In this document: positions 1-64,000 of the stretch, piece after piece
Position numbering within the stretch: the stretch's first letter is position 1
Layout: every line of letters starts with the position of its first letter
NCBI GenBank assembly: GCA_002269645.1
Contig: NIVC01000118.1
Coordinates: 248,001 to 312,000, forward strand
Direction: 5' to 3'
Length of the DNA stretch: 64,000 nucleotides
From: Macrostomum lignano
Lineage: Eukaryota
The notes under the pieces: generated by a model
What the model saw: the letters and a program-made list of their open reading frames with translations, nothing else
The model's database searches: none
What the model was told of the DNA's origin: nothing
Position numbers and translations under genes: made by a program

Positions 1-39
1 ATGGTGTATAACGAATACTACACAACATATCGGCTGTAC

Positions 40-3000
40 CTTTTTAGATATCCACTCCCTGCCGAACACATAGGCGTTGCCCATCATTGAGTCGAGCAGC
101 TTTTGCAGATTGTCCGTTTCAGGCAGCAGTCTGCGACAAAACAGAGAAAAAAATAATTAAAGAATTTGTCGGTAAACAAACTGCTTTGGAAACCCGGGTA
201 ACCAGCAGGGAGGGGGGCGGGCGTCTGAGAAATGGCGTGACGCCTAATTCTAGCAGTGCACTCTTGCGAGTAGAATTTACTCCCTCTGTCGCTCTTTCTC
301 TCTCTGTTACACATTCAAGTTCCGAACAATAGCACAAAGGTATTACCAGAACAGTCATTTACGGTGAAAAAACACGAAGAAAAATACGCCCATAAATTTT
401 ACTTGAAAACGCTAGTTTTTCTACTGACATAAGTAGAAAACATGGCGTATTATTAGACAAAGAGTAAATTTTGTACAAAAAATCAAGTATACAGTAGAGT
501 TACAATTTAATAGAACCTACGTATTCGAGGCTGTAATCACGGTGTTGTTAAGGACGCGACTCGTCATAGTAACCAGCTCAATACTCTCCCTTTGCACCTG
601 AAATGGTTTAAGTGAAAAACAACAATATACAAAAAGGAATGATGACTACACACAACACAATAATTTTATTACCAACCTGAATAGCCAGGAAAATGGTGAG
701 AAACACGGACGCGCTCAGAACCAGCAGAATAACAAAAATGCTGACAATTGCGTCTAGTGAACTGGTTAAAATGTCCGACATCTGTTAAAATAAAAAAAAT
801 AGACAGTCAAGTAATTGTCGATGGCCGGTTACCTGTGGAGCATAAGTTAATCCATCGACTCCGGACCGCCCCAGCCTAACACCTGGTAGCCTCACCCGCT
901 ATTTATTTAGCTCCATACAGACCCGTCAACTGATGCAACCTTGTGAAATTCAACGATAAAAAGATATAAAAATACGCTACTAATCTACTGATAGTAAAAA
1001 CATGGGACTTTCAGCAATTATTAAAATATTTTTTATGATGGACCCTAACGAGCATAAAAACGTTACCCATATCTGTTAGACACAAATAATACCTGCTAGA
1101 CAGGAATAATACGTGTTAGACAAGAAATATACCAGTTAGACAGGAAGTATACCTGTTAGACAGGAAGTATACCTGTTAGACAGGAAGTTTACCTGTTAGA
1201 CAGGAAGTATACCTGTTAGACAGGAAGTATACCTGTTAGACAGGAAGTATACCTGCTAGACAGGAAGTATACCTGTTAGACAGGAAGTATACCTGCTAGA
1301 CAGGAAGTATACCTGCTAGACAGGAAGTATACCTGTTAGACAGGAAGTATACCTGTTGGACAGGAAGTATACCTGTTAGACAGGAAGTATACCTGTTAGA
1401 CAGGAAGTATACCTGCTAGACAGGAAGTATACCTGTTAGACAGGAAGTATACCTGTTAGACAGGAAGTTTACCTGTTAGACAGGAAGTATACCTGTTAGA
1501 CAGGAAGTATACCTGTTAGACAGGAAGTATACCTGCTAGACAGGAAGTATACCTGTTAGACAGGAAGTATACCTGCTAGACAGGAAGTATACCTGCTAGA
1601 CAGGAAGTATACCTGTTAGACAGGAAGTATACCTGTTGGACAGGAAGTATACCTGTTAGACAGGAAGTATACCTGTTAGACAGGAAGTATACCTGCTAGA
1701 CAGGAAGTATACCTGTTAGACAGGAAGTATACCTGCTAGACAGGAAGTATACCTGCTAGACAGGAATAATACTCTACATGCAAATCTTTACTTTAAGTAG
1801 TAAAACTAGCAAAAATGTAGTTTTATCAATCCAAACGCTACCTTTCGATCGCCCCGCAGCAGCAGCTTGTAGATGCCCCTGACGGGGAACGGGGCCAGGG
1901 CTTCTCGACGGCTTTCAACCAGTTGCATCGCCTGGCTGTAGGCTGAGCTGGCCCAGCGCTTTGCCAGCTGGCTGCCTCCGATGCTGTCACCTAAGGGGAG
2001 GGGCGGACCAGTGAACTGTCTTTGAGCTGTGAAAGTCTATCCTTGTAGAGGGTAGCAGTCTATCCTTGTAGAGGGTAGCAGTCTATCTATGGAGTAGAAG
2101 TCTATCACTCTATGGGGAAGAAGTCTATCACTCTATGGGGCAGAAGTCTGTCACTCTATGGGGCAGAAGTCTGTCACTCTATGGGGCAGAAGTCTGTCAC
2201 TCTATGGGGCAGAAGTCTGTCACTCTATGGGGCAGAAGTCTGTCACTCTATGGAGTAGAAGTCTGTCACTCTATGGAGTAGAAGTCTGTCACTCTATGGG
2301 GCAGAAGTCTCAGGCAGAAATCAAAAAACATTTTCAACTTATAAGTCGCACCTAAAGTCCGCAGAGCCACAAAAGCGGCCACAAAGGGCAGCAGAGACAG
2401 GGTCCAGGGCCTTGTCCACGCGTACACCAGCGCGTGGCCCCACAGCAGCAGCACAAAGAAAGTCTTGCTGCTCCGCGACTGCTGCTGCTGGCGCCGCTGT
2501 TTCTGTCGAATCAGTCGGTCGGCATTGACGCCGCAGCTCATGGATCGGGAGACTCGGCGCCTCGCCTGCGGCAGCGGCGGCGGCGGCTGCTGCTGCTGGC
2601 GAACTGCAGGCGTCGAAGTGCCACCCGAAGGTGACGCCGCGTCCACATTGTCGTCGTTGCCGCTCGAAACAATCGGCTGAAGATTCTCGTCGGCTATTGC
2701 CGTCTCCTCGGTGGAAAGCTGCTGCTGCTGCTGTTCTTGAGGAGTTTCGTCCGGTAGGTCGACGGGGTCATCGTCGGACTCCGACTCGCCCGTTGCCGCC
2801 GATGCCGCCACTGCTGCAGCGGTTGACGGCGAGTTGTTCGACCCGACCAGGCTCAGCAGGGAGGCGAAATCGTCTGCAGAGTTGAAGGTCAAGTGACGTG
2901 CAGTTCTCAGCGATGGAGGCTGTGAGCTGACACCTGAGCAAGCTGGCACACGCTCGCACAGAGTGTACAGCGGCGATGACTGTCTCATTTCTGGCCCTCG

Positions 3001-6000
3001 TAAGGCCGGAGCGGCACGACATGTACCTCCTCTGAAACTGCCTCTGTAAATGGCGCCCCCCTCTGTAGTTGGCGCCCCCTCTGTAGCTGGCGCCCTCTGA
3101 ATCCGGCGCCCCCTCTGTAGCTGGCGCCCTCTCTGTAGTTGGCGCCCCCCTCTGTATTTGGCGCCCCCTCTGTAACTGGCGCCCCCTGTAGTGGGCACCC
3201 CCTTTGTAGTTGGCGCCTCCTCTGTATCCGGCGACCCCTCTGTAGTTGGCGCCTCCTCTGTAGCTGGCGCCCCCCTCTATAGTTGGCGCCCCCTCTGTAG
3301 TTGGCGCCCCCCCTGAATCCGGCGCCCCCCTCTGTAGTTGGTGCCCCCTCTGTATTTGGCGCCCCCTCTGTAGTTGGCCCCCTCTGTAGTTGGCACCCCC
3401 TCTGTAGTTGGCGCCCCCTCTGTAGTTGGCGCCCCTTCTGTAGCTGGCGCCCCCTCTGTAGTTGGCGCCCCCCCTCTGTAGCTGGCGCCCCCCTCTGTAG
3501 CTGACGCCCCTGAATCCGGCGCTCCTCTCTGTAGCTGGCGCCCCCCCTCTGTATTTGGCGCCCCCTCTGTAGTTGGCGCCTCCTCTGTAGCTGGCGCCCC
3601 CCTCTGTAGCTGGCGCCCCCCCCTCTGTAGTTGGCGCCCCTCTGTAGCTGGCCCCCCTCTGTAGTTGGCGCCCCCTCTGTAGCTGGCGCCCCCTCTGTAG
3701 CTGGCGCCCCCCTCTGTAGTTGGCGCCCCTCTGTAGTTGGCGCCCCTCTGTAGCTGGCGCCCCTCTGTAGCTGGCGCCCCCTCTGTAGCTGGCGCCCCCT
3801 GAATCTGGCGCCCCCCTCTGTAGTTGGCGCCCCCTCTGTAACTGGCGCACCCTGAATCTGGCGCCCCCCTCTGTAGTTGGCGCCCCCTCTGTAGCTGGCG
3901 CCCCCCTGTATCCGGCGACCCCCTGTATTTAGGGCTCCATTCTGACAATTCAAATTCATAAGATAAATAAGAAAGGATATGATGAATTTATAAGCTAAGC
4001 TCACAGTTCTGACCAGACAGCAGGGAATCTCTGATCTCCACTATGCAGCCGAGGCAGACCAGAGAGATAAAGGAAATAAACAGTGGCACACTGAATATTC
4101 CAGTGATGGAGGACACATAGAACACAACTCCAATCCAGACAGGTAGTGCCAGCAGCTTCAGCAGAAAGCTGGACTCTGGGGTCCAGTAGAATAACACCAG
4201 GGACAAATAGAGAAGGATTCCAAATAGGATCTAAAAATATTTAGAGTATTATGTCCTTTTTATAGAATTAAGAACAAAACTATTTTATAGTCTAATTCAT
4301 ATATTTGGTCAAAAATGCATATTTAAAATGGTTAAAATTAGAATTTAAAAAGGTTATACTGCAAAAAAATATAAAAGAACAATATAACTTTAATAGCTAA
4401 ATGATGGCACAAAAAGTTTTTTAATGAATCTTTCTATGGTAAGAGATCAGGAATGACTATAGTGGTTTAATGTGGCACTGTATTGCATAAGTAATCAAGG
4501 CTTAATTTAAAGGGGTCATATTATTTTTTGGCTAAATTGAAATCATGGTTGAGTCTACTTAAGGAAGTTTATAGAATTAGTTATGACTATAGTTCAAATT
4601 AAAGTGCACCAATAATATAATATGTCTTAAACTAACTCATGGTATCTAAAAAATCTAGATTGTTTTTTTATATGCTTCAATTTCAAGATGCCTTATGAAT
4701 CTCTAGGAATAAGCCTATTCCTTTAAGAGCATAAAGCATATAGAAAGTTGAAGAAAATGGTTTTTTTATTATTAAAACATTCAGTATACTGTGCTTAATA
4801 GCAGTGATGGGCACTGCTAAATTTATTTTTAGCATTGCTAATTAGCACTGTTGCTAACTAATAGAAGAAAAAATTAGTGATCGCTAATAGCGGGCACTAT
4901 TTCTACTTTGAATTTAGCGCAATTAGTGCTGCTAATTTTGAAATGCACTAATTAATAAATACATTTAATGTAAACTGCCATTTTACACATATTTATACAT
5001 TTTTGCACATTTTTAACTCACACGTTTTAAATGAATAAGCTAATAATGCTATTGCTAATAATTTGTTTTTATTATCAATTCTAATAAAAAATCCTCAAGC
5101 CACTGAACTATCAGAGCAACAGTTGATAGAAAGAGTTCCTAAATTACAATGCTATTTGCCTTGAAAATGTCAAGGGCCCTTGCCACTGGGGCCATGGCCT
5201 TCTTATACTCAAGAAGGAAAGCAAGATCATCAGCTTGAAATGGTAGTATAGGATTTATTAACCCCACTATCACCCTATCAATATAGCTTGTCACTATATT
5301 TAGTAGTAGTTTCACTAGTCCAAATACTATTTGAATAGTTTTAAAGAAAACAAAATATTCAAATTCAAATTTATTTAACTAAATGCCATCAATCTATTCT
5401 ACAACTACTAACTAAAACATGCCATTTGTTATATAAACTTAAAGTAGATAATTAATTCATTATTATTAGGACTATATCCATATTATACTTATATAATGTA
5501 TCAATATTTATTAAATAAAAAATCTATACTAAACTTGCATTAATAATTATTTTATGAGCACAAAACACTTTCTGATTGATTTAAATTTATGTGCATAAAA
5601 AGCTACATTTGACAATATTAGAAAAACATTAAAAAAGCTTAAATATAGTATTAGTAGATTTATATAAAATATTACCAAATAACTCACCCATGTAGTAGAG
5701 AAGATGCTTATGAATGCTGATAACTTAGTCCAAATTGTTATTAAAAGTTCTAAATGTGTTTGAATGGGCACTAAACTAAGAAATAGATATACACATGGAA
5801 CAACAATTATAGCAACTAGGATCTTTTTCTTGTATGCAAGAATCTTTGTATAAAAGAGGTCCAAAAGTGAATTAATAGCTGAGAATGGCAGGATAGCAGC
5901 TTCAACAAATAAAGGCTTGCTTGATTCTTGCGTCGTTTTTAACCAAATCTTTAGAAGCGATGTCAACTTTTGCTTTATTGGGTGCAGGCATGATCCAACC

Positions 6001-6197
6001 AACAGTGCCCAAAGTAGAGGCTCAATAAAAGCTTCTAAAATGAAATATACTGCAATGCATGCAAGCAAAAATATGCCCACAAATGCTAAGGCTATAGTGT
6101 TGTAAAATGCCTGTTTAAGAGCTTTGTCATCGCTGGAAGGTAGAAACCTATAGAAGTAGTTCAATGGTGAAAAGTTTTCACCAGGCTTGCTAGTCAT
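40..6197 (-). CDS. TMEM245: Transmembrane protein 245 (5' part; gene continues left of window)
   Basis: Exons read with GT-AG ends: 6197-5688 (MTSK..DKALKQAFYNTIALAFV..YFILEAFIEPLLWALLVGSCLHPIKQKL), 4230-~4005 (ILFG..ALPVWIGVVFY), ~3000-2352 (RSSKTFFVLLLWG..SLLPF; 5' boundary not resolved), 1990-1842 (RREALAPFPVRGIYKLLLRGDRK), 781-677 (LDAIVSIFVILLV..AIQ), 597-521 (VQRESIELVTMTSRVLNNT), 130-40 (LLPE..NAYVFGREWISKK). Motifs match TMEM245 as I recall it, in the right order. Confidence 0.9.
792..870 (-). ncRNA. Y RNA / sbRNA-like gene, copy 1 (intronic in TMEM245)
   Basis: Minus strand GGCGGTC-C-GGAGTCGATGG-ATTAAC..GG-CCATCGAC-AATTACTTGACTGTC-TA-T8. Lower stem GGCGGUC/GACUGUC, upper stem GUCGAUGG/CCAUCGAC, T8 terminator 792-799, TATA (ATAAATAG) at 899-906. 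Confidence 0.8.
1080..1770. repeat. 20-bp minisatellite (ACCTGTTAGACAGGAAGTAT)n, about 33 units
   Basis: Direct reading; each unit contains the hairpin CCTGT-TAG-ACAGG. Confidence 0.95.
2035..2310. repeat. 23-bp minisatellite (GGGCAGAAGTCTGTCACTCTATG)n
   Basis: Direct reading; TMEM245 intron. Confidence 0.9.
3050..3930. repeat. ~18-20-bp GC-rich minisatellite (CTCTGTAGTTGGCGCCCC)n
   Basis: Direct reading; source of the repetitive ORFs at 2768-4004. Confidence 0.95.
4802..5290 (+). mobile_element. 5' half of a non-autonomous hAT-like element (paralog of 40256-41237)
   Basis: Starts CAGTGATGGGCACT and aligns by eye with 40256-40745; no right TIR seen. Confidence 0.75.
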
Positions 6198-7082
6198 ACT
6201 AATTATAAAAAACTGTTACCCTTAAAAATAGATTTGCTAATTAAAAATTATTAACACGCAATAATCAATAAAAAATCTTGGATTTCTTTGACTCAGTATT
6301 AGCTAGCTTAGCTTCACTCACAGTCACTGGTCACAAAATATGTCTAGAAGACCGAAAAGTTTCAAAAGTTTCGTGGAAAGAGCTAAGTTTAAAATGGTGC
6401 TAAAGCAGCCTTTAGCTTAAACATAATACATTTTGCTGATCGCAAGATACACTCAGCTTACAAGCTATATAAGATGCTTGTGTGTGCCAATTCATTTTTT
6501 AAATATAAACGTTAGTTTAACACCTCAAATTTTAGGATATTTAAGCGCACTGCATGTGCCGGTTGATTTGACCAATAGCTAATTGGACTTGTGCAGTAAA
6601 CGGAATTAAGAGTATAAAAATGAAACATTCCCTACACAATTCTATACAATATGCGACAAAATGCAGAGTATCATGCTGTGCATGTTAAATTAAAAAATGG
6701 TAATCTTTGCAATTCAGACAGCAGTGCCACTGCATGCTGAATAATTGCAATCATTGAAATATGAGAAAATGATTTTTCTATCTCAGGGTGTTATTTCTAT
6801 GCATATTAGGGGAATTATTGGCCCCTACAATATTGCATGATCTTTTATTTTTACGTCACTACAGTAATGGTCCTACAGCTTGACGTGTATATCACTGTAC
6901 TTTTCGGGCTTCTCAGATTGCAGAAACTGATCGATTAGTGCTCTGGCCTGGCCTCACCGCGTGACCTGCATGTCAACAGCTCAAATTAAGTTATTTGTTT
7001 TATTTTGATTATCCTTAATAAATATGTAGCAAAATTAAATTAGAAGACAGCGAGGGACAAGCACGAATGATTTGAAAAGGTA

Positions 7083-8395
7083 AAGGGGGCCTGAACCAAA
7101 AGTTTCCGGAATTTTTTCTAATACTTTTAGTTAATTTTTGTCCATGGAAAAGCTTAAAAGCAGCAACCATCTACTATGCTGTTGACCAGCCGAATCATCA
7201 CTTCTTAAGCTTAGCATTGCTCAGTTTCCCAGGGTCTGATTAAGCTAGCAAACGCATTCAATGGAACTGCCAAAAACCGAATGAATGGCGATCAATTCTG
7301 CTCAGCCATGCACTTTCGTGCGGGACGCAATTAAGCAGCCGAGGCACATCGCAAGTTGTTGCAGCTGATGGGCCCACATGCACCCTCCAAGTCATCGCTG
7401 TACGAGTGGTTCTCTCGCTTTGCTCAGGAGAACTATGAGCTGCAGGATAAGCCGAGGTCAGGCCGATCCCCTGCGCTGCTGATGCCGCGTTCTCCAAGCA
7501 CTTGAGGACACTCCGGACTACAGCGTGCGCAAGCTGTCAGCTGCTACTGGGGCCGTGTCCTATGCCACGGTCCAGCTAGCCTGCATGCTGCGGACAAGGT
7601 GCCGAAGAAGCCAACTCTGGAGCCCCATGAGCTGACGCCTCAGCAGCTGAGAGCCAGGGGTGGATGTGGCAACTTCGAATCTTTGTCAGGCCAGTTCGAC
7701 AAACTTTCTCAAGTCGATGATCGCTCAAGACGGAGCAGTGGGTCTGCTATAAGAACCCAAGCATGCACATCAGCCGTCTGGGTCGATGCTTCTGCAGAAC
7801 CACCCAGCTGCCCAATGCGGAACCCCCACTGCGGCAAGGAGCTGCTCTCTCTCTGCACGTTCTGCTCGTCTGGCCCTGTTTTCTGGGAGGTCATCCCGCA
7901 TGGCATGGCGGTAAACGCGGAGGTGATCTGCAGCGAACTGGAGGAGGTCGCGCCCGTTTGCTGCGATCCGTGTGCCCGGGGCACCGCGACAAGGTGCTCG
8001 GCCTCCTTGACAATTCGCGGCCTCACAAAAGCAAGCAAGGACTCACCCAAGCCAAGTTGGCAAGCCTGGGCTTCAGTGTTTTTCCCCACCCACCATACTT
8101 GCCGGACCTCTCGCCATGCGACTACCATGTGTTCAGGTCCCTCCAGAGCTTTGTGATGGACAGCCGTTCGCCAACAAGCAACATGTGGAGTAGGCAGTGC
8201 AGAAATGGATAGATTCAAGGCCTGCGAACTTCTGGAGGGAGGAGATCGAGGCATTGCCAGCAAGATGGAAGAGGGTCAGAGCCTTTTGATCATGGCAACT
8301 ACAGTACATCACATCGCTGTAAACTGTTTGTTCTTGAGAATATTTGTTACAGTTTTCAATTGTTCAAATTCCGGAAACTTTTGGCTCACCCTAAA
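7083..8395 (+). mobile_element. Decayed Tc1/mariner (mariner-type) transposon
   Basis: ~30-bp imperfect TIRs (..TGAACCAAAAGTTTCCGGAATTT at 7083-7113; inverse at 8366-8395) flanked by TA; frameshifted transposase with LYEWFSRF..DKPRSGR, PHELTPQQ and DNSRPH..HPPYLPDLSPCDYHVFRSLQ; about 1.3 kb. Confidence 0.9.
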
Positions 8396-8440
8396 TAGTT
8401 AATCCAAGAAGATTGATTAGTCTATATATTGCATTCTTAG

Positions 8441-8533
8441 AAAAAAGTCGGTTGTCAAGTGTATGCATGGGGGTAAACCATGGAAGTCTAAAATTGCTTT
8501 GAACGGAGTTTAACCTATCGACTCCGGACCGCC
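8441..8533 (-). ncRNA. Y RNA / sbRNA-like gene, copy 2 (c-type; 3' strand degenerate)
   Basis: GGCGGTCCGGAGTCGATAGGTTAAAC..CCCCATGCATACACTTGACAACCGAC-T6; TATA TTAAATAG at 8560-8567; both stems carry mismatches. Confidence 0.62.
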
Positions 8534-8940
8534 TTAGGTGAATTTTGGCGACTGAAATGCTATTTAAGCTTAAACAAGCTTTGATACAATAAAAAGAATT
8601 TTACTATTAAACTGCACATGTCATGCTCCTATCATCTACTTTAAGTAGAAATACACATTTTTCATTGCAAATTATGCAGCAAACTTCAGAAAACTATAAA
8701 AACTATAAGTTAGCGAATGATTAATTCGATCTTGCATCTGATTTTCTAAAGGTCAACAATATTTTTTATCATTAATAGAAGAGTAATTACACTTGAATTA
8801 ATCACATGACATATTTTTGTACTTTTATCCAATATAAAGGAAAGACCAATTTTACTTTCACTAAAGAGAAAAATTTAGTTACTGTTGGCACATTATGTAG
8901 AAAGTGACAGAAATAATTAAAATTATTGAAAATTCTGCAT

Positions 8941-9021
8941 AAAAAATTCGGCTGTCAAGTGAGTGTCGATGGGGTATAATTCGTTTGAGTAAGTTTGTTA
9001 ACCCATCGACTCCGGACCGCC
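8941..9021 (-). ncRNA. Y RNA / sbRNA-like gene, copy 3 (a-type)
   Basis: GGCGGTCCGGAGTCGATGGGTTAAC..CCCCATCGACACTCACTTGACAGCCGAA-T6; perfect 9-bp upper stem; TATA at 9045-9052. Confidence 0.82.
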
Positions 9022-9044
9022 TAGTTGAAATTGCGACTGAACAA

Positions 9045-9139
9045 CTATTTAACCTCTTCAATGCGCATCTCAATGCAATCCGGCAAATTTCTCTCGTAAA
9101 TAATTCACACATACGCTATTAATCTACTCTCAGTAGAAA
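9045..9139 (-). promoter_or_regulatory. Representative external (type-3-like) Pol III promoter of the Y-like genes: TATA plus palindromic CTACT-N3-AGTAG element
   Basis: TTAAATAG 24-29 nt upstream of all nine starts (one variant in copy 1, one mutated in copy 8). TCTACT-N3-AGTARAA-like motif at 984, 8635, 9123, 11009, 11503, 13193, 16037 and 16478, i.e. 102-140 nt upstream of eight of nine copies. Confidence 0.7.
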
Positions 9140-9403
9140 TGATAAACTATGCCAAGCTAAAAAAATTAACTAAGGAAAGTTAAATTTACAATAGAAAAAT
9201 TTCTTTGAAAGCCTGCTGACTTTTATATTTGATAAAAATTGTTAATATAAACGAATCTATCTAAATTTCCAATTCTTGGATCATCTAATTTTTTTGTCTG
9301 ACTTTTAACAAATAATTCTTGCAGCGGGCACTTTTTAAAATACTTCTTTTTTAAAGGCCAGAAATTAAACAAAAAATTTTGAAAACTGTTTAATTTAACC
9401 GGC

Positions 9404-9477
9404 AAAAAGCTGGTCAAGTGAGTGCCAATGGGGTATTTTGAGACCAATTCAGTTAACCCATCGACTCCGGACCAGCC
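9404..9477 (-). ncRNA. Y RNA / sbRNA-like gene, copy 4 (b-type)
   Basis: GGCTGGTCCGGAGTCGATGGGTTAACTGAATTGGTCTCAAAATACCCCATTGGCACTCACTTGACCAGC-T5. Begins GGCUGGUCCG like human Y1 and ends CACUUGAC; perfect GCUGGUC/GACCAGC stem; TATA at 9501-9508. Confidence 0.85.
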
Positions 9478-9568
9478 CAACAGTTGGGGTGTCCGACTGC
9501 CTATTTAAGCCTGAACAATGCTGCAAGCTAAGCCTAATTCTCTGCGCTGTATGCTTTTGTGGTGAAGA

Positions 9569-10750
9569 CGGTCTCTGACTGTTTTTACCCTGGCTGCCTC
9601 TCTGGCGGCATTTCTCGGGTTGTGCGCAATCCAATCTCGGGTTGTGCGCTCTCGCTAGCCCAATTTTCTAAGGGTCCGCCCCGGGGGCTGTGCCTATTCT
9701 AAAATTACCCTATTGATTTCATTCCAATCAATTTGGCCCTCGGCCTTGGGTTAGGGGGTGTACCTGGAGTGAGTTGGAGATCTGGACTGCAGTGTGGCTA
9801 GAACGGGACTTGAGCCCCCCGGTCGCACCCGCCCTGCAGGAAAGACGACCATTCACAAAGGTGTACGGTAGAGCCCAGTCGATGCCAGCCCTGAGGCTGG
9901 CCCCGGGTTAGGGTTCAGGTGCTCCTCCCATTCTGCCATTTCTTTGTGTTTTTATCTGGGCTGGCATCCCAGTGTTTTTGTTCCTTTGTGTTTTACCCGG
10001 CCATTAGTTTGCCATTCCAATTCTTGGAGTTATGAGCTCTGCCCTACCTGCCCGGTCCATCTTTCTTGCCTGCCTTGGTCCATCTGCTGGCTCCTCTGGT
10101 TGTCTCCCTGCCTATTGTGTCTCGGCTCTCATCTCTGACAGTGGATTGGAGTCCTGGGTTGGATGTTCGTCCCGAATCGGGGAAAACCGGCTGAGTCCGG
10201 TTTCCTCTTGCCCCTTGTGCCCCTCAGCTCCGCCCCCTTGGCCTGGCCTCCAATATACATGTAGAGCTGGATAGGTGATACCCTTGTGGCTTGCAGCCCT
10301 GTAGGTAGTCGCTATATCCTGCCTGATAGGAGACTCGCCCTCGGAAACAAGCCTTCCAGACTCACTCCAATATTAAGCCATTTCCGAGACTTCGGGGTTT
10401 CCCCGCTCTCGGACCGCTTCTCAGTAGTAACCCAAGCATTTTTCATTCCAATTCTTTTTTGGCGCACTCCTGGGATTTGTCTGCTGGGTGGTGGCCTGGG
10501 TGGACTCGGTCCTTGCACGGTCCCATATGATTCCACAAATATTGGGTTGGCGGTGTCTTAGTCCATAAGGCTTGGGTTAGTAGCTCCAATGCTCCATGCT
10601 CTCCCCAGAGTCCTGAGCTCTGGTTCCAATAGTGGCCTCTCGGGCTTAAAGCCCCTGGTAGTATAACCCACAGCAAGATCCATGCGGCAGATCGAGCCCC
10701 CCTAGGGCTGATCCGCGGGCAGCGCTTCTCCTCCGTTTTAACAACAACAA
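9569..10750. mobile_element. Unclassified interspersed repeat insertion ending in (AAC)3; 3' part homologous to 16600-17010
   Basis: Interrupts the upstream region of Y copy 4 at 9568; 10290-10750 aligns by eye with 16600-17010; no protein domain recognised. Confidence 0.55.
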
Positions 10751-10826
10751 AGAGAAAAATTTAGTTACTGTAGGCATATTATGTAGAAAGTGACAGAAAT
10801 AATTAAAATTAATGAAAATTCTGCAT

Positions 10827-10907
10827 AAAAAATTCGGCTGTCAAGTGAGTGTCGATGGGGTATAATTCGTTTGAGTAAGTTTGTTAACCCATCGACTCCG
10901 GACCGCC
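10827..10907 (-). ncRNA. Y RNA / sbRNA-like gene, copy 5 (a-type, same as copy 3)
   Basis: Same sequence as 8941-9021; TATA at 10931-10938. Confidence 0.82.
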
Positions 10908-11290
10908 TAGTTGAAATTGCGACTGAACAACTATTTAACCTCTTCAATGCGCATCTCAATGCAATCCGGCAAATTTCTCTCGTAAATAATTCACACATAC
11001 GCTATTAATCTACTCTCAGTAGAAATGATAAACTATGCCAAGCTAAAAAAATTAACTAATGAAAGTTAAATTTACAATAGAAAAATTTCTTTGAAAGCCT
11101 GCTGACTTTTATCTTTGATAAAAATTGTTAATATAAACGAATCTATCTAAATTTCCAATTCTTGGATCATCTAATTTTTTTGTCTGACTTTTAACAAATA
11201 ATTCTTGCAGCGGGCACTTTTTAAAATACTTCCTTTTCTAAAGGCCAGAAATTAAACAAAAAAAATTGAAAACTGTTTAATTTAACCGGC

Positions 11291-11364
11291 AAAAAGCTGG
11301 TCAAGTGAGTGCCAATGGGGTATTTTGAGACCAATTCAGTTAACCCATCGACTCCGGACCAGCC
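11291..11364 (-). ncRNA. Y RNA / sbRNA-like gene, copy 6 (b-type, same as copy 4)
   Basis: Same sequence as 9404-9477; TATA at 11388-11395; distal element at 11503. Confidence 0.85.
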
Positions 11365-11875
11365 CAACAGTTGGGGTGTCCGACTGCCTATTTAAGCCTG
11401 AACAATGCTGCATCGAAGTCTAAGCCTAATTCTCTGTGCTGTATGCTTCTGTGGTGAAATTCATAGTGCAAACTCAATGAAATTAGAGTAGCACGCATTT
11501 CGTCTACTATAAGTAAAAAAATAAAAATGTCACTTGAATTTTTTGCGTTGGTGCAATAAAATTCTTTATCTGATTCGCTCGTGATTCGCATTTGCAATTG
11601 TTCACTTACTGGTAAGTTTGGCACTTGTTATAAATTGTTTGCTTTCTGTTTTCTGACTAACCAGCATACCGTAACCGCAGGTTTTACTGCTCGTACTACG
11701 CTCGTATTAATAAGCTGCGTATTAATAAGGGGCCACTGCAAGCGGTACCAATAAGTATTTAAACATTTACTTACAATTTTATGCTTCCGGCACTAATAAT
11801 TAATTATACGAATCGTAAATATTATTACTGATACATGTACGATTAAATGAAATAAAGTACGATTAATAGTTCATT

Positions 11876-12052
11876 AATACCCATGCTTTAAGGGCGTTAA
11901 TGGGAAAATCAGAGGGTGCCTCTGAACCGCCGCCGCCGCCGCCGCCGCCGCCACCTCCGCTGACAAGCGATCAGAACGAATTTGACAACGCTAGACAGCC
12001 TGCAAACGGCGCCCTCTGATTTTCCTATTAACGCCCTTAAAGCAAGGGTATT
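11876..12052. mobile_element. Small MITE-like inverted repeat (45-bp arms, (GCC)n in the spacer)
   Basis: 11876-11920 is the reverse complement of 12008-12052 with 3 mismatches. Confidence 0.6.
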
Positions 12053-12605
12053 ACTATTATTGCGCCATAGACATTTGTGTCCTTGACAAAGTGGGACAGA
12101 ATAATCGGGCGTTAAATGTCATTAACTGCCCACTAATTTGCATTATAGTAAGTTTGACATAGACAATCGGGCGTTAAATGTCATTGTACCATGACCTTTG
12201 TGCCCGCTGGGCACTTATTCTTGCCTTTTAATGCCATAGACTACATTTAAGCCCGCTTGCAGGAGTCAAACTTACTTTAATGCAAATTAGCGGGCAGTTA
12301 ATGTACTATTAACTGCCCACTAATTTCGATATTTCTTTCCTGCAAGCGGGAGTAGCAGACGAGACCGAGACGCTGCCGGGGATGCAATCTTGCTTACCCG
12401 CTGCCAGCAGTTTTTGTACCTCGGCGGCCTCGTGCCGGACGTCGCCGACTATCTGGTGAGACGACGCGGGGACTGGCCTGGGCCGCGTTTCGTTCTGTGC
12501 GCTCCGTGCTCCATTCTGAAGCCCTGGATGATGGGCTCAGGGCACGGCTGTTTCAGGCAGTCGTTGAGACTGTCTTGTTGTACAACGCCAAGACCAACCC
12601 TAATA

Positions 12606-12917
12606 CGTACAGTATTAGAATTTGTAGTAAATTTGCACTTTTTTCTACTCAGTGGCGATAACTGCATGTTTTATACGAGTTAGTAGTATGGGTTTTAGCA
12701 TAGTGCACTAGCTCTACAGACAGGCTTTGATGTAATAAAAATAATCTTACCACTAAAATGCACACGTCATGCTCCTATCATCTACTTCAAGTAGAAATAA
12801 ACATTTTTCATTCCATAGTGCACTATGCTAAAACCCGTACTAACTCGTATAAAACATGCAGTTATCGCCACTGAGTAGAAAAAAGTGCAAATTTACTACA
12901 AATTCTAATACTGTACG
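12606..12917. repeat. Foldback: ~103-bp near-perfect inverted arms enclosing a copy of the Y copy-7 upstream region
   Basis: 12606-12710 versus 12816-12917; spacer 12711-12815 matches 13123-13228. Confidence 0.85.
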
Positions 12918-12978
12918 CACATCTACATGTACGTAGAAGACAGTGACCAGGATTTAAAATTAATGAAGATTCTGCATT

Positions 12979-13088
12979 AAAAATTTGGCAGTCAAGTTAG
13001 TGCCGATGGCCGTATTTCATGCCTATCTAATATCTATCTATCTATCTATCATGAGTAAGTTTTGTTAAGCCATCGACTCCGGACCGCC
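12979..13088 (-). ncRNA. Y RNA / sbRNA-like gene, copy 7 (loop expanded by a GATA microsatellite)
   Basis: GGCGGTCCGGAGTCGATGGCTTAAC..(GATA)n..GGCCATCGGCACTAACTTGACTGCCAAA-T5; compensatory C-G at the top of the upper stem; TATA at 13115-13122. Confidence 0.78.
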
Positions 13089-13312
13089 TTGCTTGAGCTT
13101 TGGCGTCTGAACTGCTATTTAAGCTCTACAGACAGGCTTTGATGCAATGAAAAGAATCTTACCACTAAAATGCACACATCATGCTCCTATCATCTACTTC
13201 AAGTAGAAATACACATTTTTCATTCCAGATTTCGCAGAAAAACTACATTTAGAAACTATACTTGGCGTCTGAATAATTCTGATCAGATGCAATCTGAAAT
13301 TTATAAAAGTGA

Positions 13313-15629
<2,317 letters not shown>

Positions 15630-15843
15630 TCAAAAGGCCAACATCATATTTTATTTCTCATAAACTGCTTCATAATTATTACAGTAAATAATTCTACTGT
15701 AACAATTCCACTATAAAGCATAAACTAATTTTACTTTCACTAAAATGAAACAATGCAAATTTAAGTTACTAAAAATCTTTATTAATGTTAGACAAATTAT
15801 GTAAACAGTGATAGCAATTTTAAACTTAATGAAAATTCTGAAT

Positions 15844-15934
15844 AAAAATTTCGGCTGTCAATTTCAAGTGTCGATGGGATGGAATTCATGGCTGTGTAAG
15901 CTCGTTATAGTTTACCCTTCGTCTCCGGACCGCC
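15844..15934 (-). pseudogene. Y RNA / sbRNA-like gene, copy 8 (a-type, probably decayed)
   Basis: GGCGGTCCGGAGACGAAGGGTAAAC..CCCATCGACACTTGAAATTGACAGCCGAAA-T5: two mismatches in the upper stem, an insertion in the CUUGAC strand, TATA mutated (plus strand CTGTTTAA). Confidence 0.6.
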
Positions 15935-16263
15935 TGGTTGAAATGGCAACTGCAACTGCTGTTTAAACTCCTCAATGCGCAGCTCATGCAATCCGGCCAA
16001 TTTCTCCAATAAATAATTCTACACATACGCTATTAATTTACTTACAGTAGAAAATGGCAAACTATGCGTAGAACATTTTGAAAGAATGTAACATTGAAAA
16101 AATTAACTAAAAATTGTTTGAAAATCTGCTGGTCAGTGTTGGACTTTTGATCTTGTCAAGGATCAAGTAGTCCTTGTCATTCACCTATTCATGTACATTT
16201 ACATGTTGAATTCTCGTTTCCTAAAGCCCAGAAATATTTGAAAACTTTTGGATTAAAGCCAGC

Positions 16264-16338
16264 AAAAAAGCTGGTCAAGTGAGTGCCAATGGGGTATTTT
16301 GAGAGCAATTCAGTTAACCCATCGACTCCGGACCAGCC
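16264..16338 (-). ncRNA. Y RNA / sbRNA-like gene, copy 9 (b-type)
   Basis: One loop substitution relative to copy 4; T6 terminator; TATA at 16362-16369; distal element at 16478. Confidence 0.85.
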
Positions 16339-16589
16339 CGGCAGTTGGGGTGTCCGACTGCCTATTTAAGCCTGAACAATGCTGCAAGCTAAGCCTAGCT
16401 AATTCGCTGCGCTGTACGCTTTTGTGGCGAAATTCATCGTGCGGATTCTATATAAAATTGGAGTAGCGCACATTTCGTCTACTTTAAGTAGGAAAATAGA
16501 AATGTCGATTGGATTTTTTTCGTTTGTGCAATAAAATTGAGAAGTCACAGCTTACGGGGGGCATTTCGACTGCACTTTAACTCTCTGGA

Positions 16590-17011
16590 TAGCGAAAAAG
16601 CCTTGAGGCTTGCAGCCCTATAGGAGGCCTAGCCAGTTCCACTCCTGATAGGAGACTCGACCTTGGTAAATTAAGCTGCCCAGACTCGCTCCAATCTAAA
16701 GCATTCTTTTCGTAGACTTCAGGTTTTCCCGCTCTCGGACCGCTTTCCACTCGGAATTTTTGGCGCACACTCGGGACTTTGTCGCTGGTGGGTGGCTTGG
16801 GTGGACTCGGTCCTAGCACCGTCCCTGATTCCAACTATGGGTTGGCGATGTCTTACTCCATAGGCTTGGGTTAGTAGCATCCAATAAGGCACTCTCTCCA
16901 GGCCTTGAGTCCTGGACCCAATCTGGGCTGCTCGGGCTAAATGCCCCTGGTAGATAGGCCCTGTAAGCTAGCGGTAGAGCACTTCTCTGGGCTCATTGTT
17001 TAACAACAACA
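16590..17011. mobile_element. Second, diverged copy of the (AAC)n-ended repeat
   Basis: Shares blocks such as CCTGATAGGAGACTCG, CCCGCTCTCGGACCGCTT, GGGTGGACTCGGTCC and GGCTTGGGTTAGTAGC with 10290-10750. Confidence 0.6.
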
Positions 17012-18250
17012 ATGCTCGATAGCTTGGCTATGCGACCGCAACGGGCGGACTCCAGAAGCGCTCAGCTCATAGCCTAGAAAGTTAACCTCATCCTTGCATG
17101 GTGCCAGGTGCACTTGACTGTGTTGATGGTCACGTTGTGCGTCATCAAAACTTGTAGCACTTTGATCGGTGCTAATTGTCATGCTCTTCCCATGATGCCG
17201 CGTGCGCCAAAATGTTGCCAATAGCGTGCACTGCGCTCTTGATGCCATTGAGGATCCGAGGCCGAAGCACATCCTTCGATATCGAGATATGGCCTCGCTC
17301 TGTCACTATACAAAGCTGTCAGATTTCTGCAGTTCTCGGTCAGCTCCAGCTGCATGACAAATTCAGGTTCTAACTTGACCTTTTCTGTATGATGCTCTTG
17401 TTTGAGACTCTCAGATCATTGCAGATCCGTATCGAGTCATTTGCCTTTTTGGCACCACGACTAGCTAGGTTTGACACCCAGTTTGAGGCGTCGGTCTCCT
17501 GGATGATGCCTTGCTGCAGCAGATGTTGATCCTCTTTTTGAACCGAATCTCTTAGGCTGGGCGGCACTGTGCGCAACGGTTGAGCTGTCGGTTGCACCGC
17601 GGGGTTGACTTGCGGCCTGTGCTGAAATCCTGTGATGTGTCCGAGTTCCTGGGTAAACTGGTCAAACCGGCTTGGGAGCCAGTCAGTCAGGACTCTCGTG
17701 CCGACTGTCTGCACTCGCTCACCGTCAGCGACGATCCGCAGTCTCAGCTGATCCATGAGGTCGCACCCCAGTATGTCGGATCCTGTCGTGACCACGCTTA
17801 TGTTGACGCAAGGCAACCGGCCCCTTGTCCTTGAGCTGCACCGAGGTCAGGATTCACGAAGCATGCAGATTTTGCTGCCGTTGAAAGCGACCAGCTTCCA
17901 TAGATGTCTACAGGGACACGTTGGTCAGAATTCTGTTATATCTTGGTGATGATAGAGACTCGCGAACCGGAGTCAAAGAGCAGCTTGACAGGTTGGTCCG
18001 CCACAATGCACCTGCACCACTGATCGAGCCGCAGTTGTCGCAGCTCCGGCCGTCAGTTTCCCCCGCTCCGCTGTTCTTGGCCTTGCTGAACTGCTGGACT
18101 CCAAATGAGCTGCTTGGGTCTGCGTGGCTACCTCCTTCGATGGCTTGGGCCTGAGGTAGTCCAGTGTCCAGTCGCTCGCTCCACAGTCAGCTCAAGGACC
18201 ACTAGGAACACTCGGGTCTAATTATAGTCCTTGGGTCAGCTCCGACCCCA
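17012..18250 (-). mobile_element. Degenerate Ty3/Gypsy LTR-retrotransposon fragment (gag end, protease, RT)
   Basis: Protease CIVADQPVKLLFDSGSRVSI (~17945-18010); RT N-terminus AQPLRTVPPSLRDSV..LLQQGII..SNWVSNL..KKANDSIRIC.DLR; MCFGL and VNFLGYELSASGVRP motifs; frameshifted. Confidence 0.88.
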
Positions 18251-19466
18251 TTAGGTGTTGTTTGAGAAGGGTACGCAATAAAAATCTATCACACAGAACT
18301 TCATCATGTACGGCCTCCAAAATGCCGCTTGTTTTAACTTAAACATTAAAATTGCCATAGTGAATATTCATGTACACCCCTGGCCAGCATGAGCCACCAT
18401 GAGCGAGTGCAGGTTGTATTTAAGCTTGACAATGTCATCCTAACATGTACATGTACATAGCAAGAACATCTTGGTATATAGCAAGAAGTCTGGTATATAG
18501 CCGTCTCTGATTAGATGTGTAGTTAAAATGTACAGGTTGCGACCAAATAGTGTAGTAGTCGACGCGAGGCCAGTAGAATTTAAGACGCGAGGCCAGTACA
18601 TGTAACCTAGCTGCTAAAAGCTGTGCGCAGACCTCGAATACCGGTACACGCACTACACTACTGCACCCCGGAGGGTCAAACGCATTTTTTCTATTGTGTT
18701 TAATAATGATACGCTCGTAATTACCAGCTGTGACTTCAAGCCCCATCCGAGGTCATTCATGTGAGGCTGTACTGTAGTTTTGGAATTTGTTGGCATTATA
18801 TTGGTGCATTGCCGTTCAAAAAGCGACAGGGGCTCTTCATGGGATACATGCATGTAGTCCACTCATAATTTCTGTGTACAGCGTGTACGTACATGCGTGG
18901 ATGCATTATATAACATGTACCCTTTTTTTAGCTTGAAGGCGATCTGCTGTTTCAGCAGTTGTCAAATTTGGGGCCACAGAGCTTTCGACCAATTTTCATC
19001 TTCCTGCAGTGGCTCCAGACCCCAACGAAATTTTTTTAAACAGTTCTAAAGCGGTTAGTTATCAAAGTTGAAGTACTGCTGCTGTGTAAGGCTTTTCAAA
19101 GTCCTTCCGGCGGATTCTGCGAATACATTAGACCATATTACAGACGTAGAAAACCATCGCATTACATTGGGTGCAGTGATGAGATGAATACTGGAGACCT
19201 GTGTTATATGTACATGAAGGCTCTGCGCAGGCATGTAGCTAAAAAGCAAAATGTCGAGGCAGGTTAATTGCGAAGCATGCAGCCATAATAATTTATTCAG
19301 TGTTTAAGATAATAAATACATTTATATCTTTACATAAGTTTATATCTTGTGCAATCAGAAAGGCACGATTTTATTCATGAGCTTTTGATTTTGATTTTGA
19401 CGCGCTCAATGTCCCTCGTTTCTAATCATTTTAAAATATCTTCTTTTATATTTTCGCGCAGAACTT

Positions 19467-19726
19467 GGGCCTTTTCATATTGCTTGCTCTGGTTCCAGAA
19501 CCAGAACCAATTTGTGATGTATAACTTATTGTCTCCATAACTAGAGGGAGATACGTGCTATAAAGTTTTTATTATTGAATGACAATCGCCAAGAAGAAAG
19601 TGAAAAATTGTGCTAAGTTAGGTTGTTAAGGCAGTCAACTATTAACAGAGTTTAATAGTTATACTGCTGTTTTTCTTGGAATTCCGAACCGATTCTGGTT
19701 CTGGAATTGGTAATATGAAAAGGCCC
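19467..19726. mobile_element. PIF/Harbinger-type MITE
   Basis: TIR GGGCCTTTTCATATT at both ends plus an inner CCAGAACCAGAA match; 3-bp TSD CTT on both sides. Confidence 0.7.
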
Positions 19727-20119
19727 CTTATGGGGGCTATATTTGTAGTTTTAACTTCTGAACTATTTGCATGCAGGAGGCCTATGCAGATGCATAAGAA
19801 TTTACGCCTAGATATTAGTTTGTGAAAATTGCGACAAGAGGGGTATTAAAACTTAAAATATTATTTTAATTTTTAAGCCAGTTCAAGGCACTAATTCAAA
19901 AAGGTAAAACTTGCTAGAGATCGAGCTAGAGATCGAAACTAAAATTTACTTGTTTCTGACAGATTTTATAGTCATTGCTTTAATGTTATCTGCATTATAT
20001 ATAAAAAATAAGAAATAAATAGCGCCTGAATCTATCCTACTTCGTTTTTGCTAAGAGCTATTTGAATCATTTGACTAAAACCGCGCGTCAAAGTATTCTA
20101 CGTTTGATCTAAAACGCAA

Positions 20120-23100
20120 ATGGGAAGAAGCTACAGAGTAAGTAAAAAAAGATTAAACACATGCTACTTACGCAAAAACTATGTTTGCTTATCGTTTTTT
20201 AATTTTAATCTGTAAACTTTCCATCTTTGTAAACCAATATTTATGCAGAGTTTAGACTAGCTAGAGGGATTATTTATTTAGAAGACATAAGGCTAAGAGC
20301 CTAAGGCTGGGTAGGCTTAGCTCCTAGAGCTTGAACTTAAATCTCTCTATCTTAGATTTGTATTTGTAGTAGGAAGTTCTAAACTTTGAATTATTTAAAT
20401 CATTTTTCCTACAAGTGCTAATTTGGCCATTCAATATGTTTAACTCAGCTATGTTGAGCTATTATTGATTTAGATTAAATAACTTTCTCTTTGCTTTCGC
20501 CTTACTATAGGATAGGCCCTAATTAGTATTACTTAGCATGCATATGAAATCAGCCTATGTTTTAATTTATTTTAGATAATATTTAGTTGCTTTTTTAAAT
20601 GAAAAAATGTCATCATATCTAACTTATTTTCACATTCTCAAATCTGTTAGGCTTATATGGTACTGTACCTAGGAAACAGACAGACTATACATAGGAAAAA
20701 GTGACCCCTTCATTATATTTTCAAGTTTATGCAAGCAAAACATATTTACTCATTATTTATATGCCAGACATTATTGGAAGAGGTTGCAACAATAAAAGAC
20801 CTTTTTTGCATTGCAACACAAGGAACCTTTCTTGCATTAGGCCCTATAGACATGCCCAATCTCAAAATTTCACCTATCTATTGCAACTTAGTTTTGTCCA
20901 GATTTGTGACTTAGTTCCCCCAATTGCAACTGAATTTTCACTTTATATGACTTTTCTTGCCTTTTTCTCTTTTTTCTCTTTCTCTTTTTCTCCTCTTTCC
21001 CCTCTCTCTTTTTTCTCTCCTTTCTTTTCCTTTTCTCTTCCTCTCCTCTCTTTCCTCCCCAAATTTTTTGTTTTTTACATTTTCAATTTTGTGACCTTAC
21101 CTTGGCCGGTGGCTATTTCACCCATCCAGTTTGGATGGGTTGGACAGGTGTTGGACATGTATGTTGCATTATAACATTTTGGTCTTTTGTATGCTAACAA
21201 CTATACCATATACTAGCTCTATGGTGCAATTTTCTGGTGGATTGTTCTGTATACTGGATATTTTATTTTATGCCAACCCCTTTTTCATGTCTATTGTATA
21301 CTAGAATTTTCTAGTATAGACCTATATGTAAGATTCAAGAGTAGGGCTTTATTTTTAATTAATTTTAAATTTTAAATTTAATTTTAATGGTATTTAAAAG
21401 CTTATGAAAGCTACTAAAGAAGTAGCATATGTATGTTGCTTTTTAACAATTATTTCTAGAGGTCTAAGAATAATAAAAAGGGGTAGGTGAGGGTATATTT
21501 TTTTATCTTAAGATAAAAAAGGCATTGTTTGCCTTTTAGCTTTAAATAAATAGTGCTTAATAACTAGTCTAAAATTTTAAGTATAATGTTAGAAGATTTT
21601 TTAAAGTAGTCAGTACTTTGTCTTAGATATTCAATAAAAAGATTTTTTTAAAATCCCTATTATATAGCCAAAGGTTTTAATGCAGATAGTTATTTACACC
21701 TATAAGAATCAAAACTATACTTTAAATTAATATATAAATTAATAAATAATAGTGTACCAAAGCTTAGTTAATGTTTATAAGAAAGAAAGAAAACAGGCTT
21801 TAAAATACTTCTTTGTATTTTATATGTATATAATAAAAATATTTTAAGAATTATTTAGTATCATTTTCAATTTTGACCACAATTTGCTAAGCCTAAGAAA
21901 GAAAAAAATGTTTTTTTGTTTAGAAATATATTGATATCTTGCTTATACCAATATATTGGCACTCATATCTTGGCAGTTTATAACTATAATAAATTTATTA
22001 TCTTACTTAAATTTTTTTTATATTCCTAAGTTTTTTACTATTTGTTCTTATTGTATCAGTAGAAGTATATAGAAGAAATATAAGGACAACTGAATTCAAC
22101 TTTTTACCTGTATTAGGAAAAGTAAAGATTAGAATTTCACCCAATTTTTCTTACACCTAATACAAAAGGCATAAAGATTGTGTACTATGCATTATATAAC
22201 ATTTATTTAAATGATTTTTTCGTTATATAGTTATTAGTTTATAGTTATAAGAAATTTTCTTAGCATGCATAAAAATTTCAAAATAAAGCCTATTATCAGT
22301 TTGTTCATTAAGGAAATCTCAAATTCTATCTATTATAACAGTGCTTAACACCTTGGTCTCATTTAGCCAAATTGTGACTTGTGCAACTTTGACTCACTCC
22401 ATTTGCACAGATCTCCAAGATAATTGACAAGCGCAAGAAGCAAGGCCGAGTTGAATACAGGATCCGCTGGACTGGTTTCAAATCCAGTCAGGACACCTGG
22501 GAGCCGGCCACAGAGATCATGCCTGTTGCTTACCGATTGGTCAGAGATTTTCATAACCGATCAAAGAATTCAAATAATTCGGCTTCGAATGCCAGTTCAC
22601 CGAGCTCTTCAAAGGAGCAGCAACCAATTGACCAGGGCTCTCCGAAAAAGCAGCAGACTCAGCCGAGGCTGCCGAAGCTCATGGCCCTGAAACAGCTGCA
22701 GCAGTCGCAGCCCGAACCGCCGCAGGCTCAGAAATTGCCGCAGAAGCAGCAGACAGCTGCTAAACTGATGCGAAAGAAAGGCGGCAAACAGCAACCGCAA
22801 CGGGCTCGCGTGCTGGCTTTGCCAAAGAGAAAAGCCAAGAAAAGGCTGCAGAAATTGCAGCCAAAGCAGCAGAAGCAGCAAGCCAAGAAAAATAACCAGC
22901 AAAAATCTGCAGATGACGCTTCAACAGTTTCTGCTTCTAATCCGTCTTCAGCCGCGTCTGCATCCTCTTCTTCGTCGTCTGCTTCGTCCGCCGCATCGTC
23001 CGCTGCTTCTTCAACCGTATCGCCTAATTCGCAGCCTTCGCAGCCGCCTCAGCCGTTGCCACCGTCGCATCAGTCGCAGTCGCCGCCGCTGCCAATTCCG

Positions 23101-24558
23101 TCTCAGATGCAGCAGCAGCAGTCAGAGCTAGCGGCTCTGCCATCAGCATCTATTGATTGGAATTTGAAATACGGATTAGAAGGCGGCAGCGCTCCGGTCA
23201 CGCCTCGACACTTGTCTCCTTCGTCTCCTTCGACAGCTCCTGTAGCTTTGATTGCATCCGCTGTCGATTCTCCTTCGGCTCTGCTAGCTCCGGCCTCGTC
23301 TCCGCCTCTGGCGCCTTCGCCGCGGCCTGAACAACAGCAGCAGCAGCAGCAACAGTCGCAGCCTTCGCTGCCGCAGACGCCGACATCGTCGTCTAGCGAT
23401 CTTCGCCGCTACCACGCCGGAGTTATCGACGCTATTGATAGCATCCGTCGGTTGAAGCGCAAGGTACTACTAGATCGAGTAGTGCAAGCAGTGTGCAAGA
23501 AGCTCCGAGTCGGTGCTGGACTAGCGGAAGCGGTCATCGAGGATATGGTTAGAATTGGCCGCTTAAAAAAGGTCCGCTGTTCAACTGACAACTCGCTGAC
23601 TCTGTACTTGCCTAATCAGAAGCCGCGCTCAGTTGCTGTGTCCACTGTGTCAGCCAAAGCTAAACCGAAGTCCCAGCAGCAGCAGCAGCTGCAAGCAAAG
23701 AAAACAACTCATATTCGCAACAATTATCATGAGTTATTTGTTAAACAGCCGGCCCACAGTCCGGGTGTGTTTGAAATCTGGCTAGTTGGGCCCAGCAATG
23801 GCACTGGACAGCCTGGCTGCTGCTTCACAGTCCGTCTGATGCAGGAGCTGTGCCGGGCGCTGCAGCAGGCGCTGGACAATCCAGCTTGCAGGCTGGTCCG
23901 TCTGGCTAACACAGATCCCCGCTGCTTTAGTAGGGGAGTCGATCTCAGCTCAATGCTAGCAGCCAAGCCCGGTCAGGAGGCTTCTCTAGCTGTCAATCAG
24001 CTCACTGACGAATTGCAACGCTTAGTGTCGGCTATGGTTGAATTTCCCAAGTTATTGGTTGCCACGGTTACAGGAGCTTGCGTAGGCTTAGGCGCGGCCC
24101 TGCTGCCGCTGTGCGATTTTGTCTACGCTAGCGATAGCGCCTATTTTTATTTGCCCTACGCCAAGCTCAAGCAGCCGTGCGAGGCTGGCGTGTCCTACAC
24201 TCTGCGACAGGCGTTGGGCAAGCCGACCGCCTCTGAGATGCTGCTTGCCGGACGGAAGCTCACAGCTAACGAGGCGTGCACTCGGGGCCTGGTGTCTAGC
24301 GTGATCTTTGCTGACACATTTCAACAGGAAGCCGCCGTCCGTTGCGCCAGCATCGGCGCCAGCGTCGGTGCCGAGAATGTGCGCCAGACTAAAGCGCTGA
24401 TGCATTCGACTAGCAGGTCGTCTGTTATCCAGGCCTGCCAGGCCGAGTGCCTGGCCTTGCGCTCCTATTGGCTGAGAGATGACGCCAGGCAGCTGATGCG
24501 CGAATTTCTTGGCGAAGATCGCGACTTGCTAGAGCGCGCGGAGGCGTCGGTCTTGTGA
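20120..24558 (+). CDS. CDYL: Chromodomain Y-like protein (chromodomain + winged helix + crotonase fold)
   Basis: Predicted exon 1 20120-20137 (MGRSYR|gtaagt) joins in phase 0 to exon 2 22411-24558 (ttgcacag|ISKIIDKRKKQGRVEYRIRWTGFKSSQDTWEP = chromodomain). C-terminal enoyl-CoA hydratase fold (FSRGVDL, EFPKLLVATVTGACVGLGAALLPLCDFVYASD, ASEMLLAGRKLTANEA..GLVS). Confidence 0.88.
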
Positions 24559-25464
24559 CACGACCGGCTTGACCAGCTGACCAGATTGGCTATGCATTTT
24601 TTGAAGAGCAGAATTACAACAGCAGGGCTGCCATCTTGCCTTTCATCGCCAATTCTAATCTGTCGGCAAACACTAGGGCCAGAAGAAAGAACTAGAGGAG
24701 AAGAGAGATGAGATAGCAAAAGGAGAGAGAAGAAGAGAAGAAGGTGGTTGACTCTGCAGAGACATAAAATTGGATTAACTTTCAAAATAGTGCAATTTTT
24801 TTTTCAAAAGAAAGCAATTTTTATTGGAAAATAAGGATTATTATTATGTAATGCCATCAATGCCTATCAATAGCAACTCAAGACAGCTAAAATTAGTAAT
24901 TTCAAATTTGTCTTTCCGTCTGTCTCCTTGCATGCGCTGGTATTGAAGTATTTAGTTTTTTGTGCTTGTACTTGTACTTGGTGAATATAGAGATTAATAT
25001 TGGCTACTGACTACTGACAGCATCAGTAGGCATGCTTTTCCAAGGGTTATATTCTTTTAATCTTAAATTTCTGAATCGTTTTGTTCAAATCGCATTCCAA
25101 TGCTTCCATTTGGGTAAAATTTCGATTACTAAATCGCGTAAAATCATATAACTGCCTGTAACTTTATGCGCTGGTTTCTTATCAGGGAATTATTATGTGC
25201 TTATCCGATTAATTTTGTCGTTTGTGTAATAATTGTGTTGCAAGGCACTGCTTTGCCGTCGTGTGCGTTAGGTTTTTATTTTTGTCTGTTTTGCTATTTT
25301 TTGTGTTTTTGTCCGCTGTGAGTGTTGCAAGTGTGCTGTTAACACGATTTGCTTAAAACTTCCCCTGATATGTTAGCTATGGGATGTCATGTATAAAGCG
25401 CTTTAATTGCCCCCTTTATCCGGTCTTTGTTTGTGTCAGAGTAAATTGACTCAGACTAAAATTT

Positions 25465-25960
25465 CCCTGAGAATCGCCCTACAATCTCCCTGAGAATTGC
25501 CCTACAATCTACCTGAGAATCGCCCTACAATCTACCTGAGAATCGCCCTACAATCTCCCTGAGAATCGCCCTACAATCTACCTAAGAATCGCCCTACAAT
25601 CTACCTGAGAATTGCCCTACAATCTCCCTGAGAATCGCCCTACAATCTCCCTGAGAATCGCCCTACAATCTCCCTGAGAATCGCCCTACAATCTACCTGA
25701 GAATCGCCCTACAATCTACCTGAGAATTGCCCTACAATCTCCCTGAGAATCGCCCTACAATCTCCCTGAGAATCGCCCTACAATCTACCTGAGAATCGCC
25801 CTACAATCTCCCTGAGAATTGCCCTACAATCTCCCTGAGAATCGCCCTACAATCTACCTGAGAATCGCCCTACAATCTCCCTGAGAATTGCCCTACAATC
25901 TCCATGAGAATCGCCCTACAATCTCCCTGAGAATCGCCCTACAATCTACCTGAGAATCGC
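25465..25960. repeat. 23-bp minisatellite (CCTGAGAATCGCCCTACAATCTM)n
   Basis: Direct reading. Confidence 0.95.
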
Positions 25961-26988
25961 TTTTCAGTCTCTGATAATCACTTTCATCACTTTCATAAGA
26001 CTTTTATTTATAAATGGCCACTATTTTATAAATTAATTTCAAACCCAGCAGCATATCTGTGTTATTAACACTTATCTACTTAGTAAGTAGTATTAGTTAT
26101 ATAATTGCGCCTCCCGTCAAACTTGCTATTTTTGTTGTAATTATTTATTAAATTTGTATTTCCTTATTAATTTTTTTGCTTACTATAATTAACAGAAGCT
26201 TTATTAAAGAATATTTTTGTTAGTTTGATTAATAAGATTTGAATATAATAAGGCAATAAAGTAGAGCTGATTTAATAATGTACTCTAAACAGACTTCAAT
26301 CACGTAACTTCTATCAAAATTGACAAACAAAACAGAACAAACACTTACAAATCAACATCTAATTTGTCCGCTCATTTATAATAGCCAAGGAAGAATAAAT
26401 GTTTATTAATAAGTAAACTCGGTCCCGTGAATTTTGTCTTTCTAAATCCTCTTAACTGCGCGATAACGGTCTCTTCTGTGCGTGCTTTGACAGCCGATCT
26501 GTCTCTCACTCTTTCTCTCAGTGTACTAATAACAGTAGTATAAATTAGCTACGTAAGTCTCCGGATTACTGTACACGTTTAAACTCAATTGCTATCTATA
26601 AATCATAGTCTTCATAAATAAATATTTTGTACAGCTTTGTGAAGTGACATTTTTTCTTGTCCCAATTCTGATTTTATCAGGCTTTAACCATTTTTTTAGT
26701 TCATTTTATTAACATTTCACTGCGTTTGCTTGTCGATATTTAATTACAAATTTAATTATGCCCCATAGTTATAGAAATATTATTTTAAGCTTGGCACGCA
26801 CTGCTCTGTTGTACATATAAGCCGTGTTAGCGCGTTTGAAAAATTTGCAAATAAATCAATTTCATCTATTTGTCGATCAGCGCGTGTAATAAATTTATTT
26901 TAGGCGGTACGGTTGAACGTTCAGGAACAGATTTAAAGTTTTAACGTTTTTGAGATTACATTTTTTCGAGGCTTGATGTACGCACTGA

Positions 26989-27570
26989 CCAGTTCCCCAA
27001 TGTACACAGGCCATATCGATCCAGTTCCCCAATGTACACAGGCCATATCGATCCAGTTCCCCAATGTACACAGACCATATTGATCCAGATCCCCAATGTA
27101 CACAGGCCATATCGATCCAGTTCCCCAATGTACACAGGCCATATTGATCCTGTTCACCAATGTACACAGGCCATATTGATCCAGTTCTCCAATGTACACA
27201 GGCCAAATTGATCCAGTTCGCCAATGTACACAGGCCATATGGATATAGTTCGCCAATTTACACAGGCCATATTGATCCAGTTCGCCAATGTACACTGGCC
27301 ATATGGATCCAGTTCGCCAATGTACACAGGCCATATTGATCCAGTTCCCCAATGTACACAGGCCATATTGATCCAGTTCCCCAATGTACACAGGCCATAT
27401 TGATCCAGTTCCCCAATGTACACAGGCCATATGGATCCAGTTCGCCAATGTACACAGGCCATATGGATCCAGTTCGCCAATGTACACAGGCCATATGGAT
27501 CCAGTTCGCCAATGTACACAGGGCATATTGATCCAGTTCCCCAATGTACACAGGCCATATATTGAGCCAT
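26989..27570. repeat. 32-bp minisatellite (CCAGTTCSCCAATGTACACAGGCCATATYGAT)n
   Basis: Direct reading; source of the repetitive ORFs at 26895-27590. Confidence 0.95.
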
Positions 27571-28169
27571 CACCCATGAATGACAGTTAGCCTCACTCAG
27601 TCAATTAGTGAATTTTAGTCACAAAGTAGTACCACTCAATTGATGGGAAACATGAATTTGTAAAGAATTATATATTAATTAATTCATTGTATATATAATT
27701 ATATAGAATCAATACGCAAAGGGAGCATACAATGCTTAGTGAAAACTTTACAAAAAAGTGTTTATTGATTAACAAGCAGGTATGTGTCCGGCATACAACA
27801 CAAGTGTCAAGGGCGTGAGTGAATTTAAAAACGGCGAGTTTCAGGGGACGGACAGTTCATTAAATCAAACCAGTTGAGTTAATTCAACTCGATAAACAAA
27901 AACATATACGATAAACAATGTCCGGCAGTTTTTATACAATAAAATCGAAGAATTGCAGGACAAATCATAACGAAATCAGTAGCTATGTGGACGGTAGCAG
28001 AAATATATGAGCAAAAATTAGCTAATTAATAAACAACAAACCAAGTTGTTTTACTATTGGAGGGAATTTATTTAATTGCAGATGAAACTTTTGTATAGGT
28101 GGGAACAGGCGAATGAAAATATTTTTGCAAATAATTGAATTTAATCTAATTTTAATACACAAACAGTTA

Positions 28170-28750
28170 AAATTCAGTGTACATGGGGGTAGGGGATAGT
28201 TAAGATTCAGTGTACATGAGGGTAGGGGTTGGTTAAGATTCAGTGTACATGGGGTAGGGGTTGGTTAAGATTCAGTGTACATGGGGTAGGGGTTGGTTAA
28301 GATTGAGTGTACATTGGGTAGGGGTTGGTTAAGATTGAGTGAACATGGGGGTTGGTTAAGATTCAGTGTACATGGGGTAGGGGTTGGTTAAGATTGAGTG
28401 TACATTGGGTAGGGGTTGGTTAAGATTAAGTGTACATTGCGGTAGGGGTTGGTTAAGATTGAGTGTACATGAGGGTAGGGGTTGGTTAAGATTGAGTGTA
28501 CATAGGGGTAGGGTTTGGTTAAGATTGAGTGTACATTGGGGGTAGGGGGTTGGTTAAGATCGAGTGTACATTGGGTAGGGGTTGGTTAAGATTAAGTGTA
28601 CATTGGGTAGGGGTTGGTTAAGATTGAGTGTACATGGGGGTAGGGGTTGGTTAAGATTGAGTGTACATAGGGGTAGGGGTTGGTTAAGATTGAGTGTACA
28701 TTGGGGGTAGGGGGTTGGTTAAGATCGAGTGTACATAGGGGGTAGGGGTT
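28170..28750. repeat. ~33-bp G-rich minisatellite (GGTTGGTTAAGATTGAGTGTACATTGGGTAGG)n
   Basis: Direct reading. Confidence 0.95.
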
Positions 28751-29457
28751 TATATTGATATGTTTTAATTGCTCAAAACTAAATTCCCCTATTAGTTGAA
28801 CCAGACCAAGACCAAGAGTTCCCGTGGTCCCATGGAATGGTAAATGATCCTTCAGAATTATCCAAATGCTTTATAACGGCAGTTTAGTATGGCTTTGCAA
28901 AAGTGTATAAAAATAATAGAAAATGTAAGCCTAAATAAATTTCAGCTCGATTAAGAAATGTTGGGCGGAATTGCATCGCAGTTTCACCGAAACAAGCGCT
29001 ATAAAATTTAGCAAACTGAACTACTACTAAAAGTAACCAAGCGAAAAAATTTCTAAAAAAAATAATTAACCAACTGTGGAATGTGTTGCTGTTCCAGATA
29101 AATAATTGGCAGATAAATTTCAAGTAACTACATGTAGTTAAAATTAAACGCAACTACTAATGTAAGAATACAATTAGTAAACAGTTTAATATTTATACAT
29201 CAAGCTATAAAAACGATTAATTTATATTACTAAGCACAGCTTGGACCAGCAAGGAAGTATATATTTATATATATAAATTAACATTGTCAACGGGTATAAA
29301 GTTAGACCTAGACTAAAATTCAGGCAGATAACGCGTCAACTTCTACTTATAGTTCAGTAGATAATCATGAGCGGGAAAAATGAAGTAAATTGAATCCTGG
29401 ACATTTAAAATTCGAAGTCACTTTAAAATTATAAAATATTTTCAATTTTTCCGACGG

Positions 29458-32400
29458 CTAAGGCTTCCGATCCATGAGCACCCGACCTTCGCGGTCCTTG
29501 ATCCTAACTCGGCCAGAAGCGTACCTGGTCTCCTGTCTGCCGTCGGGATAAATTGTCTTCTTAGTACCGTCCGGGTACTCCCGACTGCGGTACTGCGGAG
29601 TGTGCACCTCCTTCTGACCATTGCGGAAGTAGATCTCCTTCAGGGGCGTCGGTCCGTTCACCAGGCGCAGCCGGGTGCCGTCAGGGAAAGCCGACACCTG
29701 CGGCAGGTAGAGGAGGTCGTAAATATCTTTATTTGTCATTGCCCCAGTCTATCAGCTCCATCACTGTCCCAGTCTCTTGACTCCATCACTGTCCCAGTCT
29801 CTCCGCTCCATCACTGTCCCAGTCTCTTGACTCCATCACTGTCCCAGTCTATCCGCTCCATCACTGTCCCAGTCTCTCCGCTCCATCACTGTCCCAGTCT
29901 CTCCGCTCCATCACTGTCCCAGTCTCTTGACTCCATCACTGTCCCAGTCTCTCCGCTCCATCACTGTCCCAGTCTCTCAGCTCCATCACTGTCCCAGTCT
30001 CTCAGCGACATCACTGTCCCAGTCTCTCGGCTACATCACTGTCTCAGTCTTTTGACTCCATCACTGTCCCAGTCTCTTGACTCCATCACTGTCCCAGTCT
30101 CTCCGCTCCATCACTGTCCCAGTCTCTCAGCTAAATCACTGTCCCAGTCTCTCCGCTCCATCACTGTCCCAGTCTCTCCGCTCCATCACTGTCCCAGTCT
30201 TTCAGCTCCATCACTGTCCCAGTCTCTCAGCAACATCACTGTCCCAGTCTCTCAGCTCCATCACTGTCCCAGTCTCTCGGCTACATCACTGTCTCAGTCT
30301 TTTGACTCCATCACTGTCCCAGTCTCTTGACTCCATCACTGTCCCAGTCTCTCCGCTCCATCACTGTCCTAGTCTCTCCGCTCCATCACTGTCCCAGTCT
30401 TTCAGCTCCATCACTGTCCCAGTCTCTCAGCTCCATCACTGTCCCAGTCTCTCCGCTCCATCACTGTCCCAGTCTCTCAGCTCCATCACTGTCCCAGTCT
30501 CTCAGCGACATCACTTTCCCAGTATCTCAGCTACATCACTGTCCCAGTCTCTCAGCTCCATCACTGTCCCAGTCTCTCAGCTACATACATTACTGTCTTA
30601 GCCTCTCCGCTCCATCTTCACTACCCGCAAGCGCAGCTCACCTCCTCCGTAGCGTCGGCGCTGACAGACTTGACCACCCCATCGGGAAACTGAATCTCCC
30701 TGGAGCCATCAGGCATCACGGTCTCGGACTGGCCGTTGGCGAACACTAACAACTGCCTGCCGTCGCTGTAAGTAGTATGTACGGTGCCCGTGTCGGCGTA
30801 TCGGTACACAACTCGACTGTCGCTGCCGGGGACGCCGCTATCGCCGCCAGAGTAGGCAGTCTTGACGTCGCCATTGAAATAATTGGTGGTCACGGTGGAG
30901 CCATCGGCTGAGATCAATTTCACGGTGCCGTTGGGAAAGTTCACACGGCGGCGACCGTCGGGGAACACCTGAAATTATTGATTTAGGGATCGATTAAGGA
31001 TTAACTGTGCTATCCGGAAGTAGAATCCTGCATTGAAATTCGACTAAGAATCTTTCACTTATTTTCACCAAGAAGAATCGCACTCGAAGCCCACACTGAG
31101 AATCGCCATTCAACCCCACTCTGAGAATCGCCCTCAAACCCCACACTGAGAATCGCCCTCAAACCCCACACTGAAAATCGCCCTGAAACCCCACACTGAG
31201 AATCGCCCTGAAACCCCACACTGAGAATCGCCCTCAAACCCCACACTGAGAATCGCCATTCAACCCCACTCTGAGAATCGCCCTCAAACCCCACACTGAG
31301 AATCGCCATTCAACCCCACACTGAGAATCGCCCTCAAACCCCACACTGAAAATCGCCCTGAAACCCCACACTGAGAATCGCCCTGAAACCCCACACTGAG
31401 AATCGCCCTGAAACCCCACACTGAGAATCGCCCTCAAACCCCACACTCAGAGGTCACAAACCTGCTCAATCCGACCATTTGGGTGCCGAGACTCAGTCAA
31501 CGGCATTTCTTCATCCTCGCGAACTTTCTGTTGCTGAAGCTGAAGCTGCGGTTGCTGCTGCTGCTGCTGTCGTTGCGTCAACATTGGTGGAGGAGGAGGA
31601 GGTGGCGGCGGTGGCGGCTGAGGCTGCTGTTGAGGCGGCGGTGAAGGCGCCGTCGGTGGAAGCGCCTGAACTGGCGCTGGCGCGGCCTTCAACGCCTTGA
31701 GCTGCAGGCGCTCCTTCTCCAGATTCTGCACCCGTTGTCTCAGCTCGGCCTTCTCAGCCTCCAAGCTCTCGGCCCGATCTCTCAGGCGAGCCAAATTGGC
31801 GGACCAGCGCGCCTCCTTCTGCGCGCATTCGTCTCGCAGTGCGGCCAACTCCTGGCGCAGGCGTTCGGACTCTTCGCGGCCCTCGCGCCCGGCGCCAGCC
31901 TTCAAAGCTTTGGCGTAGTCGTCCAGCAGGCGGCGCTCTTTGCGCAGCTTGCGCTGTTCGGCCTCGCGCTCGCGCTGCGTCGCCTCGGCTGCGGACCGGC
32001 GCTCCTCCTCCAGCTTGCGGCGCTCCGCCGCCAGGCCGGCCCGCTCCGACTCCAGCTCGCGTTTCAGCTTGGACAGCTGGGGGTTTATGGTCTGCGGGTT
32101 GGGGTTTATGGCTAGTGAATTGGGGGGTTTATGGTCTGCGGGTTGGGTTTTATGGCTAGTGAATTGGAGTTCATGGTTAGTAAACTGGGGGGTTGTGGTT
32201 AGTAAAGTGGGGGCTAGGGGGTTTATGATTAGTAAACTTTGGGTTTATGGCATGCGGCTGCGGGTTTAAGATTAGAGTAAACTCATTCTAACCTGAAATC
32301 GTTCAATTTCGGCCTCCAGCTCGCGCAGTTTCTCTCGCAGCACCGAGGTGGCCACAATGCTGTCCTGAGCAGCCGCGGTTGCCTGTTTGGCAGTTTTTGC

Positions 32401-34021
32401 CTGAGGAAAAATCATCAGACTGGCCGCTTCGGCGGCTGCGGCAGCGGCGGCGGCACTGGCGGCTGTCACGGCGTTGGTGGATGACGCGGGCGGCACCGGC
32501 GGCTGCTGGAAGAGTTGGCCGCCTCCTGGCAATAGGGATTGGTGGCAGCGGTGGGATAAAAAGACTCACTGGGCTCAAGAGTGGGTCTGCTACAGCAGGA
32601 GAGCTGCGGGCACCCTGACGCAACGCCTTCAGCGAAATCGTCCCGCCAATAGCGCTGAGACAATTCTGCCCATACACACGCTCTCAGAGGGTGTACAGCT
32701 GCCCTGACTTTCTAATCATCAGGCATGTACACATGCGCACGGAATCAAACCAGGGGTCGTGGCGCGAGTCAGATGCGCTTACTATTGTACCCCTGCTCAC
32801 ACTCTGCCCACCATGAGCTGAACCCTGCTCACACCCTGCCCACCATGAGCTGAACCCTGCTCACACCCTGCCCACCATGAGCTGAACCCTGCTCACACCC
32901 TGCCCACCATGAGCTGAACCCTGCTCACACCCTGCCCACCATGAGCTGAACCCTGCTCACACCCTGCCCACCATGAGCTGAACCCTGCTCACACCCTGCC
33001 CACCATGAGCTGAACCCTGCTCACACCCACCATGAGCTGAACCCCTCCCTACCCTCCATGAGCTGAACCCCTCCCTACCCTCCATGAGCTGAACCCTACC
33101 CACCATGAGATGAACCCACCCTACCCACCATGAGCTGAACCCTACCCACCATGAGCTGAACCTACCCACCATGAGCTGAACCCCTCGCTACCCTCCATGA
33201 GCTGAACCCCTCGCTACCCTCCATGAGCTGAACCCCTCGCTACCCACCATGAGCTGAACCCTACCCACCATGAGCTGAACCCTACCCACCATGAGCTGAA
33301 CCCTACCCACCATGAGCTGAACCCTACCCACCATGAGCTGAACCCTACCCACCATGAGCTGAACCCCTCGCTACCCTCGATGAGCTGAACCCCTCGCTAC
33401 CCTCCATGAGCTGAACCCCTCGCTACCCACCATGAGCTGAACCCTACCCACCATGAGCTCCGGAAGCCGCAGCGGGCGGATCCAGCAGGCTGCAGGTTGG
33501 CGTGGCCTCGCTATCAACCGTGGCCGAATTTGCCGCAGGCGGCAGACCAGCGCCGCCGCCCCATTCTTCGCTGTCGTGAAACTCGTGACGCCGAGTGCCC
33601 AGCTGTTGTTGTTGGTGCTGCTGCTGCATCAGCTGATGCTGAGCCGAGGCCCGACCGGAGTCGCTTTGCGAAGCAGCCGACGAGTTGTGGCCGCTGAATT
33701 CGCGCATGGAATCGGCCAGACGCTCTTCGTCATCATCGGACACGCTCGGTATGTCGTCTTCGTCCGTGCCAGGATAAATCAATTGCTGCTGCTGCTGCTG
33801 CTGAGCCCGGCGCTGCTCAGACTCTCTCAACCGGTTAGTCACGTGACGCTTCACCGTGGCCTTGTCTAGCAATGCCAGAGCGGAGAACTGCGACACCACC
33901 GAGTTATCTGCCGCAGCTTCGAGTAGTTCAAATTCTTCCAGATCGTCGCGCGTGTCCGAGCAGGCCGTGGGCGCCCTGGCCGGCTCGCCGTCGTCGCGAT
34001 CTTCAAAGCAAGGCGGCCTCT

Positions 34022-34055
<34 letters not shown>

Positions 34056-34820
34056 TCGGTTAATCAGTTGGGTAAGCATCAATTGCTGTTGCTGCTGGTG
34101 CTGGCCCTGGAAATTTGCCGCAGTCTGAGCTCGAATTGATGTTGCTCCGCCTGCGGCAGGTCTCACAGTTGTCGTTGCTGCCGAAACTTTTGGCGGAGTC
34201 TTCGATGCGCCAACTGGAGCCGTTGAAGAGGCCACTTGTTGAGCCTGTTTCTGCTTTGCCGGCGGCTTCTTTGGGTTTCTGGCTAGGCCGCCTTTGTTGA
34301 ACCGGCTGATGCCCTCGCCACGGCGCAGGAACCGGAACTTCGGCTTGGCGCCGCCGCCGCCGCCTCCCGCTGGTTGCTTCTGGCGCTGCTGCTGACCGCC
34401 ACCGCCGCCGCCGCCTCCAACTTTCCCGCGACTGTTCAGCGTCTCTTCAAGGAGGTCCTCGAATGGCCGATCCGGACAGCCGGCCAGAGGAATTTCGTCG
34501 TTGCCAACGCCGCCGTTGTGGCTGCTGCGCAGGTCCGTAGCCGACGAGGCGCTGGTGCCGCCAGCCGGCTGCAACAGGTTCTCCTTGTCAGAGTCTCGGC
34601 GAGATCCTTCGTCGAATCCATCGTCAACAGGTTCGGAGCCTTCGGCCGCGGCAACCTCGTTAATAATGCTCTTGCCGCTGACATGGTTGTCGTTGGCGTC
34701 GTATTGATCGTCGAACAGGGCCTCGTCATCGTCAGGCAGGTAGTTCAACACGACGCCAGCTCGCTGCACCCAGGAACGGCTGCTGGGAGCGAAGCAATTG
34801 CTCTCCTGACTGCGCAGCAT
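29458..34820 (-). CDS. CENPJ: Centromere protein J / SAS-4 / CPAP (centriole assembly)
   Basis: Large exon ~34810-33450 with [16 protein letters not shown] and [12 protein letters not shown] (tubulin-binding region); exon ending 32293 ([16 protein letters not shown]); coiled-coil exon 32076-31462; G-box/TCP10 exons 30968-30642 and 29697-29458 ([31 protein letters not shown]). True start codon and micro-exons near 32570-32606 and 34866-34900 are uncertain. Confidence 0.9.
29740..30590. repeat. 25-bp minisatellite (CTCCATCACTGTCCCAGTCTCTCAG)n in CENPJ intron
   Basis: Direct reading. Confidence 0.95.
31090..31447. repeat. 25-bp minisatellite (CTGAGAATCGCCCTCAAACCCCACA)n in CENPJ intron
   Basis: Direct reading. 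Confidence 0.95.
32795..33458. repeat. Composite minisatellite on a CCATGAGCTGAACCC core (32-, 27- and 21-bp units) in CENPJ intron
   Basis: Direct reading; unit length changes along the array. Confidence 0.92.
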
Positions 34821-34947
34821 AGGGCGAGTCGGAGGTTCAGCAATTTGAGCAAATAAGACACTCACTGGAGCACACGCCTGCGAATAACTATAAGTGAGCT
34901 CTGCAAATAGCAGCAATGCAACCGAAGCTCGCTTGCAGCTAGGGCTC

Positions 34948-35355
34948 GGGATTAGCGTTGCTAAAAGGAGATGGGGAGGGATTAGCGTTGCTAAAAGGAG
35001 ATGGGGAGGGATTAGCGTGGCTAAAATGAGATGGGGAGGGATTAGCGTGGCTAAAAGGAGATGGGGAGGGATTAGCGTGGCTAAAAGGAGATGGGGAGGG
35101 ATTAGCGTGGCTAAAAGGAGATGGGGAGGGATTAGCGTGGATAAAAGGGGGTGGGAAGGGATTAGCGTGGCTAAAAGGAGATGGGGAGGGATTAGCGTGG
35201 ATAAAAGGGGGTGGGAAAGGATTAGCGTGGCTAAAAGGAGATGGGGAGGGATTAGCGTGGATAAAAGGGGGTGGGAAGGGATTAGCGTAGATAAAAGGGG
35301 GTGGGAAGGGATTAGCGTGGATAAAAGGGGGTGGGGAGGGATTAGCGTGGCTAAC
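34948..35355. repeat. 30-bp minisatellite (GGGATTAGCGTGGCTAAAAGGAGATGGGGA)n
   Basis: Direct reading. Confidence 0.95.
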
Positions 35356-35753
35356 CTATCGGGCTACGCTAACCTTTACTAAACGTATTCTACATATGCT
35401 AATACAAGTAGTAGTAAACTAAAAAACAGATGCAAGCACATAACAAAGAGCGAATCAATATTAGCCATTGTTGAAGCAAATTTTATTTGCTGTTTTATGA
35501 CCGGTTTGAAACTGCTATATACCGACTCTATGAAGATTTAATTACCATTTACTAGTAACTTACAAATAATACATAAATATATAAAATTTGCATAGAGTTT
35601 GCTTTTGTATTACTTAGTTAATATTAATATAATCATCATCCAAACTGAAGGTGACAAACAATAAACGATGCAGTCACGACACATCAGGCGGCAAGCTGGT
35701 CTGCCGATATGTATCGATAATACATATAACTACAAGAAAACATAAGTAAGCTG

Positions 35754-37620
<1,867 letters not shown>

Positions 37621-38744
37621 TTAGCACTGATAGATAGAATAGTCCACAATCTCACAAACTGTCACTCTGGCATCAGTGTCAAGCAATTCCTAAATTTGCC
37701 AATGCTATTGCTGATGACATTGATGACATTCACAACAGATGGTAGACTATATGTGGAGAAGCCTCAAGACAATGTTGATGATTAACTTTTGACTGTTCTT
37801 TCCTTGGCTTTCATGTTGCAGAGGTTTTTTTGATTTGTTGGATGTTTTTTTGTTTTGTGCATTTGGTACAAAGCTTTTGTTTATGGCAATTTGGCCTTTT
37901 GAAAAAAATTAATAAAAATTATATTGAACCTTTCAGAAACACTTTTTACCACTATGTCTAATGCTATATATGTATTGCTAGAATTTATTTGGTTAATTCA
38001 GAATTTATCATATAGACTTTATTGCCAACATTATGCTCATATATTATTTTTTCATTGTCATATATTTAGTTGTTTAAAAGAATCTATTTCATTTCAGCAT
38101 TAGCTAATTTTGGCAACAGAGCCTTTCAGTAACAACAATTTTGGTGACAGATTAAGATTGACCTCGAAATTAAAGTTGAAAAATTGAATTTATAAAAATT
38201 GATGTAAAATATTTTATATCTTATTTAAAGAAACAAAAAAGCAATTGATAAATTTTTAAATCTAAGTAATCAATTAAGCTTTTTAAAAGACAAACAAAAA
38301 TAAATTTTCAAAAAACAATAAGTCTAATACTCTAGAAATAGATCATAGCCAAGTATTAGAAAATTGCATTATAGAAATTATGTATACTAATACCAAAAAT
38401 ATTAACAACTTTGTTAGACCTATTTCTAGACCAATTTTCAAAAGGCATCTTTAAGCTTAGAAAAAATAGGTCTATACAATTTAAAAATATTTTTATTAAC
38501 TTTTAAATTGTGAAGGCCTAAAGTCTTAAATATATATTAATTTGAATGCCGATGAATGTATACTAAGCCTATACCCAAATATATTATAAATGCCAAAAAA
38601 TTTTATATAGGCATCTTTGAAACAATAAGCCAAACATACTATTATATAAATAAAAATGACATCAGATATTCTTTTAGGCAAAAGTTTCTTTTATAAAATT
38701 AACTAATATTCTATAATAAAAATTACATAATAGTGGGAGCATAA

Positions 38745-39345
38745 GACTTTCCTATAAGTTTTTGCCTTGAGGTTTGCCCACTCAAGGTTTTCCTATAGCA
38801 AGGTTTTCTTGTGGAAGGTTTTCTCATGCAAGTTCTTCCTGCTAGAGATTTTCCTAGCAAGCTTTTCTCATTGACATTTAGATTTCCCTGTAGCAAAGTT
38901 TTCCAACTAGAGTTTTCCCATTGGGATTTTCTTATAGGTTTTTTCAAATTAAATTTCAATTCAAATCTAGTCTATAGACAATGCTAGATTAGATTAGACT
39001 AGACTAGACTATAGACTAGGCTAAACTAGACTAGATATAAACTAGACTAAACTAGACTAGATATAAACTAGACTAGATTAAAAACTAAACTAGATTAGAC
39101 TTAGACTAGACTAGATTTCAAATCCAATTGAATTTTGACTTAAAATTCCAATTGAAAAAAACCCTAGAAAACCTTAGTGGGAAAAACCATTGCATGAAAA
39201 CTTTATTGAAAAAAATATTGGTAAAGAAATCTCTGTGAGAAAGATAGGCTAGAAAACTTCAAGTAAAAAAACATTATTGCAGGAAAACCTTGCTTAGGAA
39301 AACCTTGTTATAGGAAAAGCTTATACAAGGATATTCTCATTGACC
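38745..39345. repeat. Loose inverted repeat of AAGGTTTTCC-type subunits around a (CTAGA)n core
   Basis: AAGGTTTTC(C/T) units on the left, GGAAAACCTT units on the right, (CTAGA)n at ~38965-39115. Confidence 0.5.
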
Positions 39346-40255
39346 CACAATAGCATATCTTAGAAATATACTAATAATGACTTCTCTGGGTATTTTATTG
39401 ATTTCATATTAAATTATTTTTGATTTAATAAGAAGTATAATAAGTTGCAATCTAATAGTCTAATAGGCTATAATCAAGAAAGTAATATATCATATGCAAA
39501 AATGTTAGATGATCTATAAATTTTCTATATATTGTTTGTATAAGATTAAAATATTTTTTGTAATGACACTTTGGTGATAAACAAGTCATTTTGCTAATAA
39601 AATAAGACTTTTGGCTAGTGATAGTCATTTTAGTTTAGAAAGAAAATTATTTTAAATTATAAAACTTGAAAGTTTCTAGTTTTTTTAAGGTTTACTAAAA
39701 TAATTAAGACTAAGCAGCAATTCATTTACCTTTGATCATTTACTATAATGAAAATTTCTAATGTATTATATAAATTTGTATGTTTTCTATAAGAATATAA
39801 CCAATAAATATTTTTATGCTTTTCTTATTGTATATTGCATAAAGATACTCTAAATATAGGTTGTCTAGACTGAATACTTTGTCTTGGCCTAAGACAAATT
39901 CAAAACAATCTATACAAAATGTTAGCAGTGTTAGTTGTAAATTTTTTGTCCAATGAAATTTTGTTTGAAATAGTAGGCCAATAAATAGTTTTTTAAATAA
40001 ATATTTCATCCTTAGTTTCAATCATCCTAAGAGACTTACTGAACCTTTAAATGGAATTTTTCAAATTATGAAATGTAAATATTAATACAATAACTAAGCC
40101 AAAACTAGGCCAAATCATTGATGTAAATGTTAAATTAGGCCTATAAAATGCCTATCATTTATCATTACCTTGAATTGAAATGATGGCAATTATTGATAAA
40201 ATGTAAATATTGCAAGTATGTTGCCTAGTACTATGTAAATAGTATTATACCTAAA

Positions 40256-41237
40256 CAGTGATAGGCACCACTAAATTTATTTTTAGCGCCGCTAATTAGC
40301 ACTGTTGCTAACTAATAGAAGACAAAAATTAGCGATTGCTAATAGCGGGCGCTATTTCTACTTTGAATTTAGTGCAATTGGTGCTGCTAATTTTGAAATG
40401 CGCTAATTAATAAATATATTTAAAATAAACTGCCATTTCACATGTATTTATGCATTTTTGCATATTTTTAATTTACACATTTTAAATGAATAAGCTAATA
40501 ATGCTATTGCTAATAATTTGTTTTTATTATCAATCCTAATAAAAAATCTTCAAGCCACTGAACTGTCAGAGCAACAGTTGATACAAAGAGTTCCTAAATT
40601 ATAGCTGTTTGCCTTGAAGAACATTAAGGGCCCTTGCTACTAGGGCCATGACCTTCTTATACTCAAGAAGGAAAGCAAGATCATCAGCTTGAAATGGTGG
40701 TAAAGGATTTATTAACCCAACTATCACCCTGTTGATATAGCCTGTTGCTTTGCATTAGCACTTAGAATATCAATTGAGTTGAATGTTGAATTCTTTGATT
40801 AAATTATTAAATTAAATTAAATTAATCAATAACTTTTTGCTAACAAATTAAAAGTAGTAAGAAAACTTTTAAAACTCAATGAAAAAACAAGATTTATTGT
40901 TAATAATGAAAGCGAAAAAAAGAAATTCAAATTTTGTTTCATATTTCTAAGAAAATTAGAAACATTTTAGAGATTTAGGCCTTTATATAGGTGGGATTAC
41001 ATAATATTTAACTTATTACTCAAATAGGGTCTCATTTTAAGTATTAAACAGTCATTAACCATCTAGTTTATAGCAAAAAATAAATTTAGCGCAATTAGCA
41101 ATTTTCAGAAAATATTAGTTGGCACTTTGATAGCGTGTGCTAATTGGAATTTCAATTTAGCAGAATTAGTAGCGCTAACAAAATTTTAGCGGCACTTTAG
41201 CAGAATTCAAATTTAGCAGCACTAGTGCCCATCACTA
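40256..41237 (+). mobile_element. Non-autonomous hAT-type DNA transposon (982 bp)
   Basis: Ends CAGTGATAGGCAC / (reverse complement) TAGTGATGGGCAC; 8-bp TSD TACCTAAA / TGCCTAAA (7 of 8 identical). Confidence 0.8.
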
Positions 41238-41373
41238 TGCCTAAATGATCATTACTAGGCCTAGGCCTAACCAAAAATTCTCATTTGTACAAAGTGTATT
41301 TATTATAGAAAGCAACTTGCTATAGAAATCAAGAAATGTCTGTCCCCAAAACAAATTGACCCCAAAAAACCTG

Positions 41374-42326
41374 GGCATTCCTTTGGTTTACGATCATTTT
41401 TCCACCCACATTTCGGTTCACCATCCCCATGTAATTTTTCATATAAATGATCATAGCTTGCTTGAAATAAACAAAAATTGTTAAACTGAGCTTATTCGTT
41501 ACATTAAAAAAAAACTGAACGGAATAGCTGACAAATGGTTTCTTTCATGGCATGGCGATGACGAGGATCCTATTTATCCACTTCGGTTTATGATCATTTA
41601 AATGGAAGCAATACATGTAAATGATTGTGAACCGAAGCTAGCATATGTGTGTAAGGGGGTTTTGGTGTTTTACAAGCTCTATCTGAAATCGATCACTATC
41701 TCAATACATGGCTAGCTTCGGTTCACGATCATTTACATGTATTTCTTCCATTTAAATGATTGTGTTCCGAAGCTGAGGGGGGGTGTCGAAGACATATGTA
41801 GTCATATATTTATTTGGTGGCTTGTTGGCGATTGAAATGTCATCTTGATGCTTTATTATTCTCTGCACGCTGCCACCCCCCCCCTCAGCTTCAGTTTACG
41901 ATCATTCAGATGTAAGCAATACATGTCAATGATCGTGAACCGAAGCTAGCCATGTATTGAGATAGTGATCGATTTCAGATAGAGCTTATAAAACACCAAA
42001 AACCCTCTTACACACATACACTAGCTTCCGTTCACAATCATTTACATGTATCTCTTCCATTTAAATGATCGTAAACCGAAGTGGATATAGGATCATCTTT
42101 GGATTCTTGGAACTATAAAATGGATCACTATAGGCCTAACCCCTTTATCTTCTTGTTTCATTTGAACATGCAGCTAGTGTTATGATGGATAAATAAAAAG
42201 GATTGGAGTGCTTGTCTACACAGTTTTTTTTTGCATTTTGATGAAATAAACAACAATTTTGTATCTTCCCTATCTCTCTAATGGGGATCGTCACTAATTT
42301 CAATGATTGTAAACCGAAGGAATGCC
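41374..42326. mobile_element. Foldback element with nested inverted arms
   Basis: Outer arms 41374-41398 / 42302-42326; inner ~210-bp arms 41566-41780 / 41874-42094; repeated TTCGGTTYACGATCATT motif. Confidence 0.75.
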
Positions 42327-43664
42327 AAAACCTGCACCATTTGTATGCTTGGCCTAAGCCAATAATATGTAAAAAAATTCAGAAACTCAAAATGCAATTG
42401 CAAGTAAGTTACATTATTAAAAAGCTGTGTTTTATAACAAACTTGCCATTTGGTATAGTAGTCAGTAGATAGCCCTATTAATTTATAACAAGCCTAGGGC
42501 TAGCCCAGCTTGGCCCTTATGTTCTTCTTGTATAAATCTGACTAACAGACGTCAAAGAAAGAAACGACCTGCATGCTGCACCCTTACCCTTTAGGCATAG
42601 CCTTACTTCCTTGCCCTTTAGGCCTTAGCTTTTATGCCAATACCATGGTCTAAAATACTATTAATACACTTTACCGTCCTTATTTTTACCTGAAATAAAA
42701 TACTTTGAAGAATAGCTAGATTAGGCTAATAAAAAATAAAAATGGGTCTTTAAATCTATTTACTAGCACTTAACATTTAGGCCTACCTACCGGCTACCTA
42801 TACTATAGCTATTGAAACGCAATGCCCAGTCCGAAGTAGTAGTAGTTGTCAATTTGTGGCAAAATAGTTCGTGGAAACATATCTGTTAATTTTTTTCACC
42901 CATACTATGTTCTTATTTTTCAGCTAATTTACTATTTCGTTTATTTTTAAATAACCAGTGTCATAAACTACGCTTTAAATTAAAAAAATTGTTTTACAGC
43001 TTAACTTAAATAGCTTATTTAAAATACAAATTTTACAAGAAATTAAGAATTGCATTGCAAAATTAAGAATAGCTATAATTGTCATCATATTTCTAATTAG
43101 GAAGTAAAAAGCCGAATTTCACCTAACAGCGACACTAAGGTTAGCACATTGTTATTGCGTCTCCATAACTTTATTTTTTCTAATTTTAGCGATATACTTT
43201 ACGCCAAAAATGGTGGGACAATGTTAACTGTCAGAATCCAGCTTTGTTTGAGTAAAAATGTCGAACGGTTTGTGACGAACCGTATAGTTTGCCAAAAACT
43301 TCCCGAATTTTTACAGCTATAGAAATTAATTAAGCTTTTGTAGGTAAAAAAGAAAATTAATTAATCCATCATAAATCTGTACCAATTTTTACTTTCCTTT
43401 TTAATGTTACTATTACTATTACTAATGAATGTATTACAATTACATGACGATTTCAGACTGTCTCATTTAAAAGTATGGCACGGAAAATTGACTATTCTGG
43501 TAAGTTATTATGCCTAGAATTTCGAGTGATTGGTTAGCATGTAAATTTTCAAACAAAACAACTTTAGTTTAAACTATACGACCAGGGGACAACTAAAACA
43601 TCCTTTTAAAAAAGTGAATTTTAGTTGTCCCTGTATACGACTGAGCATATTGCTACTGAAAAAA

Positions 43665-46600
43665 ATGCTTGTAAACTTTATCGATTTTACAGCCCTACTA
43701 TTCGCTGCCTGGTTTATCTCCTTCAGCATAGCAGTTCAACATGATTCAAGCGTTCAAAGAAGCTTCATAATTGACTACGACAACAATACTTTTTTAAAGG
43801 ATGGCCAACCATTCCAGTACATATCCGGCAGCATTCATTACTTCCGCCTGCTTCCTGACAGCTGGGACGATCGGCTGGCCAAAATGCGAGCCGCCGGCCT
43901 GAACGCCGTGCAAATCTACGTGCCCTGGAATTTCCACATGCCCAGGCCGGGCCAGCACCGGTTCACCGGCTCGGCCGACCTCGACCTGTTCCTGGCGCTG
44001 GCGCAGAAGCACGACCTCTTGGCCATTGTGCGCGCCGGTCCGTACATCTGCGCCGAGTGGGACTTCGGCGGCCTGCCAGCCTGGCTGCTGCAGCGCAACG
44101 CCTCCATTGTGATGCGCAGCAGCGACCCGCAGTTCCTGGCCGCAGTCGACGAATGGATGGCCGTCCTGCTGCCCATCATCGCCAGGCGCCTGTACTCCAG
44201 CGGCGGCAATGTGATCATGGTGCAGCTTGAGAATGAGTACGGTAGCACTGGTCAGTGCGACCTGGCCTACATCCGGCATCTGTACCAGCTGGGCAGGCGT
44301 TACCTAGGCAACCAGACGGTGCTGTTTAGCACCGATAACACTTTAACGTGCGTCGCCAAGGAGAGACAGTTTTATGCTACTATAGACTTTGGCGTTGACG
44401 GAAGTAAGTCATCCGTCTCTATATGTTTCTTCGAGTATCGTCCATAGTTAGTCTTTGAAACCTATTAGTCGATTTGATCTCGGAGGCTTCTATTGACTTT
44501 CCACTTGGTAGAGTCGAGGTAAGGTACATCGTTTGATAAAAGCCAGGAGAACAAAAACAAAAACGAACATTCGCATTTTTTAAATAATACCAAATTACAA
44601 TTTTATTAATCTTCGCGTGACATGTTTCGCCGAACAATCGGCATCTTCAGGCAATATTATAGATGCAGAGAGATGGTAAATTTTTAAAGTCTAGTAAGCC
44701 AAAATGATGCAAGTTTTGGTAGCAGAGTTAGATAGCCCTAAATAAGAGGCAAGCACATGGGGTCAGAACACCCTTAGATGGACACTCGCCCCTCTACCAC
44801 CAAGTTGGATGTTCATGGTGGGCTTTAGCTGTTTAATGTACAATGCCTCAAGAGTAGACAACTTCATACTCTGGCGGTTACGATCGATAATTTTAGATTC
44901 CACTTGCAAATTCCACTTCCACTTCCCACTTGCAAATGAAACAAGTAAATACATGCAGTTTATGAAAGCTAAAGCTAGTATAGACATGCTACCGGAGAAC
45001 GGCAAGTAAACAAAAGTACCTTTCTTGTTTGGATTTGCTAGACAAAGGTCCTGTCAATTAGCTCATAAAGTGGAGCCCGAGTAACCTATGTACACTAATG
45101 ATACGTCATTCTGCTCACAGTGACACCAGGAAGCTGGGTTTGGCAAAAAGCGACGAAAGTTGGACTTCGGTTAGGGGAGAATAAGCAAGGGGATAATTGG
45201 GAATATTGTATCAACTTAAGCTCAGCTCATAAAGCGGAGTCCCTAATTATCTCCTTGCTTATATTCTCACTTATCCGAGGTCTAACTCTTGTCGCTTTTT
45301 GCCGAACCCAGCTTCCTGGTGTCACTGTGAGCAGAATGACGTGTCATTTGTGTACATATGTTACTCGGGCTCCACTTTGTGAGCTTAAGTTGACAGGCCT
45401 TTTCTTAAAATCTGTCTTTTTCGTTCACGGTCCATGTAAAAAGCGAATCCCTGATAAAATTGTTTAGTAAACGCAATTCTACTTTGCGATTGACCATCTT
45501 GAAATATCGTAGTAGTCCATGGTTTTTTTACTGTAGACGCCTTGACTAAATGTAACTTCCCGCCATGACTTCCGCAGCCCGCTCCTTGAAGGACACGTTC
45601 GCTCCGCTACGAGCTTTACAGCCCAAGGGCCCGTTGGTGAACTCTGAGTATTACGCTGGCTGGCTGGACCACTGGTCCAGTCCGCACGTCCGAGTTGGCG
45701 CCCAACTGGTCGCAGACGGCCTGGCCCGGATGCTGGCCTACGGTGTCAACGTCAACATCTACATGTTCTTCGGGGGCACGAATTTCGGCTACTGGAACGG
45801 CGCCAACTCGCCGCCATTTGAGCCGCAGCCAACTTCGTACGACTATGACGCGCCAATAGCTGAGAATGGCGACACTCGGTGGGTGTTAGAAATGTCTGGC
45901 TAAGTACAACTCTCCCGACTGTCGTCATTGTAAAAGTCGTTGTGACGCTTAGGACTCGCTTCACTAAGTTATAAGCAGTCACTGCAGGTGTAGTAGTCCA
46001 TTTGGATGATAACCTTAACTGACGGGGACGCCCAATCTACTAGGACGCTATATTGTCACTCATTAAACAGATTTTGACACGATATAACTATCCTGACCAA
46101 AACAAGATGCACCAAAACTGGCAAAAATGCTCAAGAAAGCAGTTTAAGCCGTTTAATCATGTTTTAATTCAGAAATATTTGCTCTTGTGGTACTAAAAAG
46201 GGACAACAGAGCAGGGGATAACACCATCAGATATAAGGCGTCGATTATTTCACCTATAATTATTCCTTTCTCGTTGCGTCGAACACTCGAATCTTCGGCC
46301 GCAAACATCAAATACTTCTTGTGAAAATGTAGAAAACAAACTCGATAGTTGTGCTTTGGGTCAATCTGGTTCCAGTTGGAGGAAACTTGCGCACAGATTA
46401 CACACTTAACTTGCATTCTTTTCATATTGACGCAGGCCAGTATTGCAACAAGGCACACAGAAATTTTAGCCCATAAATTGTTTTCTCAGAATTTTCAATT
46501 GTCTCTTTTTATTTGTCACATAATTGGTTTGCTAAATCGAAGCCATCATGTATGTCTCCTGTATGTCTCCTGTATGTCTACTGTATGTATCCTGTATGTC

Positions 46601-49600
46601 TCCTGTATGTCTCCTGTATGTCTCCTGTATGTCTCCTGTATGTATCCTGTATGTCTCCTGTATGTCTCCTGTATGTCTCCTGTATGTCTCCTGTATGTAT
46701 CCTGTATGTCTCCTGTATGTCTCCTGTATGTCTACTGTATGTCTCCTGTATGTCTACCGTATGTCTCCTGTATGTCTCCTGTATGTCTCCTGTATGTCTA
46801 CCGTATGTCTCCTGTATGTCTACTGTATGTCTCCTGTATGTCTCCTGTATATCTCCTGTATGTCTACCGTATGTCTCCTGTATGTCTACTGTATGTCTAC
46901 TGTATGTCTCATGTATGTCTACTGTATGTCTCCTGTATGTCTACCGTATGTCTCCTGTATGTCTACTGTATGTCTCCTGTATGTCTCCTGTATGTCTACC
47001 GTATGTCTCCTGTATGTCTACCGTATGTCTCCTGTATGTCTCCTGTATGTCTACTGTATGTCTCCTGTATGTCTACTGTATGCCTCCTTTGAATGGGCGA
47101 TGGTTTTTTCCTGTGGGAAATTTTTTTGTCGAACTTATCTCAGTTTTTCGTCAAGTTACTTTTTTTTATTTAGGCTCGCATTCACAGCCCACTGGCCTGA
47201 TTGTAAAAAAACAAACCCATTTAAACGTGCGCAGGTACAAGTACCAGCTCATTCGCCAGGTGATAAAAGACGCAACGGGTCGTCAACCTTCGCCGGTACC
47301 ACGAAATTCAAGCGCCTCATCTTTTGGCAGAGTTAAGCTTCAGCGCTTAGCCAGCTTGCTTGGAAATTTGGACTCGCTAATTGTAAATCGTTTGGACGGC
47401 AAACTTCCGGTTACCATGGAGTCATTGGGCCAGTTTCAAGGCTTCGCTCTGTACGGAACTCAAATTTCTGAGGATTTCGAAGCCGTCGCACCATCACTGA
47501 CTTCCTCGTATTCACTTCGAGTAGAAAAAGTTCGCGATTTCGTCTACGCATTCGCTTCGAGCAATTCGAAACCGTCGCTTGGCCAGTTTCTCGGCTTCAT
47601 CAGCTATGCAGAGTCGGCGGCGGTGCTGAATTTCACTGCCAGCGATTTGAGTAGCATCAGGAACATCTGGCTGCTTGTGGAGAACTGCGGTCACGTGAAC
47701 TCGGGCCCGGATATCCAGGGCAATGTCAAGGTTAGTTGTTCAGAGGTACTTTGTGGCACTGATTGCGTTCGTGCATGTTGCATGCGTCAACTGCTATATT
47801 CGGCTTCAGTTTACCTGACATCGTCTGAAAACGATACGGTTTACAAGAATTGCTAAAAAAGGCATTTTAAAAAAACTCTCTTGTGACTTTTTAACGACTC
47901 TTAACGCGTCTAATGCGTCACAAGTGCGTCACACGAAGGAGGCCGTAGCCCAGCGGTAGCGCAGCTGCTCTGGTGTGCCAGCGACCCAGGCTCGATTCCA
48001 AGTGCAGTCACATTAATTTGGGGCTGAATTGGAATCTCGGCTTGGCTCTGCTCGTGCAATTAACGGCCTTGAGAGCCAACCCCCCAAGGCGCAGTGAAGT
48101 GTACATCCCTAACGATAATATAAAGTTAGGGCCGCTGTACACTCCTGTGTGAGTGTGTGCCTGCGTACGTATCCGCGCGCTTGTGTGCCTGCTCAGGGGA
48201 GTCGGCGGAATGGGCAGTAATGCCTCTCGCCGGTTGTGTGCCTATGTCGCTTAAAGTGCGCCAGGGTGCACACAACCCCTGCCTCTAATAAAAAAAAAGT
48301 GCGTCACATGAGTTGTCGAATCGTAAGAGTCATGAAAGAGTCGTCCAAGAATCGTGTTGCACTTATCTTTATGACTCAAATTCATCAAGCGACGCAGATG
48401 CACTTCAAACACAACTTATAGCGACTCTATAGCTCTATAGCGACTCTTTGACGGCTTTTAGCGACTTTTTAGTGACTAGGCGACTTGTACCGTGATATCT
48501 CGTCGTTTTAGAGTCTTTTAGAGTCACTTCTTTTCTATTTTACATGTACCTGAGTTACCTGCAACGACTCTGGGGGGGGGGACGCAAATGATTCTGTGAC
48601 GCTTCTTGGCCTAGGTTGCATTTTCATCGGGTTGAGACGTTTCTATATAGATCTCTCTTCAAGTTTGTCCTAAAATATCTCTGCAAATGTTCTTATCTTA
48701 CTGTGTACGTTGTAGAAAGTCGGACAATAGGCTTCATTCTCACAGTACAAAGTTTTCCTACTAGCAATAACTTCTCGTACAACAGGGAATCCTCGGCCAG
48801 GTGACTCTGAACGGTGCGCCTCTGTATGGCTGGCGCAGCTACTCGCTGGACTTTGACCGTCTGGCCGCTAAACTGCCTTATGCTAAGCGGTATTGTTTGA
48901 TTGCTTTGCTTTGTTTGTTTTCATTTTAGTCCCTTAAGAGGGTATTGCTTAGCCAAATTCTCAGATTAAGCAGGTACTCTTTCATGCACTCGACTTGAGA
49001 AGCCACCCTTCGAAGTCCCCAGACTGAGCAGTCAGCCTCCCAGATTCTTAGGTGGAACAGCCAACCTCCCAGATCCCCAGACTGAGCAGCCAACCTCCCA
49101 GATCCCCAGATTGAGCAGCGACCCTCCAAGATCCCCAGATTGAGCAGCCAACCTCCCAAATCCCCAGATTGAGCAGCGGTCGACCCTCCCAGATCCCCAG
49201 ATTGAGCAGCCAACCTCCCTGATCCCCAGATTGAGCAGCCAACCTCCCAGATCCCCAGATTGAGCAGCCAACCTCCCAGATCCCCAGATTGAGCAGCCAA
49301 CCTCCCAGATCCCCAGATTGAGCAGCGACCCTCCCAGATCCCCAGATTGAGCAGCCAACCTCCCAGATCCCCAGATTGGCAGCCAACCTCCCAGATCCCC
49401 AGATTGAGCAGCGGTCGACCCTCCCAGATCCCCAGATTGAGCAGCGGTCGACCCTCCCAGATCCCCAGATTGAGCAGCGGTCGACCCTCCCAGATCCCCA
49501 GATTGAGCAGCCAACCTCCCAGATCCCCAGATTGAGCAGCCAACCTCCCAGATCCCCAGATTGAGCAGCCAACCTTCCAGATCCCCAGATTGAGCAGCCA

Positions 49601-50193
49601 ACCTCCCAGATCCCCAGATTGAGCAGCCAACCTCCCAGATCCCCAGATTGAGCAACCAACCTCCCAGATCCCAGGATTGAGCAGCGACCAATCGAAAGGA
49701 TAAGTAACTGACCATAAATATCTGAAAATGATGTCAATAAGGTTTTCAAAGATCCATAAAAACTCAAAATTTTAGTCTGGCGGCATCAGGAGAACCTCAG
49801 GCAGCCCAGGCCAGCCTGTACATGGGCAGGCTTATCCTGGACAAGAACAGCCTGACCGACACTTACGCCAACTTGTCCACATTTTGCAAAGGCCAGCTGT
49901 GGATCAACGGCTTCAACTTGGGTCGCTACTGGCCCTGCGCCGGCCCCCAGGTGACCTTGTACGTACCCAGAGCGGTGCTGAGAGAGGGCAGCAACTCCGT
50001 GGCAGTTCTCGAACTGCTCCAAGCGCCCTGCCTGAGTGACAGCTCGTGTAAGATTGACTTTCTACGCGAGCCAGACGTTGGGTTTAGAAGTAAATCAGTT
50101 GCAGATTCAGCTGACAGTCTGACATACAGAGGAAAGTCTGCGGTGCCGTCCTCCGCAGATCAGCTGCCTACAGTAGATGACGAGCGCATCTGA
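43665..50193 (+). CDS. GLB1: Beta-galactosidase, glycoside hydrolase family 35
   Basis: Phase-consistent exons 43665-44404 (signal peptide; YISGSIHYFR; GPYICAEWDFGGLPAWL; QLENEYGS acid/base), 45578-45878 (NSEYYAGWLDHW nucleophile; YMFFGGTNFG; TSYDYDAP), 47235-47730, 48786-48889 and 49776-50193 (KGQLWINGFNLGRYW..GPQVTLYVP). Confidence 0.93.
44590..45005 (-). mobile_element. Penelope-like element remnant (GIY-YIG C-terminus plus pseudo-LTR) in GLB1 intron 1
   Basis: ORF 45005-44763 ends KIIDR..KLSTLEALYIKQLKPTMNIQ, typical of the PLE endonuclease C-terminus; hammerhead core lies just downstream. Confidence 0.72.
44612..44656 (-). ncRNA. Minimal hammerhead ribozyme core (PLE type)
   Basis: CTGAAGA-T-GCCGA(TTGT)TCGGC-GAAAC-AT-GTC: conserved core, 5-bp stem II, palindromic ACATGT stem III, GUC cleavage triplet; stem I pairs poorly. 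Confidence 0.6.
45047..45400. mobile_element. Palindromic MITE (~160-bp arms)
   Basis: AGGTCCTGTCAA..GGATAATTGGGA (45047-45199) versus TCCCTAATTATC..TTGACAGGCCT (45240-45400). Confidence 0.78.
46545..47085. repeat. 11-bp minisatellite (CTGTATGTCTC)n
   Basis: Direct reading; source of the repetitive ORFs at 46349-47856. Confidence 0.95.
47937..48298 (+). mobile_element. tRNA-derived SINE with poly(A) tail and ~15-bp TSD
   Basis: GGCCGTAGCCCAGCGG (A box), GGCTCGATTCC (B box), AATAAAAAAAAA tail; TSD AAGTGCGTCACAYGA at 47922-47936 and 48297-48311. Confidence 0.82.
49020..49690. repeat. 29-bp minisatellite (TTGAGCAGCCAACCTCCCAGATCCCCAGA)n
   Basis: Direct reading; GLB1 intron. Confidence 0.95.
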
Positions 50194-51367
50194 GGAAAAT
50201 CATTAATAGTACATCTACTATTTACGAGTACTAACCATTCATGCGTCCACGATGAAAGAAAGTACATGTGCAGTTTTCTCATTAACACATTGTACTTTTA
50301 GCTGCAGTAAATCTATATATCAAACAGCTTTGCCAAACAGCTTTTCAGTAGTGGCTAGCTAGTTGTTTTTCTAAGATTTTTATTCCTATTTTTAATTGCT
50401 ACGAGCGTACATCTATTTGTTGGATAAATATTTATTTTAATTGAACATACCTAAATATAAGTTTAACTTTTTATAAATTTGCTTCAGTTGTATTATATTT
50501 CATATTTTTTACTTGAAATGAAGATAGAAACGACAGACTATATTTTGTCAGTAGTCACCTACATGTGTAGTACTGATGAGTAGTCTGTCAGGAAGAGTTA
50601 GCTTACAGTTTAAAAGTTATAAAATTTTGCTTGCGACCTACTTGTAAATGAGACGTGATATTATTGTAATTTGTAGCCAAAGAGGCTAAAAAGTTGTTTG
50701 ATGGGACTTTAAGAGCTGCCGAGTGACATTTAATTGTAACAAATTTAATTTCTTTGCCTATAATAACTATAGATTGATTCTTTAAAGATTTTCGGTGGAT
50801 AATATCGGCTCACATATTTGCGTTTGAAAAATCAATTCAATCAAACAATAGAGATGATACTGCAAATAGATGCTTCAAGACTCGTCCAGACTTTCGATTG
50901 AAGGGAGAAAATTAAAGGCAATTGGCCACGGAGACGATTTGGACATATAGCTATATACACGTGGACCAGCTAGAAGAACTGGCAACTTGAATCTGTGCGT
51001 GGGCGAGAGAGAGAGAGAGGGAGCGTCGAAGGCTCGACTTGTCATCATGAGGTGGGACCGGGAGTTGCTTGTGCGTGGCGTTATTCGATGAAGGCTTTGG
51101 CTGTCTATCGTATCTATCTTGCCCATCATCACAAATGAGTGCCGCACTAATATACACATACTTCGTACATATCTAACCAACTGCTGCACTGCAGGCTTTA
51201 CAAATGGGAATTTTTACTAAGTCCAGATTGTTATCATGTTTCTGTGTGATGGTGCCATCATTTCGGCTTGGTCCGTAGTGTGCAACGGGAAAGCGCGATT
51301 GAAAGCGCTTGTGCTGTTACATAAATATTTACAGAATCTTTTACTTTACTTAGACACTGGGCCAGTG

Positions 51368-52870
51368 GAGGGGAGAGGGGGAAAACGGAGAGGGGAGGGA
51401 AAAGAGAGAGAGGGGGAGAAGGGAGAGAGGGGGAGGGAGAGGAGAGAGGAGGAGGGAGAAGGGAGAGAGGAGGAGGGAGAAGGGAGAGAGGGGAGAGAGA
51501 AGGGAGAGAGGAGGAGGGAGAAGGGAGAGAGGGGAGAGAGAAGGGAGAGGGGGAGAGAGAGGGGAGAGAGGGCGAGGGAGAAGGGAGAGAGGGGGAGGGA
51601 GAAGGGAGAGAGGGCGAGGGGAAGGGAGAGAGGGGGAGGGAGAAGGGAGAGAGGGGAGAGAGAAGGGAGAGAGGGGGGGGGAGAGGAGAGAGAGGGGAGG
51701 AGAGGAGAGGAGAGGAGAGAGAGGAGAGGAGAGGAGGAGAGGAGAGAGGAGAGGAGAGAGAGGGAGAACGGAGAGGGGGATCAGGGAGAGAGGAGTGGTG
51801 TTGTAGGATTGAGGCTTATGAGGAGACGAGAGAGGAGAGGGAAGAGAGCAGAGACAAGAGAAACTGCATGGACAGGAGAGGGAATAAAAGAGAACAACAA
51901 CATAACACTATTGAATGTCACAAACTGCTGTCGATATAACCCAAACGCTAACCTGAAACACTTCAAGATTTCATGCTGCATTTATTAATTGCGCATAAAA
52001 AACTCCTTGACTGCTGAATTAAACACTGATTAGTAGTAACATCGGCACCTGCCTCGCTTAACATTTATAACACCTAAACTTCTCACAGGCTTCTCACAGA
52101 TACCGGTAGCGTTATTTTCGTGGTTTGTTGGGTTCTGACGTTAAAAGAAATTTTCTCTTAAATTAGCTCTCATCTGCATGTGCGTGTCGACTTGGTTCGT
52201 GACTTTTATTCTCAAATATCATAAGCCTCAATCCTACAACACCACTCCTCTATCCCTGATCCCCCTCTCCTTTCTCTCTCCCCTCTCTCCTTCTCCCTCC
52301 CCCTCTTCCCTCTCTCCCTTCCCCCCCTCTCTCCCTTCTCTCTCCCCTCTCCCTTCTCTCTCCCTCTCTCCCTTCTCCCTCCTCCTCTCTCCCTTCTCTC
52401 TCCCCTCTCTCCCTTCTCCCTCCCCTCTCTCCTCTCCCTCCCCCTCTCTCCCTTCTCCCTCCCCCTCTCTCTCTCTCCTTCTCCCCCTCTCTCCCTTCTC
52501 CCTCCCCCTCTCTCCCTTCTCCCCCCCTCTCTCCCTTCTCCCTCCCCCTATCTCCCTTCTCTCTCACCCTCTCTCCCTTCTCCCTCCCCTCTCTCCCTTC
52601 TCCCACCCCCTCTCTCCCTTCTCTCTCCCCCTCTCCCTTCTCTCTCCCCCTCTCCCTTCTCTCTCCCCTCTCTCCCTTCTCCCTCCTCCTCTCTCCCTTC
52701 TCTCTCCCCTCTCTCCCTTCTCTCTCCCCTCTCTCCCTTCTCCCCTCTCTCTCTCTTTTCCCTCCCCTCTCCGTTTTCCCCCTCTCTCCCTTCTCCCTCC
52801 CCCTCTCTCCCTTCTCCCTCCCCCTCTTTCCCTTCTCCCTCCCCCTCTCTCCCCTCTCCCTCTCCCCCTG
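51368..52870. repeat. Inverted pair of polypurine and polypyrimidine tracts
   Basis: (GGGAGA)-rich 51368-51790 and (TCTCCC)-rich 52255-52870; unique inner junction 51770-51820 is the reverse complement of 52220-52270 (1 mismatch). Confidence 0.85.
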
Positions 52871-53364
52871 ATGCCCGTCTCCCATCTCACCCTCTCACGC
52901 TTGCAGTTGTTCTCCTGGCTTCAAAGAGGAATTCTAGCTATGCGAATCCTCGATTCCTTAAAATGCCTCTAAAATCGTGCTCAAATTTCATTTCCTATAT
53001 ATGGCTCTCATCTCTCATCTCTCATCTTGCTGGAGTCTTTTTGACGAGCTTTAATTCCTTTGAAATTAATCATTTGATGTTTTAAACATCACACTAGGCA
53101 AACAGGCTAGACTTGCTACTCAGGCTTTTGAGGGCCTCAAATACTCAAGTATTTCACCAAGCCATTATTGAGAGACAAACGACTGAAAAATTACAAATAT
53201 CTTAGATTATATTATAGTACACAGAAATTCCTTTTATAAAAGAATTTCATTTCCAATTATAGGCATGAACTTAAAATCCTCTTCTTTGCCATTCTTCGCG
53301 CAAATCATCCATTAATATTGTGTGTAACTATGTCTAACAGTATTGAGACTACGACAAATAAACT

Positions 53365-54250
53365 CATCCAACAGGTCTAGGTCCATTATCCATTATGAGA
53401 CCGTGTCTAACAGGTCTAGGGCCCTGACCATGGCGTGTCTAACAGGTCTAGGGCACTGACCATCCCGTGTCTAACAGGTCTAGGGCCCTGACCATGGCGT
53501 GTCTAACAGGTCTAGGGCACTGACCATCCCGTGTCTAACAGGTCTAGGGTACTGACCATCCCGTGTCTAACAGGTCTAGGGCACTGACCATCCCGTTTCT
53601 AACAGGTCTAGGGCCCTGACCATCCCGTGTCTAACAGGTCTAGGGCACTGACCATCCCGTGTCTAACAGGTCTAGGGCACTGACCATCTCGTGTCTAACA
53701 GGTCTAGGGCACTGACCATCCCGTGTCTAACAGGTCTAGGGCCCTGACCATCCCGTGTCTAACAGGTCTAGGGCCCTGACCATCCCGTGTCTAACAGGTC
53801 TAGGGCCCTGACCATGGTGTGTCTAACAGGTCTAGGGCACTGACCATCCCGTTTCTAACAGGTCTAGGGCACTGACCATCCCGTGTCTAACAGGTCTAGG
53901 GCACTGACCATCTCGTGTCTAACAGGTCTAGGGCACTGACCATCCCGTGTCTAACAGGTCTAGGGCACTGACCATCCCGTGTCTAACAGGTCTAGGGCAC
54001 TGACCATCCCGTGTCTAACAGGTCTAGGGCACTGAACATCCCGTGTCTAACAGGTCTAGGGCACTGACCATCCCGTGTCTAACAGGTCTAGGGCACTGAA
54101 CATCCCGTGTCTAACAGGTCTAGGGCACTGACCATCCCGTGTCTAACAGGTCTAGGGCACTGACCATCCCGTGTCTAACAGGTCTAGGGCACTGACCATC
54201 TCGTGTCTAACAGGTCTAGGGCACTGACCATCCCGTGTCTAACAGGTCTG
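53365..54250. repeat. 32-bp minisatellite (GTGTCTAACAGGTCTAGGGCACTGACCATCCC)n
   Basis: Direct reading. Confidence 0.95.
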
Positions 54251-55204
54251 ACCAACTAGCAGGCCCAGTCCGCAATCAATCACCTGATTCAATAATTTCT
54301 AACACACACGGAACCGAATTTCATTGAACTCTAATATTCTCGATCAACCCTGAGCAGAGGCACTGCTCTGCCAAACAGAAAGATGGATAGACACTTGAAA
54401 CTGAAATATCCTTCTCTCCCTGGCTCTTTGCACAGGGGGCGGGGACAGAATCCATTACGGGCTTGGCGGAGAAGAAAGATGAATGAATGCTGGATGTTGG
54501 CGATTCTCGGTTGAAAGGGCGCGGCTGCCCACCTGCGGCCGAGCTAGCAGAAAAGGCAAAAAGAGACCATGCAGAAAAGCGATCAGTGGCTGCCGCCGCC
54601 TTCTTTTAGCCCCGAAGAGGCTAAGAACACGCGCAGAAGACGGAGCCTTGTCGCGGGAACATCGCCTCTGCCGCTTCTGCCTCTGCTACGGCAAGGTGCT
54701 CAATGAATTATTTATGAAACAGTCGGCGTCTCCTACTAAGAACTAACACGCCTTGCAGCTCAAAAAAGGCAGAAAAGAAGGATGGAGAGAGAAGAAGAGA
54801 GGGAGAGGCCAGTGGAAGCGCAGGGTCGAAAGCAGTTTTCAGCTGCTGCTTGTGGGCTCAGCGTCTTGGTTGCTGAGGTGCATACATCAAAGCCCGTCTC
54901 AGCTCTTTCTTCTCAGCTTCTCAGCTTTAGGGGATCTATTTTTAGTCTCCCTAAGAGTCTGAACTCAGAAACGCCCCATTTGAAAGGTCCATCACTCATC
55001 ACAATGGCCTGCAGGTGATGCAGGTGAAAAAAGAAATTCTGGGACAATTGATCGAGGCAGCTCGAGAGCACTTCTTGGTAGATTGCCCATGCCGGCGCAT
55101 TTGAATTCGGGAATTTCTAAAACAGCCTCCTCTCCCTCTGTTGCTTCTATCAGACTTGTTGAATCGCTTTTCGTTTTTTCGTTTTTTCATTTTCTGGAGA
55201 GGGG

Positions 55205-56930
55205 CATCCCCTGTCTCTTGGTGGTCGCCCCTGTCTTCTGGTGGTCGCCCCTGTCTCTTGGTGGTCGCCCCTGTCTTCTGGTGGTCGCCAGTGTCTCTTG
55301 GTGGTCGCCAGTGTCTTTTGGTGGCCGCCAGTGTCTCTTGGTGGTCGCCCCTGTCTTCTGGTGGTCGCCCCTGTCTCTTGGTGGTCGCCAGTGTCTTTTG
55401 GTGGCCGCCAGTGTCTCTTGGTGGTCGCCCCTGTCTTCTGGAGGTCGCCAGTGTCTCTTGGTGGTCGCCAGTGTCTCTTGGTGGTCACAAGTGTCTATTG
55501 ATGTCGCCAGTGTCTCTTAATGGTCGCCAGTGTCTCTTGGTAGGCGCCCGTGTCTCTTGGTGGTCGCCAGTGTCTCTTGGTGGTCGCCAGTGTCTCTTGG
55601 TGGTCACAAGTGTCTTCTGGTGGTCACCAGTGTCTTTTGGTGGTCGCCAGTGTCTCTTGGTGATCGCCAGTGTCTTTTGGTGGTCCCCAGTATCTCTTGG
55701 TGGCCGCCAGTGTCTCTTGGTGGTCGCTAGTGTCTTTTGGTGGTCGCCATTGTCTCTTGGTGGTCGCCATTGTCTCTTGGTGGTCGCCAGTGTCTCTTGG
55801 TGGTCACAAGTGTCTCTTGGTGGTCGCCAGTGTCTCTTGTGGTCGCTACTGTCTCTTGGTGGTCACAAGTGTCTATTGATGTCGCCAGTGTCTCTTGGTG
55901 GTCACAAGTGTCTTCTGGTGGTCACCAGTGTCTTTTGGTGGTCGCCAGTGTCTCTTGGTGATCGCCAGTGTCTTTTGGTGGTCCCCAGTATCTCTTGGTG
56001 GCCGCCAGTGTCTCTTGGTGGTCGCTAGTGTCTTTTGGTGGTCGCCATTGTCTCTTGGTGGTCGCCAGTGTCTCTTGGTGGTCACAAGTGTCTCTTGGTG
56101 GTCGCCAGTGTCTCTTGTGGTCGCTACTGTCTCTTGGTGGTCACAAGTATCTATTGATGTCGCCAGTGTCTCTTGGTGGTCGCCCCTGTCTTCTGGTGGT
56201 CGCCAGTGTCTCTTGGTGGTCGCCAGTGTCTCTTGGTGGTCACAAGTGTCTATTGATGTCGCCAGTGTCTCTTAATGGTCGCCAGTGTCTCTTGGTAGGC
56301 GCCCGTGTCTCTTGGTGGTCGCCAGTGTCTCTTGGTGGCCGCCAGTGTCTCTTGGTGGTCGCTAGTGTCTTTTGGTGGTCGCCATTGTCTCTTGGTGGTC
56401 GCCATTGTCTCTTGGTGGTCGCCAGTGTCTCTTGGTGGTCCCCAGTATCTCTTGGTGGCCGCCAGTGTCTCTTGGTGGTCGCTAGTGTCTTTTGGTGGTC
56501 GCCATTGTCTCTTGGTGGTCGCCATTGTCTCTTGGTGGTCGCCAGTGTCTCTTGGTGGTCACAAGTGTCTCTTGGTGGTCGCCAGTGTCTCTTGTGGTCG
56601 CTACTGTCTCTTGGTGTTCACAAGTGTCTATTGATGTCGCCAGTGTCTCTTGGTGGTCGCCAGTGTCTTTTGGTGGTCGCCAGTGTCTCTTGGTGATCGC
56701 CAGTGTCTCTTGGTGGTCGCCAGTGTCTCTTGGTGGTCACAAGTGTCTATTGATGTCGCCAGTGTCTCTTGGTAGGCGCCCGTGTCTCTTGGTGGTCGCC
56801 AGTGTCGCTTGGTGGTCACCAGTGTCTCTTGGTGGTCACCAGTGTCTCTTGATGGTCGCCCCTGTCTTTTGGTGGTCGCCAGTGTCTATTGATGTCGCCA
56901 GTGTCTCTTGGTGGTCGCCCCTGTCTCATA
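55205..56930. repeat. 20-bp minisatellite (GTGGTCGCCAGTGTCTCTTG)n with higher-order blocks
   Basis: Direct reading; source of all ORFs at 55083-56959. Confidence 0.95.
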
Positions 56931-57579
56931 GGTCGGTAGATTCCACATACAACAGGTAAAAAGTCTAGCTCATGTCATTCATCAAGCTTGATTATATCTT
57001 TAATTCAGTTTTTTGTGAGGAGCGATTGCAGGGGACCCCTGGCCCTCTCTCTCCTTGACACCAAAACAGCTTCGTAACCAGCAGTGGGTTCCGAGTTTAA
57101 CCCTTAGTCAATTTTCCGAGGTTAATCTAACGTTTCGAGTTTTATGACCATAAAATAGGCGCCCCAGAGATGCACGAACTGCACCGCTCTCTCCTCCCGA
57201 TCTTACTCCTATTCCGCGGGGAATTTCCAATGAGGCGGACATGGATTTCTTCATATACGAGCTGTCTGGATTGGAAACCGCCTTGAACGAAGCCATTTTT
57301 TCTACCAAATCTATCCCTGAGTTTCCGAATCCAGAATCTATTTAGTTGTCCTTGAAGCGCGCGGAAGAATTGGCCGAACGAACCATAAAACTCCGACTCG
57401 AATTTGATCGCCCATCCTCCATCTCAGGTTCGAGTTCAGCTGCCCTGGACTGCATCAAGTGGAGCTCTCTGTGGCTATGCGCCCCAGACGCCAGTGGGAA
57501 TTATAAAAAATAAATTAATATACAAGATACAAGCGCTGATGTATTGGGCGTTAGGTACAGCTGGATTACCATTAATTAG

Positions 57580-58925
57580 ATATTAGATATATTAGATATA
57601 TTAGTTACATCTGGATTTACCATTAGATACAGCTGGCTTTACCCCATTAGATACAGCTGGATCTACCATTAGATACAGCTGGATTTACCATTAGATACAG
57701 CTGAATTTACCATTAGATACAGCTTGATTAACCATTAGATACAGCTTGATTAACCATTAGATACAGCTTGATTTACCATTAGATGCAGCTGGATTTGCCA
57801 TTAGATACAGCTTGATTTACCATTAGATACAGCTTGCTTTACCATTAGATACAGCCATGGATTTACCATTAGATACAGCTTGATTAACCATTAGATACAG
57901 CTTGATTTACCATTAGATGCAGCTTGATTAACCATTAGATACAGCTTGATTAACCATTAGATACAGCTTGATTTACCATTAGATGCAGCTGGATTTGCCA
58001 TTAGATACAGCTTGATTTACCATTAGATACAGCTTGCTTTACCATTAGATACAGCCATGGATTTACCATTAGATACAGCTTGATTTACCATTAGATACAG
58101 TTTGATTTGCCATTAGATACAGCTTGATTAACCATTAGATACAGCTGGATTTACCATTAGATACAGTTTGATTAACCATTAGATACAGTTTGATTAACCA
58201 TTAGATACAGCTTAATTTACCATTAGATAAAACTTGATTTACTATACCATACAGCTGGCTTTACCATTAGATACAGTTTGATTTGCCATTAGATACAGCT
58301 TGATTAACCATTAGATACAGCTGAATTTACCATTAGATGCAGCTGGATTTGCCATTAGATACAGCTTGATTAACCATTAGATACAGCTTGATTAACCATT
58401 AGATGCAGCTTGATTAACCATTAGATACAGCTGGCTTTACCATTAGATACAGCTTGATTTACCATTAGATACAGTTTGATTAACCATTAGATACAGCTGG
58501 ATTTGCCATTAGATACAGCTTGATTAACCATTAGATACAGCTTGATTTACCATTAGATGCAGCTGGATTTGCCATTAGATACAGCTTGATTTACCATTAG
58601 ATACAGCTTGATTTACCATTAGATACAGTTTGATTAACCATTAGATACAGCTTGATTAACCATTAGATACAGCTTGATTAACCATTAGATGCAGCTTGAT
58701 TAACCATTAGATACAGCTGGATTTACCATTAGATACAGCTTGATTTACCATTAGATACAGCCGGATTTACCATTAGATACAGCCGGATTTACCATTAGAT
58801 ACAGCCGGATTTACCATAAGATACAGCTGGATTTACCATTAGATACAGCTGGATTTACCATTAGATACAGCTGGATTTACCATTAGATACAGCTGGATTT
58901 ACCATTAGATACAGCTGGATTTACC
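57580..58925. repeat. 22-bp minisatellite (ACCATTAGATACAGCTKGATTW)n
   Basis: Direct reading. Confidence 0.95.
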
Positions 58926-59259
58926 ACCATAGGCAGACTGAAGGGGCCACTTAAAAATAGCTTCACTCGACCTTGCAGAGGAATTCGGTAGGGCGGATTG
59001 CATCTAGATGTCTCCCCTGCTAGGCCTCGTGTGACAGACAGAAATTTTCCCCAATAACTTCAAGCCAAAATCCCATGGAGCTGACAAAACCAATTACGCA
59101 GATGGGCGGGCGCACCTGACCTTCAGTCCGCAGTCCACTACACTGCGGCTGCTATAGGTAATTGAGTGAAATAAGTGCCTGCTAGATGTGGCGGACTTTA
59201 AACACGGGTTCAGGACCAAATCAAGTCTTTTATGCTATGTAGTGAAACTTTTAGACAGT

Positions 59260-60117
<858 letters not shown>

Positions 60118-60605
60118 GTGAGCTTATTATAGAAATCGCGGTAATTTAAAAAAAACGCCCACAATGCCAGTGTCGCGATGGCTTTCCAATCATGGCAGAG
60201 ACACAAAATGACAAAAAGCTCCGTTGCAAGGTCGCTCAGTTGATAAAAATTCTCTTGGCAGGGCTGCAGTGTAGCAGGCAAGCAGTTGTTCCGACTGTTG
60301 GCCCGAGAGAACCATAAAAAGCGCCTGCGCAGTTCCTGTTTAATAATAGCACTGCAGTATTCAGCCTGGAATTTGTACCTGTCACACTTGATTATCAGGT
60401 TCGTAGCTGAATGGAGAGATTTGACGCATTGCTGACAAGTACGTTTCAAACAGGTAGGAATACACGCAGTTGAAGATTGAGAAGAGTGGTGAAAGCACTA
60501 AAGGGTTGCATGCTTATTTTTTGGAGTGATGGGAAAGTTTCGGAGTGCTTAGAGAAACACGAGGAAGTCACGATTGGAGTCACGTATGAACGGAGTAAAA
60601 AGGTA

Positions 60606-60864
60606 CAAGGGGCGTCACCACCGGGGGGGGACAAGGGGGACATGTCCTTCCCCCCAGTAAAAGTTGTGGGGGGACATGCCAATGCTTTGTCCCCCCCACC
60701 CAATGGCCCGTTATGAAAATCAATAATTTTACTTCAGGGTGACAAAATATAGTCCCTGCGGCGCTAAAATGAGCGCTGACAACACCGATTCTGAAAATAA
60801 TTTACAGTACATGCAGAATTCTTGGCTTTGTCCCCCCACCATAAAATCCATGACGACGCTACTG
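60606..60864. mobile_element. Possible MITE
   Basis: Ends CAAGGGGCGTCACCA / (reverse complement) CAGTAGCGTCGTCA; internal GGGGGGACA / TGTCCCCCC inverted subrepeats; TSD unclear. Confidence 0.4.
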
Positions 60865-61435
60865 GGTACAAATATCATTGTTTACGGTTTGAGACGAAAG
60901 CAATATTGGTGTGATCAGTGAATCTTCAACTTAGCGGTTCATTACTTCTGGTGTTTACTAGAAACGTCATTGCTCTGTGTAGAGTAGCAGACCGTGTCAG
61001 ACAGTGACAGGCAATCAGTTTCACAAGCGGCACGGTGCCTATTGGAAAACTGCAGGTTCATTAATACACCTGGACAAGCCAGTGCAATTTCATTACCAGA
61101 TATGAACTGGCAAGGAGATCGATGAAACTCTCACGAATTCTATATCCAGGTAAATATTGCCTTTGAAAGGAAATATGAAAAAAGAAAGTTGGCAATGTGA
61201 GGTAAAGACGATTTATTCAGCAAACGACCTTGAAAATCTCCAATTTCTTAGAACAGAATAAAAATAGAACGCAGTTCACCCAGCCTGCAAAAAAGAATTG
61301 AAAGTATAGGGAAAATACAACACTTCCCCCATGTGTGTCGCTTGTTTCATTCTTTCTTTAGCCACCCTTCTATAGGCCAAGTTCAGCGCTCCAGTGCCAT
61401 CGATCGGCTTGTCGGTCGATCTAGAGGGGCGGTGG

Positions 61436-61439
<4 letters not shown>

Positions 61440-61495
<56 letters not shown>
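61440..61495. repeat. (CT)n microsatellite
   Basis: Direct reading. Confidence 0.95.
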
Positions 61496-61498
<3 letters not shown>

Positions 61499-62902
61499 TC
61501 TGTCTCTCACATCACTCTCACCCGCTCTTTTCTCTCTGTCGGCATAAGATGAGAGGGGGACTCAGTTTTTAGTCCCCTAAAGCTAGTGCATGGGATATAG
61601 TGTGCTGACGGCTCTGGGTGGATCGGTCTGACTGCAATAAAACTAATTATTAGATAGCTAAAGATAATTGCACCGTTAATCAGAGTGTTATGCGAGAGGC
61701 CGCGTTGGGATTCAACGTAAATACACGGCTGAATCAAGTCCATTGAATGTTTGAGGTGTGCAGAGGGGGCAGAGATATATAATTAGAGAATGATACATCA
61801 TATAGCTAGCTAATTATTAAGCCGATGCAAGCCAACAGACGAGTAGCGGACACCGCATCAGAGAATGGGAGGATGGTAGATTTCTATAGTTCATTCTTTA
61901 CTTTACTATTTTACGCTCCTAGTATATTAGACTAGCCAGTTGAACCCCCCTCCCGGAGCAACTCCCGCAGCAGAAGCCACTCGCTCCCCAGTGGCGCTGG
62001 GCCTTGGGGGCTCTGGGGGCTAAGCTTGTTAAATGGTTCGGAGGACAAGCCGACCCCAGTATACTGTAGCAGGGAGTAAAGGAGAAATTTTGGGCTTAGA
62101 TGGGATAAATTTAGTCTGTCGTACAGAGTTCCAAAGGGAGAGGGCAGGCTGCTGCGGAGCACACACCAGCTCCGTCAATAAATTGACTAGGGGGATTTCA
62201 CCCCAACCAATCCTTCCCCGTTTCCAAAACTCCCCACCCAACGCCGCTCTCTTTCCCGTCCCACACAAACACACACACACTGCTTCTCGTCCCCTCCGTT
62301 TCTCCCCCATCCCCCCAGTGAGAGCCACGCCAAGCGCGCGCCCGAAATCCCAGAAATAAAAAGTTGAACCCAAAACTGTTTTCTGTCCACTGCTGCCGCT
62401 GCTGTCGCTGCTGAAGGGCGTCCGCTTACCTTGACCAACCCCAGATCCCCCAGACCTCCCGGATCCCAAACCCCGCCTATTCTCAATTACCAACTAAGCT
62501 GCAAATCCCCCAGTGCAACCAGAGAGGTAGTACACTGGACGGCAGTGCTAACCGCCATAAGAGCTGGACCTTGTGGTACAACTGTGAAGAGGGAGGAAGG
62601 TAGAGAGAGAAAGAGACTGACCAAGCAGGCTTAAAATACTCTTGGACAACTAAAAATACCCTGAGACCCGTGTCACTTCTGCGTCAATTATATCTTCACA
62701 CACAGAGAGCCTGTCACTGAAAGACAGACAGAAGTAGAGAGAGGCCGGCAGACAAACGACAGATCCGGAAAAAATTAGGATCAGGTCGAGGCGAAAATGC
62801 CCAGAAAAATTGCATCTGAACTGGGACTGCAGGTACTCGACTTGCTTCTTGGCTGAATCTGCCAGCACTTAGTTGGCCATTCGCACCTGACTAGAGTCCG
62901 AC

Positions 62903-63053
62903 ATGGATGCCGGATTCGTGCTCAAGCTTGGCCGAATTTTCAAGACGCCGTACGGCGGCCACGGAGTCGACTTCATCGATCAGCTGAACTACCAGTTCAC
63001 AGGTGGCATCATGATCATCTTCATTGGTATCATCGGCCTGCGACAGTATGTTG
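62903..63053 (+). CDS. Innexin, first coding exon (gene continues right of window)
   Basis: MDAGFVLKLGRIFKTPYGGHGVDFIDQLNYQFTGGIMIIFIGIIGLRQYVG followed by a gtaggt donor; the D..D.LNY.FT and QYVG signatures of the innexin N-terminus/TM1. Too short for the ORF track. Confidence 0.9.
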
Positions 63054-64000
63054 GTAGGTACTGTTGACTGTTTACGCGTCTGTCTATCTACCTACCTCTC
63101 TATCTATCTATCTATCTATATTAAAAATTAAAAAATTAAAAATTGTGCGCTTTAGGCGAGTTTATGTATGGATTTATCAAAACCTTACCGATAGTTTCAG
63201 AGTCCATGCTCACAAATCAAGCTCATTGGGACGAATTTCACGGAAGATCACAAGCCAAGTCTTGATAAAAACCGTCCCGACAGAATCTTCTTCACTCGCA
63301 ATTTGGGGTAGGATAAATTAACGTCTCAGCTGGACTGACTCATCGCGCTTCAGGCAACGGCGCTGCATGTGGTGAATATTTTTGACAGTATTTGAAATTG
63401 CAAAAGGATCTGAATGCTGAGTTTCCCTTCGGTGAATCTCCGTTAGCCCTTGGGCTGACTTAATTTTCAATATGTGTAGAAAATAATCAATGCATAGATG
63501 CAGGTTTCGGGGTTGTATTTGACGAGATTGCGACTGGGATGAACGTCAGATTAAGACCGACTTTGTCCAGTTACAGAGGCTTATCAGAAGTAACCGGGCC
63601 TTTTATTCATTCAAAAGTGCACGAAGTGAGTAGGAAGATTAAAATTAAAAGACCAAAAATAGGTTTTTTGCAAACTCGAGAAAACTTTGACTAGGAAGAC
63701 AAATTTCAAAAGAATTAAAAATCGATTCCAACAAATTGAATATACGCTTTAAGAGTCGGACAAGGCTACTTTGTGCACTCATTCATGCACCCAATCACAC
63801 TGCACGGCGTGCCCTTGTACAGCTAGAAAACACGGGCCTCGATTAGCGCCAGCTCGCTGACGTGAAAACAGTTCCTGCAGGCCGAATGACTGCATGTTCG
63901 AAAGTCACAAGAGCATGTAATTCAGCCTAGGCAGCGCACAGGACTGAGTCTGAGGATCTGCGGGCGTTTCTTTCATCAGGATGAGGTTAGCGAGGATACT

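What the first reader, a model, noticed from the sequence alone, without database searches (positions are those of the whole stretch)
792..16338. Cluster of nine Y RNA / stem-bulge RNA-like Pol III genes in a probable flatworm genome
Seen: nine co-oriented minus-strand loci (792-870, 8441-8533, 8941-9021, 9404-9477, 10827-10907, 11291-11364, 12979-13088, 15844-15934, 16264-16338). They share 5' GGC(T)GGTC-C-GGAGTCGATGG(G)-TTAAC and 3' CCCATCGAC..CTTGAC..-T5-8, a variable loop, a TATA box and no internal A/B boxes. Established: vertebrate Y RNAs begin GGCUGGUCCG and end CACUUGAC..UUU, forming the bulged-C helix bound by Ro60; nematode sbRNAs add an upper stem with a UG/CA pair and a UUAUC-like motif at the loop start, and both families occur in clusters. 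Inference: this is a multigene Y/sbRNA locus with three subtypes, implying Ro60 RNPs (RNA quality control, possibly replication-related roles) in a lineage where I know of no described Y RNA.
Basis: partly seen in the sequence, partly recalled or inferred. Interest (0 to 1): 0.92.

Follow-up and report, generated by a model that had tools for sequence, protein, structure and literature searches.

The report
Flatworm Y / stem-bulge RNA gene cluster
A 16-kb stretch of the genome of the free-living flatworm Macrostomum lignano holds nine tandemly duplicated copies (seven apparently intact) of a small RNA gene that matches vertebrate Y RNAs and nematode stem-bulge RNAs, which extends this family to a phylum where I could find no published description of it.

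Summary
Exactly nine minus-strand copies of the motif GGTCCGGAGTCGATGG lie at the stated coordinates, against 0.13 expected by chance. A covariance model built from them finds nothing else in the window.

The window is Macrostomum lignano, contig NIVC01000118.1, so the "probable flatworm" guess is right.

Six of the nine copies pass Rfam's gathering score for the nematode stem-bulge RNA (sbRNA) family RF01656. A seventh scores just below it. The three copies that start GGCUGG also match Y_RNA, but below its threshold.

Seven copies fold into the canonical shape: a lower stem with a bulged C, a 9-bp upper stem with a central UG-CA motif, and a variable loop that starts UUAAC. Each has a TTAAATAG box about 30 nt upstream, a run of at least five T at the end, and no internal A or B box. 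Two copies (15844 and 8441) are decayed. A promoter-only remnant lies at about 12710-12815.

RNA-coding parts are far more conserved than their flanks. M. lignano also encodes a full-length Ro60 ortholog.

No paper in the searchable library describes a flatworm Y RNA or sbRNA. Verdict: a real new member of a known RNA family, found by a standard Rfam scan. Expression, Ro60 binding and any replication role are untested.

The parts
16264..16338 (-). A-type Y/sbRNA gene (GGCUGGUCCGGAGUCGAUGGGUUAAC...CCCAUUGGCACUCACUUGACCAGC-U6), intact
   Evidence: RF01656 45.4 bits, Y_RNA 26.9 bits. R1 84.8 bits. Fold -25.8 kcal/mol, z -3.4.
16362..16369 (-). TTAAATAG box at -31..-24 of A_16264
16478..16492 (-). 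Upstream palindrome (1 mismatch to TCTACTnnnAGTAGA) at about -153 of A_16264
15844..15934 (-). Decayed B-like copy, probable pseudogene
   Evidence: Two A.A mismatches in the upper stem. No Rfam hit at E<=1. Fold z -0.4. TATA box mutated to TTAAACAG. Gene body 84% identical to B, flank 76-79%.
15959..15966 (-). Mutated TATA-like box TTAAACAG at -32..-25 of the 15844 copy
16037..16051 (-). Upstream palindrome (1 mismatch) of the 15844 copy
12979..13088 (-). C-type gene, intact, with a long loop that holds a (GAUA)5 microsatellite
   Evidence: RF01656 38.5 bits. R1 74.3 bits. Fold -32.3 kcal/mol, z -4.5. Compensatory G-C to C-G change at the top of the upper stem.
13115..13122 (-). TTAAATAG box at -34..-27 of C_12979
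13193..13207 (-). Upstream palindrome TCTACTTCAAGTAGA (exact) of C_12979
12710..12815 (-). Promoter-only remnant. It is a 95%-identical copy of the C-type upstream region, palindrome at 12781-12795 included. It is cut just before the TATA box and has no RNA gene.
   Evidence: It is enclosed by a roughly 100-nt inverted repeat, 12606-12710 against 12816-12917, 96% identical.
11291..11364 (-). A-type gene, intact
   Evidence: RF01656 44.5 bits, Y_RNA 27 bits. R1 83.7 bits.
11388..11395 (-). TTAAATAG box at -31..-24 of A_11291
11503..11517 (-). Upstream palindrome (1 mismatch) of A_11291
10827..10907 (-). B-type gene, intact; upper stem and adjoining core identical to the RF01656 consensus
   Evidence: RF01656 42.6 bits. 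R1 95.9 bits.
10931..10938 (-). TTAAATAG box at -31..-24 of B_10827
11009..11023 (-). Upstream palindrome TCTACTCTCAGTAGA (exact) of B_10827
9404..9477 (-). A-type gene, intact; it lacks the upstream palindrome
   Evidence: RF01656 44.5 bits, Y_RNA 27 bits. Fold z -2.7. Sequence upstream of about -100 is unrelated to that of the other A copies.
9501..9508 (-). TTAAATAG box at -31..-24 of A_9404
8941..9021 (-). B-type gene, intact; gene body and 200-nt upstream flank 100% identical to B_10827
   Evidence: RF01656 42.6 bits. Fold z -2.9..
9045..9052 (-). TTAAATAG box at -31..-24 of B_8941
9123..9137 (-). Upstream palindrome (exact) of B_8941
8441..8533 (-). Decayed C-like copy, probable pseudogene
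   Evidence: A 2-nt deletion and a G-to-A change break the upper stem, and the lower stem has two mismatches. No Rfam hit. Fold z -0.2. Gene body 67% identical to C against 79% for the flank.
8560..8567 (-). TTAAATAG box at -34..-27 of the 8441 copy
8635..8649 (-). Upstream palindrome (exact) of the 8441 copy
792..870 (-). D-type gene, intact but the most divergent; it lies 7.5 kb from the main cluster
   Evidence: RF01656 30.4 bits, below the gathering score. R1 69.3 bits. Fold z -1.9. 8-bp upper stem.
899..906 (-). ATAAATAG box at -36..-29 of D_792
984..998 (-). Upstream palindrome (1 mismatch) of D_792

Best explanation
This is a tandemly duplicated cluster of RNA polymerase III genes for the M. 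lignano homologues of vertebrate Y RNAs and nematode stem-bulge RNAs.

How each gene is transcribed (inferred from sequence):
- Each gene has its own external promoter with no internal box A or B. It comprises a TTAAATAG TATA-like box about 30 nt upstream, a TTGCA(T/G) element about 20-25 nt further up, and in most copies a TCTACTnnnAGTAGA palindrome at about -105 to -155.
- Transcription would start at the GGC and end in the T5-8 run.

The predicted RNA (about 70-105 nt) is a single hairpin with four modules:
- A 7-8 bp lower stem, (G)GC(U)GGUC paired with GAC(C)AGC(U), followed by a single bulged C and a 2-bp G.U/G-C step facing an asymmetric CACUU bulge. In Y RNAs this region is the Ro60-binding module.
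- A 9-bp upper stem, GUCGAUGGG paired with CCCAUCGAC, with G-C clamps at both ends and a central UG-CA. [quoted passage not shown]
- A variable loop that starts UUAAC.
- A 3' oligo-U tail, which in other Pol III transcripts is the La-binding site.

Seven copies (A x3, B x2, C, D) look functional. Two are decaying pseudogenes and one is a promoter-only remnant. The cluster grew by repeated duplication of an A-B-C unit.

Because M. lignano also has a Ro60 ortholog, the most likely working model is that these RNAs act like Y RNAs and sbRNAs elsewhere. That would mean Ro60 and La RNPs for RNA surveillance, and/or an upper-stem-dependent role in DNA replication.

Shown here: the sequences, structure, promoter and terminator signals, conservation pattern, family match, and presence of Ro60. 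Inferred only: transcription, protein binding and cellular function.
For: Copy number: 9 motif copies against 0.13 expected, all on the minus strand, and no further copies with a dedicated covariance model.

Family match: six copies score at or above the RF01656 gathering score and one scores 30.4 bits. The A copies score 27 bits on Y_RNA, covering the full model length.

Structure: 92% of pair cells are standard pairs, against 14-51% when the partners are slid by 1-3 columns. No shuffle out of 500 reaches the observed pairing or covariation score. Pairing-preserving changes include U-A to U.G, G-C to G.U and G-C to C-G. Seven copies fold with z between -1.9 and -4.5.

Promoter and terminator: the TATA-like box sits at a fixed distance, the palindrome occurs 15 times against 3 expected, a T run follows each gene, and there is no box A or B.

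Selection on the RNA: A-copy gene bodies are 99-100% identical while their 200-nt upstream flanks are 61-83% identical (binomial P = 1.7e-5). A and B bodies are 81% identical while their flanks are about 40% identical.

Architecture: the A-B(-C) unit is duplicated three times.

Organism: M. lignano.

Ro60: the M. lignano protein P0281 (PAA62904.1) has TROVE and vWA_Ro60 domains. It matches Xenopus Ro60 at E = 1.5e-123 and 44% identity over the full length, and its best PDB hits are human and Xenopus Ro60.

Family definition and functions: PMC4450293 and PMC4726728. Tandem arrays are typical of sbRNAs (PMC5745555).
Against: - There are no expression data of any kind, so transcription, RNA ends and Pol III dependence are inferred from sequence signals only.
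- The loop motif is UUAAC rather than the UUA(U/C)C that PMC4450293 gives as typical and shows matters for full-length sbRNA activity.
- The Y_RNA model score is below its gathering score.
- B-type lower stems carry a G.A mismatch.
- In C. elegans, sbRNAs were not recovered in Ro60 (ROP-1) immunoprecipitates (PMC4726728), so Ro60 binding cannot be assumed.
- RF01656 also scores 49-54 bits on Y-like elements inside a tRNA array on a virus-like marine contig (L042). Passing that model therefore proves architecture, not orthology to the C. elegans genes.
- Two of the three pairs with changes on both sides depend on where a 1-nt gap is placed, and the copies are paralogues from a single genome.
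Confidence: 0.85

Rival explanations
1. The units are copies of a Y/sbRNA-derived SINE or retropseudogene family, or the termini of a transposon. On this view they are repeats spread by mobility rather than genes.
For: Mammalian Y RNAs are known to spawn many retropseudogenes (my own knowledge; pseudogenes are also mentioned in PMC5745555). The region contains a mariner-type transposase remnant at 7599-8263 and a foldback-like inverted repeat around a promoter fragment. Two copies are decayed.
Against: - All nine copies are co-oriented and confined to 16 kb of a 64-kb window, with none elsewhere in it.
- Each keeps 100-150 nt of conserved upstream promoter with a TATA box at a fixed distance. 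Retroposed copies would lack this.
- The genes end in T runs, not A tails.
- The duplicated segments include intergenic DNA, for example 710 nt at 97.7% identity and the A-B units, as expected for segmental tandem duplication.
- Gene bodies are much more conserved than their flanks.
Confidence: 0.05
2. The loci are real Pol III genes for a lineage-specific hairpin RNA that resembles Y RNAs and sbRNAs only through convergence or chance. On this view it has an unrelated function, with no Ro60 binding and no replication role.
For: The Y_RNA score is sub-threshold (27 against 38). The loop motif differs (UUAAC). RF01656 also hits elements in a virus-like contig, which shows the model is not lineage-specific. 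No functional data exist.
Against: - The match is not just a shape. The core GGUCCGGAGUCGAUGGGUUA plus CCCAUCGACAC.ACUUGAC of the B type is letter-for-letter the RF01656 consensus across both stems.
- The A type shares GGCUGGUCCG, UGGGUUA, CCCA and ACUUGAC.AGC.UUUU with the Y_RNA consensus.
- Every defining architectural feature listed in PMC4450293 is present except one loop base.
- A Ro60 ortholog is present in the same genome.
Confidence: 0.07
3. The cluster is nematode (or other foreign) DNA, either contamination in the assembly or a recent horizontal transfer, rather than native flatworm genes.
For: The sequence is strikingly identical to the nematode sbRNA consensus.
Against: The cluster lies on a 363-kb contig, about 6 kb from a gene whose product is an annotated M. 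lignano protein (100% identity). The loop motif (UUAAC in all intact copies) and the promoter elements (TTAAATAG and the palindrome) are shared by all four diverged types. That implies long residence and diversification in this genome.
Confidence: 0.01

Closest known systems
Nematode stem-bulge RNAs (sbRNAs; Rfam RF01656 ceN72-3_ceN74-2; Deng 2006, Boria 2010, Kowalski 2015 = PMC4450293)
   Same: - Six copies pass the family's gathering score.
- The lower stem has a single bulged C.
- The 9-bp upper stem has G-C clamps and a central UG-CA, and in the B type it is identical in sequence to the model consensus.
- The loop is variable, with a conserved pentanucleotide at its 5' end.
- The promoter is upstream and the gene ends in a T run.
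- The genes lie in tandem arrays (PMC5745555).
   Different: - The phylum is Platyhelminthes (Spiralia), not Nematoda (Ecdysozoa).
- The loop motif is UUAAC rather than UUA(U/C)C.
- The RNAs are shorter (about 70-80 nt for A, B and D) than the 130-position model.
- The promoter elements upstream of the TATA box (TTGCAT-like element, TCTACTnnnAGTAGA palindrome) have not been compared with nematode PSEs.
- Expression and replication activity are untested.
Vertebrate Y RNAs (Rfam RF00019; Y1, Y3, Y4, Y5)
   Same: - The A type begins GGCUGGUCCG and ends ACUUGACCAGCUUUUU, as in the Y_RNA consensus.
- It has the bulged C, the UGGGUUA / CCCA upper-stem top and an oligo-U tail.
- Several paralogous types sit together in one cluster.
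- A Ro60 ortholog is present in the genome.
   Different: - The score is 27 bits against a gathering score of 38.
- The upper-stem sequence is of the sbRNA type (GUCGAUGGG), not guaGUGGG.
- The loops are unrelated.
- Ro60 and La binding are not shown.
Insect and amphioxus Y/sbRNA-like RNAs (Anopheles, Bombyx, Branchiostoma; cited in PMC4726728)
   Same: These are further non-vertebrate, non-nematode members of the same superfamily, so the family is already known to be wider than the two classical groups.
   Different: I had no sequences of these to compare. None of them is a spiralian.
CeY RNA, the Ro60 (ROP-1)-bound Y RNA of C. elegans
   Same: It has the Ro-binding lower stem with a bulged C.
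   Different: CeY lacks the conserved upper-stem motif and is inactive in replication assays (PMC4450293). All intact M. lignano copies keep the upper-stem motif, and no CeY-like divergent member is seen in this window.
Bacterial and phage Y RNAs (Yrl RNAs; PMC4201824, PMC12135203)
   Same: They share a Ro60-binding stem module. A virus-like marine contig found here (L042) carries three Y-like elements with the same GGUCCGGAG...UGGGUUAAC core, interleaved with tRNA genes.
   Different: The M. lignano genes are eukaryotic nuclear genes, each with its own TATA-box promoter and T-run terminator. They have no tRNA-like domain and no adjacent Ro60 gene. The Ro60 locus L050 has no copy within 10 kb.

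Membership tests
Stem-bulge RNA (Rfam RF01656 / sbRNA as defined in PMC4450293) | Covariance-model score at or above the curated gathering score (38 bits) | tested here: met
   Six of nine copies score 38.5-45.4 bits. D_792 scores 30.4 bits, below the threshold. The two decayed copies give no hit at E<=1.
Stem-bulge RNA (Rfam RF01656 / sbRNA as defined in PMC4450293) | [quoted passage not shown] | tested here: met
   Pairs 1-8 with 100-107 are 92% paired, and column 9 (C) is invariant and unpaired. The B type has one G.A mismatch.
Stem-bulge RNA (Rfam RF01656 / sbRNA as defined in PMC4450293) | Upper stem of 9 bp with G-C clamps at both ends and a central UG-CA motif | tested here: met
   GUCGAUGGG pairs with CCCAUCGAC in seven copies. 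Variation is wobble-compatible or compensatory. The stem is broken in copies 15844 and 8441.
Stem-bulge RNA (Rfam RF01656 / sbRNA as defined in PMC4450293) | [quoted passage not shown] | tested here: not met
   All seven intact copies read UUAAC, which differs from the motif at the fourth base. It is the same position and four of five bases match, so it is a variant rather than an absence.
Stem-bulge RNA (Rfam RF01656 / sbRNA as defined in PMC4450293) | An individual upstream Pol III promoter and an oligo-T terminator | tested here: inconclusive
   A TATA-like box lies at a fixed distance, conserved upstream elements are present, a T5-8 run follows each gene and there are no internal boxes. 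These are sequence signals only. No PSE model for flatworms was available and no transcription data exist.
Stem-bulge RNA (Rfam RF01656 / sbRNA as defined in PMC4450293) | Expressed as a discrete small RNA | not testable with these tools
   No RNA-seq or transcript collection for M. lignano could be searched by nucleotide sequence.
Stem-bulge RNA (Rfam RF01656 / sbRNA as defined in PMC4450293) | Supports initiation of chromosomal DNA replication through the upper stem | not testable with these tools
   This needs the cell-free assay of PMC4450293 or an in vivo knock-down.
Y RNA (Rfam RF00019; Ro60-associated) | Covariance-model score at or above the gathering score (38 bits) | tested here: not met
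   The three A copies score 26.9-27.0 bits, and the other copies give no hit at E<=1.
Y RNA (Rfam RF00019; Ro60-associated) | Conserved termini GGCUGGUCCG... and ...ACUUGAC-AGC-UUU forming the bulged-C helix | tested here: met
   The A type is aligned to the Y_RNA consensus over model positions 1-96. Types B to D lack the U at position 4.
Y RNA (Rfam RF00019; Ro60-associated) | A Ro60 (TROVE2) ortholog is present in the same organism | tested here: met
   P0281 (UniRef A0A1I8GVM1) and PAA62904.1 / PAA83827.1 of M. lignano have TROVE and vWA_Ro60 domains. P0281 is 44% identical to Xenopus Ro60 (E = 1.5e-123), and its best PDB hits are human and Xenopus Ro60.
Y RNA (Rfam RF00019; Ro60-associated) | Physical association with Ro60 (and La) | not testable with these tools
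   This requires immunoprecipitation or gel shift.

The most novel reading that the evidence does not exclude
These would be the first Y/sbRNA genes described in any flatworm, and in any spiralian.

Their stems are essentially identical to the nematode sbRNA consensus. That would mean the sbRNA-type architecture (Ro-binding lower stem plus replication-competent UG-CA upper stem) predates the split between Ecdysozoa and Spiralia. "Stem-bulge RNA" would then be the ancestral protostome Y RNA rather than a nematode speciality.

M. lignano has a Ro60 ortholog, four diverged paralogue types, and is an experimentally tractable regenerating animal (my own knowledge). The long-standing question of whether Ro-RNP and DNA-replication functions are split between paralogues could be tested in vivo in a stem-cell-rich animal.
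Probability: 0.6. Interest if true: 0.55.

Novelty: new member of a known kind. Interest (0 to 1): 0.48.

Why it matters
Y RNAs and sbRNAs are needed for initiation of DNA replication in vertebrates and in C. elegans. Together with Ro60 they also act in RNA quality control (PMC4726728, PMC4450293). Their reported distribution is patchy: vertebrates, amphioxus, nematodes and two insects. A dedicated survey of schistosome genomes found none (PMC2770079).

A clear multi-gene locus in a free-living flatworm fills the spiralian gap. It shows that both stem modules have been kept almost unchanged between nematodes and flatworms. It also supplies query sequences and a covariance model for searching planarians and parasitic flatworms.

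M. lignano is a laboratory model (my own knowledge), so the Ro60-binding and replication functions could be separated experimentally there.

The find is incremental, not a new kind of system, because a routine Rfam scan detects it. Rfam appears to scan this genome already, since PMC8824774 says vault RNAs had been identified in M. lignano, citing the Rfam website. These loci may therefore already be listed in Rfam or RNAcentral without any published description. I could not check this.

Tried and rejected
- **Organism from beta-galactosidase.** The beta-galactosidase exon gave only hits of 61% identity or less, from mixed phyla. The CDYL-like ORF settled the organism. An exact look-up of the 679-aa ORF failed because the annotated product has an extra upstream exon.
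- **Literature.** A search for the RNA sequence itself gave 0 papers. Macrostomum plus "Y RNA" gave 0. "Y RNA" plus Platyhelminth gave 9 papers, of which only the schistosome survey reporting absence was relevant among those I assessed. "Y-RNA" plus flatworm gave only three extracellular-vesicle or circulating small-RNA papers, judged from their titles and abstracts. TROVE2 plus planaria gave 0. One broad search was swamped by flatworm papers.
- **Metagenome scan** for GGTCCGGAGNNNNTGGGTTAHC. It returned 45 loci. About half are eukaryote-type Y/sbRNA-like genes, with a TATA box near -30, a ..TTGACC 3' arm and a T run. The rest are chance matches in GC-rich bacterial coding DNA. None is a close relative of the M. 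lignano copies, none has taxonomy, and most do not reach the RF01656 gathering score. This gave context but no flatworm relatives. Their upper stems differ in geometry, so I did not use them for covariation.
- **Viral-contig scan**. It gave one chance match in coding sequence.
- **Ro60 look-up.** The human query returned only vertebrates. The 50%-identity representative search had no names. Clustering the hits by identity did not separate phyla. The first batch of ten name look-ups missed and the second found the M. lignano protein. No sbRNA copy lies within 10 kb of that Ro60 gene.
- **Internal Pol III boxes.** Only 2-mismatch matches were found.
- **Other Rfam families** (vault, 7SK and others). 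None hit at E<=1.
- **ORFs inside the cluster.** ORFs at 13194-15716 and 7763-8212 have no Pfam match. The ORF at 7599-8156 matches only a partial mariner-type transposase domain.

Full report
**Observation.** The 16-mer GGTCCGGAGTCGATGG with up to 3 mismatches occurs nine times and only on that strand, against 0.13 expected from dinucleotide-preserving shuffles. I built a covariance model (R1) from the nine copies and ran it with filters off over all 64 kb. It returns those nine at 49-96 bits. The next hit is 13.5 bits, on the opposite strand of the B copies. So there are nine copies in the window and no hidden tenth gene.

**Organism.** The window is eukaryotic. It carries a CDYL-like gene with an enoyl-CoA hydratase (ECH) domain, GH35 beta-galactosidase exons and a CPAP-like ORF. 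The 679-aa ORF at 22519-24558 is 100% identical to [quoted passage not shown]. The public locus around that gene is GCA_002269645.1, contig NIVC01000118.1. It is base-for-base identical to window 10120-34558, so the window is about 248,001-312,000 of that 363-kb contig. M. lignano belongs to Platyhelminthes, Rhabditophora, Macrostomorpha. No protein gene is called over the part of the cluster covered by that locus.

**The RNA.** I group the copies as follows:
- A: 16264, 11291, 9404 (74-75 nt, starting GGCUGGUCC)
- B: 10827, 8941 (81 nt)
- C: 12979 (110 nt)
- D: 792 (79 nt)
- Bx: 15844 and Cx: 8441, both decayed

The seven intact copies fold into one hairpin. It has a 7-8 bp lower stem, an invariant bulged C, and a G.U/G-C step opposite a CACUU bulge. 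Above that is a 9-bp upper stem, GUCGAUGGG paired with CCCAUCGAC (8 bp in D, where the top pair is A.G), and a variable loop that starts UUAAC. The gene ends in a run of U.

On the alignment, 92% of pair cells are standard pairs, against 14-51% when the 3' partners are slid by 1-3 columns. None of 500 shuffles reaches the observed pairing or covariation score. The changes preserve pairing: U-A to U.G and G-C to G.U in the A type, and G-C to C-G at the top of the upper stem in C. Two further double changes in the lower stem depend on where a 1-nt gap is placed, so I count them as weak evidence. All the sequences are paralogues from one genome, which also limits what covariation can show.

Folding energies are lower than for shuffled sequence in the seven intact copies (z = -1.9 to -4.5). 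They are not lower for Bx (-0.4) or Cx (-0.2). In those two the upper stem is broken by two A.A mismatches and by a 2-nt deletion respectively.

**Signals around the genes.** Every copy has a TTAAATAG-type box at a nearly fixed distance from the GGC. It lies at -31..-24 in A and B, -34..-27 in C and Cx, and -36..-29 in D. In Bx it is mutated to TTAAACAG. About 20-25 nt further upstream lies ATTGCAT, or GCTTGCAG in the A type. Eight of nine copies have a palindrome, TCTACTnnnAGTAGA, at about -105 to -155. That pattern occurs 15 times in the window against 3 expected. Each gene runs into T5-8. Nothing resembling box A or box B matches with fewer than 2 mismatches.

This layout is that of an external, TATA-dependent Pol III promoter of the U6 / Y RNA type, as I know it from established work. 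The roles of the elements upstream of the TATA box are inferred only.

**Cluster history and selection.** Read along the minus strand, the order is A(16264)-Bx-C, then a promoter-only remnant, then A(11291)-B(10827), then A(9404)-B(8941)-Cx, and 7.5 kb further on, D. The B-A unit 8863-9566 repeats at 10749-11458 (97.7% over 710 nt) and, more diverged, at 15771-16538. The C and Cx flanks are 85% identical.

The remnant at 12710-12815 is a 95% copy of the C-type upstream region. It is cut just before the TATA box and enclosed by a roughly 100-nt inverted repeat.

RNA-coding parts are conserved far beyond their flanks:
- A copies are 99-100% identical in the gene but 61-83% in the 200 nt upstream. 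One difference or fewer in 74 nt at 17% divergence has P = 1.7e-5.
- A and B bodies are 81% identical while their flanks are about 40% identical, which is no better than noise.
- The Cx body (67%) has diverged faster than its flank (79%), and the Bx body (84%) about as fast as its flank (76-79%), as expected for pseudogenes.

Purifying selection, or gene conversion limited to the RNA, fits functional genes.

**Family.** With Rfam's own thresholds, six copies are assigned to RF01656 (ceN72-3_ceN74-2), a nematode stem-bulge RNA family, at 38.5-45.4 bits against a gathering score of 38. D scores 30.4 bits. Bx and Cx are not detected. In the B-type alignment the match line reproduces the model consensus letter for letter through the core GGUCCGGAGUCGAUGGGUUA and CCCAUCGACAC.ACUUGAC.

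The three A copies also align end to end with Y_RNA (RF00019). They share GGCUGGUCCG, UGGGUUA, CCCA and ACUUGAC.AGC.UUUU, but reach only 27 bits against a gathering score of 38.

Kowalski et al. (PMC4450293) define sbRNAs by four features: a lower stem with one bulged C, a 9-bp upper stem with G-C clamps and a central UG-CA, a UUA(U/C)C motif at the start of the loop, and individual Pol III promoters. Tandem arrays are the rule (PMC5745555). All of these are present here except that the loop motif is UUAAC.

I therefore file the loci as members of the Y/sbRNA superfamily, of the sbRNA type. They are not members of Rfam's Y_RNA family as that model defines it.

One caution applies. RF01656 is not lineage-specific. 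It gives 49-54 bits on Y-like elements embedded in a tRNA array on a virus-like marine contig (L042).

**Ro60.** I started from human RO60, whose sequence I checked against PDB entry 9nen. I then went through a Xenopus Ro60 returned by the homologue search, an exhaustive HMMER search of cluster representatives and name look-ups.

One representative, P0281, is "TROVE domain-containing protein, Macrostomum lignano". Its cluster includes the NCBI entries PAA62904.1 (BOX15_Mlig033807g1) and PAA83827.1 (BOX15_Mlig002278g1). It aligns with Xenopus Ro60 over residues 4-535 (E = 1.5e-123, 44% identity). It has TROVE and Ro60-specific vWA domains. Its best solved-structure matches are human RO60, Xenopus Ro60 and Deinococcus Rsr. 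So the protein partner exists in this animal. Ro60 was also seen in other spiralians (Lingula, Octopus, Pinctada). No sbRNA copy lies within 10 kb of the Ro60 gene.

**Mechanism.** The best-supported reading is that each intact gene is transcribed by Pol III from its TATA-box promoter into a 70-105 nt hairpin RNA ending in oligo-U. The parallels in other animals are as follows:
- The lower stem with the bulged C is the Ro60 site in Y RNAs.
- The oligo-U tail binds La (PMC4726728, PMC4450293).

Which of these roles the flatworm RNAs have is not shown. In C. elegans the sbRNAs were not found in Ro immunoprecipitates, and only the divergent CeY RNA was (PMC4726728). Ro60 binding should therefore not be assumed. 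All intact copies here keep both modules.

**Rivals.**
- A SINE or retropseudogene family is unlikely. The copies are clustered, co-oriented and promoter-bearing, end in T runs, and were duplicated together with intergenic DNA.
- Convergence is unlikely given the letter-for-letter identity with the family consensus over both stems.
- Contamination is excluded by linkage to M. lignano genes and by diversification into four types that share lineage-specific features.

**Novelty.** Copeland et al. 2009 searched the schistosome genomes and found no Y RNA. They noted that Y RNAs were then known only from vertebrates and nematodes (PMC2770079). The 2015 review adds Anopheles, Bombyx and amphioxus (PMC4726728). 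In the searchable library, no paper combines Macrostomum with "Y RNA". Papers since 2016 that mention sbRNAs treat them as a nematode family. Of the papers combining "Y RNA" with Platyhelminth, only Copeland et al. was relevant among those I assessed.

The library lacks most subscription journals, and I could not query Rfam or RNAcentral. PMC8824774 says vault RNAs had been identified in M. lignano, citing the Rfam website, so automatic entries for these loci may already exist.

I rate this a new member of a known kind. It is real, well supported and useful, but a routine Rfam scan finds it and it does not change what is known about how this RNA family works.

Noticed in passing
L042 (marine metagenome contig Ga0206126_10002995), 1336-2590, minus strand: An AT-rich, densely coding contig. 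Most of its ORFs have no Pfam or PHROG match; one has a KH domain and one a GIY-YIG domain. It carries eight tRNA genes interleaved with three Y/sbRNA-like elements. Two of these score 54.4 and 49.3 bits on RF01656, higher than the flatworm genes, and two have the same UUAAC loop motif. It looks viral (giant virus or large phage) rather than animal. Y-like RNAs inside a tRNA array may merit a separate look.
   Followed up: partly
window 12606-12917: A 106-nt fragment of the C-type promoter, palindrome included but without the TATA box or the gene, lies between two roughly 100-nt inverted-repeat arms that are 96% identical. This may be a foldback or MITE-like rearrangement that removed a tenth gene copy.
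   Followed up: partly
window 36028-36042: A one-mismatch copy of the promoter palindrome (ACTACTTGAAGTAGA) lies far from any Y/sbRNA gene, next to an AAATTAAATAG sequence. The palindrome may therefore be a more general M. lignano promoter element.
   Followed up: no
window 12979-13088 (loop, about 13025-13050): The loop of the C-type RNA contains a (GAUA)5 microsatellite flanked by CAUG...CAUG. This shows that the loop tolerates repeat expansion.
   Followed up: no
window 608-791: The T-run terminator of D_792 is followed after about 10 nt by ...ttttaacag and an ATG-initiated 57-aa hydrophobic ORF on the same strand. A 216-aa membrane-protein-like ORF lies at 5547-6197. The D copy may lie in an intron or just upstream of an exon of a same-strand gene.
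   Followed up: no
window 7599-8263: A remnant of a mariner/Tc1-type transposase (Pfam Transposase_1, partial DDE domain) lies at the edge of the main cluster.
   Followed up: partly
window 1069-1766, 2266-4004, 26933-27577, 29602-30749, 34894-35382, 46349-47300, 48926-49767, 51236-52972, 55083-56959, 59259-60100: Many long minisatellite or tandem-repeat arrays produce spurious long ORFs in several frames.
   Followed up: no
window 38467-38520: A sub-threshold match to mir-203 on both strands (29.8 and 27 bits against a gathering score of 65). It is probably just a palindromic hairpin.
   Followed up: no
window 22519-24558, 33444-34916, 43614-50193: Neighbouring protein genes: a CDYL-like gene with chromo and enoyl-CoA hydratase domains (BOX15_Mlig028982g1), a glutamine-rich ORF with a weak match to the CPAP tubulin-binding region, and a GH35 beta-galactosidase (GLB1-like) split into several exons.
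   Followed up: partly
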